From Squalus acanthias (lineage: Eukaryota), in assembly GCA_030390025.1 (NCBI GenBank), contig CM059432.1, positions 58,654,001 to 58,718,000 of the forward strand: a DNA stretch of 64,000 bases, given 5' to 3'. Both the position numbers and the translations under genes were made by a program. The notes under the pieces were generated by a model. The model was given only the letters and a program-made list of their open reading frames with translations, did not search any database and had not been told where the DNA came from. Below, one piece after another: positions 1 through 64,000 of the stretch; within the stretch, counting starts at the first letter, position 1; the number at the start of each line of letters is the position of its first letter.

Positions 1-279
1 TTCTGCAAGCTGTCGCTCAGCAGAATCAAGCAGGGAAATCATTTTCTTGCTGTACTTCTGATGTGGAGCCTTTAGCATGGGGTTCACATTGGGCATTCAC
101 ATTGGGCATTGCCATATGTGTCCTTATAATAATACAGGCACACTGGATAAGACTGCACCAAAGGAGAAAAACAACTAGGAGTTACTCTTCACCAGAGTTA
201 CAGACCATGCTGCTCCCGTCATGATGTTTCAGAGCTGGGAACAATATTCTCGTGGGGAGGTTTGCTCGTGCTGTTGGAG

Positions 280-3153
280 TTTAGAATGCATGTACGTAAA
301 TGCACAAAGTGTGGTGAATAAGGTTGGTGAGCTACAAGCACAATTAGCCGTGTGGCAATATGATGTTATGGCAAAACAGAAACGTGGCTTAAAAATGGTG
401 AGGACTGGGCACTTAATATTCAAGGGTACAAGGTGTTCAGAAAAGATAGGGAAGGAAAAAAGGGAGGTGGGGTGGCAGTGCTGATTAAGGAAGACATTGT
501 AGTTTTGGAAAGGGAGGATGTTCTTGAGGGGACAAGGACAGAATCCATTTGGTTAGAGTTGAGGAGCAAAAAGGGTATGATCACGCTATTGGGGGTATTC
601 TATAGGCCTCCAAATAGTGAGAGGGAGGTAGAGGAGCAAATATGCAGGGAAATCACAAAGATATGCAAGAGCTATAGAGTGGTGATATTGGGGGACTTTA
701 ATTACCCAAATATCGATTGGGATAATGCTAGGGTAAAGGGAAAGGAGGGGGAGGAATCTCTGAAATGTGTTCAGGAGAATTTCCTTGACCAATATGTTCT
801 TGGCCCAACTAGGAAGGAGGCATTGCTGGATCTGGTGCTGGGGAATGAGGTGGGTTAGGTCGACCAAGTGTCTGTGGGAAAACACTTGGGTATGAGTGAT
901 CATCGTATCATAAGATTTAGATTAGCAATGAAGAGGAGCAAGGAACAATCTAGAGTGGAACTTCTAAACTGGAATAGGGCTAACTTCAATGGGGTGCGAA
1001 AGGATCTAGCCAGGGTAAAATGGAACCAAAGACTGACAGGAAAAACTGTAACGGAACAATGGGTGATCTTTAAGGAGGAGATGTTCCAAGTACAGGCTAG
1101 GTACATTCCAACAAGAGAGAAGGGTAAGGGAACCAATGCAAGGGCTCCTTGGATGACGAGGGAGAGAGAGAAGATGATGAAACAAAAAAAGAGAGTGTAT
1201 GATGCATGTCAGGTGAATTCTTCAAGGAAGAACCAGACCAAATACAATAAGTTGAGAGGGGATGTGAAGATGAAAATACGATTGGCAAAGAGAGAATATG
1301 AGAGTAGAATGGCGGTTAACATAAAAGGGAACCCAAAAATCTTCTACCGGCATGTAAACAGTAAGCGAGTAGTAAGAGGCGGGGTGGGGCCTATTAGAGA
1401 CAAAGAAGGTGATATATGCTTTGAGGCGCAGGGTAAGGCTAGAATACTCAATGAGCACTCTGTATCGGTGTTTACTAAGGAGGTGGATGCTGACAAAATA
1501 TCGGTAGAAGTGGAAAAGGTAGAAGCAATGGAAGGGGTAAAAATTGATAGACAGGATGTACTAGAAAGGTTGGGTATGCTTAGAGTGGACAAGTTGCCTG
1601 GTCCAGATGGTTTGCATCCCAGGTTGCTAAGGGAATTGGGGGAGGAGAAAGCAGAAGGGCTTGCCATAATTTTCCAATCTTCCCCAGATGCGGGGGAGGT
1701 GCCTGAGGATTGGAAAGTGGCAAATGTGACACCATTGTTCAAGAAAGGGTGTAAGGACAATCCTAGTAACTACAGGCCGGTCAGTTTAACATCAGTGGTG
1801 GGTAAAGTTTTAGAAACAATGATCAATGAAAAAATTAACGGGCACTTGGAGAGGTTTAAGCTAATTGAAGAGAGCCAACACGGGTTTGTAAAAGGAAAAT
1901 CGTGTTTGACTAATCTAATTGAATTTTTTGATGAAGTAACAGACAGGATTGATGAAGGGAATGCAATGGATGTTGTCTACATGGATTTTCGGAAGGCGTT
2001 TGACAAAGTACCACATAGAAGGCTGGTTAACAAAATTGAGGCTCATGGAATAGGTGGGTCAGTGGCAGCTTGGATAAAGAATTGGCTTAAGGACAGAAAA
2101 CAGCACGTTGTGGTAAATGGCTGTTTTTCAGACTGGAGGATGGTAGACAGTGGTGGTCCCCAAGGGTCAGTGCTGGGGCCGCTGCTTTTTTTGATATCTA
2201 TAAATGACCTGGATATTGGAATACAGAGTAGAATTTCTAAATTTGCCGATGACACCAAACTTGGGGGTGTGGCAAACAGTGATGATAATATCAATCGACT
2301 GCAACAGGACATAGAAAGGCTAGCAGAATGGGCAGACAAGTGGCAGATGGAATTTAATACAGAAAAGTGTGAGGTGATGCATTTTGGCAGAAGGAATAGA
2401 GAGAGGCAACATACACTTAATGGCACAGTTTTAAAGAGTGTGCAGGGACAGAGGGATCTGGGAGTTAATGTGCATAGGTCCCTGAAGGTGGCAGGACATA
2501 TTGAGAGAGTGGTTAACAAAGCATATGGGATCTTGGGCTTCATAAATAGAGGTACTGAGTACAAAAGTAGAGAAGTTATGCTGAACCTTTATAAAGCACT
2601 GGTTAGGCCACAACTGGAGTATTGCGTCCAGTTCTGGTCACCACACTTTAGGAAGGATGTGAAGGCCCTTGAGAGGGTGCAGAGGAGATTTACCAGAATG
2701 GTTCTGGGTTTGGGGGATCTTAGCCACAAGGACAGGTTGGAGAAGCTGGATTTGTTTTCATTAGAGCAAAGGAGGTTGAGGGGTGATTTGGTAGAGGTGT
2801 ACAAGATTATGACGGTTTGGGTAGGCTCGACGGGGAAAGGCTGTTCCCACTAGTTGATGGTACAAGGACCAGGGGAGACAGATTTAAGGTTTTGGGCAAG
2901 AGATACAGGGGGACGTGAGGAAAAACTTTTTTACGCAGCAAGTGGTGATGACCTGGAATTTGCTGCCGATGGAAGTGGTGTAAGCGGAGACACTCAATGT
3001 TTTCAAGGGGAGACTGGATAGGCACTTGAGGGAAATAAACTTGCAGGGCTACGGGGATAGAGCGGGGGAATGGGACTGAGGGGATTGCTCTATAGAGAGC
3101 TGGCACGGACTCGATGGGCCGAATGACCTCCTTCTGTGCCGTTATGACTCTAT
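280..3153 (+). mobile_element. CR1 LINE, 5'-truncated (ORF2 plus 3' UTR and ATGACTCT tail)
   Basis: APE endonuclease motifs (YVNAQSV, GVFYRPP, GDFNYP, LLDLVL, SDH), RT motifs (QGSVLGP, KFADD), CR1 C-terminus (RPQLEYCVQFWSP); tail gttatgactctat at 3141-3153 resumes at 6387-6397 and 7118-7127. Confidence 0.95.
433..2853 (+). pseudogene. CR1 ORF2 endonuclease-reverse transcriptase, disrupted
   Basis: ORFs 433-858 and 868-2853 are in one frame, split by TAG at 856-858; frameshifts near both ends. Confidence 0.92.
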
Positions 3154-3430
3154 GGGCTCGATTTTGCCATTGGGGGCGGGCTGGGCGTGTCAGGTGGTTT
3201 TCGTGTCAGGACCCTGACTCCGATGTGAAGTGGAAAAAGTGCGATTTTGCCCTAATTGGGCACTTGATATCCACTGTGTGGACACCCCTGGCCCAATGAG
3301 TCTTTTCATACAGAAAGTCGCCTCCGATTATGTCATCAATGCTGCTGTATTTAAGGCCTGGAAGCAGCCTTGCTTCTTCTGGAGACTGGAAACATTATGA
3401 CCATTGTTGTTAGCCCTTGATTTATCCACT

Positions 3431-5371
3431 ATGTCCAGCAGTAGGCCAAAGTGTGCTCCACGCTTCGATGAGGCCTCCCTCCAAGTTCTGGTGGAGGGAG
3501 CAAGATCCAATAAGGAGGTGCTCTTCCCTTCCTCAGGGAGAAAAATCCACCCCAGCAGACTAAAGTTGTGAGACTGCAACTGGCCCAGGAGGTCAACTCC
3601 ATCTCTATGAGTCGCAGAACCTGGCTGCAGTGCAGGAAGAGGTTTCATGACCTTCTCCGCACAGGAAAAGTGAGTATGACTTTCCCATCACCCTCAATCT
3701 GATTCCTATCGCCTCTCCTCATCAGCACTCTGCTGTGCCAACCTCTTCCTCCACATCCCACTTGACACTTACATCCCTGCACTCTTACCCATTCCCTCTC
3801 TCTCTATGGTCACATTCACTTAACTATTCGACCAAGCAGCCCTCACACTCCCTATCACTGTGATGAAACGACAACAACTTACAACACACAGGGAAGGCCC
3901 TTTGTCTCCTTCTAAGCATCTATGCTATGGGTTCTCTACACTCACTCCTTCATTCTCACTCAAACTCCACTTGTGTCCCTCATTGCAGGAAAAGAGAGCC
4001 CACAATAAGAGGGAAAGAGCGAGGACAGGAGGAGGGCCACCCTCATTAGCCCAGCTCACCACCTGGGAGGAGGCGGCCCTGGAAATCGCCGGAGTGGAGG
4101 ACGATTCCCAAGTGGGGGATGGACAGACAGGCGCATCACAGCAAGCTGGTGACAGAATAGTTTAGCATCTCTCTCATTGACATAGCATGAGTCACTGATA
4201 ATGATTCTGATGCTCTAACAGATTGACTTATGATCATCTGCACTATTCAATGTGCATGTAACCTTGATCTCACATCTCTAACTCTTTCCTTTACTCCCCC
4301 ACAGGACCATCGACAGCCCCCATCCCCACTGTTCAGGAGGAACAGCCTGAGCCTCAAGATTCCACAGAGGAAGCTGCAACCTCTGAGGGCACAGCGTCAG
4401 CAGAATTCAGCGCACCCAGCACCAGCGCAGACACTCACACCTCAGTGGGACCTTCGCAAGATAGAGTAGTGTTGTCACCTGGTGTATCACAGCTCACAAG
4501 TGAGCATCAGCAGATGGTGGAGAGAGGGACAGCAGTGGAGAGTCCTCGTTGAAGGGCGCAGGACTCTGCCAGCTCGGCTCAGCTGCATGTTGACCCTGTG
4601 CCTCCGGGTCTATCCAGAAGGAGAGCGGTGCTGGAACTCCAGGAACAGGTGCAGGAGTCTCTGACAGGTTTTGTATCCAGGGTCACTGTGAGTGTGGAGC
4701 GAATGGAGGAGTCCATCGCGAATATTAGCAGAGACTTTGTGGAGGCATTGGCGCATGAACGCATCACCACGGAAAGGATGGCAACCTCTGTGGAAAGGAT
4801 GGCTACGGTAGAGGAGAGGATGGCTACGGCCATGGAGGAGCTAAGTCACCAGAGTGTTGAAAACATGGTCGTTGTTCAGAATAGATTGGCATCTCTTGAG
4901 GAGCGATGGTCAGCTATTGAGCATAGAAACCAGACCTTCATGGAAGTTCTCTGGAGTAGGGCTTCCAGTGCAGAAACAGGTCCTCATGGCCCCCCTGAAG
5001 TGCAGCAAGGTGCTGTCAAGCCACTTGCTAGCTCTGAAGTGGGGCTGACCCATGAGAGGAATGTTGGTGGCAGACAACAAGGAAGTGGGGGCTCCTCTCC
5101 AAGCGCTCACACGACCATGCCATTGCAAAGCCCTCAGTCAGAGCCCCACCAGAGTCCTCACCCAACTGAGATGGGCGTCTCATCCCCTGCACAGCTGCAG
5201 GAGCAACAGACTGTTGCCGAGCCCACACAGGTTCGCAACCCCAGAGGACAGCCGCCAAAGGTATCGAGGCAGGAGCAGCAAGAAAGTGAGCAAGGGGCCT
5301 CCACATCTGCTGAAGCCACAGGGGAAGCACCACGTAGGAGCACGTGTAAGAGGAAGACAATGCACAAGTAG
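3431..5371 (+). pseudogene. Harbinger Myb/SANT-like (trihelix) DNA-binding protein, 3 exons (3431-3669, 3989-4148, 4305-5371), disrupted
   Basis: APRF..ASLQVLVEG...EVLF...LAQEVNS..RTWLQCRKRFHDL then GTGAGT donor; exon 2 EKRAHNKRERARTGGG; frameshift in exon 1 and in-frame TGA near 4550. Confidence 0.85.
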
Positions 5372-5629
5372 TCACAAGGGTAGTCACTTGCGTGTTATGT
5401 TGTGTTTATTTTTGAAATGCCATTAATTGCTTGTTGTGATAAAAATTTCGGATGGCAAACTGTTGAAGTTGTGGCCTGTGTCATTTCGCAAATGGAACTT
5501 CCACATTGAGGGCTTAGAGCGACTTGCAATTGTCAGTATGGTGGTCAGAGTGATAGGAATCTGCAGGTTCTTGTCCATTGTCGATGCTCTGGTAAGAAGG
5601 TGCGAGGCAAAAGTGTTTGATTGTGCAGG

Positions 5630-5870
5630 CTAAGCAAATCTGGCCAACATGAGTGCGTCCCTTGCATCCCAGGCAACAATGTGGTCGCGCGCTGGTGCCT
5701 TCTGGCCTGTGCAGCTTCAGGTGGGTGAGCAGCAGCTTGGCGCTTCTGTTGTTGCTGCTGCTGTTGGTGCTGCTGTTGTTCATGGTTCTGCTGCTGACAC
5801 GGCTGGTCTTCGTCCGAATCTGATGTCTAGGAGGAAAGGAAATAAATGTTCGCCATGCTTCTGGTATATG
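5630..5870 (-). pseudogene. C-terminal remnant of Harbinger transposase
   Basis: Minus strand reads SDSDED..Q-rich..ARDALMLARFA*, comparable to the acidic tail and ARAVRQRLIASRF* of the intact transposase at 13892; convergent with the Myb gene. Confidence 0.65.
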
Positions 5871-6397
5871 CCTCAGTTGAGGAAGCGCTCAGTCAAGGTG
5901 GGGAGAGGGGTTTCCCAGGAGGTCACACTGGAGATAGGTGTCAGGCTCCAAACTTCCACAACAATGAGTATGCCTGCTAAAAGTTCCCCCAGACCTGAGA
6001 CAACAAAGTTCTGCCACCTGCAAGTGATCATTGGTGAAAACTGCTTTTTAATGGCGGAGCTGCAGCTGTTAGTAAGCAATCCACTTGTGCTGCCGCCAGG
6101 ATTAACTGGCGTGTTCCAGAGGAGGCTTGTAGAATGGGGGAAATGTGTTAAAATAAGAAAGGCCTCTCAAAATGGGATTATAGAGGCAATTAAGTGGTTG
6201 TTAAGGGCCTTAAGGGCCTATCCCGCCTCTTGGAGGTGGGATGGAAACGGGGTCTGAAACCACAAATGTGGGAAAATTGCTCGGAGGTCGGATGGAGGCG
6301 AGATCAGAACCGCCCGCCATTTTTTGCGATTTTACCACCTCACACGCCTCCAATCCCGCATCCTCAAGCCTGGCAAAATCGAGCCCTATGACTCTAT

Positions 6398-7117
6398 GGG
6401 CTGGATTTTGATACTGGGCCGGGTTGAGGGCATGTCATCCACTTTTCATGTTATCCACCCAACTGCAATTGGATGTGGGAGATTGATGCAATTTTCACTT
6501 AATTGGGCAATTGAGTTCCAGCATGTGGGAACCCATGAACCAATTAGTGTTTTTAGTCTGAAAGTCGCCTCTGATGATGTCATCATTGGTGCTGCATTGA
6601 AGGTCTTCAAACACTACCTGGCCTTTGCTGTGAGAGGACCTGGATGCAAAATGAGCAGCAGCAGCCCGAAGTCTGCTCCCAGATCTTTTTACACCACCAC
6701 TCCCAGATATGTCTCCTCTCCATCCATCCATATATACATCCATCCACATAGCCGTCCATATATGCATCCACATAACCATCCATATATGCATCCCCATAGC
6801 CAGCCAGCCAGCCGGCCGTGCTCCCACCAGGTTTCACATTTGTGGTTCAGAACAGGCGTGCTTCACGTAGAAAAAGGGTTAAAAGCACAAAGGCCTTTCA
6901 AAATGGCATTATAGAAGCAATTTAGTGCTTGTTAAGGGCCTTAACAGCCTATCCCGCCTCTTAGAGGCGGGACGGAGTCGGGACCAGCAGACACGATTTA
7001 ATGAAAATTGCGTGGAGGCGGGATGGAGGTGGACTTGTGCCCGCCCACCAGTTTTTGCAATTTTAACCCCCCACACGCCTCCAAACCCGCCTCCACGGGT
7101 CAATGAAAATCCTGCCC
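6398..7117 (+). mobile_element. Harbinger MITE (same family as 22550-23292)
   Basis: Ends GGGCTGGATTTT / AAAATCCTGCCC, TSD TAT; shares long internal blocks with 22550-23292; degenerate ~24-bp repeats at 6720-6810. Confidence 0.88.
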
Positions 7118-7207
7118 TATGACTCTAAAAGGTTTACTTGAGCAGTCAATGGTTCAGTCAGGAGGCATCGAAGGAATGTTGCAAACTGACCTGCAAACAT
7201 TCTTTCA

Positions 7208-7743
7208 AACAACAACAACTTGCATTTATATAGTGCCTTTAATGTAGTAAAACATGCCAAGGCACTTCAAAGGAGCAATATTAAACAAAATTTGACACCG
7301 AGGCATAAGGAAATATTAGGACAGCAGACCAAAAGCTTGTTCAAAGAGGTAGGTTTTAAGGAGCGTCTTAAAGGAGGAGAGAGGTAGAGAGGTTTAGGGA
7401 GGGAATTCCAGAGTTTAGGATCTGAGCAGCTGAAAACATGGCCACCAATGGTAGAGCAATTAAAATCAGGGATGTTCAGGAGGACAAAATTGGAGGAGTG
7501 CAGAGATCTCCAAGGGTTGTAGGGCTGGAGGAGGTTACAGAGGTAGGGAGGGGCAAGGCCATGGAGGGATTTGAAAACAAGGATGAGAATTTTAAAATTA
7601 AGGCGTTGCTGGATCGGGTGCCAATGTAGGTCAGTGAGCTCAGGGGTGATGGGTGAATGAGGCTTGTTGCGAGTTAGGATATGGGCAGCAGAGTTTTGGA
7701 CGAATTCACGTTTATGGAGGGTGGAAGATGGGATGCTGGCCAC
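7208..7743 (-). mobile_element. L2 LINE 3' fragment
   Basis: VQNSAAHILT...ITPELTDLHWHPIQQRLNFKILILVFKSLHGLAPPYL; tail ..CTATATAAATGCAAGTTGTTGTTG on minus strand. Confidence 0.9.
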
Positions 7744-8393
7744 AAAAAAACAAAGAAAAATATTACTTTAGCAGATTGGATTTCATATCAAAAATTAGTT
7801 TTACTGTGCACTTATTTACAGTTTTGTTCTTATTTCCACAGTGTCCTTCCTGGTGCTTTACTTTGCTGTTCTTAAATCCATCCTGGTGCTATGCAGAGGT
7901 GATACCTGATGGCCTGAGATGCCAATGGTTCTTGGCTGCACTGTGGTATCACAAGCCTCTTGAGACTAAGGAGGCACCCATCTCATGGCCTCTGAATCCC
8001 AGGAGGCCTCCAGCAAGCTGGGTCTCCACAGCAGGTGGGCAGCCTGGTCCTGTATCCTGATACCTATATGAACCGGCATCTGAGGGCGCTGACTAGAAAG
8101 GTCATATGAGCTGTGAATGGGGAGAAGATGGCATCATGAAGGCTGATTCTTGCCATACCATTTAAGCTGGGTCCTGGATATGAGTGCCCACAGAGTTCTT
8201 GGAAGCTGATTTCCATTTTACAAGATTGAATAGTGGGGATATGAGGACACATGAATATATTGGATTTTGCTTACTTTTGGAGATCAGGAAGGATTTGTGC
8301 AGAACTTTCCCTCAGGAGAGTCAATTGGTGGGGAGAGTCCATGGTCGAGGAGACTGATCAGGCTAGATAACTCAAATAAATTTTTTTTTGGCC

Positions 8394-8550
8394 CATCATA
8401 GAATCATAGAATAGTACAGTACAGAAGGAGGCCATTCGGCCCATCGAGTCTGCGCTGCTCTTTTGAAGGGCAAACCAGTTAGTCCCACTCCTCCGCTCTT
8501 TCCCCATATCCCTGCAATTTTTTCTCCTTCAAGATAGAATCATAGAATAG
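8394..8550 (-). mobile_element. CR1 3' end fragment
   Basis: catagaatcatagaat tail followed by gaaggaggccattcggccc 3' UTR (reverse orientation). Confidence 0.75.
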
Positions 8551-10514
8551 TTAAGCAAATGCTTCTTACATTTTTATGTTCAAAGAAATAAATGTTGACA
8601 GTGAACTGAAACTTAGATTAATTTGAATGTGAGTCAAGTGGAATCTGGATCTATATTTGGATCAAAGTTTTGGTCAAATTTTACAACTAATCCTAAACTG
8701 GAATTTGTTTCCTGTTTTTTGGTGGATTTTAATTATTGCTTACAAGGTTTTTTGTGTGCGTGGATTTTGCTTAAGTAATTATATTTTGCTTTTATTTATA
8801 CACATATTGGTGAATAGAAAATGTACTTCATTGATAATATGAAACTTTATAAATATTACATAGTGTTTTCTAGCAGTTAGCATCTCAAGCGGTCATGATG
8901 TAGAATTGCCGATATAGTTATAGTGTGAATCTGATCTACTACAGTTTCATCAGAACTTAGCTGGGGTGCTCGTTGAAATGCTTTGTTGTAGCAGGATAAT
9001 GAGGAGAATTACTGGTGACATTTTAAATGTTTATTTTAATATTTTTAAAATGCTTTAAGCAAAGCATAGAAAATGAAAATTCTTTAAGATTTCATTGAGT
9101 AGTAGCAATGCACTTCATGAATAATGTCCTGTCAAACTGAACACACCTGAAATTTGACAGCTTCACCATTGTCTGATTCTTCAATGTCCAGCCTGTCTTA
9201 TCCTGGGAGGAAAATATGTGTGTGTGCCTATTCATGCTTAAATCGTAAGCATTCTTAAACAATGAGTCCCCTAATTTAATTCTGTTCATACATAGTTTGA
9301 AATCCTGAGTCTTTTGTGTTCTGAGACAATTTGCAGCACCAGTGACAGCTCCAGCAAGCTAAATAGGATGTAAGGGTCTACCTCAAGATGCATTGGACCG
9401 CCTTCGCACAGCGAATACCAGAAAATCGTGCTCCATGATATTGCTCATGTTGGAGATGCCAGTACATATCTGAGTGTTAGACTCCCCCATATTCCCCAGA
9501 GTGTGTTGTACTATTGAGCGTAAGGAGGCAGATGCCTCCACAATAAAGTGCTGCTGTTGTAATAACCTCCATTTGAAAGCAGGACCACTGAAGTCTGCAT
9601 CCTCATACAACTCAGTAGGACTACTTATAAGACAGGCTTAGTTCTTGTTTAGAGATTTAGTAGTATATTATAATGATGTTACAATAATACAAGTATTAAG
9701 GCTCAAATAGTGCATTCCTTTTAATGTTTTTCTTAAACAATGTTATCTGCAGTGCAGAACTGGGTGTACATTCCAAAATAATCCTCCTCGCCCCCAAAAG
9801 GGATATGCTGCTTTAAATAATGACACATGTCATATTTTATTGTAAATGATATGATCATGTATATTGTTATACCCTTTTATGCTATTATATTATGCAAAAA
9901 ATTTTAATTAAAAATGCACTTACTGCTTTTAACAGAGGCAAAGAGAAGGAAAAGACCTTCTCTGACCAGTTTCTGATCTTGAGGGGAAACATCAAGCCAA
10001 GGCTATGCTGTGTCCCAGCAAAGGGGATGAGAGGAGATCTGTCAAGTCAGACAGGTGAAGAAGAAGGGAAGCAATGAAGGGAAAAAGAGGAAGGTGTTCA
10101 AAATGAAGTTTGAAACAGAAATGGGAATAGAGTGATACAAGGTTGCAGTAAAATAAGTATAAATCTGTAGGAGTGATTCCATGGTCTGCTCTCCCAACGG
10201 GGAGTGGAACTCGCAGGAAGCATACCTGGGAAAATTGCCGGCATGCATCCATGATTTTGCACCCATTTTAACGGGTGGAAAATTGGTGGCTGCATGCCAA
10301 ACAGGTCCCAGTATCACCGCTTTATATTACAGTTGAACCTTGATTATATCTCTGCTTCTATTATCTTTGTTCTCAATTGGGAAACCAGTGGGAATTGGGG
10401 CTGCCAGCATTTTGTTTTGTTTGAAAGCACAGTTCTTCTGCTTCTAGTAACAGCTGCTGCTGTGACTGCGGATTAATCAGCTAATCTGGTGGACCAGTTT
10501 CCACATATTCCTTC

Positions 10515-10662
10515 CCCCACAGCACAGTGGGAGAACCTTCACCACACGGACTGCAACAGTTCAAGAAGGCAGCTCACCACCACCTTCTCAAGGGCAATTA
10601 GAGATGGACAATAAATGCTGGGCTTGCCAGTGATGCCCACATCCCATGAACAAATAATAAAA
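10515..10662 (+). mobile_element. 3' end of CR1-clade LINE family B
   Basis: Matches 44140-44280 (ccttcaccacacggactgc...ataaatgctgg...gatgcccacatc). Confidence 0.8.
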
Positions 10663-11393
10663 ACTCCTGTGCTGGATTATCCATTTGGATGGATTATCAA
10701 GGTTCTGTTACAATTTTGAATTGGAAATTGCTTTTAAATTAACTTTACAGTGTTCAGCAAGATGAAACACTAAGGAATGGGACACTTTTCCACTTTAGAC
10801 ATGTATTAGTAGATTTTGCAATCAGGACTCAACTTGGTCATTAGTCACACAGTACATTATTAGGACCTGCCTGACATTAGTGTGCTGATCTCACCTTATC
10901 TTGCAGAATCAACTTCATTGCCAGATGTGGGGAAGCTCCTGGTGTAAGATACCCTAGTTGTGTATACATATAAACGTAGGATTAGGATTTGGTTTAATCT
11001 CATATGATTAAAATCTTTCGTTTCTTTATACTTATAGGGGTAGAAATTAGGTCGCGCCCCATTTGGGGCGCAAATATCGTCCGGACGCAAATATTAGCGC
11101 CTGGCGCTAATTATCGGCACTGACAGGAAACTTCACTTTTACCGCCCCGGGAGGTGAGTGGAGCGCTAAATTAGGCGCTGCACACCTCTCTTAAGGCGCA
11201 AAGGCCAAGGAGTGAGGCGCTAACTCAGCGCACGAGCGCAGCGCAGCTGCTGCCAGTTAGCGAGGGAACACAGACACACTGGCGCCGGCCACTTCTTAAA
11301 GCGGGGGGGGCCACTTGCTCCCCAGCCACACCCTGCTCATTGCAGCCTTGAATCTCAGCCTGGAGAGACCTGTAATCCATTTTGCTGCCAAGC

Positions 11394-13271
11394 ATGGAGA
11401 GGGTGAGAGAACGCGCTCATCGCTTCACCGAGCGGGCCTTGGATGCTCTGGTTAACGCAGTGGAGCGCAGACGATGCATGCTGTTCCCGGAGAGTGGCAG
11501 GAGGCCTTTGCCACGCGAGTTCAGAAGAGTGTGGAGGGAGGTGGCTCAGAGCGTCTCCTCCAGGAGCATGGTGCCCAGGACCCATGTTCAATGCCGCAAA
11601 AAGTTCAACGACCTCACCCGGGTCGTCAGGGTGAGTGGCTTTTTCTCAATACCTCTCCATCCCTCCATCTCAACCTCACTCTATGGCCAGAGGGTCTTAA
11701 AACCCCAATGCACAACACTCATCCAACACCTATGGCCCTTTCATCAAACACACACACGCATTCTACACTTTGCATACAGTAAGGGCTATTCACCTATGGG
11801 AGGCACATCAGGCAAGACCATGGCTGCATACAGTAAGGGCTATTCACCTATGGGAGGCACATCAGGCAAGACCATGGCTGCATACAGTAAGGGCTATTCA
11901 CCTATGGGAGGCACATCAGGCAAGACCATGGCTGTATATTTACTCAGATGCTGTCCTTTTTCTTGCAGGCTAAGCTGGCTCATAATCGGAGACAGCAGCA
12001 ACGGACGGGTGGAGGGCGGCTTCAGCTGCAACCCCTCAGCGATCTGGAGGAGCGCGTCCACAGGGTTGTGGCAAGCCGGGTGATCGGTCCCGTCGCCACT
12101 GGAGACGCCGACCCCGTTGTGGACAGCAATGGTAAGGTCATCACCTTTTTGTCCTCTGTCCTTCCACTTGTCCCTCACAATACCAGCCTTTGACACTTTC
12201 AATCCAACTTGCTAACTCGCTGCACTTATTCCTCCCTTACTACCACCCTGTCCTCACGCTAAAGCCACTCTTGTACCTCCCTGCTTTCAGATGGTGATTC
12301 ACCAGCTGAGGAGACGGGCCCTGAAGCTGCCACTGGGAGTGATGCTGCAGCTGAGGAGGAAGAGGAAGCCGGAGCATCAGTGCCACCCTCTCCCGAGGAA
12401 GCCCATGCCCACACTGGGAACACGCCTTCCCCGGAGGGGAGCAGGGGGGAAGGGGCTGATGATGGTGAAGCTCCAGGACCCAGCGGGCTGCAGCAACGCC
12501 ATGGGGGGGGGTAGGGAAGAACGGGGGCCTTCTCCCCAGAGGGAGAGTATGCCAGACACTCCTACTGCAATGGACGCAGAGGAGGAGCGGCTGATTGCAG
12601 AAATGAACAGCCAGGCGGTGGGCATGCACACTGAGCTCATGGGTGCAGTGGGAAGGGTGCCCGAATGCATTGAATCACTGGCAAGGAGTGTGGAGCACTT
12701 CGCTGTAGCACAGGCGGATGCCACACTAAAGCTTAGTGCTGCAATTCAGTCACTGGCTGCCAGGAACCCATCTGAGACTGCTCTCATGCAGACTCAGATT
12801 GAGGCCACGCGAGCACTGACTGCTGCCATCCTCGATGGTTCGTGCACATGTCCCCGGGGCTGTCACCGCGCCGCAGCAGGCCAGCAATCTGTTCTCCGGC
12901 AAATTGCTCCGGATGCTGAAGTGCTGCCCCGTGGGAGTGCCAGTGTGTCGGGCGAGCAGGGAGTTGCTGTCCTCTCTCACGATGACAGCATTCCTGCTGC
13001 CAACACTGTCACTTCTCCACTGCACTTGCCACCGCCTGTAGGACAGACTGCTGCCGCCCATGCAGAGTTGGTGCAGTCTGCAGCCGGGCCCTCCAGGCCC
13101 AGAAGTGGTCGAGACCGTCCTTCAGGGGCATCTGCAGTGTCAGGGTCTGACGAGCAGCAGCCTTCCACCAGCCTTGCTGCAGCCACTGAGGTCCCATTAC
13201 GGAGGAGCAGTAGGGTTGGAAGGGGGGAAGTGCGCAAGGGAAGGAGATCACCCTCGAAGGGCAAAAAGTAG
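11394..13271 (+). CDS. Harbinger Myb/SANT-like protein, 3 exons (11394-11630, 11969-12131, 12291-13271); one extra G in a G9 run at 12503-12511
   Basis: MERVRERAHRFTERALDALV...WREVAQSVS...QCRKKFNDL; GT-AG introns of phase 0 and 1; HNRRQQQRTGGG; basic C-terminus. Confidence 0.85.
11771..11934. repeat. 3 x 54-bp perfect tandem repeat in intron 1 of the Myb gene
   Basis: Unit tgcatacagtaagggctattcacctatgggaggcacatcaggcaagaccatggc starting at 11771, 11825, 11879. Confidence 0.97.
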
Positions 13272-13375
13272 GAGGTGTGCCAAAATGCTGGTCATTTTTT
13301 TATTAAAGGCCGAGGTTCATGGTCCAACTTTTGTTTAGTGTTTTGGACATTATCTCCAGGTTGTGAGAACCAGTT

Positions 13376-13721
13376 ATAGAAACATAGAAACATAGAATCT
13401 AGGAGCAGGAGTAGGCCATTCGGCCCGTCGAGCCTGCTCCGCCATTCAATACGATCATGGCTGATCATCCAAATCCAGTACCCTGTCACCTGCTTTAATC
13501 CCCACAGTACACATGTCCCACCCTACCCCCGTAACCCCACGTATTTAATTCCCCCTACCATATCCCATCCTATCCCCATAACCCCACATATTTAATCCCC
13601 CCTAACACTAAGGGTCAATTTATCATAGCCAAATCAACCTAACCCACACATTTTTGGACTGTGGGAGGAAACCGGAGCACCCGGAGGAAACCCACGCAGA
13701 CACGGGGAGAATGTGCAAACT
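13376..13721 (-). mobile_element. HE1-like V-SINE, 5'-truncated, inserted between the two Harbinger genes
   Basis: Reverse complement is very similar to 59042-59388, including V-domain GGGTTTCCTCCGGGTGCTCCGGTTTCCTCCCAC and (TTTCTATG)n tail. Confidence 0.9.
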
Positions 13722-13891
13722 GTGTTTATTTCTATGAGTTTGTCATGAGGAATTGACACACACAGAGTTTGTAAAATAAATACGTTTCTGTATTCAAAAT
13801 ATACATGGCTGGTGGTTGGAATTATTGGTGCCTTGGCCGGCTTAGGGGTTGCGTGCTGGGTTGATTAGTGTTTGTAGCAATGGCAGGGGCC

Positions 13892-15052
13892 CTAGAAGCG
13901 GCTTGCTATTAGTCGTTGACGGACGGCCCTTGCAGTTTGACCATTGTGGGCCGCCCTCCTGCCTTGGTGCTGCTGATGATCATCGTCCTCGTCCTCTTCC
14001 TCCTCTTCCTCCTCCTCCTCTGGTGGTGCTACAAGGCCTGGTGGCATTGGCTGGGTCCTGAGGATTGCCATGTTGTGCAACATGTAGCACACGACTACGA
14101 AGTTCGAAACTTGCTCAGGCGAGTACTGCAGGGCTCCTCCGGAATGGTCCAGACAGCGGAACCGTTGTTTCAGCACGCCGATTGTGCGCTCAATAATGTT
14201 CCTGGTTGCTTGATGGCTTTCATTGTACCGCAGCTCAGCAGGGGTGTTTGGCGTACGGAGCGGTGTCATCAGCCAGGTGCTCAATGTGTACCCCTTGTCC
14301 CCCAGAAGCCAACCAACTGGCTGATGCGGTGCCTCGAAAACTTCTGCCACAGTAGTCTGGCGCAGGATGAAAGCATCGTGGCAGCTGCCCGGATAGTGGG
14401 CATTGACAGCGAGTATCACCTGTCTGTGGTCACAGACCAACTGCACATTCAAGGAATGGAACCCCTTTCTGTTCCTGAATTCCTCTGCATTCTCTCGCGG
14501 AGCACGCAAAGCCACATGCGTGCAGTCAATGGCGCCCTGCACCATGGGGAAGCCCGCTACCCTCGCAAAGCCCAGAGCACGGTCACGCTGCTTGTCTGGG
14601 GTCATAGGGAAAGAGATGAAGTCTCGTCTCCTTCTGAAGAGGGCATTGGTGACCTGCCGGATGCAGCGATGCACCGCAAACTGGGAGATATTGGCGAGGT
14701 CCCCAACAGCAGCTTGGAATGAGCCAGTGGCGTAGAAGTTCAAAGCCACTGTGACCTTCACTGCCACCGACAGAGACGTCCTGGACCTCAGCTGAGGCTG
14801 CAGATCTGGCTGCAGCAGGTGGCAGAGCTCAGTGACCACCTCCTTGCTGAATCGCAGCCTTCGCAAACACAGCTCCTCAGACATATGGATGTAGGAGAGC
14901 TGTTCACGATATACCCTGGGAGGGTAAGCTCTCCTGTACATGCGCCTGATGGCCCTCCTCCGTCTGGCCATCATTGCCACTCTCTGTCTGCGTCTCACTA
15001 TCCTCCGATTCAGCTGGAGCAGGACGACGCCCCCAATCATTGCAGCCCCCAT
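13892..15052 (-). CDS. Harbinger (HARBI1-like) DDE transposase, intact 386 aa
   Basis: GAIDCTHV, NRKGFHSLNVQLVCD, PGSCHDAFIL, LLGDKGY, YNESHQATRNIIERTIGVLKQRFRCL; uninterrupted ATG-to-stop ORF inside TIRs. Confidence 0.96.
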   Translation of the reverse strand: MGAAMIGGVVLLQLNRRIVRRRQRVAMMARRRRAIRRMYRRAYPPRVYREQLSYIHMSEELCLRRLRFSKEVVTELCHLLQPDLQPQLRSRTSLSVAVKVTVALNFYATGSFQAAVGDLANISQFAVHRCIRQVTNALFRRRRDFISFPMTPDKQRDRALGFARVAGFPMVQGAIDCTHVALRAPRENAEEFRNRKGFHSLNVQLVCDHRQVILAVNAHYPGSCHDAFILRQTTVAEVFEAPHQPVGWLLGDKGYTLSTWLMTPLRTPNTPAELRYNESHQATRNIIERTIGVLKQRFRCLDHSGGALQYSPEQVSNFVVVCYMLHNMAILRTQPMPPGLVAPPEEEEEEEEEDEDDDHQQHQGRRAAHNGQTARAVRQRLIASRF

Positions 15053-15574
15053 ATTCTCTTTGCCAGAAAAGTAATGAGGTACAGCAACTAAAGTAGCAAC
15101 AAAGTTAGGATGAACTAGGCAAAACTACCTCACAAAGCGTTGAGTCAATGTAGAAGTCTCTCTCTCTCTCTCTCCGAATCTCTCCCTCTCTCTCAGAACG
15201 AGTGGTGCATAAATGTCGACCACAGAAAAAGACAGGAAGAGGCCCCCTTTAAATAGCGCCCCCCCCAGCCCCACACCGATTGATAACGTTCCAGTCTTCC
15301 GGTCGTTGGAAGCGCCAGGCGGTAAGGCAGGGGGCGCCACTCAATTTCCGCTCCGGGGCGCCCCAAGGGCGTTGCACCATGGAATGACGTCACAATCTGC
15401 GCGCGCAGGTGGTCGCAGCGGTAAGTTTTAGCGCCGCCGCACAATCTCAAATTAAGTTCTCGAGCGGCGCAAACAGCGCTGCGCCCGGGCGTTAGCGGCT
15501 TAACGCCCCATTAGCGCCCTCTTAAGGCGCTAACGGGAGGCGCAACCAAGTGAATTTTTACCCCATAGATTTGT

Positions 15575-15786
15575 ATGAGAAGTCACACAACACCAGGTTA
15601 TAGTCCAACAGTTTTATTTAAAATTACGAGCTTTCGGAGCTCTGCTCCTTCGTCAGGTACAGGTACCTGACGAAGGAGCAGAGCTCCAAAAGTTCGTAAT
15701 TTTAAATAAAACTGTTGGACTATAACCTGGTGTTGTGCGACTTCTCATTTTTGTCCACCCCCAGTCCAACACCGGCATCTCCGCAT
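15575..15786. mobile_element. Penelope-like element remnant with inverted terminal duplication (86-bp arms)
   Basis: Arms 15575-15660 and 15663-15748, 83/86 complementary, 2-nt spacer; each arm carries a hammerhead core and AATAAA. Confidence 0.75.
15625..15659 (-). ncRNA. Minimal type I hammerhead ribozyme motif
   Basis: UAC-CUGACGA-A-GGAGC(AGA)GCUCC-GAA-AGCU-C-GUA: core boxes, 5-bp stem II, palindromic AGCU in place of stem III, 3-bp stem I. Confidence 0.7.
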
Positions 15787-15789
15787 GTA

Positions 15790-16562
15790 GGGGTAAAAAT
15801 TGAGTCGCGCCCCATTTGGGGCGCTAACCTCGCCGGGGCGCTACTTTTAGCGCCCCGAAAAAATTAGCGGCCCCGCGCCGGAACTTCAGTGGTTGCGCCC
15901 CAAGAGGGAAGCGGGGCACCACTGGAAGCACCCCGCATCCCTCTTGGGGCGCTGCGAGGGAATATCCTGGCGCTACGTGCCGCAGCGCCAGGCGCTGCGG
16001 CACGTCACACCGCGGTATTGCAGGCCTTCCTCCCCTTCTTAAAGGGGAGGGACCCTGCGCAGCGCGAACCGGGGCCCAGCTGGGCCCCCAGGGATCGGGA
16101 GTGCCGGCAAAAGAGCCCGGCACTCAAGAGAAGTGCCGGGCTCTTGGAGCGCAGCCGGCACTTCACGGTGCGGGGGCTTCACGGGGGCCGGGGACAGCAA
16201 CGGGGGCAGGTGCTGGCAGGCGGCCAGCAACAAAAATGGCCGCCTGCCACCTCCCCTTTAAATATCGCCGCCCCGGCCGCACGTACGCCTCCCTGAACCC
16301 GTCGGACATAGCGTCTGGCGGTAAATCAGGGGGCGCGACTGAAGATCGCGGCTGGAGCGCGAGCGGGGTGCTGCGCACGGCGATGACGTCATCGCCGGCG
16401 GCGCAGCGCCACAGGGCGCTACCGGCTGGCGCCGCCGCTAACCTCCCGCTGAATTTTTCGGGAGGCGTGGGCGGCGCTGCGCCCGGGCGTTAGCTGCTTT
16501 ACGCCCCATTAGCGCCCTCTTAAGGCGCTAACGGGAGGCGCAAGCAGCTGAATTTTTCCCCC
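15790..16562 (+). mobile_element. GC-rich Harbinger MITE related to 11037-15564
   Basis: GGGGTAAAAATT / AATTTTTCCCCC ends; last ~85 bp nearly identical to the right end of the full-length element; TSD imperfect (GTA/ATC). Confidence 0.88.
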
Positions 16563-17031
16563 ATCGATTTGTACTGTAGCTAGAAATAATGAAATGGTTA
16601 AAAGTTGTCCATTCCCAGGGTGCTTTAGGGTTTAATGTATAAGGGTACAATTTAGCTGACCGTGCTGTTTAGTTTTTGCTTATAGTGTGTGATTTGTGCC
16701 CGTTGACTTACTTTTGTGGCCACATTGTGAAATGAGATAGACAAGACAGTCTTGAGATAGGAAGTGAGACATTGGAGCTAAGAATGATTAGTTACATCCT
16801 AAATGGTTGTGTATACATATATACAAGTTGGCATCTGGTAAATTTTGAAGGAACTATCTCATTTCTGGGGGTCTTGTCCATAATAACACTTGTCATGCCA
16901 TAATGAATCAGCAATGTTCATAAGAGGTGGCCGATAAAGATCTTAAGCTTTCCTTAACAAGTTGTAGAGAGAGTCAGGATTGAAAGGATCGACAAAGGTT
17001 ATCTGTCTACCTGGGGAAATGTGATAATATT

Positions 17032-17655
17032 GTTTAGGGAAGGAAATCTGCTGTCCTTACCTGGTCTGGCCTATATGTGGCTCCAGACCCACAGTAATGT
17101 GGTTGACTCTTAACTGCCCTCAGAAATGGCCTAGCAAGCCTCTCAGTTGTACAAAACCGCTGCAAAAAACAATAATAAGAATAGAACCGGACGGACCACC
17201 TGGCATTGACCTAGGCACCTGCTTCGGACATGACTACGGCACACCCAGCCCTGTCGACCCTGCAAAATCCTCCTCACTAACATCTGGGGACTTGTGCCAA
17301 AATTGGGAGAGCTGTCCCACAGACTAATCAAGCAACAGCCTGACATAGCCATACTCACAGAATCATACTTTTTAGCCAATGTCCCAAACTCCTCCATCAC
17401 CATCCCTGGGTATGTCCTGTCCCACCGGCAGGACAGACCCACCAGAGGTGGTGGCACAGTGGCATACAGTCGGGAGGGAGTACTGTGGGAGTCCTCAACA
17501 TTGTCTCCGGACCCCATGAAGTCTCATGGCTTCAGGTTAAGTATGGGCAAGGAAACCTCCTACTGAATACCACCTACCGCCCTCCCTCAGCTGATGAATC
17601 AATAATCCTCCGTGTTGGACACCATTTGGAAGAAGGACTGAGGGTAGTGTGGGAA
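17032..17655 (+). mobile_element. CR1-clade LINE family B, 5' leader and endonuclease fragment
   Basis: Matches 41460-41940; QQPDIAILTESY, TYRPPS. Confidence 0.85.
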
Positions 17656-17816
17656 CAAGGGTTCACACTACCAGGGTACCTCACTATTCTTTCTGCACAG
17701 TCTGTGAGATCAGCACATGATGAGTTAAAAGTTAAAACAGTTTCCTGATGAGCATGCATTGTAAATTGGCTGAGAGGATTTTAAAGAAAGGATATCTTCA
17801 CAGGTAAGATTATAAT

Positions 17817-18560
17817 GGGCCGAAAATTGATCCCGGGACGCGAGAGTACGCACTGCGTACTCTCGCGTATTTCCACTCCAATTGCCGGTTTTCTGCATGC
17901 CCTGCGCATGCGCTGAAAACCGGCAATTGCTCTTCCGAAAAGGGGGCGGGGCCGGAGTGCATCGCGTGCGCGCTACAGGCTGCGCGCACGCTGTGCACTT
18001 CATGCTTTGGACGCGCAGGTAAATAGGGAAGATTTTGGAAATGTAAAAAGGAGGAGTAAGACCCGCTTTTAAGAAGGTAAGTAGTGAATTAAGTATTTTT
18101 TTGAATTTTTTTTTACAGGTATATCTTTTTTATAGACTTTAAAGACAGGTAAGTTTATTTTTATAACTTTTTAAAAGATTTTAAATTTTTTCAAAAATTT
18201 AATTTTTTATTTAAAATGGTTAATTTAATTAACTATACTTATTTTATTAATGTGATGGTTTTTTTTTTAAATTTAATTGAGGTTTAGCTGTTATTTTGGG
18301 GGGGTGTAAGATTCATAAGTCTCACAGCTATGCTGTGAGACTTATGAATGGAAGATGGTGTGCTGCCATTGGCTCTAACTGAGTCACGTGATCCCACAGC
18401 TCGCACGAATTAACTACGCCGCTGGGATACGCAAGCCCAGCACAGCTGATGTATGGAACATCAATTTCGTGCGAGCTGGATCAGAAAAAGCATAAGCGAG
18501 GTGAGACATCGCGGGGAAGGCTTACCCACGCGGGAACAGAGCGAGATCAATTTCTGGGCC
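17817..18560 (+). mobile_element. Harbinger-type MITE with internal palindromes
   Basis: TIR GGGCCGAAAATTGATC / GATCAATTTCTGGGCC (13/16), TSD AAT. Confidence 0.82.
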
Positions 18561-18789
18561 AATAGAATGTGTAAGAGTCATTCAGCCATTTCCAAATGTG
18601 CCAACTTGATAACTCTCTTTAGGGAGGGGAAGGTTTTATTGCAGCAGTAATACAATTAGAAGAGTTGAGAGCCTGGTTGTTATTCTGTGGCATTTGTATG
18701 TATCTTTGAGGTACCATGATTTATTGGTAGTATGCATGAAATGTAGTGATCAATGGTAACATTTAGCATAAGAAATGTAAGGGCACTGT

Positions 18790-18985
18790 TTAGCAGCTCA
18801 CACTGGAATCATGGATAATGTGATTTCTCAGCAGCTCGCTCACTCTGGAATCGGATAGTGTGATGTCTCAACAGCAGTTAGTGCTCACACTGGTTTTGTA
18901 AAGTGTGTGTCTCAGCAGCTTGTTCATAATGGTTTTGTGTAGTATGAAAAGACTTGTGCACTCATACTGGGTGTGGATAGTATGA
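18790..18985. repeat. Degenerate ~40-bp minisatellite (about 5 units)
   Basis: Recurrent cagcagct..ctcacactgg..ggatagtgtga..tct pattern. Confidence 0.6.
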
Positions 18986-21900
18986 GGTTTCAATAAAGAC
19001 CTGATCCTGCATTACTACAACTAACAGTGTGTGTAATCTGATGTTTAAAGTAACGAAACAAAAAAGAACAAGAAAGCAGTCCAACGGGTAGCAAAGCCAC
19101 AGAATGTACTCTGGGTGGGAGACTTCAATGTCCATCACCAAGAGTGGCTCGGTAGCACCACTACTGACCGAGCTGGCCGAGTCCCGAAGGACATAGCTGC
19201 CAAACTGGGCCTTTGGCAGGTAGCGAGAGAACCAAAATGAAGGAAATACTTACTTGACCTTGTCCTCACCAACCTACTTGTCGCAGATGCATCTGTCCAT
19301 GACAGTATTGGTAGCCGTGACCACCACTCAGTCCTTGTGGAGACGAAGTCCCTCACTCTACCATTACCATCAAGCCAGGGGACCAACCCTGTTTCAATGA
19401 AGCATGCAGAAGAGCATGCCAGGAGCAGCACCAGGCGTACCTAAAAATGATGTGCCAACCTGGGGAAGCTGCAACACACAACTACATGCATGCTAAACAG
19501 TGGAAGCAGCATGCTATAGACCAAGCTAACTCAGATCAAATCTCTGCAGTCCTGTCACATCCAGTCATGAATGGTGGTGGACAATTAAACAACTAATGGG
19601 AGGAGGAGGCTCCATGAATATCCTCATCCTCAATGAGGGCGGAGCCCAGCACGCGAGTGCAAAAGACAAGGCTGAAGCATTTGCAACCATCTTCAGCCAG
19701 AAGTGCCAAGTGGATGGTTCATCTCGGCCTCCTCCTGAGGTCCCCACCATCACAGAAGCCAGTCTTCAGCCAATTCAATTCACTCCACGTGATATCAAGA
19801 AATGGCTGAATGCACTGGATACAGCAAAAGCTATGGGCCCCGACAACATTCCAGCTGTTGTGCTGAAGACTTGTGCTCCAGAACTAGCCATGCCACTAGC
19901 CAAGCTGTTCCAGTACAGCTACAACACTGGCATCTACCCGAGAATGTGAAAAGCTGCCCAGGTACATCCTGTCCAAAAAAGCAGGACAAATCCAATCCAC
20001 CCCATCAGTCTACTCTCAATCATTAGCAAAGTGATGAAAGGTGTCGTCGACAGTGCTATCAAGCACCATTTACTCACCAATAACCTGCTCACCGCTGCTC
20101 AGTTTGGGTTTCGCCAGGACCACTCGGCTCCAGACCTCATTACAGCCTTGGACAAAAGAGCTGAATACTAGAGGTGAGGTGAGAGTGACTGCCCTTGACA
20201 TCAAGGCAGCATTTGACCGAATGTGGTATCAAGGAGCCCCGTTAAAATTGAAGTCAATGGAAATCGGGGGAAAACTCTCCACTGGCTGGAGTCATACCTA
20301 GCACAAAGGAAGATGGTTGTGGTTGTTGGAGGTCAATCATCTCAGCCCCAGGATATTGGGGTTCTGCTGAGGGAGTTTGAGGAGCTAGGATCTAAATTAA
20401 AAAGCAGAACCTCAAAGGTAATAATCTCTGGATTGTTACCTGAGCCATGCACAAATTGGCATAGGGACAAACAGATTAGAGGTTTAAATGCATGGTGTGG
20501 GGAAGAAGGGGTTTCAGTTCATGGGGCACTGGCACCAGTACTGGGGAAAGAGGGAGCTGTTCCATTGGGACGGGCTCCACTTAAACCGGGCTGGGACCAG
20601 TGTCCTGGTGAACCGAATAACTAGGGCAGTAGACAGGGCATTAAACTAATGAACGGGGGTGGGAGGATTCAGGAAAGTGTAAATTTAAAAGCAGTGAGAG
20701 AAATGTCAAGGCTCTAGAGCAGAGTAGAGTTTTGGGTAAAAATAAGCAGAGTGGGCCAGGAAGGGACAGAGAGAGTAACAAAGGTAATAAGACATCAGTG
20801 ACTAAGGTGACATCAGGGAAAAATAGAAATAAGTCAAAGCTAAAGGCAATATATCTGAATGCGCGAAGCATTCGCAACAAAATAGATGAATTAATAGCGC
20901 AGATGGAAATGAACAGGTTTGATCTAATAGCCATAATGGAGACATGGTTGAAAAGTGGTCAAGTTTGGGAACTAAATATTCCAGGATACTTAACTTTTAG
21001 AAGAGATAGGCAAAATGGAAAAGGAGGAGAGGTAGCCCTGATAATAAAGGATGGGATAAAGAAAGCAGAGAGAAAGGATCTTAGCTCTGAAAATCAAGTA
21101 GAATCGGTTTGGGTGGAGCTAAGAAACAGCAAGGGGCAGAAAACATTGGTGGGAGTTGTTTATAGGCCCCCAAACAGTAGTTGTAATTCAGGGCAGAGTA
21201 TAAATCAGGAAATTAGAGGTGCATGTAACAAGGGTAATACAGTAATCATGGGGGACTTTAATCTACATATAGACTGAGCAAACCAAATTTGCAGTAATGG
21301 TGTGGAGGACGAATTAATGGAATATATGCAAGATAGTTTTCTAGATCAGTATGTTGAGGAACCAACTAGGGAACAGGCTATTTTAGATCTAGTATTGTGC
21401 AATGAGAAAGGGTTACTTAATAACCTTGTAGTAAAGGGGCCTTTAGGGAAGAGTGACCATAATATGTAGGAATTTTATATTGAGTTTGAAAGTGATTTAG
21501 TTAAATCCGAAACTAGGGTCTTAAATCTAAACAAAGCAAAATACGTAGGTATGAGGGGCGAGTTGGCTACGGTAGATTAGGAAACTACATTAAAAGGTAT
21601 GATGGTAGAGAAGCAATGGCTAGCATTTAAAGAATGAATACATAATTTACAACAAATATACATTCCTTTAAGGTACAAAAACCCCACAGGAAAAGTGGTC
21701 CAACCGTGGCTAACAAGAGAAGTTAAAGATAGTATTCGATCAAAGGAAGAAGCTTATAATGTTGCTAAAAAGAGCAGTAAGCCTGAGGATTGGGAGGATT
21801 TTAGAATTCAGCAAAGGAGGACCAAGAAATTGATAAAGAAAGGGAAAATAGAATGAGAGTAAACTAGCGAGAGACATAAAAACAGACTATAAAAGCTTCT

Positions 21901-22016
21901 ATAGGTATGTAAAAAGGAAAAGATTAGCGAAAGTAAATGTGGGTCCCTTACAGGCTGAGACAGGAGAAATTATAATGGGGAATAAGGAAATGGCAGGGAA
22001 ATTAAACAAATACTTT

Positions 22017-23576
22017 GGGCTGGATTTTGTCAGCCCCGAGGAGGCAGGACTGCCGGTAAAGTTGCAGAATTTGGGGGCGGGTGGCAAACCCGCCCCCAAC
22101 CCGCCTCCGTGCTCTCTTGCCAGGAGGCAGGAAGCCATCCTGCCCCGGGTCCCGTCTCCTCGAGGCGGGAACGGACATAAAGCCTATTAACTGCCTGTTA
22201 ACGGGTAGTTAACAGGCAGAAAATAGGATTATCCCCATTTTTCGTTCCGAAGTGCAGGCTTCCCGACCTCGGGGAACCCTGCCAGGATGTAGGAGATGAG
22301 TAGGGGGTCTGAAAGTGCAATGTAGAGGTGAGTGATGGGTGCAAGTGTGCAGTGGTAAGTATGTAAGGTGAGTGTAAAGTCTTAGAAAATGTTCACTTAC
22401 CTTTGTTTCTGCCGACAGCCTTCAGCCGCTGTGGAGCCGAATTCCCAACATCTCCATTGTAGATATCACAGACTGGCTGTTGGATCCTCCGAACCAACAG
22501 CCAGGTGATTTCTGCAAAATTGAAAGGTTTGATGAGTCCTGAACACAAGGGGCTGGATTTTGTCTTGGGGTCGGGTTGGGGCCGTGTAATCCGCATTTCG
22601 TGTTTCCCCCCCGACTCCAGATTAATGTGGATGCCTGATGCAATTTTCACTTAATTGGGCAATTGAGTTGCAGCATGTGGGAACCCATGAACTAATTAGT
22701 GGTTTCAGGCTGAAACCCGCCTCTGATGATGTCATCATTGCTGCCTGCCTGCTCTCAGAGATTGTCTGGCTACTGGTGAGAGAGGACCTGTCTGCATTGC
22801 TTCTGATGTGAGTGGACCTGGATGCAAATGAGAGAGAGAGAGAGAGAGAGATTTTTGCATCCAACTTACACCAAATGCCATGACATTGAATGTAGCAGTA
22901 TCAGAGGCGACTTTCACACCTAATACTACTACTACCTTCATCACATCTCTGTTGTAATAGTGGACTTACAGCCGATAGTCAGCTATCCACTTGTGCTCCC
23001 ACCAGGTTTCACTGGAGTGTTTCACATCAGGCGTGCTTCACGTCAGAAAAGGGTTAAACTAGCTACAACATTTCAAAATAGCATTACAGACCCAATTTAG
23101 GGCTTGTTAAGGGCTGTAATGGCCTCTCCCGCCTCCAAGAGGCGGGAGAGAGTCGGGAACCCCGCGACTGATTTTGTCAAAATTGCGTGGAGGCGGGATG
23201 GAGTCGGGATGGGGTTGGAAAGCCTGACCCCGCAAATTTAACCCCCCACACGCCTCCAAACCCGACTCCATGGGTCATTCAAAATCTAGCCCAAGGTATC
23301 ATCAAACTACACAGAATGTCAGTGTTTGACAGCTTCACAGGGCTGTCAAACGATGACATTTCATCTTTCAAAAGTTCTTGACAGATGGCACGTCATACGT
23401 TGACGTGCTCTGTCACTGACTTCCCCCTAATTGGCCTGCTGAGCCCGCTGGGTGGGCTTAACAAGGTCAATCAGGGGAAAATCCCGCTGGTTGGCCAGAA
23501 GTTGATGGAGGTGGGATTGAAAGCCGGCAAGCAGCAGTCCCGCCTTCAAAAGCTTCCCATTGAGAAAATCCAGCCC
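22017..23576 (+). mobile_element. Non-autonomous Harbinger inserted in CR1 ORF2
   Basis: TIR GGGCTGGATTTTGTCA / TGAGAAAATCCAGCCC (15/16), TSD TTT; removal restores NKYF-VSVFT. Confidence 0.92.
22550..23292 (+). mobile_element. Harbinger MITE nested in 22017-23576
   Basis: TIR GGGCTGGATTTTG / CAAAATCTAGCCC (12/13), TSD AAG; homologous to 6398-7117. Confidence 0.9.
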
Positions 23577-24448
23577 TTTGTTTCTGTCTTCACGGAAGAA
23601 GGCGCAAAAAACTTCCCGTAAATAGTGGAGAACCAAGGGTCTAGCGAGAATGAGGAACTGAAAGAAATTAGTATTAGTAAAAAAATAGTAGTGGAGAAAT
23701 TAATGGGATTGAAAGCCGATAAATCCCCTGGACCTCTTGGCCTACATCCTAGGGTTTTAAAAGAGGCGGCTGTAGAGATAGTGGATGCATTGGTTGTCAT
23801 TTTCCAAAATTCCATAGATTCTAGAATGGTTCCCGCGGATTGGAAGGTAGCAAATGTAACCCCACTATTTAAGAAAGGAGGAAAGAGAGAAAACAGGGAA
23901 CTACAGACCAATTGGCCTGACATCAGTAGTAGGGAAAATGCTAGAATCTATTATTAAGGATGTGATAACAGGGCACTTAGAAAATAATAATAGGATTGGG
24001 CAGAGTCAACACAGATTTATGAAAGGGAAATCATGTTAGACGAATCTGTTGAGTTTTTTGAAGTTGTAACTAGCAGAATAGATAAGGGGGAACCAGTGGA
24101 TGTGGTGTATTTGGATTTTCAGAAGGCATTCGATAAGGTGCCACACAAGAGGTGATTAAACAAAATTAGGGCTTACAGGATTGGGGGTAATATACAAGCA
24201 TGGATTGAGGATTGGTTAACGGACAGAAAACAGAGAGTAGGAATAAACGGGTCATTTTCGGGTTGGCAGGCTGTAACTAGTGGGGTACCACAAGCATCAG
24301 TGCTTGGGCCTCAGCTATTCACAAACTACATCAATGATTTGGATGAGGGGAGCAAATGTAATATATCCAAGTTTGCTGATGATACAAAGCTGGGTGGGAA
24401 TGTAAGTTGTGATGAGGAAGTAAAGAGGCTTCAAGGGGATATAGACAG

Positions 24449-25370
24449 GCTCCTCAAACTCCCTCAGCAGAAGCTCATTCCAAGTTCTACCTATGCTGTT
24501 GGTTCCTATGTAGACCTTGACAACTGGATCCTCCCCCTCCCACTCCAAGTTCTTCTCCAGCCGCGAGAAGATGTCTTTAACTCTGGCACCAGGCAGGCAA
24601 CACAACCTTCGGAACTCTCGGTCGCGGCTGCAGAGAACATATCTATCCCCCTGACTATACTGTCCCCTCCCACAACTACATTCCCTTTCACTCCCCCCAG
24701 AGAATGGCCTCCTGCACCATGGTGCCATGGTCAGCTTGCTCATCCATTCTGCAGGCTTTTCCCTCATCCACTCAGGCAGCAAGAACCTCATACCTGTTGG
24801 ACAAGGGCAAAGGCTGAGGCTCCTCCAGCATTACACCTGCCTCCTGTCCCTGACCACTAACCAGACCTGTACCACCAACTAACCTAAGGGGTGTGACTGC
24901 CTCCTGGATCAAAGTGTCCAGGTAACTCTCCCCATCACTGATGCCCCACAATATCTGCACCTCAGACTCCAGCTCAAAAACTCTGAACTGAAGTTCCTCA
25001 AGATGCAGGCACTTACTGCAAACGTGGTTGTCCTGGATCACAATGCTCTCCGCAAACTCCCACATGCTGCAGTTGCGGCACACCACCTGCACTGCCATCC
25101 CTATATGACCTTGTTTTATTTAATTAAATTTAATTAAATTTGTATTTAGTTAACTTAGTTTACAGTGTAGTTTCTTGACTACTTATTTGATCTAGATTAA
25201 GTTAAGTGTACTGAAATTAAATATCTACCTGTAACACAAAGCACTACAAGTAGTGCAGGCAAAAAGCAACAACTCTTTCCCCCTCTTACCAGAAATTCCC
25301 ACTCTTTCCAAATTCCCAAATAAAACACTCTGTTCAAGTCCACTCCGTTTAATCCTGCTCTGTGCAGAAC
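24449..25370 (-). pseudogene. Inverted CR1 5' UTR plus ORF1 N-terminal part (zinc finger/zipper, start of esterase)
   Basis: MAVQVVCRNCSMW..CSKCLHLEEL; GDSIVRG; IGTNSIG..LLREFEE. Confidence 0.88.
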
Positions 25371-27204
25371 AAAAAATGTGAAGTTATCCACTTTGGTAGG
25401 AAAAATAGAAAAGCAGAGTATTTTTTAAATGGAGAGAGATTGGGAAATGTTGGTGTTCAGAGGGACCTGGGTGTCCTTGTACATGAATCACTGAAAGTTA
25501 ACATGCAGGTACTGCAAGCAATTAGGAAAGCAAATGGTATGTTGGCCTTTATTACAAGAGATTTGAGTATAAGAGTAAAGACGTCTTACTGCAATTATAT
25601 AGGGCCCTGCTGAGACCACACCTGGAGTACTGTGTACAGCTTTGGTCTCCTTAACTAAGGAAGGATATACTTGTCATAGAGGGAGTGCAATGAAGGGTCA
25701 TCAGACTGGTCCCTGGGATGGGGGGATTGTCCTATGAGGAGAGATTGAGTAGACTAGGCTATATTCTCTAGAATTTAGAATAATGAGAGGTGATCTATTT
25801 GAAACATACAAAATTCTTTCAGGGCTTGACAGGGTAGATGCAGGGAGGATGTTTTCCCTGGCTGGGGAATCTAGAACCAAGGGTCACAGTCTCAGAATAA
25901 GGGGTTGGCCATTTAGGACAGAGATGAGGAGAAATTTCTTCACTCAGAGGGTGGTGAATCTTGGGAATTCTCTACCTCAGAGGGCTGTGGAGGCTCAGTA
26001 GTGAGTACATTCAAGACAGAGATCGATAGATTTTTGAATATTAAGGGAATCAAGGGATATGGGGATAGTGCAGGAAAGTGGAGATGAGGAAGAAGATCAG
26101 TCATGATCTTATTGAATGGCGGAGCAGGCTCGAAGGGCCAAATGGCCTACTCCTGCTCCTATTTCTTATGTTCTTATTGCTGCAGGAGTTCCTCAGGGCA
26201 GTGTCCTAGGCCCAAACATCTTCAGCTGCTTCAATGACATTCCCTCCATCATAAGTTCAGAAGTGGGGATGTTCACTGATGATTGCAGTTTTCAGTTCCA
26301 TTCGCAACTCCTCAGATAATGAAGAAGTCCATGCCCACATTCAGCAAGACCTGGACGACATTCAGGCTTGGGCTGATAAGTGGCAAGTAACATTTGCGCC
26401 ACACAAGTGCCAGGCAATGACTATTTCCAACAAGAGTGAGTCTAACCACCTCCCCTTGACATTCAATGACATTACCATCGCCGAGTCCCCCACCATCAAC
26501 ATCCTGGGGGGTCACCATTGACCAGAAACTTAACTGGACCAGCCACATAAATACTGTGGCTACAAGAGCAGGTCAGAGGTTGTGTATTCTGTGGCGAGTA
26601 TCTCACCTCCTGACCCACCAAAGCCTTTCCATCATCTACAAGGCACAAGTCAGGAGTGTGATGGAATACTCGCCACTTGCCTGGATGAGTGCAGCTCCAA
26701 CAACACTCAAGAAGCTCGACACCACCCAGGACAAAGCAGCCCGCTTGATTGGCACCCTATCCACCACCTTAAACATTCACTCCCTCCACCACCGGTGCAC
26801 AGTGGCTGCAGTGTGTACCATCTACATGATGCACTGCAGCAACTCACCAAGGCTTCTTCAACAGCACCTCCCAAACCCGCGACCTCTACCACTAGAAGGA
26901 CAAGGGCAGAAGGCGCATGGGAACACCACCACTTCCAAGTTCCCCTCCAAGTCACACACCATCCTGACTTTGGAAATATATTGCCGTTCCTTCATCATCG
27001 CTGGGTCAAAATCCTGGAACTACCTCCCTAACAGCACTATGGGAGTACCTTCACTGCATGGACTGCAGCGGTTCAAGAAGGCGGCTCACCACCACCTCTC
27101 AAGGGCAATTAGGAATGGGCAATAATGCTGGCCTTGCCAGCGATGCCCACATCCCAGGAACGAATAAAAAAAATTTGTCTGTATGTCTACTGCTCAAAGA
27201 CATT

Positions 27205-27650
27205 GGCCAGAATTTTGCCTACCTGGGCAGGTCCGGTGTGGGTGGTGTCCATGGTGGGTCGTGACCCCGCTGCTGGCTCCATCTTACTTTAATTAAGCCT
27301 GCCCAGCGTGTTACCCGGCCCAATGAGATGGAACGGGCCTGGTGACGTCATTCATGATGCGTTTTCAGCCGGGATCTTTAAAGGGACCATGGCCACATTA
27401 GATTTGAAGTTTAATCGAACATAGTGCTGTCAGTGCACTGCAGTATTGGAGTGCTGCAAACACTGACAATCACTGCACAGAGGCAGAGGGCTGCACCCAG
27501 GTTCTCCGATGACTCTCTCCATATGCTTGTGGACGGAGTCAGAGCACGCAGGGAGGTCCTCTTCCCTTCCAATGGGCGGAAGAAACCTCCCCAGGAGACC
27601 AAGACAGCCTGGTTGCAGATTGCAGAGGAGGTCACAAGTAGGGATGTAAT
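27205..27650 (+). mobile_element. Harbinger left-end fragment with part of Myb/SANT exon 1
   Basis: Starts GGCCAGAATTTTGCC; RAAPRFSDDSLHMLVDGVRARREVLFP..AWLQIAEEV. Confidence 0.75.
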
Positions 27651-28388
27651 TGGGGACTATTTTTTACTGCAGGGTGCTTCTGGCATTGATACAAATTCTG
27701 GCCAGAAAATTGAGTGGGGTGCTAAATATTACACATTTCAGTCAGGAGACCTACATTTACCCTAAAAGTTCATATACATAATACATATGTATATAAATTT
27801 GATGTAACGGATCTTCGCCCATTTTTCTGATTGATTATGCCCATTTTACACCAGTTAATTGGCTGTAACTTATCAGAAAATCTATCTTTCAAAGTCATAA
27901 TCTACCACTCCCAGTTCAGGTATAATATGAGTTAGATGCAGAATAAATATCCCTCTACTTTGTCTCAACAACATATCTTCAGCGTTACTGTGGAGTAATT
28001 TAAATATATTTACATTCAGTAGTTGTTAAATATAAAATGATGATATGGATACAGGGGTAATTTTATTTTGGTCAGCACTAAGATTTCACCTTCATCAAAC
28101 AATATACAAAATTGGGCCCGTTGTATGAATTACAAACTGGAGTTCTATTGGAGATGAAAGTATGATGAGAGTGCAATTAAATAATATGACAGGCCTATAT
28201 CGCCTTCTAATCTTTCTAAGTTTACTGGAGGTATTCAAAATATGGTTTTAGTTGAGAAGAGGCTGTAAAATACTGATTATAGATAACCACACAATATTGA
28301 CTTTCTGTCACAGGATGCAGGCAGAAACCAGATTGATAAATTACTGTTCTTTTCCATTGAAGAGCAAACATTCTTTCTGCATTTTAAT

Positions 28389-28921
28389 GGGCCAGAAATT
28401 CGGCTCTCCACGGGTGAGTACGCGCTGTGTACTCACCCGTAAGGCCACCTGTAGTGCCGGTTTCCTGCATGCACTGCGCATGCACTGGAAACCGGAACTT
28501 CCGTTCCCCTGAAGGAAGGGGTTCAGAAGTCGAACGCATGCGCGGGAGAGGCAGCGCGCACGCAGCGAACTTCTTTTTTTTCAGGTTTCTCCGTGAGGGT
28601 AAGTATGGAGAAGCTGCACTTTTAAAAAGGAGGCGCAAGGCCTGTTTTTAACAAGGTAAGTGGTTAATTAAGTACAATTTAAACATTTTTTCAACAGGTT
28701 TATCTTTTTTACATACCTTAAAGATAGGTAAGTTTATTTTTAGCACTGTTAAAAAGTGTAATTAATTTTTTCAAAAATTTAAATTTTTGTTTAAAGTAGT
28801 TAATTTATGTAATTTACAGTTATTTTAAAAATGTGATGGTTTTATTAAAATTTATTTGAAGTTTTAGTGTGGTTTTGGGGCCGATCTCTATTCATAGATT
28901 TGACAGGTCTTCCTGTCAAAT
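28389..28921 (+). mobile_element. Truncated relative of the MITE at 17817-18560
   Basis: aat-GGGCCAGAAATT start; collinear palindromes and AT-rich core; no right TIR seen. Confidence 0.75.
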
Positions 28922-30026
28922 AAAGTTAGGACTAATGTTTTCTAAATATCTGAAATGTGGCCAAATCCATGCATGCAATCTGTTGTATGTGTGGTTGACA
29001 ACATGACAAACTAGCTACAGCCATTAGTGTTAGTTGGCAAACAAGTAGATTAAACCTGTCAGCATCTTTGTTAAGAATAAATTGCATCAGAAACAAATCA
29101 TGTACTTATTCACGATTGCAATTATATTTTTGTAAGAAAAGTTCTTTTAAAAATTAAAGTTGACAATGATTGTTGCATTAGAAATTAATGTGTATGAATG
29201 CTTCAGTCGTGGCTATATGATATTAGAAAGAATCCATATTATCATTTAGCTCATGTTGAAATATCACTACTGACAAGCACATTCTATGAAGAATTTATTC
29301 TCCAAGGGGCATAATTAAATATTGAATTATGTATATAGACAGGACATCAAAATATGTAGAAAAATACCCCGATTCAATCAAAGGGCAGAAGGGGGAAATG
29401 TGGCTGTTACCATAATTCATTTTATCAACACATTTAATAATTCTGAAATATAATTTCACACAGCAGACATATTGATTCATCATGTCTTCATACTGTTGAT
29501 GATTTTTGATTAATTTTTAATACGCTTTGTAAAATGGATATAAATCTACTTATACATAGTAAATTCTAAACACACATTTAATAGAGTTCTATTTACAATG
29601 GAAATGTGTTGATGGTTTGGGCAGTGTAATCCAGAAATATCTAATAGCACAGATATTTTATCAGGACAGTCTTTTTACCCTAGCATGCACCTCTTTACTA
29701 TATCTTTTCATTTGATCATTGATGGGCTTTAAAAAAAAATCTAAAGCAGTTAAAATTCTCTGTTGGAAATATGTTTATTATTTCCCCTTCCTTTATTTGC
29801 CAGTAAATTGCAGAATAAATCAAGTCCTTTCTTCAATCTATGTGTCAGTATGTGACAGTAAATTAATATTCCAGGCATGAGGCAAATTAAGGTGCATCCT
29901 GTATGTAATTACCAATTGTTCTGTTGATTGGATCTGTGCATCTCAAGTTGGAGTATGGACACCAGATCCATTAATGTATTTCTGTAACAGTAACCAATAT
30001 CTACTCCCTGCCTACATAACAAATAA

Positions 30027-30550
30027 GGTCCCAAATTCCGAGTCATGTGATCTGCCACCTAAGTGTGCGAGCATGGAAATTCCGCCATCCAATTGCCCCG
30101 ACACTGACCCTGCTGGAAAACTTGACGTCAGCTAATTGCAATATTGCTGGATGGGACAAAGGCCCATGTCCTCCCAGAAATCGGCCAATTACACTGGGAG
30201 GCCCAGAAAAAACATGGGGGGGGGGGTGCAGAGAAAATGCTGTATTTAAAGCTGGACTGTTCTTCAAACAGAACTGGCATGCAGCAATTTAAAACCATAG
30301 ATCAAAAAGGAACCAGAAAGCAGAAAGTCTCAAACTTCTCAGAGTGACATTGTTCAAACTGAAATTAGGCATGGGGAGGATGGAATAATAGGACTGGGAG
30401 GCAAGAGACCTGTTAAAACTGGAGCCAGGACTATGTGGAAAGGAATGGGACAGGTACTGAGTGGCAACTCCCTAACCACCCTCCCTCCACTCCTACCCCA
30501 TCAATGCAGGATCAGATTTAATGACCTCATAATCTCAGCAAAGGCAAGAA
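30027..30550 (+). pseudogene. Old Harbinger fragment with degenerate Myb/SANT exon
   Basis: RKQKVSNFSE..., WKGMGQVLS, QCRIRFNDL in broken frames. Confidence 0.5.
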
Positions 30551-30639
30551 CTATAGCTAGAAGCTGCCTTTAATATATGTTTTGTGCATTTCAGATACTA
30601 GACTGATATTTATCCTAAAAGTACATTCACAAATCTAAG

Positions 30640-30836
30640 GGTATCATCCTGTGCACTAAATGATCCGGACTCGCTCTCTCCTCCTTTAAGACACTCCTTA
30701 AAACCTTTGATTAAGCTTTAGTCCTAATATCTCCATATGTGGATTGGTGTCAAATCTTGTTCGATAAAGCGCTTGTGAAGCGCCTTGGAGCATTTTACTA
30801 TGTTAAAAGTGCTATATAAATCCAAGTTGTTGTTGT
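30640..30836 (+). mobile_element. L2 3' end
   Basis: gtgaagcgccttgg...gctatataaatccaagttgttgttgtt. Confidence 0.75.
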
Positions 30837-30960
30837 TACACATGGAAGATGTCAATTAAATGGATACAGCATCCTGCAGACCATGCATGACTGTTGAAGC
30901 CTCACTACTTCTGAAGTGATGAGAATTCTCAAATAGTTGTCAAATTCAACATTTTGTGAT

Positions 30961-31068
30961 TGACAGTAACAAGCATTCTTTTGACAATAACAAGCATTCT
31001 ATGACTGACAGTAACAAGCATTCTTTTGACAATAACAAGCATTCTATGACTGACAGTAACAAGCATTC
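30961..31068. repeat. Higher-order tandem repeat A-B-A-B-A (21 + 24 bp, 45-bp period)
   Basis: tgacagtaacaagcattcttt alternating with tgacaataacaagcattctatgac. Confidence 0.92.
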
Positions 31069-31080
31069 GTTTGTCATGAT

Positions 31081-31235
31081 CAATGTTCCCGCTAAGCTGC
31101 GCAGCGATCTGGAGGTCCCGCGCAGGCCGCTCACCGGCTTTTAAACGGAAAAAACCTCACATGCATGAAAATTTGAAAGGGCTGCGCAGCCACTTAAAGG
31201 GACCGTGCACAGAAAAAAAATTAGCGGTAACATTG
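31081..31235. mobile_element. hAT-type MITE, 155 bp
   Basis: TIR CAATGTTCCCGCTAA / TTAGCGGTAACATTG (14/15); 8-bp TSD GTCATGAT / GTCATGAC. Confidence 0.85.
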
Positions 31236-31670
31236 GTCATGACGGTAAAGATTGTGCACAATTCCTGAGAAGAATGGGGTAAAGGAGAAGGGATAGCAGA
31301 AGAAAGAGGCAAAGCAAATCCTGGGAATGAGGATATTCCAGGCTCTACCCATTTGTACCTTAAACTTGCAATCAGGGTCTTACAACGGCATAGGACCCCA
31401 ACTAGGATATTTAAACAGTCCCCTCCAGAAACAGGTGGGCGTGTTTGCCCATTTACAGGCCCACCTGTAATTGCATCAGGTGAGCCTTGGGCGTCAGTGG
31501 GACGTCTGAGGTGCCACTCCCCCTAACTGTCAACTGCTGGCCACACATTTTTCAGGCAAGAAATGGGTGGCTGGCAGTTGAAAATCACCCCTATCTGTCT
31601 CCATCGTGAATCCTATCAGTTGCAATCACAGTCCAGATAGGTTAACTCGGGTGATAGTCATAGAGTCATA

Positions 31671-32563
31671 GGGGGAGAAATTCAGTATCGCCCCATTTGA
31701 GGCGCAATTATCGGCCGGGCGCAAAGATTAGCGCCTGTTGCTAATTATCGCCTCCGACTGCAAACTTGACTTTTATCGCTCCTGGAGGTGATTGGAGCGC
31801 TAAATCAGGCGCTTCACACCTGTCTTAAGGCGCAAAGGCCGAGGAGCGAGGCGCTACCTCAGAGCGCTGGCGAAGCACATGTGATGTCAGTCAGCAATGG
31901 AACACACACACAATGGCGCCGGCCAGTTCTTAAAGGGGAGGGTTGATCTTGCTCTCCATCCACATCCTGCTCATTGCAGCCTTGAATCTCGGCCTGGAGA
32001 GACCTGTACATCAAAACTGCTGGAAAGAACAATGGAGAGTACCAGGGAAAGAGCTCAGAGTGCAGCCCCCACAATCTCTTCTAAATCGATACAAGGAAGG
32101 ACAAATCAAAATGAACCTGCAAAGTGCTGCTCAGTACCCAAAACTCCTTCACACAGCGTTGAATCACTCCAGAAGTCTGTCTCTCTCTCTCTCAGAATGC
32201 GTGGTTCAAAAATGTCACCAACAATAAAAGGCAGGAAGCGGTCGCCTTTAAATAGCGCTCCCCCAGTCCCTTCCTGACTGCAAAACGCTCCCCTCAACCT
32301 ATCGTTGCTAGCGGCAGGCGGTAAGGCAGGGGGCGCCACACAATATCTGCTCCGGGGCGCTACCGGGGCGTTGCGCACTCGATTGATGTCACGATCTGCC
32401 AGCGCAGGAGATCGTGGCGGTAGTGTTTAGCGCCACCGCAAAATGTCTAGTTAATTTTGCGAGCGGTGCAAACATCACCGCACCTGGGCGCTAGTTGCTT
32501 TGCGCCCCATTAGTGCCCTCTTAAGGCGCTAACAGGAGGCGCAGCCAACTGAATTTTTCCCCC
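31671..32563 (+). mobile_element. Harbinger deletion derivative related to 11037-15564
   Basis: TIR GGGGGAGAAATTCAG / CTGAATTTTTCCCCC (14/15), TSD ATA; left part aligns to 11037-11375, right part to ~15125-15564; both genes absent. Confidence 0.92.
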
Positions 32564-33745
32564 ATAGAGTTATACAGCACAGAAAGAGGCCCTTCGGCCC
32601 ATCGTGTCCACGCCGGCCATCAAGCCCTGTCTATTTTAATCACATTTTCCAGCACTTGGTCCGTAGCCTTGTATGCTATGGCGTTTCAACTGCTCATCTA
32701 AATGCTTCTTGAATGTTGTGAGGGTTCCTGCCTCTACCACCCTTTCAGGTAGTGAGTTCCAGATTCCAACCGCCCTCTGGGTGAAATTTTTTTTCCTCAA
32801 ATCCCCTCTAAACCTCCTGCCCCTTACCTTGAAACTATGCCCCCCTGGTTATTGACCCCTCTACTAAGGGGAAAAGTTCCTTTCTATCTACCCTATCTAT
32901 GTCCCTCATAATTTTGTACACCTCAATCAGGTCCCCCCTCAGCCTTCTCTGCTCTAAGGAAAACAACCCCAGCCTGTCCAGTCTCTCTTCATAGCTGAAG
33001 CGCTGCAGCCCAGGTAACATCCTGGTGAATCTTCTCTGCACCCTCTCCAATGCAATCACATCCTTCCTATAGTGTGGCGACCAGAACTGCACACAGTATT
33101 CCAGCTGTGGCCTAACTAGCGTTTTGTACAACTCCATCATAACCTCCCTGCTCTTATATTCTATGCCTCGGCTAATGAAGGCAAGTATCCCATATGCCTT
33201 TTTAACCACCTTATCTACCTGTCCTGCTGCCTTCAGGGATCTATGTACATGCACGCCAAGGTCCCTCTGATCCTCTGTCCTTCCTAGGGTCCTACCATTC
33301 ATTGTGTATTCCCTTGCCTTGTTAGTCCTCCCAAAATGCATCACCTCACACTTTTCAGGGTTAAATTCCATTTGCCACTGTTCTGCCCATCTGACCAACC
33401 CGTCTATACCGTCCTGTAGCCTGAGGCTTCCCTCCTCGCTATTTACCACCCCACCGATTTTCGTGTCATCTGCAAACTTACTGATCATACCTCCTACATT
33501 CATATCTAAATCATTAATGTACACTACAAACAGCAAAGGACCCAGCACCGATCCCTGTGGTACACCACTGGACACAGGCTTCCAGTCACAAAAACAACCT
33601 TCGACCATCACGCTTTGCCTCCTGCCACTAAGCCAATTTTGGATCCAATGTGCCAAGTTGCCCTGGATCCCATGGGCTTTTATCTTCTTGACCAGTCTCC
33701 CATGCGGGACTTTGTCAAAAGCCTTACTGAAGTCCATGTAGACCA

Positions 33746-33939
33746 TGTCGTAAGAATGAGCCTTACGCGTGGTGAACTTAAAGTAAGCTTTAATCAACTA
33801 AAAAGGTGCTACATACAAAAGAGGTCTTACTCTATGCCTCTCCAGGATCCAACTGATCAGTCCAGTATATATCCTGGACTAATCACAGGAAGTGATGCAA
33901 TAAAGTTCGAGTCACAGGAAGCTGTATTGTGTTACCACA
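33746..33939 (-). repeat. 3' LTR
   Basis: 3 mismatches versus 37976-38169. Confidence 0.95.
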
Positions 33940-34302
33940 TTCTGCCCCCCCCCCAAAAGATTAGGAGGCCGGGATGAAGTTCGAGTCACAGGAAGCTGTA
34001 TTGTGTTACCACATTCTCCCTCCATTTCGTAGCCGCTGGACGAGGGAGAGCCGCACCCGTTTGGGTTCTCGTAGCGGTAGAGGGCCCCTAGCCCGTTTAC
34101 CCGCCGCGGGCCGTGGACCAGAGTCCGAGTGATCCAGCCCGCTCTGTGAGGGGTCAGGACGATCCTGACTGTGTACTGGTGCCCGAACGGGTGTCGGGCA
34201 GGGCTGTGGCAGATCCGTTTCCGAGCGTACGGTACAGGGTGGATCGTGGCTGCGTGTGCGAGCCCCGACGGGCTCATAGTCAGTCTGCCCCAGGTCGGCA
34301 CG

Positions 34303-37300
34303 CTAGAGTGAGGTACCAGCCGGCGTCAGATCCAGATCATGATGAGAGGCACCTGGCGAGCCCAGAGATGTGCCTGGTACAATATCATCCCCTGGTGTCC
34401 CTCTATGTTTCGGCGGGCAGGGAGCCAGATCCCGCAATGACACGGTAGATTCCTGACCGTCAGGATACTGAATATAGGCGTAGGTAGGGTTGACATCAGT
34501 GAGCTCAACCTCATCTACCAGGGGATCATTCTTAGATGCCCGGACATATCTTCGGAGTAGCACTGGTCCCGGTGCAGTCAGCCACGACGGGAGAGATATC
34601 CCATAGGATGAGCGACGCTGAAATCGGAAGAACCGTTCATGAGGCGTCGTATTTGTGGCGGTCGAAAGGAGGGACCGTGTGGAGTGTAATGCGTCTGGAA
34701 ATACTGCTTCCCATTGCTGGTTGGGTAGGCCCCGAGATCTCAAAGCCAGACGTACCGCATTCCAGATGATAGCGTTAAAACGCTCGACTTGCCCATTCCC
34801 GACCGGGTGATAAGGCGTCGTTTTGCTGGCAGCAATACCCCGTTCCGAGAGATAGGCCTTGAGTTCTCCTGACATAAAAGAAGGGCCCCGATCCGAATGA
34901 ACATAGGATGCCATGCCACAGAAAGCAAATACCTGCTCAAGGCAGCTGATAACCGTGGTCGTCAGCATATTGGGGCAGGGAAAGGCAAACGGAAAACGGG
35001 AATACTCATCGACCATGGTCAATCGATAAGTGTTGCGAGTTGAAGAGGGCAACGGCCCCTTAAAATCGATGCTAAGCCGTTGCATTGGCTGGGTCGCATG
35101 TATGAGTATACCACCCGAGGGGCGGAAAAACCGAGGTTCCAATTCCGCACAGACTCTGCAGTCCGAGCACATCTTCTTTACATCCCCGGTAGAGAATGGG
35201 AGATTTCGGGACCGCACGAAGTGTAGCATGCGAGTAAAGCCCGGATGACACAACCCATCATGGATGTCTACGAGCGTAGAGGGTGCAATGGCGGAGCAGA
35301 ATGCTCGTGTGAGGGTATCCGGAGCCACATTCTCCTTGCCAGGTCGATAGTGGATGGTGTAACCAAAAGAGGCCAATTCCAGCCGCCAAAGCTGAATTTT
35401 ATTATTTTTAATTTTGGTCCGTTTTCGATTATCGAGCATGAAGGCGACCGATCGCTGGTCCGTGATTAAGGTAAAGTGCTGGCGAGCTAGGAGATGACTC
35501 CACTTCCGTACTGCCTCTATGATGGCTGTAGCTTCTTTCTCGACTGGAGGATAATGTAGCTCAGCCCCTTGAAAAGTCCTGGACAAAAATGCCACCGGAC
35601 GACCTTCCTGATTCAGAGTGGCCGAGGTTGCCACCTCCGAGGCATCACACTCAACGACAAAAGGAAGACTCTCATTGATGGAGTGGAGTCGCTTTCTCCA
35701 ACTGTTTTTTCAGGAGGTTAAAGGCTGCAACAACCGCTGTGTCTAGTGGGAATGTGCTGGCCTTCAGTAGAGGTTGGATTCGGTCCGAGAAGTTAGGAAT
35801 CCATTTAGCATAGTATGCAAACAGGCCGAGGGCCCGGCGCAAGGAGGCCGGATTCTTAGGTGGCGGGAGTTCTTGGAGTGGGCGAAGCCTTTCAGGGTCA
35901 GGTTTAATGATGCCATTGCCCACACAATAGCCAAGGATGTTGATGGTTGGTTGTGACTCAATGGATTTAGCCGCATTTAATGTCAAATTACGGTACTGGA
36001 GTGCGTCCCAAAATCGTTGGAGATTGGCGTCATGTTCCCGCTGATTGTGACCTGCGACAGTAATATTGTCCAGATAAGGAAACGTATCCTTCAAGTCTTC
36101 CTGTTTGACCAGGTCATCCATTGCTCGCTGGAAGACAGCCACTCCATTAGTGACCCCAAAGGGGAGGCGACGAAATTGATACAGCCGTCCATTGGCTTCA
36201 AAGGCCGTATACTGCTTGTCTGAGACCTTCAAGGGTACCTGATGATAGGCACTTTTTAGATCATATGTTGAGAACACCGTGTACTCAGCCAATTTATTAA
36301 CCATATCATCGATGCGCGGCAATGGGTATGCGTCCAAGTCCGTATATTGATTGATGGTCTGTGAGGTTGTAGAGGGTTCTTAACAATAACGACCTGGGCG
36401 CGCCATGGCGACGAACAAGGCTCGATGATATCCTCTGCTAAAAGCCGAGAAATCTCAGCCGCAATAAAAGACTGGTCTTCCTGACTGAAACGTCGTGACT
36501 TTGTTATAATCGGTTTGCATCGAGGAGGGATACTGGAAAACAGTGAGGGTTCATCCAGTGAAGCTGCTGACAATGCACAGAACGGTAATCGAGGTAGTAT
36601 ATTAGAAATAGTGAGTTCAGGTTTGGATCCGCCGAACTCAATGGTGAGCTTCTTATGCTGCTTTTGAAAATCCAGCCCTAAGATAAGATCACTACATAAG
36701 TCCTTGAGCACCGAAAGCCGGGTGGAGGGATACCTGCGACCATTAAGTGTTATTTCAACCATACAAAAGCCAGAAATTCTGGTATTAAGTGATGACTGAG
36801 CCATCGCAACTGCCTGGTCCGATGGGAAAACATGTAGCTTTAACTCTGCAACAATCTGTTCCCTAATGAAACTATCAGTGCTACCTGAGTCAATTAAGGC
36901 ATCTAAAGTATGTCCATTAATTGATGCTTTTGTAGCTGCATGGAATAGGTTCTGAGGACAAGCAGCTGTAATTGGTGTCGTTGCACAAAGAGTGGCTGAA
37001 ACTCTAGGTGTGTTTCTTCGAGAGGAAGCACGATAGATTTTAGCCGGAACATCTTGATAGGCCCTTACCGGGGCAGTTCGGTAGGACTTAGCTTGATAAG
37101 CCCTCGTAGAGGCTCTTGATAGGCAAACCTTTGCAAAATGACCCTTTTTGTTGCAATGACTGCAAAACGCATTGCGAGCAGGGCAGAATTTCCGAGGGTG
37201 GAACTCATCACCACAAAAGAAGCATTTCTTAGATTGCCAAGAGGCTGCCACAGTGGGGTCATCATCCTCTTCATCAGTGAAGTCATCAGATTGATCGTCA

Positions 37301-37897
37301 GGGATAAAGACCTCCCTAATAGAGTTCACCTGTGGCCTCTTAAATTGCCTGACTGTAGTTAAGACAGTAGACCGAGGTCTGGGCACTGTATAAAGGTCTG
37401 CATTTCTTTTTGCCAGATCTAGAGAGCAAGCCATGTCATAAGCTTTCTGAAGCTCAAGTGTCTTACTTTCCAGTAGACGCTGGCGTATAAATGGGGAGGC
37501 AAGCCCGCAGATGAAAGCATCACGGATCATTTCTTCACGGTACAGCTCAGCCGAGGCCGCCCGAAAGTTACAGTCCATACTAAGTCTGCGAAGCTCTTGG
37601 AGGAATCTATCAATGTTGGGCTGTAGCTAGTAGATGTCTGGCATAGACCTCATTCGGTGTCTTAGTATATAGTCTCTTAAGCGTCCGAATTGCCTCCTCA
37701 TAACTGGCCCATTTCTCCACATACTGAAATACATTCGGGGTGACACAGTTGATGAGTATCCGCAACTTTGAGTTATCATCAGCCTTACAATATTCAAGAA
37801 AATTGTCAAACGTGCGATACCAGTGTTTCCACACCTTACCGGCTGCTGGGGTGTTTGGGTCCAAGTCAAGATGCGATGGTTTAAGGATGTTTTCCAT
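34303..37897 (-). pseudogene. Gypsy gag-pol polyprotein, disrupted by short deletions and frameshifts
   Basis: CFFCGDEFHPRKFC and CSHCNKKGHFAKVC; ALIDSGS protease; LPFG and YLDN RT; EKEATAII, TDQ RNase H; HDGLCH..CSDC, SIDFKG, HSDRG, GQVER integrase. Confidence 0.93.
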
Positions 37898-37975
37898 GAT
37901 GGGTGATTCCCTGGATCCTTAGTTCCGAGTTCGTCCAAAAAGTTTGAGTGCGAAGTTTTCCAAAGTTGATTAAAT

Positions 37976-38169
37976 TGGCGTAAGAATGAGCCTTACGCGT
38001 GGTGAACTTAAAGTAAGCTTTAATCAACTAAAAAGGTGCTACATACAAAAGAGGTCTTACTCTATGCTTCTCCAGGATCCAACTGATCAGTCCAGTATTT
38101 ATCCTGGACTAATCACAGGAAGTGATGCAATAAAGTTCGAGTCACAGGAAGCTGTATTGTGTTACCACA
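37976..38169 (-). repeat. 5' LTR
   Basis: Precedes gag on the minus strand; TATA-like ATAAATA (38102-38096) and ATTAAA. Confidence 0.95.
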
Positions 38170-40000
38170 GACCACATCAACTGCACTACCCTCATCCACA
38201 CATCTAGTCACCCCCTCAAAAAATTCAATCAAATTGGTCAGACATGATCTCCCCCTGACAAAGCCATGCTGACTATCCTTGATTAATCCTTGCCTCTCCA
38301 AGTGGAGACTAATTCTGTCCCTCAGAAATTTTTCCAATAATTTCCCTACCACTGATGTTAGGCTCACTGGCCTGTAATTCCCTGGTTTATCCCTACTACC
38401 CTTCTTGAATAATGGTACTACGTTAGCTATTCTCCAGTCCTCTGGCACCTCCCCTGTGGCCAGAGAGGTTCTGAAAATTTGTGTCAGAGCCCCTGCAATC
38501 TCCTCCCTTGCCTCACACAGCAGCCTGGGATACATCTCGTCTGGGCCTGGGGATTTATCCACTTTTAAACCTGCTAAAACCGCTAGTACCTCCTCCCTCT
38601 CAATACTAATTTGTTCAAGTATATCACAATCCCCCTGCCTGATTTCTATGCCTACATCGTCCTTCTCCATAGTGAACACAGATGCAAAATATTCATTTAA
38701 AACCCCACCTACATCTTCCGGCTCTACACACAGATTGCCACTTTGGTCCCTAATGGGCCCTACTCTTTCCCTGGTTATCCTCTTGCCCTTAATATACTTA
38801 TAAAACACCTTGAGATTTTCCTTTATTTTGCCCGCCAGTGTTATTTCATGCCCCCTCTTCGCTCTCCTAATTTCTTTTTTAAGTACCCCCTGGACTTTCT
38901 ATACTCCTCTAGGGCTTCCACTGTTTTTAGTCCTTTGTATCTGCCAAAAGCCTCCCTTTTTTTCCTAATCCATTCTCGTATATCCCTTGACATCCAGGGT
39001 TCCCTGGGCATGTTGGTCCCACCCTTGACCTTTACGGGAGCATGTTGCCGTTGTACTCTCTCTATTTCCTTTCTGAAAGATTCCCACTGCTCTGATGTGG
39101 ATTTTCCTACAAGTAGCTGATCCCATTCCACTTTGGCCAGATCCTGCCTTATCATATTAAAATTGGCCTTCTCCCAATTTAGAACCTTTATTTCCGGTCC
39201 ATCTTTGTCCTTTTCCATGACTACCTGAAATCTCACCGAATTATGGTCACTGTCACCAAAATGCTCTCCTACAGACACTTCTACCACTTGCCCGGCTACA
39301 TTCCCTAGAATTAGGTCCAGTACCGCCCCCTCTCTTGTAGGACTTTCTACATGCTGGCTCAAAAAGCTCTCCTGGATGCACTTTAAGAATTTCGCACCCT
39401 CTAAGCCTTTCACACTCTGACTATCCCAGTTAATATTGGGGAAGTTGAAATCCCCTACTATTATTATCCTATTATTTCTACAGTTCTCTGAGATTTGCCT
39501 ACATATCTGTTCCTCTATCTCACCCTGACTGTTTGGGGGCCTATAGTACACTCCCAGCAAAGTGCTTGCCCACTTTCTGTTTTTAAGTTCTACCCATATG
39601 GCCTCATTAGAGGAACCTGCTAAGATATCATCCCTCCTTACAGCAGTAATTGACTCCTTGATTAATATTGCGACACCCCTCCTCTTTTACAGCCCCCTCT
39701 GTCTCGCCTGAAGTTTCTATACCCCGGAATATTGAGCTGCCAGTTCTGCCCCTCCCTCAACCATGTCTCTGTGATAGCAACAATATCATACTCCCATGTG
39801 TTCATCAACACCTTCAATTCATCTGCCTTACTCGCAAGACTCCTTGCATTAAAATAAATGCCATCCAGCCTTGCCATACTCCCTTGTGCCGTTACATATT
39901 TGCTCTGCCTTCCAGGCTGACTTGTTTTTGCTCTATATTTGGCTGTGCATCACCCCCTACTATAGCTCCACTCCGTATCCCATCCCCCTGCCAAGTTAGT

Positions 40001-40951
40001 TTAAACCCACCCCCCCGCAACAGTACTAGCAAACCTCCCCGCAAGGATGTTGATCCCGTTCCGGTTCAGGTGCAACCCGTCCGACTTGTACAGGTCCCAC
40101 CTTCCCCAGAAACAGACCCAGTGATCCAGGAAACTAAAGCCCTCCCTCCTGCACCAACTCTTTAGCCACACATTCATCTGCTCTATCCTCCTATTCCTAT
40201 ACTCACTAGCACGTGGCTCCGGGAGTAATCCAGAGATTGCAACCTTTGAGGTCCTGCTTTTTAATTTGCTACCTAGCTCCCTAAATTCTTGTTGCAGGAC
40301 CTCATCCCTCTTTCTACCCATGTCATTGGTACCAATGTGAACCACGACCTCTGACTGTTCGCCCTCCCCCTTCAGAATGCTCTGCAGCCGTTCAGTGACA
40401 TCCTTGACCCTGGCACCAGGGAGGCAACATACCATCCTGGAGTCACGTCTGCGACCACAGAAACGTCTATCTGTTCCCCTTACGATAGAATCCCCTATCA
40501 CTATTGCTCTCCCACTCTTTTTCCTCCCCTCCTGTGCAGCTGAGCCAGTCGTAGTGCCACGGACTTGGCTCTTGCTGCATTCCCCTGAGAAACCCTCTCC
40601 CCCATCAGTATCCAAAACGGAAAATCTGTCGGAGAGGGAGATGGACCCAGGGGACTTCTGCACTACCTTCCTAGTTCTTTTACTCTGTCTGGTGGTCACC
40701 CATTCCCTGTCTGCCTGTGCACTCTTTACCTGTGGTGTGACCACCTTGTTAAACGTGCTATCCACGAAGATCTCAGCTTCGCGGATGCTCCACAGTGACT
40801 CCAGCCGCAGCTCCAGCTCCGAAACGCGGATTTCGAGTAGCTGCAGCTGGAGACACTTCCTGCACATGTGTTCGCCCTGGACACCTAAAGTGTCCCTGAC
40901 TTCCAACATAGCACAGGAGGAGCACTCCATGTTGCCGAGCTGCCCTGCCAT
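40001..40951 (-). CDS. CR1 ORF1 protein, 316 aa (zinc finger/leucine zipper + SGNH esterase)
   Basis: CSSC..HMCRKC, LEIRVSELELRLESL, GDSIVRG, HIGTND, DGLHLN; open frame. Confidence 0.93.
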   Translation of the reverse strand: MAGQLGNMECSSCAMLEVRDTLGVQGEHMCRKCLQLQLLEIRVSELELRLESLWSIREAEIFVDSTFNKVVTPQVKSAQADREWVTTRQSKRTRKVVQKSPGSISLSDRFSVLDTDGGEGFSGECSKSQVRGTTTGSAAQEGRKKSGRAIVIGDSIVRGTDRRFCGRRRDSRMVCCLPGARVKDVTERLQSILKGEGEQSEVVVHIGTNDMGRKRDEVLQQEFRELGSKLKSRTSKVAISGLLPEPRASEYRNRRIEQMNVWLKSWCRREGFSFLDHWVCFWGRWDLYKSDGLHLNRNGINILAGRFASTVAGGWV

Positions 40952-41374
40952 GTCCTACCCTTAATTTACTCCCTTTAAATTAAAGAATATTAAATACACT
41001 AGGGACCTTACTTCCCTTTAAACACTACTTACTCCAAACTAGAGACCTTACTTTTACTTTAATGACTAGAATGTAGAAATTATATAATAGTCTAGACGAG
41101 AAATTGCCATAGAGTTATTCACAATGCACAAGGAATCCAGAGGACGAAGAATTGGAGGTGGAGCATGAGGTAACTAAGTAAAGGCTTAGATGCCAGGCCT
41201 GGTTATTGAGCATTCAGATGATGATCTCAGGGTCTTGCCATTAAAACACAAATGCTTGCAGAGCCTCCAAATCATATGAAGGCTCTACAATGATTCACTA
41301 AAGATGTCCGGCAGGTAGCTAGAGTAGAAGCAGAATTCAATGTCATCCTTTGAAACACTATTCAGTGAATTAAA

Positions 41375-44280
41375 TAAATCTGGAATAAAACGCTAGTATT
41401 CATAATCAGACCATGAAACTATCGGATTGTCGTAAAAACCCATCTGGTTCACTAATGTCCTTTAGGGAAGGAATTCTGCTGTCCTTACCTGGTCTGGCCT
41501 ATATGTGACTCCAGACCCACAGCAATGTAGTTGACTCTTAACTGACCTCTGAAATGGCCTAGCAAGCCACTCAGTTGTACCAAACTACTATGGAAAACAA
41601 TAATAAGAATAAAAACGGACAGACCACCCAGCATCGACCTCGGCACCGACTTCGGACACGACAAAGGCACACCCAGCCCAGTCAACCCTGCAAAGTTCTC
41701 CTCACTAACATCTGGGGACTTGTGCCAGAATTGGGAGAGCTGTCCCACAGACTAATCAAGCAACAGCCTGGCATAGTCATACTCACAGAAGCATACCTTT
41801 CAGCCAACGTCCCAGACTCCTCCATCTCCATCCCTGGGTATGTCCTGTCCCACCGGCAGGACAGACGCACCAGAGGAGGTGGCACAGTGGTATACAGGCA
41901 GGAGGGAGAGGCCCTGGGAGTTCTCAACATGGACTCTGGACCTGTGGCAGGTGGTAGAGAGAACCAACACGAAGGAAAAACCTGTCGCAGATGCATCTGT
42001 CCATGACAGTATTGGTAGCAGTGACCACTGCACAGTCCTTGTGGAGACGAAGTCCCATCTTCACACTGAGGACACCCTCCATCGTGTTGTCTGGCACTAC
42101 CACTGTGCTAAATGGGATAGATTCAGAACAGAACTAGCAGCTCAAAACTCGGCATCCATGAGGCACTGTGGGCCATCAGCAGCAGCAGAATTGTATTCCA
42201 CCACACTCTGTAACCTCATGGCCCAGCATATCCCTCACTCTACCATTACCATCAAGCCAGGGGACCAACCCTGGTTCAATGAGGAGTGTAGAAGAGCATG
42301 CCAGGAGCAGCACCAGGCGTACCTAAAAATGAGATGGCAACCTGGGGATGCTGCAACACAGGATTACATGCATGGTAAACAGCAGAAGCACTATGCAATA
42401 GACAGAGCTAAGCAATTCCACAACCAATGGATCAAATCAAAGCTCTGCAGTCCTGCCACATCCAGTCGTGAATGGTGGTGGACAATTAAACAACTAACGA
42501 GAGGAGGAGGCTCCATGAACAGCCCCATCCTCCAATATGGAGGAGCTCAGCAGGTGAGTGCAAAAGACAAGGCTGAAGCGTTTGCAACCGTCTTCAGCCA
42601 GAAGTGTCGAGTGGATGATCCATCACGGCCGCCTCCTGAGGTCCCCACCACCACAGAAGCCAGTGTACAGCCAATTCGATTCACTCCATGTGATATCAAG
42701 AAACAGCTGAGCGCACTGGATACAGCAAAGGATATGGGCCCTGACAACATTCTGGCTATCGTGCTAATGACATGTGCTCCAGAAGTAGCTGCACCTCTAG
42801 TCAAGCTGTTCCAGTACAGCTACAACACTGGCATCTATCCGACAATGTGGAAAACTGCCCAGGTATGTCCTGTCCACAAAAAGCAGGACAAATCCAATCC
42901 GGCCAATTACCACCCCAAAAGTCTACTCTCAGTCATCAGCAAAGTGATGTAAGGTGTCATCGACAGCGCTATCAAGCGGCACTTACTCACCAATAACCTG
43001 CTTACTGATGCCCAGTTTGGGTTCCGCCAAGACCACTCGGCTCCCAACCTCATTACAGCCTTGGTCTAAACATGGACAAAGGAGCTGAATTCCAGAGGTG
43101 AGGTGAGAGTGACTGCCCTTGACATCAAGGCAGCATTTGACCGCGTTTGGCATCAAGGAGCCCTAGTAAAACTGAAGTCAATGGGAATCGGGGCGGAAAA
43201 CTCTCCAATGGCTGGAGTCATACCTAGCAAAAAGGAAGATGGTTGTGGTGGTTGAAGGTCAATCATCACAGCCCCAGGACATCGCTGCAGGAGTTCCTCA
43301 GGGCAGTGTCCTAGGCCCCACCATCTTCAGCTGCTTCATCAATGACCTTCCCTCCAACATAAGGTCAAAAATGGGGATGTTCGCTGATGACTGCACAGTG
43401 TTCAGTGCCATTCACAACTCCTCAGATAATGAAGCAGTCCATGCCCGCATGCAACAAGACCTGGATGACGTTCAGGCTTGGGCTGATAAGTGGCAGGTAA
43501 CTTTCGCACCACACAAGTGTCAGGCAATGACTATCTCCAACAAGCAAGAGTCTAACTACCGCCCCTTGACATTCAACAGCATTACCATCACCGAATCCCC
43601 CATCAACATCCTGGGGGTCACCAGTGACCTGAAACTTAACTGGACCAGCCACATAAATACTGTGGCAACAAGAGCAGGTCAGAGGCTAGGTATTCTGTGG
43701 CGAGTGTCTCACCTCCTGACTCCCCAAAGCCTTTCCACCATCTACAAGGTACAAGTCAGGAATGTGATGGACTACTCTCCACTTGCCTGGATGAGTGCAG
43801 CTCCAACATCACTCAAGAAGCTTGACACCATCCAGGACAAAGCAGCCCGCTTGATTGGCACCCCATTCACCACCTTTAACGTTTACTCCCTCCACCACCG
43901 GCGTACCATGGCTGCAGTGTGTACCATTTACAAGATGCACTGCAGCAACTCGCCAAGGCTTCTTCGGCAGCACCTCCCAAACCTGCGACCTCTTCCACCT
44001 AGAAGGATAAGGGCAGCAGGCGCATGGGAACACCACCACCTGCAAGTTCCACTCCAGGTCACACACCATCCTGACTTCGAAGTATATCGCCGATCCTTCA
44101 TCGTCGCTGGGTCAAAATCCTGGAACTCCCTCCCTAACAGCACTGTGGGAGTACCTTCACCACACGGACTGCAGCGGTTCAAGAAGGTGGTTCACCACCA
44201 TCTTCTCAAGGGTAATTAGGGATGGGCAATAAATGCTGGCCTTACCAGCGATGCCCACATCGCATAAACGAATAAATTTT
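41375..44280 (+). mobile_element. CR1-clade LINE family B, long copy with internal deletion and stops
   Basis: 5' leader, endonuclease (NIWGL..LTEAYL, SDH), RT (GVPQGSVLGP, MFADD), 3' end gaataaa. Confidence 0.92.
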
Positions 44281-44289
44281 TTTAAAAAA

Positions 44290-45707
44290 TACAGCAAAGA
44301 CTATCGCCCTGACAACATCCCAGCTGTCGTGCTGAAGATATGTGCTCCAGAACTAGCCGCCCTCTAGCCAAACTGTCCCAGTACAGCTACAATACTGGCA
44401 TCTACACAACAATGTGGAAAACTGTGCAGGTATGTCCTGTCCACAAAAAGCAGGACAAATCCAATCCAGCCAATTGCCACCCCATTAGTCTACTCTCAAT
44501 CATCAGCAAAGTGAGGCTCCAGACCTCCAAACAGGGACAAAAGAGCTGAATTCCAGAGGTGAGGTGAGAGTGACTACCCTGATATCAAGGCAGCATTTGA
44601 CCGAGTGTGGAATCAAGTAGCCATATAATATTGAAGTCAATGGGAATCAGGGGAAAACTCTCCACTAGCTGGAGTCGTAACTAGCACAAAGGAAGATGGT
44701 TGTGATTGTTGGAGGCTAATCATCACTCCTCCAGGACATCGCTGCAGGAGTTCCTCAGGACAGTGTCCTAGGCCCAACCATCTTCAGCTGCTTCATCAAT
44801 GAGTTTCCCTCCATCATAATGTCAGAAGTGGGGATGTTCGCTGATGATTGCACAGTGTTCAGTTCCATTCGCAACTCCTGAGATAATGAAGTAGTCCATG
44901 CCCGCATGCAGTAAGACCTGGGCGACATTCAGGCTGATAAGCGGCAAGTAACATTTGTGCCACACAAGTGCCAGGCAATGACTATCTCCAACAAGCAAGA
45001 GTCTAACCACCTCTCCTTGACAGTCAATGGCATTGCCATCGCCGAATCCCCCACCATCAACATCCTGGGGGAGTCACCATTGACCAGAAACCTAACTGAA
45101 CCAACCACATATTGTGGTTACAAGAGCAGATCAGAGGCTCGATATTCTGCGACGAGTGTCTCACCTCCTGACTCCCCAAAGCCTTTGCACCATCTACAAG
45201 ACACAAGTGTGATGGAATATTCTCCACTTGCCTGGATGAGTGCAGCTCCAACAACACCCAGGACAAAGCAGCCCGCTTGATTTGCACACCATCCATCACC
45301 TTAAACATTCACTCCCTCCACCACCGGCGTACCGTGGCTGCAGTGTGTACCATCTACAAGATGCACTGCAGCAATTCGCCAAGGCTTCTTCGACAGCACC
45401 TTCCAAACCCGCGACCTCTACCACCTAGAAGGACAAGGGCAGCAGGCGCATGGGAACACCATCACCTCCAAGTTCCCCTCCAAGTCACACACCATCCTGA
45501 CTTGGAAATATATCACCGTTCCTTCATCGTCGCTGGGTCAAAATCCTGGAACTCCCTCCCCAACAGCACTGCGGGAGTACCTTCACCACATGGACTGCAG
45601 CGGTTCAAGAAGGCGGCTCACCACCACCACCTTCTCAAGGGCAATTTGGGATGGGCAATAAATGCTGGTCTTGCCATCGACGCCCACATCCCAGGAACGA
45701 ATAAAAG
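44290..45707 (+). mobile_element. Second, tandem 5'-truncated family B LINE
   Basis: Repeats the 42720-44280 sequence with more decay. Confidence 0.9.
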
Positions 45708-46029
45708 TGGAAACTCTAGAAACATCAGCACAAGTCACACAGAACACATAGTCCTGTTGACACACAACTCCAGTCCATGGACATATTGAGGAATGATCCT
45801 CTGCAGCTATACATCCTGGTGGTTGGATATCTGTCGGATGGTCTGGCTTCCTGGGATACCTGTAGTTTCTCCTGCTGCAATAAATAAATCATAAAATTGG
45901 GAATCCTCAAAGGGAAGCATTTTATAGACTCTCCTTTCATTTTCTTCAAACAAGGAATAATCTTATCATGGGAGATTTCCAAATGAAACTAGGAGCTTCC
46001 AAAATAAAGAGGAAGCTCGAATTTTGAGA

Positions 46030-46400
46030 AAAGGCCAATCGCCTCACGGCCTGTCCTGTCACTCTCCGCAGCCCCGCCCACCAGTGACGCAACAGGAAGT
46101 CCCGCCCCGATCACCGGAAGTGTTTCGCCATCGTTCCGCCAGCTTCCGCGGAATGTTTTAAAACGGAGAGAAAGTTGGAGCGGCTTCGGAATCAGCAGGT
46201 ACAGCGGGCATTGGGCCTGGTTAGGTCACAAGCAGCGATTCTGTTTATTAACCCGGCTTGGTGCTTGTCCAGGCCTGGGCTGACAGTCAATGCGAGTCTC
46301 GGCCTGTCCTGTGTCTGGGGTTCTCTGCACTCGCACTGGGAGGAATCCGGGGAGGAGGAGGGGGTTCAGTGACGCGACTGTCAGGGCGAGGACGGTGGTT
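46030..46400. promoter_or_regulatory. CpG-rich housekeeping-type promoter
   Basis: CCAAT (46035), GC boxes CCCCGCCC and CCCGCCCC, TGACGC half-CRE (46085, 46370), ETS sites CAGGAAGT and CCGGAAGT, YY1-like CGCCAT; not recognisably TE-derived. Confidence 0.7.
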
Positions 46401-46450
46401 TCTGTCATGTTGATTCTTATTGTTGATATTTGTCTCCTTTTGGGTTGTAG

Positions 46451-46550
46451 GGAATGAAGCGGTGCATTAGGAACCCATGAACTAAATCTCCTCGGTGGAA
46501 GTTGGACAGGAGCAGAGGTGCAGGATTGCCAGGGCCCAGGATGCCAGCAG
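46451..46550 (+). other. Candidate exon of an unidentified host gene
   Basis: T-rich tract ending ttgtag, donor cag/gtaaag; ends ATG CCA GCA G; possible upstream donor at 46199. Confidence 0.4.
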
Positions 46551-47534
46551 GTAAAGACAGAAGTAGCTGCACCACTCTCCTGTGCAAGAGTCAAATATTT
46601 AAACAGCTTTCCGTACCCCTGGTGTTGCTTTATCGTGAATGACCGATGACTGGCGTATGTTCAAGGCAATAATACTAAAGGAAGTTGGATAATTGTATAA
46701 ACCAACCTTGCAGTTTACTCGGTTACCTAACCTGCTGTGGTGTTGTCTGAGGTCACTCAGCTAAAAATGTGTATGAGTGTATTTTTAAAAATTCCAGTGC
46801 TTCATCTGTAGCTAGATAGATTGAAGCCTGTAAAACGTTCTTTTTATGTTTGTAATGTATACTTTTGAGTTGATGGGATAATTTGTCTTTGCTCCTTTCC
46901 TTTGTGGTCGATATGTTCTTATAACCTCATTGAAAGATATGAGGTTATAAGAACACATCAACCACAAAGGAAAGGAGCAAATACAAATTATCCCATCAAC
47001 TCAAAAGTATGCATTACAAACATAAAACAGGATGTTATATGCAGCCTTAACATTCCATTCTCTGTCTGTATGCATTTGTATTCATATTGTTCCTGGGTGA
47101 GGATACATTTTTGTTGTATTCTATTGAAAACAATAATTTCCATTTTTAAGTACAGCAGAAATTTAGAATGAAGTTGCTGAAGGTTCTGTATGTGTAGATG
47201 CAGTAAGGCAGTATCTGCCTTGTTCATACTTCATAATTGGCTGTAGTTCACAATACACAACTGCTTTTTAAAAGTTGTTTGAATTGGTTCATTCCTGGCT
47301 GTCCCTCTTGGCATGTTTTTATTAACTTAATATTTTAAACTTAATATACTAGTCTTGACTAAAGTATCAAGTATAATGTGTGATCTGTTTGCTATTGTTA
47401 TTTGATACTTCAACTATATGTGCATGTAAGGATCTGAGTATTGTATCTAGAGATCTTGTAGAAGAAAAGTTATGATAGAAGCATATTTGTTTCAGCTAAG
47501 TTTTGGTCCATTGGTTCTGTTAGAGGAAAAAATT

Positions 47535-48300
47535 GAAGCTATTGTAACAATGCTTAGTGGCAGCGAGTCAAGCAAATTTGATGGGATGTATTAAAAGGTC
47601 AATATTGAGCCAAAATAATCCTGCCATTTTGTAAATCATTGGTGCAACAGCATTGAAGACTGTACTGGTTGCCACAGTACAGACAAGATAGGCAGCTATT
47701 GAAAGGATACAGATGAGAGAAACCAGAATGGATGAGGGAATTGGATTATGAGGAGTGATTATGTAAATTGGGCATGTTTTTACTGGAAAAGAGAAGGGTG
47801 ACAGGTGGTAGGACTCCTGTTTTTAGGATTCTAAAGGTCTAGATAATGTAGACCATGAGCTGTTTCACCTTATCCAGAACAGTAGAATCAGAGGACATAG
47901 CCTGTGCTTGAAGAGGGGTAAATTCAAAGCTGCTCTGTGGAAACATTATTTCAGTGAGTGCATGTTCAAACTATGCAACAGGCTGCTCGGGAGATGGTGA
48001 AAGCAGCTAGTATGCAAATTACAGGTTTCTTTCATAAAATATTTTGGGATACAGTACAAGAATAACTTGGATGACATGAAGTGTAGTATGCTTGGGTGGA
48101 ACAGGTGACTTTGGACCTAGCTGCCAAAGCTTTCCACTGCTAGGGGCTTCCTCACCTTGTATCTGGGTCTATTGTAGGCTGTAGAGATTGGCTGCTATGA
48201 TGGTCAACAACTGCAGCATTGTATCTTCTACTACCAGGATGGTATAAGGCAAACTAAATAGACCGTGGTCTTTTTTTGACTAGCAATTCCAATGTTCCGA
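47535..48300 (+). mobile_element. Old degenerate CR1 3' fragment
   Basis: Eroded EERL..LGMFLLEKRR and 3' UTR-like sequence. Confidence 0.6.
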
Positions 48301-48472
48301 ATCTAAGGAATTCTCTTTACTACATTAAAACCAGAAATATCCGCAAAGAGATAAGATGGGTTTGTTTTGGATGTAGCCCCTTCGTCAGGACTAGATAAAT
48401 AAAAATTATAGAGTTGGCACAATTTGAAGGTTGGCATTCCTGGAAGAGAAGCAGTAGTGATTTAAAAAAAAT

Positions 48473-49360
48473 TTTTTATTCATTCACAGAATGTGGGCAG
48501 CATTGCTGGCAAGACCAGCATTTATTGGCCATCCCTAATTGCACTGGAGAAGTTGGTGGTGAGCTGCTGCCTTGAACCGCTGCAGCCAGTGTGGTGAAAG
48601 TACTCCCACAGTGCTGTTAGGAAGGGCATTCTAGGATTTTGACCCAGCGACAATGAAGGAACGGCGATATATTTCCAAGTCAGGATGGTGTGTGACTTGG
48701 AGGAGAACTTGGCGGTGATGGTGTTCCCATGTGTCTGCTGCCCTTGTCCTTCTAGCTGATCGAGGTTGTGGGTTTGTGAAGTTTTGTCGAAGAAGCCTTG
48801 GTGAGTTGATACGGTGCATATTGTAGATTGTGCACACTGCAGTCACGGTGTGCCGGTGGTGGAAGGAGTGAATGTTTAAGGAGGTGGATGATGATCCAAT
48901 CATGCTGGCTACTTTGTCCTGGATGATCATAAGCTTTGAGTGTTGTTGGAGCTGCACTCATCCAGGCAAGTGGAGAGTATTCCATCGCACTCCTGACTTG
49001 TGCCTTGTAAATGGTGGAAAGACTTTGGTGGGTCAGGTGAGTCACTTGCTGTGGAATACCCAGCCTCTGACCTGCTCCTGTAGCCATAGTATTTGTGACT
49101 GGTTCAGTTAAGTTTCTGATCAATGGTGACCCCCCAGGATGTTGGTGGGGGATTTGACCATGGTAATCCCATTGAATGTCAAGGGGAGGAGTTTTAGACT
49201 ATCTCTCTTGTTGGAGATGGTGATTGCTTGGCACTTGTGTGGTGCAAATGTTACTTGCCACTTACCAGCCCAAGCCTAGATGTTGGCCAGGTCATGCTGT
49301 GTGTGGACACTGACTGCTTCATTATCTGAGAATTACAAATGGAACTGAACACTGAACTGA
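48473..49360 (-). mobile_element. Family B LINE 3' fragment
   Basis: YKAQVRSAMEYSPLAWMSAAPT; reverse complement of ~43400-44280. Confidence 0.88.
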
Positions 49361-49364
49361 ACCC

Positions 49365-49925
49365 TTTTGCTAACAAGTCTATTATGTGGCACTTTATCAA
49401 ATGCTTTTGAAAGTCCATATACACAACATCAACTGCACTATCTTCTTCATCCCTCTGTTATTTAATCAAAGAACTCTGAAGTTTTTCCGACGCGACTTCC
49501 TTTAACAAATCCGTGTTGACTGTTAATTAATCCATGGTTTTTCCAAGTGACAATTAATTTTTTTCTCGGATATAGTCTCTAGAAGCTTCCACACGTTAGG
49601 CTTACTGGCCTGCAGTTACTGGGTTTAATCCTCTTCCCCCTTTTTCAGCAAGGGTGTAGTATTTGCAACCCTCCAGTCCTCTGGCACTACTCTCATATCC
49701 AAGGAGAATTGAAAGATCGTTGCCAGAACTTTTGCTATTTCCACCCTTCCCTCAGCAACTGAGGATGCATCTCTCTTTTACTGTGACATTGGCAGCATCC
49801 TCTTTTGTGAAGACAGATGCAAAGTACTCATTCAGTACCTCAGCCACGCCCTCTGCCTGCACAGGAAGATTTCCTTTTTGTTTCCTGATCAGCCCCGCCG
49901 TTCCTTTTTATATGTTTATAGTTGT
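49365..49925 (-). mobile_element. Degenerate CR1 RT fragment
   Basis: Minus strand NEYFASVFT.., AVDVVYMDFQK. Confidence 0.75.
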
Positions 49926-51463
49926 TCAATTCCTCTCCCCTCCCTCCCTGGCTGATGGAGAGTGTCTTATCGCTTGCTTGGTACCTCCTCTAGCTGACCT
50001 GTCTGATTTCAGGAATTTTCTATATGGGGAAACTATTGGTGTGAATCTTCAACTTGCAGGCCCCCTTTGGGACAACGAGCAGTTCTGTAGAGGCAGATTA
50101 ATTTCAGGTCTGACTAGAATTGTAATAAAATTATACATTTCTTTTCAACTGATCGAGGAGGATTGGGGGGAGAGAATATAAACATGGAAGCTGGTTGAGC
50201 TGCTCAGTACAGCTACCTGCATCCCAATGGTCCATATTGAAAATAACTTGGTACTGTCGGGCTGAATTTTGCAGATATTTGGATAGTACATTATCCTGAA
50301 TATCTGTCTTATTATGTGGGTTAATTTTTTAATGTAGCATTCAAGTAAATTAGTGCAATTGAAAACACATTATTGGATCTATTTTTTGTATATGGCGGAG
50401 GAGCTTTGAATGTTTTCATTTAGTTCACCTGTTAAATGTGCACAATCCCATGAACTGAGACTGTTTATTTTGTTTTAAGTGTATCGTAGAGAACTGTAGT
50501 GATACACAGCATGATGTGCTGCTTTTTTAAATGTATGCAGGACAGGAAGGATCTAATGATGTCTGTATTGGTGGTGTTGGATGCAGATGAATAAAATGTT
50601 TAAAATACTGAAACTAACTTCATTTTTACTTTCCTGTGTACTTGCTGACATATGTACAGTAGCTTTTGAGATGCAAAACACTGTAAAAACAGCCATTGTG
50701 GAAGAAAAATTCTTGGGCAAATATTTCCTACATTACAACAGTAACTACGCTTCAAAAATACTTCATTGGCTGTAAAGCGCTTTGGGAGGTCCTGAGTTTG
50801 TGAAAGGTGCTATAGAAATGAAAGCCTTTTTCTTTCCTCGCTCCTCCTCAATTTTAATCAAAATGGGAAAAATAATTGCTATACAAAGTGCTTTTTGCAT
50901 GCATGTGACAAATGTTCTTTGGGGAAAACATTTTAAAATAGAAGTATTAAATTCTGTAAGGGTAGTGGAGACTTGGCTGCACAAAAGTCTTGTTGCTTGA
51001 AAACACATTGCATTGAAATTTAGTTCAACACCAAATTAAGACCTAGATTTAAACTTAAAAAAAAAACACCCCCACCCTGTTCGAGCTATCTATGGTCAGT
51101 CCCAAAAGCAATCCGCGGTTTAGTTTCACCTTCTCAAAATACATTCTTGGCTCCAGGCTGCCATTTACTCTGAAGTTTTTTGGGATCTTGACGTTTTTAA
51201 CCGAAGTACGGTCACACTCAGATCATTGAGACAGTCTTGGTCACTGGGGAGGGGAACAGTAGAGCAACAATTTCATATTTTTGTGTTGCATCTGCGTGAT
51301 GGGGGAAAATTATTTATGATGCAGTTGCATTTGATGTGTATCATTCTTCACTGTTTTTGAAACACTTCATAGAATAGTATCCCACCTGGTCTTCTACCAA
51401 GATGAGTAGTCTAGATGCCATGAAGGTCCACCGAGTAATTCAATCTCAATATTTCATTTGCAG

Positions 51464-51492
51464 AAACATTATGTCCAGAATATTGGACATGT
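51464..51492 (+). other. Candidate 29-nt exon
   Basis: tttcatttgcag acceptor and GTAAGT donor; phase-compatible with 46451-46550 (MPAETLCPEYWTC). Confidence 0.4.
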
Positions 51493-52766
51493 GTAAGTGC
51501 TTTAGTCTTGAGCCTTATTCCACAATCTTTTTTAAACCACTTTCCTCCTCACGCATCCTCTGTTTAAAAGTATTTGCATGAGCAGTGGCTTCATTTAAGA
51601 GGTAGTCTCTGACCATTTATGATCTAGGTTCAAGCAGCAATTCTCTCAATTCCTGAACTGCATTGAGTAGGGAGGTGCAGACGGGTTGTTGCATCTCCTA
51701 TCAGATGATGGGGAAGTGGAGAATAAATTTGTCTCATCAATCCTGGACATGTCTTAGTGGCTGGTTGCAGGGGACCACAATGGCACTGGCTTAGAATGTG
51801 TTGTCAAGCTCTGTCGCAAGATACTAGACCAGTAGATGGAGGAGAAACCTACTGAAAATATCCCCATCGGGGGGAATTATGTATTTCCTTTTAAATCTCT
51901 TGTTTTAAAAGTTTTTCTTTTTAAAATGTCAGTATAGTGATACCATCATCACGGCCTACTTTTTTTGGTGCTTTTCAGAAGTTCATTTAAGCAAATGTGA
52001 CTTTCTTGGTGGTGTTAACAGTCGGATTCTTGCTCTCTGATTACTAATAGCATGAATTCCAGTGGACTCCTGTGTTTCAAGCAGTTTAAATCTGTTGGTA
52101 TTTGACACATTATACTGTGATCTGATGTTCTGCTGACTCTCAACTGGTAGACTGAGTCAGAAACAATGTAATACGACATCAGTACATTGCTGCTGGAGTG
52201 ATTGATACTAATACGGTAATCATTGTGTTGGTCTGTGCTTATGAGGCATGATTTTGTGCATTCACTTTCTCCTTTTGCTACCACCCCCAAACTGGGAGCA
52301 AAAGGCATAAACTGTTCAGTATAGGATTTCTTAATTTTCAAATTGGACAATGCCATGAATAAAATACTAGACTAATCGCATTGGGGAGCTGAACTAATTT
52401 AGCAGTCAGGTCAGTATTTTAGATGGCGATAAGGGCATGGCAAGAGGAGTTGGGCAGTTTGTATCTGTTAATTGTGTGAGGGTTGGATCTGCCCCATGTA
52501 TCAGATAAAACTAAAACTCAAATAGGTTGCTTATGCATCTCAAGGGGAATGATACAGGCCAAATTGAAGAGGCTCAAAGTGAATAAAGCACCAGGCCAGT
52601 TTGAATTTGTCCTCGTGTACTGAAGGAAATCACTGAAGTTGGTTGTTATGCTATGGTAAATATTTTCAATAGTTCAGTAAGAACTGGCCAGGTGTCACAT
52701 GATTGGGGGAAGGCACATGTGTCCTTAAGGAAAAAAAAAAGGAATAAAATTGCCATCTGGAAACTA

Positions 52767-53185
52767 CAGGAAACTTTCGTTTATCCGGCACCCAAATATC
52801 CGGAATTCTCGCTTAACCGGCAAAAATCATCCTCCGAAAACTCCTCTCAAATAACCGGCAATGTTGCCGAGTCGCAGTCGAGTCTCCGCGAACGCCGAGT
52901 GCTCCGAAAAATCCTCTCAAATAACCGGCAATGTTGCCGATCCCGAGTCCGAGTCCGCGAACGCCGATTTAGTCAGTAAGGGTACTTTTCAAAAGTGCCA
53001 CTACTCGGCCTCCTGGCGCTGTCGCAAGTCCGAAACATTGCAGTAGCATGAGTAGATTCTCCCGTGCTGCTTGGAGTCTCTTTGTTAAAAATAGCCTCGG
53101 TAGATATAACTCTCTGTTATCCGGTACTTTCGATAAACCGGCACCACGCCGGTCCCGTCGATGCCGGATAAACGAAAGTTTCCTG
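52767..53185 (+). mobile_element. Tc1/mariner-pogo type MITE, copy 1
   Basis: Perfect 24-bp TIR CAGGAAACTTTCGTTTATCCGGCA, TA TSD. Confidence 0.92.
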
Positions 53186-53263
53186 TATTGGGGTTTTGGG
53201 TTCATAAGACATTAAAGGAGCACCTCTAGTGCATAAGGTCATAAAAGCTAGTGGAATACAGTA

Positions 53264-53652
53264 CAGGAAACTCTTTATTAACCGGGACCGGCGTGGTGCC
53301 GGTTTATCGAAAGTACCGGATAACGGAGATTTATATCTACCAAGGCTATTTTTAACAAAGAAAAATAAATAAATCAAGAAATGTGCAGTATACTTCCGAC
53401 AGCGCCAGGAGGCAGAGTAGTGGCACTTTTGAAAACTACCCCTACTGACTAAATCGGCGTTCGCGGACTCGGACTCGGGATCGGCAACATTGCCGGTTAT
53501 TTGAGGAGTTTTCGGAGTACTCGGCGTTCGCGGAGACTCGACTGCGACTCGGCAACATTGCCGGTTATTTGAGAGGAGTTTTCGGAGGATGATTTTTGCC
53601 GGTTAAGCGAGCATTCCGGATATTTGGGTGCCGGATAAACAAAAGTTTCCTG
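53264..53652 (-). mobile_element. Tc1/mariner-pogo type MITE, copy 2 (opposite orientation)
   Basis: TA-CAGGAAACT...AGTTTCCTG-TA; largely the reverse complement of copy 1. Confidence 0.92.
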
Positions 53653-54391
53653 TACTAGGTTTTATGGCTAGTGGCATAGTATTTAAAAGTTGAGATGTAA
53701 TGATGAATCTGTATTTAAAAACCTTGGCAAGACCATAGTTTGTGTACTGTGAACAGTTTTGAGCTACAGTGTAGGAAGTATGTTAAGACAACTTTTTTTA
53801 CATAGAATTGTGAGGCTGTGGAATGCACTCCCAGAGTTAGTGATTGAAGCAGTGGCCATGTCAGCATTTGATAGGTTAGATAGGTGGTTGAAAGAAATGT
53901 GTGGGGCAACGGGGCAGGCATGTGGAATTCGGACTACCTGCTTCAGTGGAGAATGAATACCAATATGGACTGGCTGGGGGGACGGTCTGTTTCCTTATTG
54001 TAATTTACGTTTAATTCTGTATCTGTTCACTTTTGTAGCAAGTTAGCAAATGTTCTGATTTAATTGTAGCTATCTAACTGCAACCAGATTCACAAAAGGT
54101 CATGTTCTGGAGTGAATTTACTACCTGCAAACCACAGATTAGTTTTAATTTATAGCTAAATCTTGCAATTTATGGCTATGGGAAAGGCCTCTTGCAGCTG
54201 AATCAAATTGTTTAGTTGGATTGTTAAATACAAACTGCATTTTAGTGGTTAAAGAACAAATTGCTTTCTGCAATTTGAAAGCATTTATTAATTTGAGGAT
54301 TTTTTTTTAGAAGTTTTGAATTTTCTTTTACTTATAAACTACTCCTACAATAAACAGGGTATTTTTTTTATCACAGTTTTAAAATCAAGTA

Positions 54392-54958
54392 CAGGAAACT
54401 CTTTGGTATCCGGCACCGACGGGACCGGCGTGGTGCCGGTTGATCGAAAGTTCCGGATAACGGAGAGTTATATCTACCGAGGCTATTTTTAACAAAGAAA
54501 AATAAAAAAATCAAGAAATGTGCAGTATACAGTATTTGGGTACTCACCTACAGAATGTTGTGTTAAATGGATGGTGGAAGATGCTTGATTAAGTACAGTA
54601 CTGCCAGTTGAGGGTAATCCATAACTCTTTAATTACTTAACAGTAAGTGAGACTCCTGGCAGCGCGGGAGAATCAGACTCCTGTTACTGCAGTGTTTCGG
54701 ACTTCCGACAGCGCCAGGGGGCCGAGTAGTGGCACTTTTGAAAACTACCCCTACTGACTAAATCGGCGTTCGCGGACTCGGGATCGGCAACATTGCCGGT
54801 TATTTGAGAGGAGTTTTCGGAGTACTCGGCGTTCGCGAAGACTCGGACTGTGACTCGGCAACATTGCCGGTTATTTGAGAGGAGTTTTCGGAGGATGATT
54901 TTTGCCGGTTAAGCGAGAATTCCGGATATTTGGGTGCCGGATAAACAAGAGTTTCCTG
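54392..54958 (-). mobile_element. Tc1/mariner-pogo type MITE, copy 3 (longest)
   Basis: Same ends, TA TSD, extra internal sequence. Confidence 0.92.
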
Positions 54959-55311
54959 TACACAGGAAGGGGCTTGCTAATGAACCCCAATACTGCTGAC
55001 TGGCCCAAGAAAGTGGCTTCCCTAATTTGGAAGGTTTAGGATGTTTTCATTTTGCTCACTAGAGCTGAAGTAAGCCATGGATATTAAAGTTTTTCAATTT
55101 TCAGAAGTAACCTTGTATTACTGTAAATTTATTACCTTAATTCTACCCATTGGTGCATGACTTTTTTTGCCCTCTCCACACACCCCTTTTTTTGGGGGTG
55201 GGGGGGGGGGGGGGCTGGTGGGGTGCCATTCCACTGCTTGATGCTTTCCCTTGTAGAGGCCAGAGAATTCAATACACTGCTTGCTCTCTAAAATGACTGA
55301 ATTGGCCTTCG

Positions 55312-56610
55312 AATCATAGAAATTTATGGCAGAGAAGGAGGCCATCGTGTCTGTGCCAGCCGAAAAAGAGCTATCCCACTTTCCAGCTCTTTGTCCGTAG
55401 CCCTGTAGATTACAGCACTTCAAGTGTATATCCAAGTGCTTCCTAAATGTGATGAGGGTCTCTGCCTCTACCACTCTTTCAGGCAGTGAGTTCCAGACCC
55501 CCACCACCCTCTGGGTGAAAAAGTTCTCCTCAACTCCCCTCTAATCCTTCTACCAATTACTTTAAATCAGTGCCCCCTAGTTATTGATCTCTCTGCTAAG
55601 GGAAATAGGTCCTTCCTATCCACTCTATCTAGGCCCCTCATAATTTTATACACCTCAAGCATCATCTGCAAACTTCTTAATCGTGCCCCCTACATTGAAG
55701 TCTAAATCATTGATATATACCACAAAAAGAAAGCGACCTAGTACTGAGCCCTGTGGAACCCACTGGAAACAGCCTTCCAGTCACAAAAACACCAGTCGAC
55801 TATTACCCTTTGCTTCCTGCCACTGAGCCAATTTTGGATCCAAGTTGCCACTTCCTTGGATCCCATGGGCTTTTACTTCTCTGACTAGTCTGCCATGTGT
55901 GATCTTATCAAAAGCCTTGCTATATACCACAAAGAAAGGAACCTAGTAAATCAAATGCACTACCCTCCTTGACCCCTCGTTACCTCCTCAAACTCAATCA
56001 AGTTAGTCAGACACAACCTTCCCATAACAAATCCATGTTGACTGTCCTTGATTAATCCATGCCTTTCTAAATGACAATTAATACTGTCACTCAGAATTTT
56101 TTCCAATAATTTTCCCACCGCTGAAGTTAGGCTGACTGGCCTGTGATTACTCGGTCTATTCCTTTCTCCCTTTTTAAACAACGGCACAATGTTAGCAGTC
56201 CTCTGGCATCACACCTGCTGCCAGAGGGGATTGGAAAATGGTCAGAGCCTCCGCTATTTCCTCCCTTGCCTCAACAGCCTGGGATACACAAAGTAGATAA
56301 ATCGCCAGGCCCGGATGCAAAGATGCTAAACTCCTTAATACTTCCTTTCTCACTGTTTATCTCATCTAATATTTCACACTCCTCCTCAACTACAATGTCT
56401 GCATTGTCCCTCTCTTTTGTGAAGACAGACGCAAAGTATAAGAACCATACATCTTCTGCCTCCACAAACAAGCTTCCTTTTTGGTCTCTTAATGGGCCCT
56501 ACTCTTTCTTTAGTTATCCTCTTGCTCTTTATGTATTTATAAAACATCCTTGGGTTTTCCTTGATTTTACTTGCCAATATTTTTTCATGCCCTCTCTTTG
56601 CATTCCTCTG
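55312..56610 (-). mobile_element. CR1 fragment with internal deletions
   Basis: PLFKKG..RPVSLTSAVGKLLE; gaatcatagaa tail at 55311. Confidence 0.88.
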
Positions 56611-57254
56611 CATTGCAAAACTATTAGATGTGTGATCCTTCGGTTTAAACTGATCCGTAAAGATTCTGTGACCTTGACTTCCCTCTGCCTGTCTGCCAGA
56701 ATACAACGTGTGGCAATGTGTTCAAAAATATGAATGGCATCTGTGCATCAAAATTCAGGTGTCTTCTAACTGAAGTTTAAAAATAAAACACCGCTGGTCT
56801 TGTCTAAGATTGTATTGAATCTGTATGCCATCATCATACCTGGCTTTCTTTACAATGGCCAGAGTTGAAAACCTACTGAACATGCATACGTTGTTGGATA
56901 AACTCTACATGATTGTACTTCTGTTTACAGTAAGTCAACTACTGTTCAAGAGCACTTTCCCCTTAAAGCTCTCTCAGTCTAAATGCCAGGAATTTTTCCT
57001 ATAATTGGAACCAAGTTCCCTTGCATGCTGGAGTAGAGTCACATTGTCCAATATCTACTTGTATGATGGCCTAACCCAGGGGTGTAACAATGGTACCACC
57101 TTCTGATTTGAACCGGATATTTGTGTTTGTGCCTCTCCAATCTTTTTGAAGATTGATTGAGAAAATGCATAGTTAAGATGAGGATAGATAGGAAACTTAC
57201 TGATTTATTTCACAGCAAGTGATCATACAGAGCAACAGTCATGAGTGGCTTCAC

Positions 57255-58855
57255 AACCCTCTTTCGCCTTATCTCAGTCCTAAATGGCCGACCCCTAGTT
57301 CTAGACTCCCCAGCCAGGGGAAATATTCTCCCAGCATCTACCCTGTCAAGCCCCTTAAGAATTTTATATCTTTCAATGAGATCACCTCTCATTCTTCTAA
57401 ACTCTATGGGCTATAGGTTTGTCTATTCAATCTCTCCCCTAGGACAGTCCCCTCACCCCAGGATCAGTCTAGTGAACCTTTGTTGCACTCCCTCTAAGGC
57501 AAGTATATTCCTCATTGGGTAAAGAGACCAAAACTCTACACAGTACTCCAGGTGTGGTCTCACAAAGGGCCCTATATAATTGCAGTAAGACTTATTTACT
57601 CTTGTACTCCAGTCCCTTTGTAATAAAGGCCAACATACTATTTGCTTTCCTAATTGCTTGCTGTACCTGCATGTTAACTTTCTGTGATTTGGGGACACCC
57701 AGGTCCCTCTGAATACCGACATTTCCCAGTCTTTCACTTCATATAAAAAAAAATTCTGCGCTTCTATTTTTCATACCAAAGTGGATAACTTCACACTTCT
57801 CCATGTTGTATTCCATCTGCCACATTCTTGCCTACTCACTTAACTTGTCTATATCTTGCAGCCTCTTTGCATCCTCCTTACAGCTTACTTTCCCACTTAG
57901 CTTTGTATTGTCATCAAACTTGGATACATTACACTTGGCCCCCTCATCCAAGTCATTGATATAGATTGTAAATAGCTGAGGCCCAAGAACTGATCCTTGT
58001 GCTACCCCACTAGTTACAGCCTGCCAACCTGAAAATGACTCATTTATTCCTACTCTCTGTTGTTTGTCTGTTAACCCATCCTCAATCCATGCTAATATAT
58101 TACCCCCAATTCCATGAGCCCTAATTTTGTGTAATAACTTCGTGTGGCACCTTATGCTTTTTGAAAATCCAAATATACTACATCCACTGGTTCCCCCATA
58201 TCTAACCCTGCTAGTTACAACCTCAAAAAAGCTCAAGATTTGTCAAACATGATTTCCCTTTCATAAATCTGTGTTGACTGCCCGATTATGTTATGATTTT
58301 CTAAGAAACCTGTTACCACGCCCCTAATAATGGGTTCTAGCGTTTTCCCTGCTACTGATATCAGGCTAACTGGTTTATAATTCCCTGTTTTCTCTCTCCT
58401 TTCTTGAATAGCGGGGTTACATTTGCTACCTTCCAATCCGCAGGGACCATTCTAAAATCTAGGGTATTCTGGAAGATCAAAACCAATGCATCCACTATCT
58501 CTGTAGCCTCCTCTTTAAAAACCCTAGGATGTAGGCCATCAGGTCCAGGGGATTTGTCAACTTTTAATTTCTCCAGTACTATTTCTTTAATAATTTCTCT
58601 AAGTTCCTCATTCTCCCTGGACCCTTGGTTCACCACTATTTTTGATATGCTTTTTGTGGATTCTACCTTGAAGACAGATCCAAAGTATTCGTTTAATGTC
58701 TCTGCCATTTCGTTAATCCTCATTATAATTTCTCCTGTCTCTGCTTGTAAGGGATCCATGTTTGCTTTTGCTAATCTCTTCCTTTTTACATACCTATAGA
58801 AGCTTTTACAATCTCTTATGTCTCGCTAGTTTATTCTCATTCTATTTTCTCTATC
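57255..58855 (-). mobile_element. CR1 RT fragment
   Basis: LKVDKSPGPDGLHPRV, QGSVLGPQLF, RPHLEYCVEFWS. Confidence 0.9.
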
Positions 58856-58951
58856 AATTACTTGATCAGAATCTTAACCATGTTTTGTCTTGGTGCCTTT
58901 TTTACATAACTTGTGTGAGTATGCTTTGCTTTAAATACAACCCTTCAATGT

Positions 58952-59388
58952 GGGAAACACGGTGGCATAGTGGTTAGCACTGGTGCCTCACAGCGCCAGG
59001 GACCCGGGTTCGAATCTGACCTCGGGTGACTGTCTGTGTGGAGTTTGCACATTCTCCCCGTGTCTGCGTGGGTTTCCTCCGGGTGCTCCGGTTTCCTCCC
59101 ACAGTCCAAAAATGTGCGGGTTAGGTTGATTTGGCTATGATAAATTGACCCTTAGTGTTAGGGGGGGATTAAATATGTGGGGTTATGGGGATAGGATGGG
59201 ATATGTTAGGGGGAATTAAATACGTGGGGTTACGGGGGTAGGGTGGGATATGTGTATTGTGGGGATTAAAGCAGGGACAGGGTATTAGATTTGGATGATC
59301 AGCCATGATCGTATTGAATGGTGGAGCAGGCTCGACGGGCCGAATGGCCTACTCCTGCTCCTAGATTCTATGTTTCTATGTTTCTATG
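58952..59388 (+). mobile_element. Full-length tRNA-derived V-SINE (HE1-like)
   Basis: A box TGGCATAGTGG, B box GGTTCGAATCT, V-domain, CR1-type 3' end and (TTTCTATG)n tail. Confidence 0.9.
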
Positions 59389-60341
59389 TAACTCTTTCTC
59401 CCCCCTGACCCCCCCCCATCCTTTCTGTAGAAAAATGGTCAAAGTCTCAATGTGATACTAAGACTAGACTAATTTGTTTATTTTTTGTTTTTAATTTAAT
59501 TTGGCCCAATAATTTAAATAAGCATACTTTTGCTGTATACAGTAGGTTTCAAAACTGTTTTGCAGAAGAAAATTAATATTTGAAATATTCAGCTCTATTA
59601 AATGTACAAGTGAATGGAATAAAGTTGATTTTAAGTTGTTTAGATCTTGCATTGCAGAAAGGATCACATAATTGTAATGCTGAAAAGTGTGGTGCTTTTG
59701 AATGAGTGCATTTACAGGAATGGGTGTCTTTTAAAGACATTAAAGGATGGGTTCTAAAGTGGAGTGATTATTTGCAAGGTCTATCCGTCCTTCTGTGTAT
59801 GCGCACCCCTCTGGGGAGCCTGAAGACCATTTTGATACTGTACGTGCACATGCGCAGTACACGGCATGAGGAAACCAGAAGTGGGGCCTGCTGAAGAACA
59901 TTGCCGAGCCTGGAGCCGCAATTACCTCCCACAGCAGCGTGAAGCACGAAATTGAAAGACTCCAGACTCAAACAGAAACATTAGCGCAGCCATTACAGGA
60001 CAGAAACCTGGTAGAAATAAGTCCCGCCCCAAAATACATTGCAAAAAGTGCTGGTATATTATACTCGTGCATGCCCCAAACCTGCTGTAAAATGTGAGTA
60101 AATTCGGGATGCCCAAGTTGCTGCCTGAGAAAGGGGTAGAGAGGCGGAGAATATTGAGACCTTGCCAAGGAAAGTAATCTAATTACTGCTTAATCTAATG
60201 CTGCTCGTCTGACATCCAATATTGGATGAGCAGAAATTTCCTCCAACTAAATATTGGGATGACCAAAGCCATTGTCTTCAGTTCCTGCCAAAACTCTGTT
60301 CCCTAGCCACCGACTCCATTCCTCTACCTGGCAACTGCCTC

Positions 60342-61212
60342 GTGTGCTGCAGTTGTAGTTATAGTTGTCCTTGGCTGGTAAAAGAAAATACTTTATATTC
60401 TACTGGGTTTGTTACTTCTTTGAAATTTTCTGGGGTTTTTATCTTTCTGGAAGTGATTAAAAGTTCTTTAATTCAGAATGAAAGGATCAAGGTCAAAGCT
60501 ACATCTTTATTTGTGGGGTGGTGGGGGGTGAAGTCTGTCTGTCTGTCTGTATGGACGCGCACCCATTGGTTTATTGACTGGCAAATCCTTACAAGCTTCC
60601 TGCTATAGTAGCACCACTTGAGATCCGGAGGCAATAGAGTATTTGTACTACTAGTTTTCCATTTCCTATTTTAATGAGTGTTTCTGCCTTAAAGTTGTAG
60701 CCTTGACCTTGATCCCTTTATTCTGAATTCCAAAGAAGTAACTAACTCACTAATTAGAGTACAGGAAACTTTCGTTTATCCGGCACCCAAATATCCGGAA
60801 TTCTCGCTTAACCGGCAAAAATCAGGTAAGTTTATTAACAGACAAGACCCCGATCTGACCTTTCGCCCCCACGAAAGGGGGTGTCAACGTTCTTCCGACA
60901 TCGAGACCTGTCGCCGCCACGGAGGAAAAAGCCAGAGTCTCGTTTACTTTCCCTCTCCGGGTCCCAATTGTTAAGCCTGTGGCCGTGGTACGGACTCTGT
61001 ACCTGGTAAGTATACCTCTCTGTAATCCGGCACTTTCGATCAACCGGCACCACGCCGGTGCTGGATAAACGAAAGTTTCCTGTATAAAGTCTTTTATTAT
61101 ACCAGCCAAAGGACACAATAATTACAATTCGAACACTAGATAACAGAGGATCTTCACATAAAGTCTTTTATTTTACCAGCCAAGGACAACTATAATTACA
61201 ATTGCGGAACAC
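60342..61212. mobile_element. Unclassified fold-back element with ~55-bp terminal and ~39-bp inner inverted repeats
   Basis: 60342-60397 is complementary to 61158-61212; 60470-60508 to 60691-60730. Confidence 0.6.
60762..61082 (+). mobile_element. Tc1/mariner-pogo type MITE, copy 4, different interior
   Basis: First ~62 bp identical to copy 1, TA TSD, unrelated ~180-bp core. Confidence 0.88.
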
Positions 61213-62309
61213 TAGATAACAGAGGATCTTCACAAAGCTAACTACAGCTCTACTTTCTGTAGGCTGCCTGACGAGACTGGATCAAATTACACATTGCAGA
61301 GTACTCTACAGCAGGCAGGATCAAATTACACATTCTAGACAAACTGGCTGGACCAATCTGAAATCTGGTGCAATCCACTTGTGTTGCAAATAAACACAGC
61401 CATTCTGAAGGGTGAGACAGACTGTTTTATTACTTAACAGTCCATGAATCAGGTCTTGTTATTGAGGAACATTGATGAAAGACCAAGGCTCAAGATAGTA
61501 CTGGACTGAATAACTGCCCATTTCTTTGAAATGATTTCCCATAGTAGGGATTTTCTGTCATCCGGTACTGTGTGCGTGTGCTCCTGCTGGGAGCACCAGA
61601 TCCCTCCTTTTGACTGAAATCTACTTGGTGAATGCTTTAATTGCTACAGAATTGACTTTTTTTAATTGCTCTTGCCAGTTTAGAGAAATCCTGGGTTCCA
61701 AGTAATGATGGGTGGGATTACTCTTAGTGAGCTCCATCTACCTTGTAGGCATTCCAGACCAACTATTATGATGTTTTGGCTCCAGTTTTATAGCTCTTTT
61801 GATTCTTGCGTTTTTTACAGGTGAAAAGAAACAGGCTTTTGATGGTTACAGCCACTTTAAAAAGTGCAGTTTATGAACGATGCTATGTAATAAAAATACC
61901 TGTGGTTTTTAATGATCTTATCTGAGGGAATGAGAACAAGGGGAAATGCCTTCCTTCAGTGATCTTCACCTGTATGCAAACTAATGAGAGTAAAGCTGTA
62001 TCAAGCTGTCCTTTTTTTTGCTTTTGAAATGTTTTAATTAATTTTGCTTCCCTGCTTCCTCCACTTTTTTGACTTTTTGGCACATACTGTATTCACTACA
62101 GAATTGACATTCTCTAGAATGGCTCTTTCTAGTTTAGAACTATCCTGGATTTCAGGTGGTAATAGCATCAAAGTACCAGGCTCCTTATGTGACAACCTCC
62201 TTGCCCTCAAAAGGAAACTTGGGCTCCATTGCTTAGTATGTGCAAAATGTTTCCACTAAGATTGAGACCTTGCAAGGAAAGTAATCTAACTACTGTTTGT
62301 TAATCTAAT

Positions 62310-63000
62310 GCTGCTTGTCAGTCATCCAATATTGGATGAGCAGAAATTTCCTCCAACTAAATGTTGGGATGACCAAAGCCATTGTCTTCAGTTCCTGCCA
62401 CAAACTCTGACTCCATCCCTCTACCTGGCAACTGTGTGAGGGTGAACCAGATTGTTCACGACCTTGGTGTTGTATTTGACCCCGAGATGAGTTTCCGACT
62501 CAATATCCTCTCAATCACCAAGACCGCCTACTTCCACCTCCGTAACATTGGCTGTCTCCGCCCCTGCCTCCGCTCAGATGCTGAAACCCTTATCCATGCC
62601 TTTGTTACCTCTAGACTCAACTATTCCAATGCTCTCCTGGCCGGCCTCCCACCTTGCACCCTCTAAACTTGAGCTCATCCAAAACTCTGCTGCTTGTATC
62701 CTAACTTGCACCAAGTCCCGTTCACCCATCACCCCTGTGCTTACTGACTACATTGGCTCCCAGTCCAGCAATGCCTCTTTAAATATTCTAATCCTTTTTT
62801 TCAAATTTCTCCATGGCCTCACCCCTCCCTATCTCTGTAACCTTTTGCAGCATTACAACACTCAGATCTCTGTGCTCCTCCAATTCTGGCCTCTTGCGCA
62901 CTCCCCGATTTTCATCACCACCATTGGTGGCTGTGCCTTCAGCTGTCTAGGCCCTAAGCTCTGGAATTCCCTCCCTAAACTTCTCCACCTCTCCTCCTTT
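62310..63000 (+). mobile_element. L2 LINE fragment
   Basis: DLGVVFDPEMSF..ITKTAYFHLRNI..AETLIHAFVTSRLNYSNALLAG. Confidence 0.9.
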
Positions 63001-63001
63001 G

Positions 63002-64000
63002 GAGACAGTGGTGAAAACGGGGAATTATACGGTAAGCCTGACCGGTAGTGGGGAAAATGCTAGAGTCCATTATAAAGGATGTAATAGCTGAGCACTTGAA
63101 AAGCAGTGACAGGATTGGACAAAGTCAACATGGATTTACAAAAGATAAATCATGCTTGACTAATCTACTGGAATTTTTTGAGTATGTAACTGGGAAAATA
63201 GATAAGGGAGAACCAGTGGATGTGGTGTATTTGGACTTTCAAAAGGCTTTCGATAAGGTCCCGTATAAGAGATTAGCGTGTAAAGTTAAGGCACATGGGA
63301 TTGGGGGCAAGGTATTGACTTGGATAGAGAACTGGTTGATGGACAGAAAGCAGAGAGTAGGAATTAATGGGTCTTTTTCCGAGTGGCAGGCAGTGACTAG
63401 TGGGGTACTGCAGGGATCGGTCCTTGGACCCCAGCTATTCACAATATACATTAATGATCTAGATAAGGGAACTAAATGTAATATCTCCAAGTTTGCAGAT
63501 GAGACAAAGCTGGGTGGGTGTGTGTGCTGCGAGGAGGATACCGAGAAACTCCAGGATGATTTGGACAGGTTGGGTGAGTGGGCAGAAGCGTGGCAGATGC
63601 AATATAATGTGGATAAATGCGAGGTTGTCCACTTTGGTGTCAAAAACAGAAAGGCAGACTATTATCTGAATGGCAATAGATTGGGAGAAGGGGAAGTGCA
63701 ACGAGACCTGGGTGTCCTTGTGCACCAGTCGCTGAAGGTAAGCATGCAGGTGCAGCAGGCGGTGAAGAAGGCAAATGGTATGTTGGCCTTCATAGCGAGA
63801 GGATTTGAGTATAGGAACAGGGATGTCCTGCTGCAGTTGTACAGGGCCTTGGTGAGACCACACCTTGAGTGCAGTTTTGGTTGCCTTATCTGAGGAAGGA
63901 TGTTCTTGCCATGGAAGGAGTTCAGCGAAGATTCACAAGGCTGGTACCTGGGATGGCAGGAATGACATATGAGGAGAGATTGGGTCGATTGGGCTTATAC
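63002..64000 (+). mobile_element. CR1 LINE RT region, runs off the window (ORF 63048-63893)
   Basis: SQHGF, DVVYLDFQKAFDKVP, QGSVLGPQLF, KFADE. Confidence 0.93.

Follow-up and report, generated by a model that had tools for sequence, protein, structure and literature searches.

The 8-bp microsatellite tails of CR1 retrotransposons were interpreted as passive hot spots for a known, extended target preference of Harbinger-type DNA transposons, rather than as the object of a homing system; this reading was given a probability of about 0.7. The window, i.e., the whole stretch of 64,000 nucleotides of Squalus acanthias DNA that was analysed, contained eight delimited elements, and it provides a clear local example of a known target preference meeting a known repeat. 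No published statement of a link between CR1 tails and Harbingers was found in the literature.

Harbinger-type elements within two CR1 tails

The first CR1 (364..3142, forward strand) comprised an endonuclease (364-855; Pfam Exo_endo_phos_2, E = 1.1e-8), a reverse transcriptase frame (859-2850; RVT_1, E = 1.5e-33) and a 3' UTR, the end of which matched other LINE ends within the window. With two stops in 830 codons, the frame from 364 to 2853 was long and open. The second CR1 (32575..40954, reverse strand) was near full length, with a GDSL/esterase in ORF1 (40004-40954; Lipase_GDSL_2, E = 5.1e-14) and a reverse transcriptase (RT) at 32838-33797 (RVT_1, E = 6.7e-24); an LTR element at 33746-38169 splits it. 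A GDSL/esterase ORF1 is a mark of CR1-group elements. Taken together, the two LINEs showed the CR1-clade features of an APE endonuclease and RT in ORF2 and an esterase-type ORF1, as identified through Pfam; candidate hairpins were predicted at the 3' ends (-27.5 and -25.1 kcal/mol, folds made without a shuffle control), and an 8-bp tail was present. Neither CR1 had convincing target site duplications (TSDs), a match of 8-10 bp near 41108 being within the range of chance.

The tail of the first CR1 is divided into three parts, all on the forward strand. It begins as TATGACTC-TAT (3143..3153), of which the final triplet (3151-3153) is the left TSD of an element labelled H1. It resumes for 11 bp as TAT-GACTC-TAT (6387..6397), a tail unit that separates H1 from the next element, H2, and that contains the right TSD of the former and the left TSD of the latter; it closes with TAT-GACTC-TA (7118..7127), which is the right TSD of H2 and the last tail unit. 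Both internal TAT triplets of a single (TATGACTC)n tail are filled, and the initial annotation, which had placed two Harbingers in consecutive units of one CR1 tail, was borne out in its coordinates, flanks and TSDs.

H1 (3154..6386, forward strand) is a Harbinger-type deletion derivative of 3233 bp with a perfect 16-bp terminal inverted repeat (TIR) and the TSD TAT/TAT. It retains a broken and frameshifted Myb-like exon at approximately 3455-3693 (forward strand), which was detected when the Myb protein encoded in the window was used as a tblastn query (E = 1e-9), while 5630-5665 on the reverse strand is likely to be a C-terminal remnant of the transposase, to judge from a resemblance seen by eye. 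Contigs from all four sequencing runs of related genomes carried extra letters at 5853. H2 (6398..7117, forward strand) is a non-coding Harbinger-type element of 720 bp, with a TIR matching at 11 of 13 positions and the TSD TAT/TAT. It belongs to another subfamily, being approximately 80% identical to a copy at 22550 and 72-74% identical to the ends of H1; with so little likeness, it was not considered a local copy of H1. The depth profiles of H1 and H2 also differed across the four runs.

A third element, E3 (31671..32563, forward strand), was confirmed in the tail of the second CR1. This tail (31654..32574, reverse strand) reads TATAACTC-TAT / TAT-GACTC-TAT-GACTA and is split by E3; the unit next to the insertion site is altered at +5 and is empty. 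E3 is non-coding, 893 bp long and a member of a second Harbinger family with GGGGKARAAATT ends (TIR 15/16, TSD ATA/ATA). The two families using the tails have ends that are only about 50% alike. A catalytic core was absent from H1, H2 and E3, and tblastn produced no transposase match in H1; the three were assigned to Harbinger by their ends, and H1 also by its Myb remnant.

Contigs from the four runs were compared with positions 2950-7207, and the families were high-copy in all four. At 3154, 211 contigs from run X1 and 267 from run X20 departed from the window and their consensus continued as ACTCTATGAC; agreement among these loose ends was low (0.36-0.4), making them unsuited to an occupancy rate. 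The listed joints (15 of about 415) and loose ends (24 of about 8,730) included no second junction between a CR1 tail and a Harbinger. Among those listed for the four runs, none fell at 6386, 6398 or 7117, no contig spanned the locus and no empty orthologue was seen; absences in so short a listing carry no weight. Neither the Harbinger right-end pattern nor the E1 transposase (see below) had a match in metagenome and viral contigs, and the CR1 3'-end pattern had none in viral and prokaryote contigs.

A target palindrome recovered from sites outside the tails

Five delimited elements lay outside the tails, all given here on the forward strand. A Harbinger-type element at 22017..23576 occupies the coding region of a CR1 (AATAC-TTT-GTTTC, TSD TTT), where a CR1 paralogue near 58.7 kb, empty at the corresponding site, confirmed the 3-bp duplication. 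Nested within it is the H2-like copy at 22550..23292 (AACAC-AAG-GTATC, TSD AAG); both sites read as the initial annotation had given them. E1 (11037..15564) is a two-gene Harbinger of 4528 bp (TACTT-ATA-GATTT, TSD ATA), with a Myb/SANT gene from approximately 11400 on the forward strand (Myb_DNA-bind_5, E = 9.9e-9) and a DDE transposase at 13892-15052 on the reverse strand (DDE_Tnp_4 over 13892-15121, E = 3.6e-38, 131 bits against a cut-off of 24.8). A CR1-tailed fragment (13365-13721) lies inside E1. E2 (15790..16562), of 773 bp and the same family as E1, has unmatched TSDs (GTA/ATC). It had been described as fitting only the right half of the palindrome, which is correct as the sequence now reads, but its left flank has been displaced by a later insertion of 214 bp; without that insertion, 11 bp separate E2 from the end of E1 and the site reads AGATTT-[GTA/ATC]-GATTTG, with a direct repeat of 10/11 flanking the element. 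C1 (17817..18560) represents a third family with Harbinger-like ends; its TSD is AAT and, as previously noted, its site does not fit the palindrome. Undelimited elements at approximately 27205-27705 and at 28389 were excluded from all counts.

The six half-sites at 22017, 22550 and 11037 shared A at -4 (6/6) and W at -2 (6/6), with R at -5 and C at -1 in five of six (Y at -1 in all). The joint probability of the zebrafish letters A(-4) and C(-1) at non-tail half-sites was 1.2e-6, or 1.2e-4 when the non-fitting 17817 was added. With a weight matrix built from the three non-tail sites, those of H1, H2 and E3 ranked within the best 0.13-0.16% among 51,299 positions; they fell to the top 1.8-3.0% when 17817 was included in training. 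The shared, extended palindrome proposed by the initial annotation was therefore derivable without the tail sites and is not circular. Harbingers also use this motif elsewhere, as is seen at 22017, within CR1 coding sequence, and at 22550, where the host is itself a Harbinger.

Since GANTC is its own reverse complement, a (GANTC-TAT)n tail consists of complete targets set head to tail, one for every 8 bp. It had been claimed that the tail presents the target at this interval, and the (GACTCTAT)n array does offer it at each 8-bp step. Four-unit arrays of GACTCTAT, GATTCTAT and GATTCTGT each held three full motifs, and those of GTTTCTAT and GTTCTTAT held none. The ATGACTCT unit is not special, as GATTCTAT and GATTCTGT units build an equal array. 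Similarly, the common vertebrate CR1 octamer GATTCTRT yields an equal array of targets and the GTTTCTAT type yields none.

Tail enrichment and its explanations

Tails accounted for 148 of 51,314 bases (0.29%; the window minus the elements) and held three of the seven insertions scored, 22550 having been omitted as nested. When any base was allowed as a target, this gave p = 8e-7, or p = 1.2e-4 with H1 and H2 counted as one event; both values err on the optimistic side, as this very coincidence had led to the choice of the window. The evidence as a whole comprises eight delimited elements in that one window. When the null was confined to motif sites, p was 1.5e-5 for ANNY-NNN-RNNT, 0.007 for RANWY-NWN-RWNTY and 0.18 for RANWC-NNN-GWNTY, the last motif having been formulated with the tail sites in view. 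The window contained 12 full-motif sites, of which five were filled and five lay in tails. Three of the five tail sites were filled, against two of the seven non-tail sites (one-sided p = 0.31). Tails were thus not favoured further once the full motif was given, and for this reason they were interpreted as passive hot spots and not as the target of homing. Neither the best-scoring tail site in the window, at 59369 (GATTC-TAT-GTTTC), nor the twin of this site at 13387 was occupied.

According to this interpretation, the transposases of two families in this genome recognise some 13 bp of symmetric sequence, R-A-N-W-Y(C) - 3 bp - (G)R-W-N-T-Y, and cut it with a 3-nt stagger, such that the central triplet is duplicated, as seven sites show. 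As to the proteins, E1 and known Harbingers point to a DDE transposase that acts together with a Myb/SANT protein. The first CR1 would have arrived with three tail units, after which H1 and H2 would have taken the internal TAT triplets separately, while E3 would have taken a unit in the second tail; this order is suggested by the split tails and by uninterrupted tails in related genomes. CR1 being very abundant, its tails would form a visible share of the best targets, and the transposon would treat them as it does any other copy of the motif. CR1-specific recognition or co-evolution would not be required. Across the genome, a large part of the landing sites may plausibly be seeded by CR1.

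A true preference for tails beyond the motif, due to the tandem array, DNA shape, chromatin or better survival, and with a specificity maybe tuned to the CR1 octamer, was considered unlikely. With the looser motifs, and H1 and H2 as one event, a surplus in tails persisted (p = 0.016-0.046), which leaves room for an extra pull. Both GACTC-type tails in the window were filled, one of them twice, by two families with dissimilar ends, and TAT or ATA was the TSD in four of eight elements. The comparison of filled tail and non-tail sites reported above speaks against such a preference, and A at -4, C at -1, G at +1 and T at +4 are also zebrafish letters in the available accounts, so the preference need not stem from the tail. 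Moreover, in the hundreds of contigs departing at 3154, GACTCTAT tails continue without an H1-like element at that unit.

Slightly less likely again was an effect of neighbours, in which the first element places the second, either 8 bp beyond its end or through an 11-bp duplication, making H1 and H2 one event and the 8-bp step coincidental. The E1-E2 pair has an equal 3+5+3 spacer outside any recognisable CR1 tail, E2 combines its direct repeat with unmatched 3-bp TSDs, and four of the eight elements occur in such pairs. However, the H1-H2 arrangement requires no mutations under 3-bp TSDs in a three-unit tail and one under an 11-bp duplication, E3 is solitary in its tail, and p remains 1.2e-4 against the uniform null when the pair is counted once. 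E1 and E2 can also be read as two insertions into a short (ATAGATTT)2 repeat fitting the looser motif. A hidden CR1 tail at the E1/E2 site was considered and rejected, its match to seven LINE ends being no better than that of shuffled sequences.

The reverse order, with Harbingers arriving first and CR1 priming on or annealing to a tail-like GACTC-TAT flank, was judged very improbable. It would suit the open frame of the first CR1 beside a decayed H1, and the fragment within E1 indicates that CR1-type elements have also entered Harbingers; yet tail units resume beyond H1, H2 and E3, related genomes carry this unit as the tail proper to the family, pre-existing GACTCTAT repeats would be needed at both loci, and at 22017 a CR1 coding region is clearly split by a Harbinger-type element. 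Chance clustering, singled out post hoc from a repeat-saturated genome, was thought just as improbable, for while numbers are small and at least 147 windows of the genome, this one included, were noted, the value of 1.2e-4 becomes about 0.02 after multiplication by 147, and the motif was recovered from non-tail sites.

If passive seeding of this kind operates genome-wide, the tail of a retrotransposon sets the sites at which a DNA transposon accumulates, tandem Harbinger stacks 11 bp apart are accounted for, and nesting-based dating of repeats, which assumes even insertion over older elements, is biased. Tails would also allow the target recognition of Harbingers to be read from many natural insertions, which would be useful for sequence-selective transposon vectors. 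A bolder and unlikely proposal is that the CR1 octamer tail, palindromic as GANTC-TRT-GANTC both here and as far afield as birds, gives vertebrate Harbingers a safe place to land that renews itself. LINEs would go on providing the best targets, much of the Harbinger population would lie in tails, in excess of what the motif explains, and specificity would have followed the tail as the core shifted from CWG to TAT. Under this proposal, any lineage with both kinds of element should have tail-Harbinger junctions, and GTTTCTAT-type tails should have none.

Comparison with known systems

Of the features of PIF/Harbinger sensu lato (the PHIS superfamily), a DDE transposase of Harbinger/IS5 type was present in E1 (DDE_Tnp_4), as was the second gene, Myb/SANT, which persists in H1 as a frameshifted remnant; short TIRs with matched 3-bp TSDs were found in seven of eight elements, E2 being the exception. 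On this evidence the elements are Harbinger-type, as first annotated. The available part of the survey by Han et al. 2015 (PMC4482050) gives PHIS elements as absent from sharks, whereas they are abundant here in a shark genome. The TIR words were absent from the text of its supplement 1, where TIR sequences may not be given at all.

TAT, ATA, TTT and AAG, the triplets at the centre of the sites, fall outside the published classes TWA, CWG and TNA. None of the eight elements had the TWA TSD of PIF/Harbinger sensu stricto (Han et al. 2015, PMC4482050) or the CWG TSD of NuwaI, although GGG starts to TIRs were present; for the NuwaII target, C|TNA|G in the same source, the TNA core occurred in none and the flanking C and G in five of eight. 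As far as the accessible text of PMC4482050 extends, NuwaI and NuwaII resemble the elements described here in having a DDE and a Myb/SANT gene, a length of about 4.5 kb (E1, 4528 bp) and TIRs starting GGG/GG, with NuwaII also sharing C at -1 and G at +1; their TSDs differ.

Among the closest precedents is zebrafish Harbinger3_DR, with a palindromic 15-bp target (Sinzelle et al. 2008, as cited in PMC3016246 and PMC3432063). In the excerpts of those papers, the likeness extends to a palindrome around a 3-bp core, with A at -4, C at -1, G at +1 and T at +4, and to the two-gene layout seen here in the autonomous relative E1; the excerpts do not mention a link to LINE tails. The claimed match to Harbinger3_DR was sustained for the flanks but not for the core, as no central triplet among the eight was CWG. 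The five fitting sites matched its flanks at 7, 7, 8, 9 and 8 of 12 positions, where 2.8% of window positions reach 7 and 0.6% reach 8.

The consensus of plant PIF is CWC-TTA-GWG. An extended 9-bp target preference is described for PIF/mPIF in the available portion of PMC6327408, and this resembles the present case in reaching beyond the 3-bp TSD and differs in its TWA core. For CR1 itself, the bird 3' octamer is ATTCTRTG, an 8-bp tail following a hairpin-forming 3' UTR, as here; the unit in this window is instead GACTCTAT, and targeting by DNA transposons is not discussed in the text at hand (PMC8665684). Rotated, the bird octamer reads GATTC-TRT and forms a palindromic array equal to the window tails.

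Among site-specific elements, Tx1L targets Tx1D, and microsatellite-specific LINEs exist. Dada DNA transposons insert in small-RNA genes, according to the accessible part of PMC3706591. All of these resemble the present elements in that insertions accumulate in another multicopy sequence, at times in tandem. They are, however, strictly site-specific, whereas five of the eight delimited elements here lie outside CR1 tails, which indicates a motif hot spot and not homing.

Harbinger elements within CR1 tails

Harbinger-type elements were delimited window-wide through a scan for terminal inverted repeats (TIRs) with 3-bp target site duplications (TSDs), plus inspection; this returned eight elements in three end families, seven with matched TSDs. 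Two Harbinger-like stretches (~27205 and ~28389), whose ends could not be fixed, were left out of counts. The initial annotation had placed two Harbingers in consecutive units of one CR1 tail and a third in another; its coordinates were all reproduced in the window sequence, and the flanks bore out the arrangement. The first CR1-type LINE, in which endonuclease and RT domains were found, ended its body at 3142, and its tail read TATGACTC TAT (H1, 3154–6386) TAT GACTC TAT (H2, 6398–7117) TAT GACTC TA. The TIR of H1 was perfect over 16 bp, while that of H2 matched at 11 of 13. Removal of both in silico, each with one TSD, left three clean 8-bp units, and therefore both internal TAT triplets of this tail had been filled. 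The third element, E3 (31671–32563, TSD ATA), lay in the tail of another CR1, minus-strand and nearly full-length, which was itself interrupted by an LTR retrotransposon (33746–38169; 194-bp LTRs, 98.5% alike).

E1 (11037–15564) contained genes for a DDE_Tnp_4 transposase and a Myb/SANT protein arranged tail to tail, which is the Harbinger layout; its transposase frame was stop-free over 386 aa, and E2 (15790–16562) and E3 had its ends in common. E1 also carried a 54-bp triple repeat (11771–11938) and, between its two genes, a CR1-tailed fragment (13365–13721). H1 retained a frameshifted Myb exon and had no transposase core; by eye, an end remnant looks like the final transposase residues. Contigs from four sequencing runs had additional letters at position 5853, as expected for an internal deletion in H1. 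H2 was non-coding and ~80% like the copy at 22550–23292, but just 72–74% like H1, while the H1/H2 and E1/E3 ends were ~50% alike. These levels indicate that three different lineages used tails, and that H2 did not arise from H1 by local duplication. With TSDs that fit none of the TWA, CWG and TNA classes, the elements are filed as Harbinger sensu lato only.

The third end family (GGGCCGAAATT-like; 17817–18560 and 28389 onward) had a different target habit, both copies being inserted after AAT in T-rich flanks. More decayed Myb-like remnants occurred at 27205–27705, between Harbinger-like ends with no clear TSD, and at 30400–30528. Other repeats included nested MITE-like inverted repeats, clustered at 52765–54961 and 60758–61100, whose TACAGGAAACT ends did not resemble those of Harbingers, and a near-perfect hairpin (46842–47027; 89-nt arms, 8-nt spacer).

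The target motif and its repetition in tails

The motif was rebuilt from non-tail sites alone, i.e., those at 22017, 22550 and 11037, numbering outward from the TSD triplet. All six half-sites (AATAC, GAAAC, AACAC, GATAC, TACTT, AAATC) had A at -4 and W at -2, and five had C at -1 and R at -5. Both A(-4) and C(-1) occur in the consensus of zebrafish Harbinger3_DR, given as AAACACCWGGTCTTT in PMC3016246, and could therefore be tested as a prior; their joint probability was 1.2e-6 for the three sites, and 1.2e-4 when 17817 was added. The latter had been listed as non-fitting and did not match the palindrome. A weight matrix from the three sites ranked those of H1, H2 and E3 in the top 0.13–0.16% of positions, but only the top 1.8–3.0% with 17817 included. 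Hence, a flank consensus beyond the TSD was recovered within the window from non-tail sites alone. The proposed likeness to Harbinger3_DR held for the flanks but not for the core, the CWG triplet occurring at none of the sites. The pattern A-N-N-Y-(TSD)-R-N-N-T fitted seven of eight delimited sites.

An empty paralogue confirmed the 22017 site (element 22017–23576) and its 3-bp TSD, located in CR1 coding sequence. The conserved N-E-Y-F-A-S-V-F stretch of CR1 ORF2 carried a near-target, filled at 22009–22021 and empty at 38697, 49832 and 58693 (minus); thus, LINE bodies supply sites too. The right flanks of the E family were near-identical in all three copies (ATMGAKTTRTA; 15565–15575, 16563–16574, 32564–32575), hinting at a longer, one-sided preference.

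GANTC is self-complementary, so that (GANTC-TAT)n forms a series of complete symmetric targets. Full-target arrays arose from GACTCTAT, GATTCTAT and GATTCTGT units, but not from GTTTCTAT or GTTCTTAT. The sites, the TSDs, the motif and the array were all directly observed. The ATGACTCT unit was not the special case supposed: the bird CR1 octamer, given as ATTCTRTG in PMC8665684, is a rotation of GATTCTRT, making the property general to CR1. Among the matches listed, 211 and 267 contigs from related genomes tracked the CR1 end to 3154 and continued with consensus ACTCTATGAC; this unit is therefore native to the tail of the family, in which many copies have no H1-like element at that point. CR1 would have inserted before the Harbingers, H1 and H2 would have arrived in separate events, and the transposase, with its Myb partner, may read the target flanks.

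Tail insertions against chance

The tail count comprised seven stretches (148 of 51,314 bases). One of them, 8533–8551, was an 8-bp repeat lacking a LINE body, and neither the tail within E1 nor the nested site at 22550 entered the count. Three of seven insertions were in tails, exceeding what tail abundance predicts within this selected window (p = 8e-7, or 1.2e-4 if H1 and H2 were one event). The surplus shrank with stricter null motifs and was absent under RANWC-NNN-GWNTY (p = 0.18). This motif had 12 sites window-wide, five filled and seven empty (15.4 expected from shuffles), with occupancy of 3/5 in tails versus 2/7 elsewhere (one-sided p = 0.31). The top-scoring tail site, at 59369, was empty, as was its twin at 13387. 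Both the enrichment and its loss under the strict motif are tentative, since the window was picked for the coincidence and the strict motif was drafted with tail sites visible.

Two 360-bp copies (13365–13721 and 59042–59400), 96% alike, with a CR1-type GTTTCTAT tail and a 47-bp internal duplication, represent a short young LINE-tailed element; the first tail unit of each is a full Harbinger motif, unoccupied. Another short piece, from a CR1 3' end, is bounded on either side by GATTCTAT repeats (8395–8414 and 8533–8551), as if its insertion site had been a copy of the repeat in its own tail.

Neighbouring insertions and known systems

After removal of a later insertion from the interval 15565–15789, E1 and E2 formed a second pair with the same 3+5+3 spacer as H1 and H2, here ATA GATTT GTA (11 bp). 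One reading is that two insertions struck a short 8-bp repeat, so that the array idea would apply to any repeat of this sort; the other is that insertion beside an existing end may duplicate 11 bp. No CR1 body was found at this site; E2 had a 10/11 direct repeat on both sides (right flank 16563–16573), its 3-bp TSDs being unmatched. Were the duplication correct, the H1-H2 step would be less informative. The intervening insert is an inverted repeat (15575–15786; 86-nt arms, TGTA on both sides) with hammerhead-like core words, and is probably Penelope-derived.

The association of Harbingers with tails is real, and above chance locally. The best explanation is that tails act as passive hot spots, where a known type of target preference meets a LINE tail repeating that target; genome-wide seeding of landing sites by CR1 is plausible. 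Searches of open-access literature listings returned no publication on Harbingers in CR1 tails. Two surveys reported no Harbingers in the shark or elephant shark that they covered. Extended palindromic targets are described for NuwaII (C|TNA|G; PMC4482050) and for plant PIF (PMC6327408). Strict repeat-targeting, as PMC3706591 describes for Dada, does not apply here, five of eight elements being outside tails. Harbinger3_DR, too, is reported to have an extended palindromic target; the present elements resemble it in the flanks, but not in its CWG core.

Follow-up and report, generated by a model that had tools for sequence, protein, structure and literature searches.

A Ty3/Gypsy retrotransposon of Squalus acanthias likely to prime reverse transcription with its own RNA, and a self-priming signature across its clade

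Structure and setting of the element

The window analyzed here is the whole stretch of 64,000 nucleotides from contig CM059432.1 of Squalus acanthias, and all positions are counted from its first letter. It contains on the minus strand (33746–38169) a Ty3/Gypsy LTR retrotransposon with a total length of 4,424 bp. Its features, following the sense direction of the element, are:

33746..38169, minus: Ty3/Gypsy LTR retrotransposon, 4,424 bp, inserted within the RT gene of a CR1-type LINE
38170..38174, minus: target-site duplication TGGTC, 5 bp, left copy
37976..38169, minus: 5′ LTR, 194 bp, TG...CA
38096..38102, minus: TATA-like ATAAATA between inverted arms, function putative
38019..38029, minus: predicted self-primer AGTTGATTAAA, its last six bases being the poly(A)-type hexamer ATTAAA
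38006..38018, minus: hairpin from the first base past the predicted cut (G·U, then C-G), kept across families
37978..37998, minus: U5-end hairpin, outer pair copy-specific
37964..37974, minus: predicted primer-binding site (PBS) TTTAATCAACT, 1 nt past the 5′ LTR, lacking TGG and able to pair with the LTR segment
36256..37897, minus: Gag with two CX2CX4HX4C fingers, protease and the beginning of RT, spread over two frames
34303..36379, minus: RT, RNase H and integrase, spread over two other frames
33977..34013, minus: additional copy (37 nt) of the LTR start, following a purine-rich stretch
33940..33954, minus: polypurine tract, immediately before the 3′ LTR
33746..33939, minus: 3′ LTR, 194 bp, differing from the 5′ LTR at 3 sites
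33741..33745, minus: target-site duplication TGGTC, 5 bp, right copy

The Pfam domains detected in the element were protease, RT, RNase H and integrase, with no match to Chromo or SH3_Tf2-1. This copy is spread over four frames, with breaks near 37.6 kb, 36.35 kb and 35.7 kb, and a sister family of the same genome includes many single frames of 1,315 residues. Our count of 3 differences over 194 LTR sites reproduces that of the original prediction and indicates a young insertion.

The LINE that received the insertion (about 32835–40954, minus strand) is of CR1 type and carries a GDSL-esterase ORF, an endonuclease and an RT split by the Gypsy element. The 37-nt duplicate of the LTR start lies 74 nt before the true 3′ LTR and is found in L184 and not in L183; it may have been left by plus-strand priming that occurred at a cryptic purine tract.

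The region following the 5′ LTR pairs with the LTR itself

As a rule, LTR elements are primed by a tRNA. The 5′ LTR of the present element (38169–37976, read on the minus strand) ends with ACGCCA and is followed by one A (37975) and then by TTTAATCAACT (37974–37964), with no TGG matching a tRNA CCA end at the PBS of the window element. TTTAATCAACT is the exact reverse complement of AGTTGATTAAA (38029–38019), the two being separated by a 44-nt loop. The missing TGG and the perfect complementarity of this 11-mer to the element's own LTR, both claimed in the original prediction, were confirmed. The overlap of the putative primer with a poly(A) signal was likewise found, ATTAAA (38024–38019) making up the last six bases of AGTTGATTAAA. 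The paired segment and its ATTAAA are identical in both LTRs, and among 200,000 shuffled LTRs, 31 contained the 11-mer. For the 66-mer, folding gave −18.5 kcal/mol (z −5.3), a value equaled by 0 of 200 shuffles; for wider windows of 111–141 nt, z was only about −1, no better than shuffles. Since there is no tRNA site and the 11 nt located after the 5′ LTR pair with this same LTR, self-priming is likely.

A 7-bp stem GCGTAAG/CTTACGC had also been proposed within the loop, at the end of U5. Its outer G-C pair is specific to few copies: C37978 was present in only 2 of the 30 fetched copies of the family, the other 28 and the 3′ LTR ending with GACA without this base. The U5-end stem was not conserved across the clade and exceeded chance in two families of this genome only.

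The pairing is maintained across related families

Relatives were gathered through a Gag alignment as 80 metagenome loci (the best 80 of 91 confirmed). Together with the window element and one sister copy, they formed 23 families at 80% gag DNA identity, a number that does not correspond to 23 hosts, many families coming from few assemblies. The anchored set comprises 20 of these 23 families, the region being truncated or decayed in the three that were dropped. Five anchors were placed by hand, the better-pairing one being used where two were possible, and each family was represented by its lowest-numbered anchored locus.

We observed a pairing of at least 10 bp with the family's own LTR in 18 of the 20 families, vs. 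12 of 380 cross-family pairs; the two exceptions exhibited broken runs of 6 and 4 bp. Among all anchored copies, the run reached at least 10 bp in 49 of 65 and was shorter in the 16 others. At PBS positions 7–14, beyond the shared hexamer, own matches averaged 7.2 of 8 vs. 4.2 in cross-family comparisons, and 0 of 100,000 permutations reached the observed sum of own pairing, in a test that ignores kinship among the families. Several Watson-Crick pair types occurred across families at positions 5–16, and pairing was present in 12 of the 20 families at position 16 and in 3 at position 17. The duplex measures 10–21 bp across the clade, and the LTR copy lies 24–73 nt from the PBS. Wherever a 3′ LTR was present, it confirmed that the LTR ends 1 nt before the paired segment, and 5-bp target-site duplications were found in the 5 relatives checked for them.

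Compensatory changes in related families had been named beforehand as the test of the complementarity, and the contrast between 18/20 and 12/380 strongly favors it. In L069, one substitution is shared by both LTRs and accompanied by the complementary change in the PBS, and both sides of the duplex have changed in L104 and L130. Such a three-way change would follow from the copying of the primer into the PBS during plus-strand synthesis; selection for pairing could produce the same result. On these sequence comparisons, complementarity to the own LTR is a trait of the clade, not an oddity of the window element.

Copies and sister families in the same genome

For the family of the window element we obtained 829 candidates, scored 40 and fetched 30 copies, and the predicted PBS was intact in all 30. 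A second family, with a largely different U3, displayed a 13-bp pairing in 53 of 54 distinct loci, and a third related family was also recovered in this genome. A pattern covering both primer and PBS gave 3,211 matches genome-wide (0 for the reversed control). A search with the Gag of the Narcine type returned 150 matches at 41–46% identity, largely corresponding to the sister family already known here.

We also looked for covariation among the copies of this genome, numbering positions from the predicted cut. At position −7, we counted 23 variants in the PBS, 15 in the LTR and a single complementary double variant, against around 0.05 such doubles expected from a hand estimate. The double variant is confined to the 5′ LTR together with the PBS; the 3′ LTR is unchanged, and the three-way pattern of templated copying is thus missing. 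No complementary double was observed in this genome at position −9. These within-genome counts fall short of establishing covariation in this genome.

A second helix adjoins the predicted cut

A stem of at least 4 bp starting at +1, the first base past the predicted cut, was found in 15 of 20 families vs. 5.0 expected, in a post hoc test of a pattern already seen. The expectation was obtained by shuffling the loop with its first 4 nt fixed, and 0 of 100,000 simulations reached the observed count. The first pair of this helix is G·U in 15 of the 20 families and the second C-G in 19, while pairs 3–4 vary on both sides. Constrained folding recovered the helix in 13 of 21 rows vs. 4.0 expected. 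Because it begins directly after the primer duplex, the predicted cut falls at the junction of two helices.

The three-duplex "pretzel" of the Tf1 type was not found by folding over 21 rows, in which the duplex adjacent to the 3′ side of the PBS averaged 5.0 bp (5.2 in shuffled sequences) and the U5-end hairpin 4.6 (4.9 shuffled). Two other candidates were rejected. A self-cleaving ribozyme at the cut had a sole Rfam match, far below threshold (E 2.9), and ribozyme self-cleavage would leave a cyclic phosphate. As for splicing inside the LTR, the GTAAG...TTTTTAG interval, located by eye, spans just 33 nt, its joining would not lengthen the match, and the AG at −11/−10 is not kept across families.

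Proposed mechanism and alternative explanations

One nt separates the end of the duplex from the terminal CA of the LTR, and the 3′ end of the primer points toward U5. We consider it likely, on the strength of sequence patterns, that the element primes reverse transcription with its own RNA and that the clade as a whole bears a self-priming signature. The self-priming suggested by the original prediction gains support from the pairing being kept letter for letter in most related families.

The genomic RNA would fold back, bringing the LTR segment onto the PBS, and would be cut just after AUUAAA (between 38019 and 38018), presumably by the element's own RT/RNase H as in Tf1, with the helix junction possibly marking the bond to be cut. 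From the new 3′ end, minus-strand DNA would begin at the LTR edge and extend into U5, and the first strand transfer would use the R sequence located between the cut and the poly(A) site. Plus-strand synthesis would then return the primer sequence to the PBS, so that LTR and PBS stay matched. In the 5′ LTR, this duplex of primer and PBS probably masks the poly(A) hexamer as well; the hexamer of the 3′ LTR has no PBS behind it and would stay free.

The last point leads to an alternative that we regard as unlikely, namely that the duplex merely hides the 5′ poly(A) signal and that priming is ensured by something else. In nearly all families, the paired segment has an A/T-rich hexamer at its end (AATAAA or ATTAAA in many), as such masking would have it, and a hairpin occludes the 5′ poly(A) signal of HIV-1. 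However, families with other hexamers (TCAAAA, AGAAAA, TTTTAA, GTTAAA) retain the pairing, the register of 1 nt from the terminal CA is needed by a primer and not by a mask, and no alternative primer site is visible.

Alternatively, the primer could come from the 3′ R, where the genomic RNA or a co-packaged RNA carries this segment again and would be cut past the hexamer. The sequence is identical in both LTRs, and a 3′ copy would make available the pairing that extends 2–10 nt upstream of the conserved G at −10, whatever the start site. Still, the 5′ copy lies just 24–73 nt from the PBS and folds locally, and cutting the 3′ copy would presumably lose the R sequence required for the first strand transfer, so that we hold this origin of the primer to be quite improbable.

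Slightly less probable again is priming by a host tRNA fragment, with a secondary LTR match. The window 11-mer may resemble a segment of a tRNA D-loop. Priming by half-tRNAs is reported in Copia lineages (accessible text of PMC6317226). Yet the 20 families display 17 distinct PBS 11-mers that follow their own LTRs, which a shared tRNA primer cannot explain, and priming by a tRNA would bring the PBS back to the tRNA sequence. In a comparison with 7 distinct host tRNAs (Lys and Cys, taken from 30 of the 63 scored loci), the longest run was 4 bp, and no tRNA was matched by Rfam at the PBS site. Finally, it is most improbable that DNA-level templated repair keeps the inverted repeat perfect with no role of the RNA: the sole double variant in this genome, restricted to the 5′ LTR plus the PBS, agrees with it, but it leaves unexplained the fixed register, the missing tRNA site, the second helix and the way in which more than 3,000 copies replicated. 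Priming by the element's own RNA thus remains the reading that we retain.

Where the primer would begin

In Tf1, the RNA's first 11 bases anneal to the PBS, and the cut made by RNase H falls between bases 11 and 12 (accessible text of PMC7175516). The original prediction cautioned that the primer of the present element may be internal, and this caution stands, as a TATA-like box is kept 84–103 nt before the predicted cut in the three families of this genome: ATAAATA was found in 30 of 30 fetched copies of the window family, and the two sister families have a similar box. The primer may thus be internal, unlike that of Tf1, lying in a longer leader whose 3′ end primes. Across the clade, no TATA box occurred at a fixed distance, and most other families have no such box. 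In the window element, the box is flanked by 9-nt inverted arms (box and arms together at about 38085–38112, minus strand), which are perfect in the L183 subfamily.

A G at −10 is kept in 19 of 20 families. It often lies in an initiator-like YAGT context and may mark the start site. The drop in pairing past about 16 nt and this near-invariant G fit a start 11–16 nt before the cut. The pairing often extends 2–10 nt upstream of the G. None of the reads of one raw-read RNA run fell on the stretch, and the RNA contigs contained no start, end or poly(A) junction.

Relationship to known elements

Elements can be assigned to the self-primed class when at least 10 bp complementary to their own LTR begin 0–5 nt after the 5′ LTR; here, 11 bp begin 1 nt past it, with no TGG. 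The Tf1/Tf2 elements of S. pombe, Tj1 of S. japonicus and the Tf1/sushi chromoviruses share with the clade the Ty3/Gypsy domain order (PR-RT-RH-IN) and a PBS complementary to about 11 nt of the own LTR without tRNA site (accessible parts of PMC7175516, PMC4600332, and PMC10085805). In contrast to Tf1/sushi, the clade has neither chromodomain nor pretzel, its Gag carries two CCHC fingers, its duplex measures 10–21 bp, its primer ends with a poly(A)-type hexamer and is possibly internal, and a G·U/C-G helix stands at the cut. No Chromo or SH3_Tf2-1 domain was present in 9 full-length clade proteins, nor among the precomputed domains of the 120 homologues listed, many of them partial. Judged by chromodomain and pretzel, the element is not of the Tf1/sushi type; the original prediction had said this of its Gag. 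Since chromodomain and pretzel are both lacking, the clade probably works like Tf1 without belonging to Tf1/sushi.

Paired CCHC fingers are a trait of Mag elements, and two strict CCHC fingers were recovered in 50 of 72 full-length homologues; of the "Mag-like" Gag initially proposed, this trait is the only part that we could retain. The Mag lineage also resembles the clade by its short LTRs, mostly 5-bp target-site duplications and one or two ORFs, but mosquito Mag elements have PBSs for tRNA-Leu/Ser/Arg (accessible text of PMC3286476), whereas TGG was found at the PBS start in none of our 20 families. CsRN1 and Saci2 are, likewise, non-chromovirus Gypsy elements of animals. They differ by a CHCC Gag, a tRNA-Trp PBS and a 4-bp duplication in CsRN1 (PMC2582038, in part), and by a CCCH Gag (PMC2582038, in part), tRNA PBSs and a 4-bp duplication (PMC12471100, in part) in Saci2, against two CCHC fingers, no TGG and 5 bp in the window element. 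A supposed link to PwRn1 proved wrong. In plants, self-priming of the Gypsy chromovirus Tcn1 and of the Copia element TAR was predicted by the criterion given above; these belong to other lineages and hosts, and the accessible text mentions no link with a poly(A) signal (PMC6317226).

Homologues carried the names of Nematostella, Xenia, four crustacean genera, Trichuris, Trichinella, Scyliorhinus and Narcine; no relatives were found in viral contigs, and an ESM Atlas search returned generic Gag clusters only. Searching the same genome with SH3_Tf2-1 (PF24626) yielded, among the 8 of 33 matches fetched, env-bearing retrovirus-like elements (L173–L180) and not chromoviruses, and a Chromo search for outgroups gave 16 matches. 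In a quick RT tree with unlabeled Gypsy and retroviral outgroups, 58 of the 68 rows formed the clade on a long branch (SH-aLRT 100); the tree contains no labeled Tf1, sushi or Mag/SURL sequences, and we left the clade without a lineage name. The PBS pairing was assessed for the tree rows with DNA context, all located within one subgroup of 44 rows. Ty3 scored 114 bits vs. about 300–400 within the clade, in different databases.

Previous reports and significance

Self-priming has been reported for Tf1/Tf2/Tj1, fungal and vertebrate Tf1/sushi elements, plant Tcn1 and the Copia element TAR (accessible parts of PMC6317226, PMC10085805, PMC4600332, PMC7175516, PMC5341516, PMC2864245, and PMC6934838). 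Its occurrence in vertebrates was already inferred for Tf1/sushi (PMC10085805, in part), TAR suggests more than one origin (PMC6317226, in part), and a different, non-complementary type was proposed for Skipper (PMC5006619, in part). Self-priming itself is therefore already known, vertebrates included. The signature of the clade was not described in the accessible portions of the literature searched, a scope outside which lie subscription journals and Repbase; it was absent in particular from those of PMC3601003, PMC6238403, PMC8556966, PMC12471100, PMC3286476, PMC9873768, and PMC2582038. Four peptide motifs had no match in the supplement files searched of PMC6238403 and PMC8556966.

If our reading is correct, a large and recently active clade, whose homologues carry names from cnidarians, crustaceans, nematodes and cartilaginous fishes, uses a poly(A)-signal segment as primer, which would represent a probable further origin of self-priming. 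Kapitonov and Jurka reportedly described self-primed Gypsy elements from Nematostella in Repbase, in which case the clade would be known in part. To our knowledge, self-priming has been shown experimentally for Tf1 only. Such elements would be missed by PBS-based annotation tools, and the clade would presumably lie out of reach of control by 3′ tRNA fragments. From the conserved junction, an exact scissile bond can be predicted, so that the cutting by an RT of its own RNA could be tested beyond fission yeast.

A more ambitious scenario, which we put forward tentatively and consider possible rather than probable, combines four proposals: an undescribed and independent emergence of self-priming, in a Gypsy clade that is animal-wide and not of the chromovirus type; a single helix serving at once to hide the 5′ poly(A) signal and to provide the primer; a cut at a two-helix junction marked by a conserved G·U; and, in the families of this genome, a primer that would be the 3′ end of a longer capped leader rather than an 11-nt 5′ end.

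Additional observations

The three families of this genome grouped in the RT tree with crustacean and cnidarian elements, with which they share 67–75% RT identity vs. 59–62% with Scyliorhinus/Narcine elements. Forcing them together with Scyliorhinus/Narcine was rejected (p-AU 0.0005), for a group chosen after seeing the tree. This grouping may reflect horizontal transfer or old paralogous lineages. Elsewhere, at G000:C1:566514-575071, three LTR-PBS junctions are spaced by 4,247 bp, which suggests a head-to-tail array with shared LTRs.
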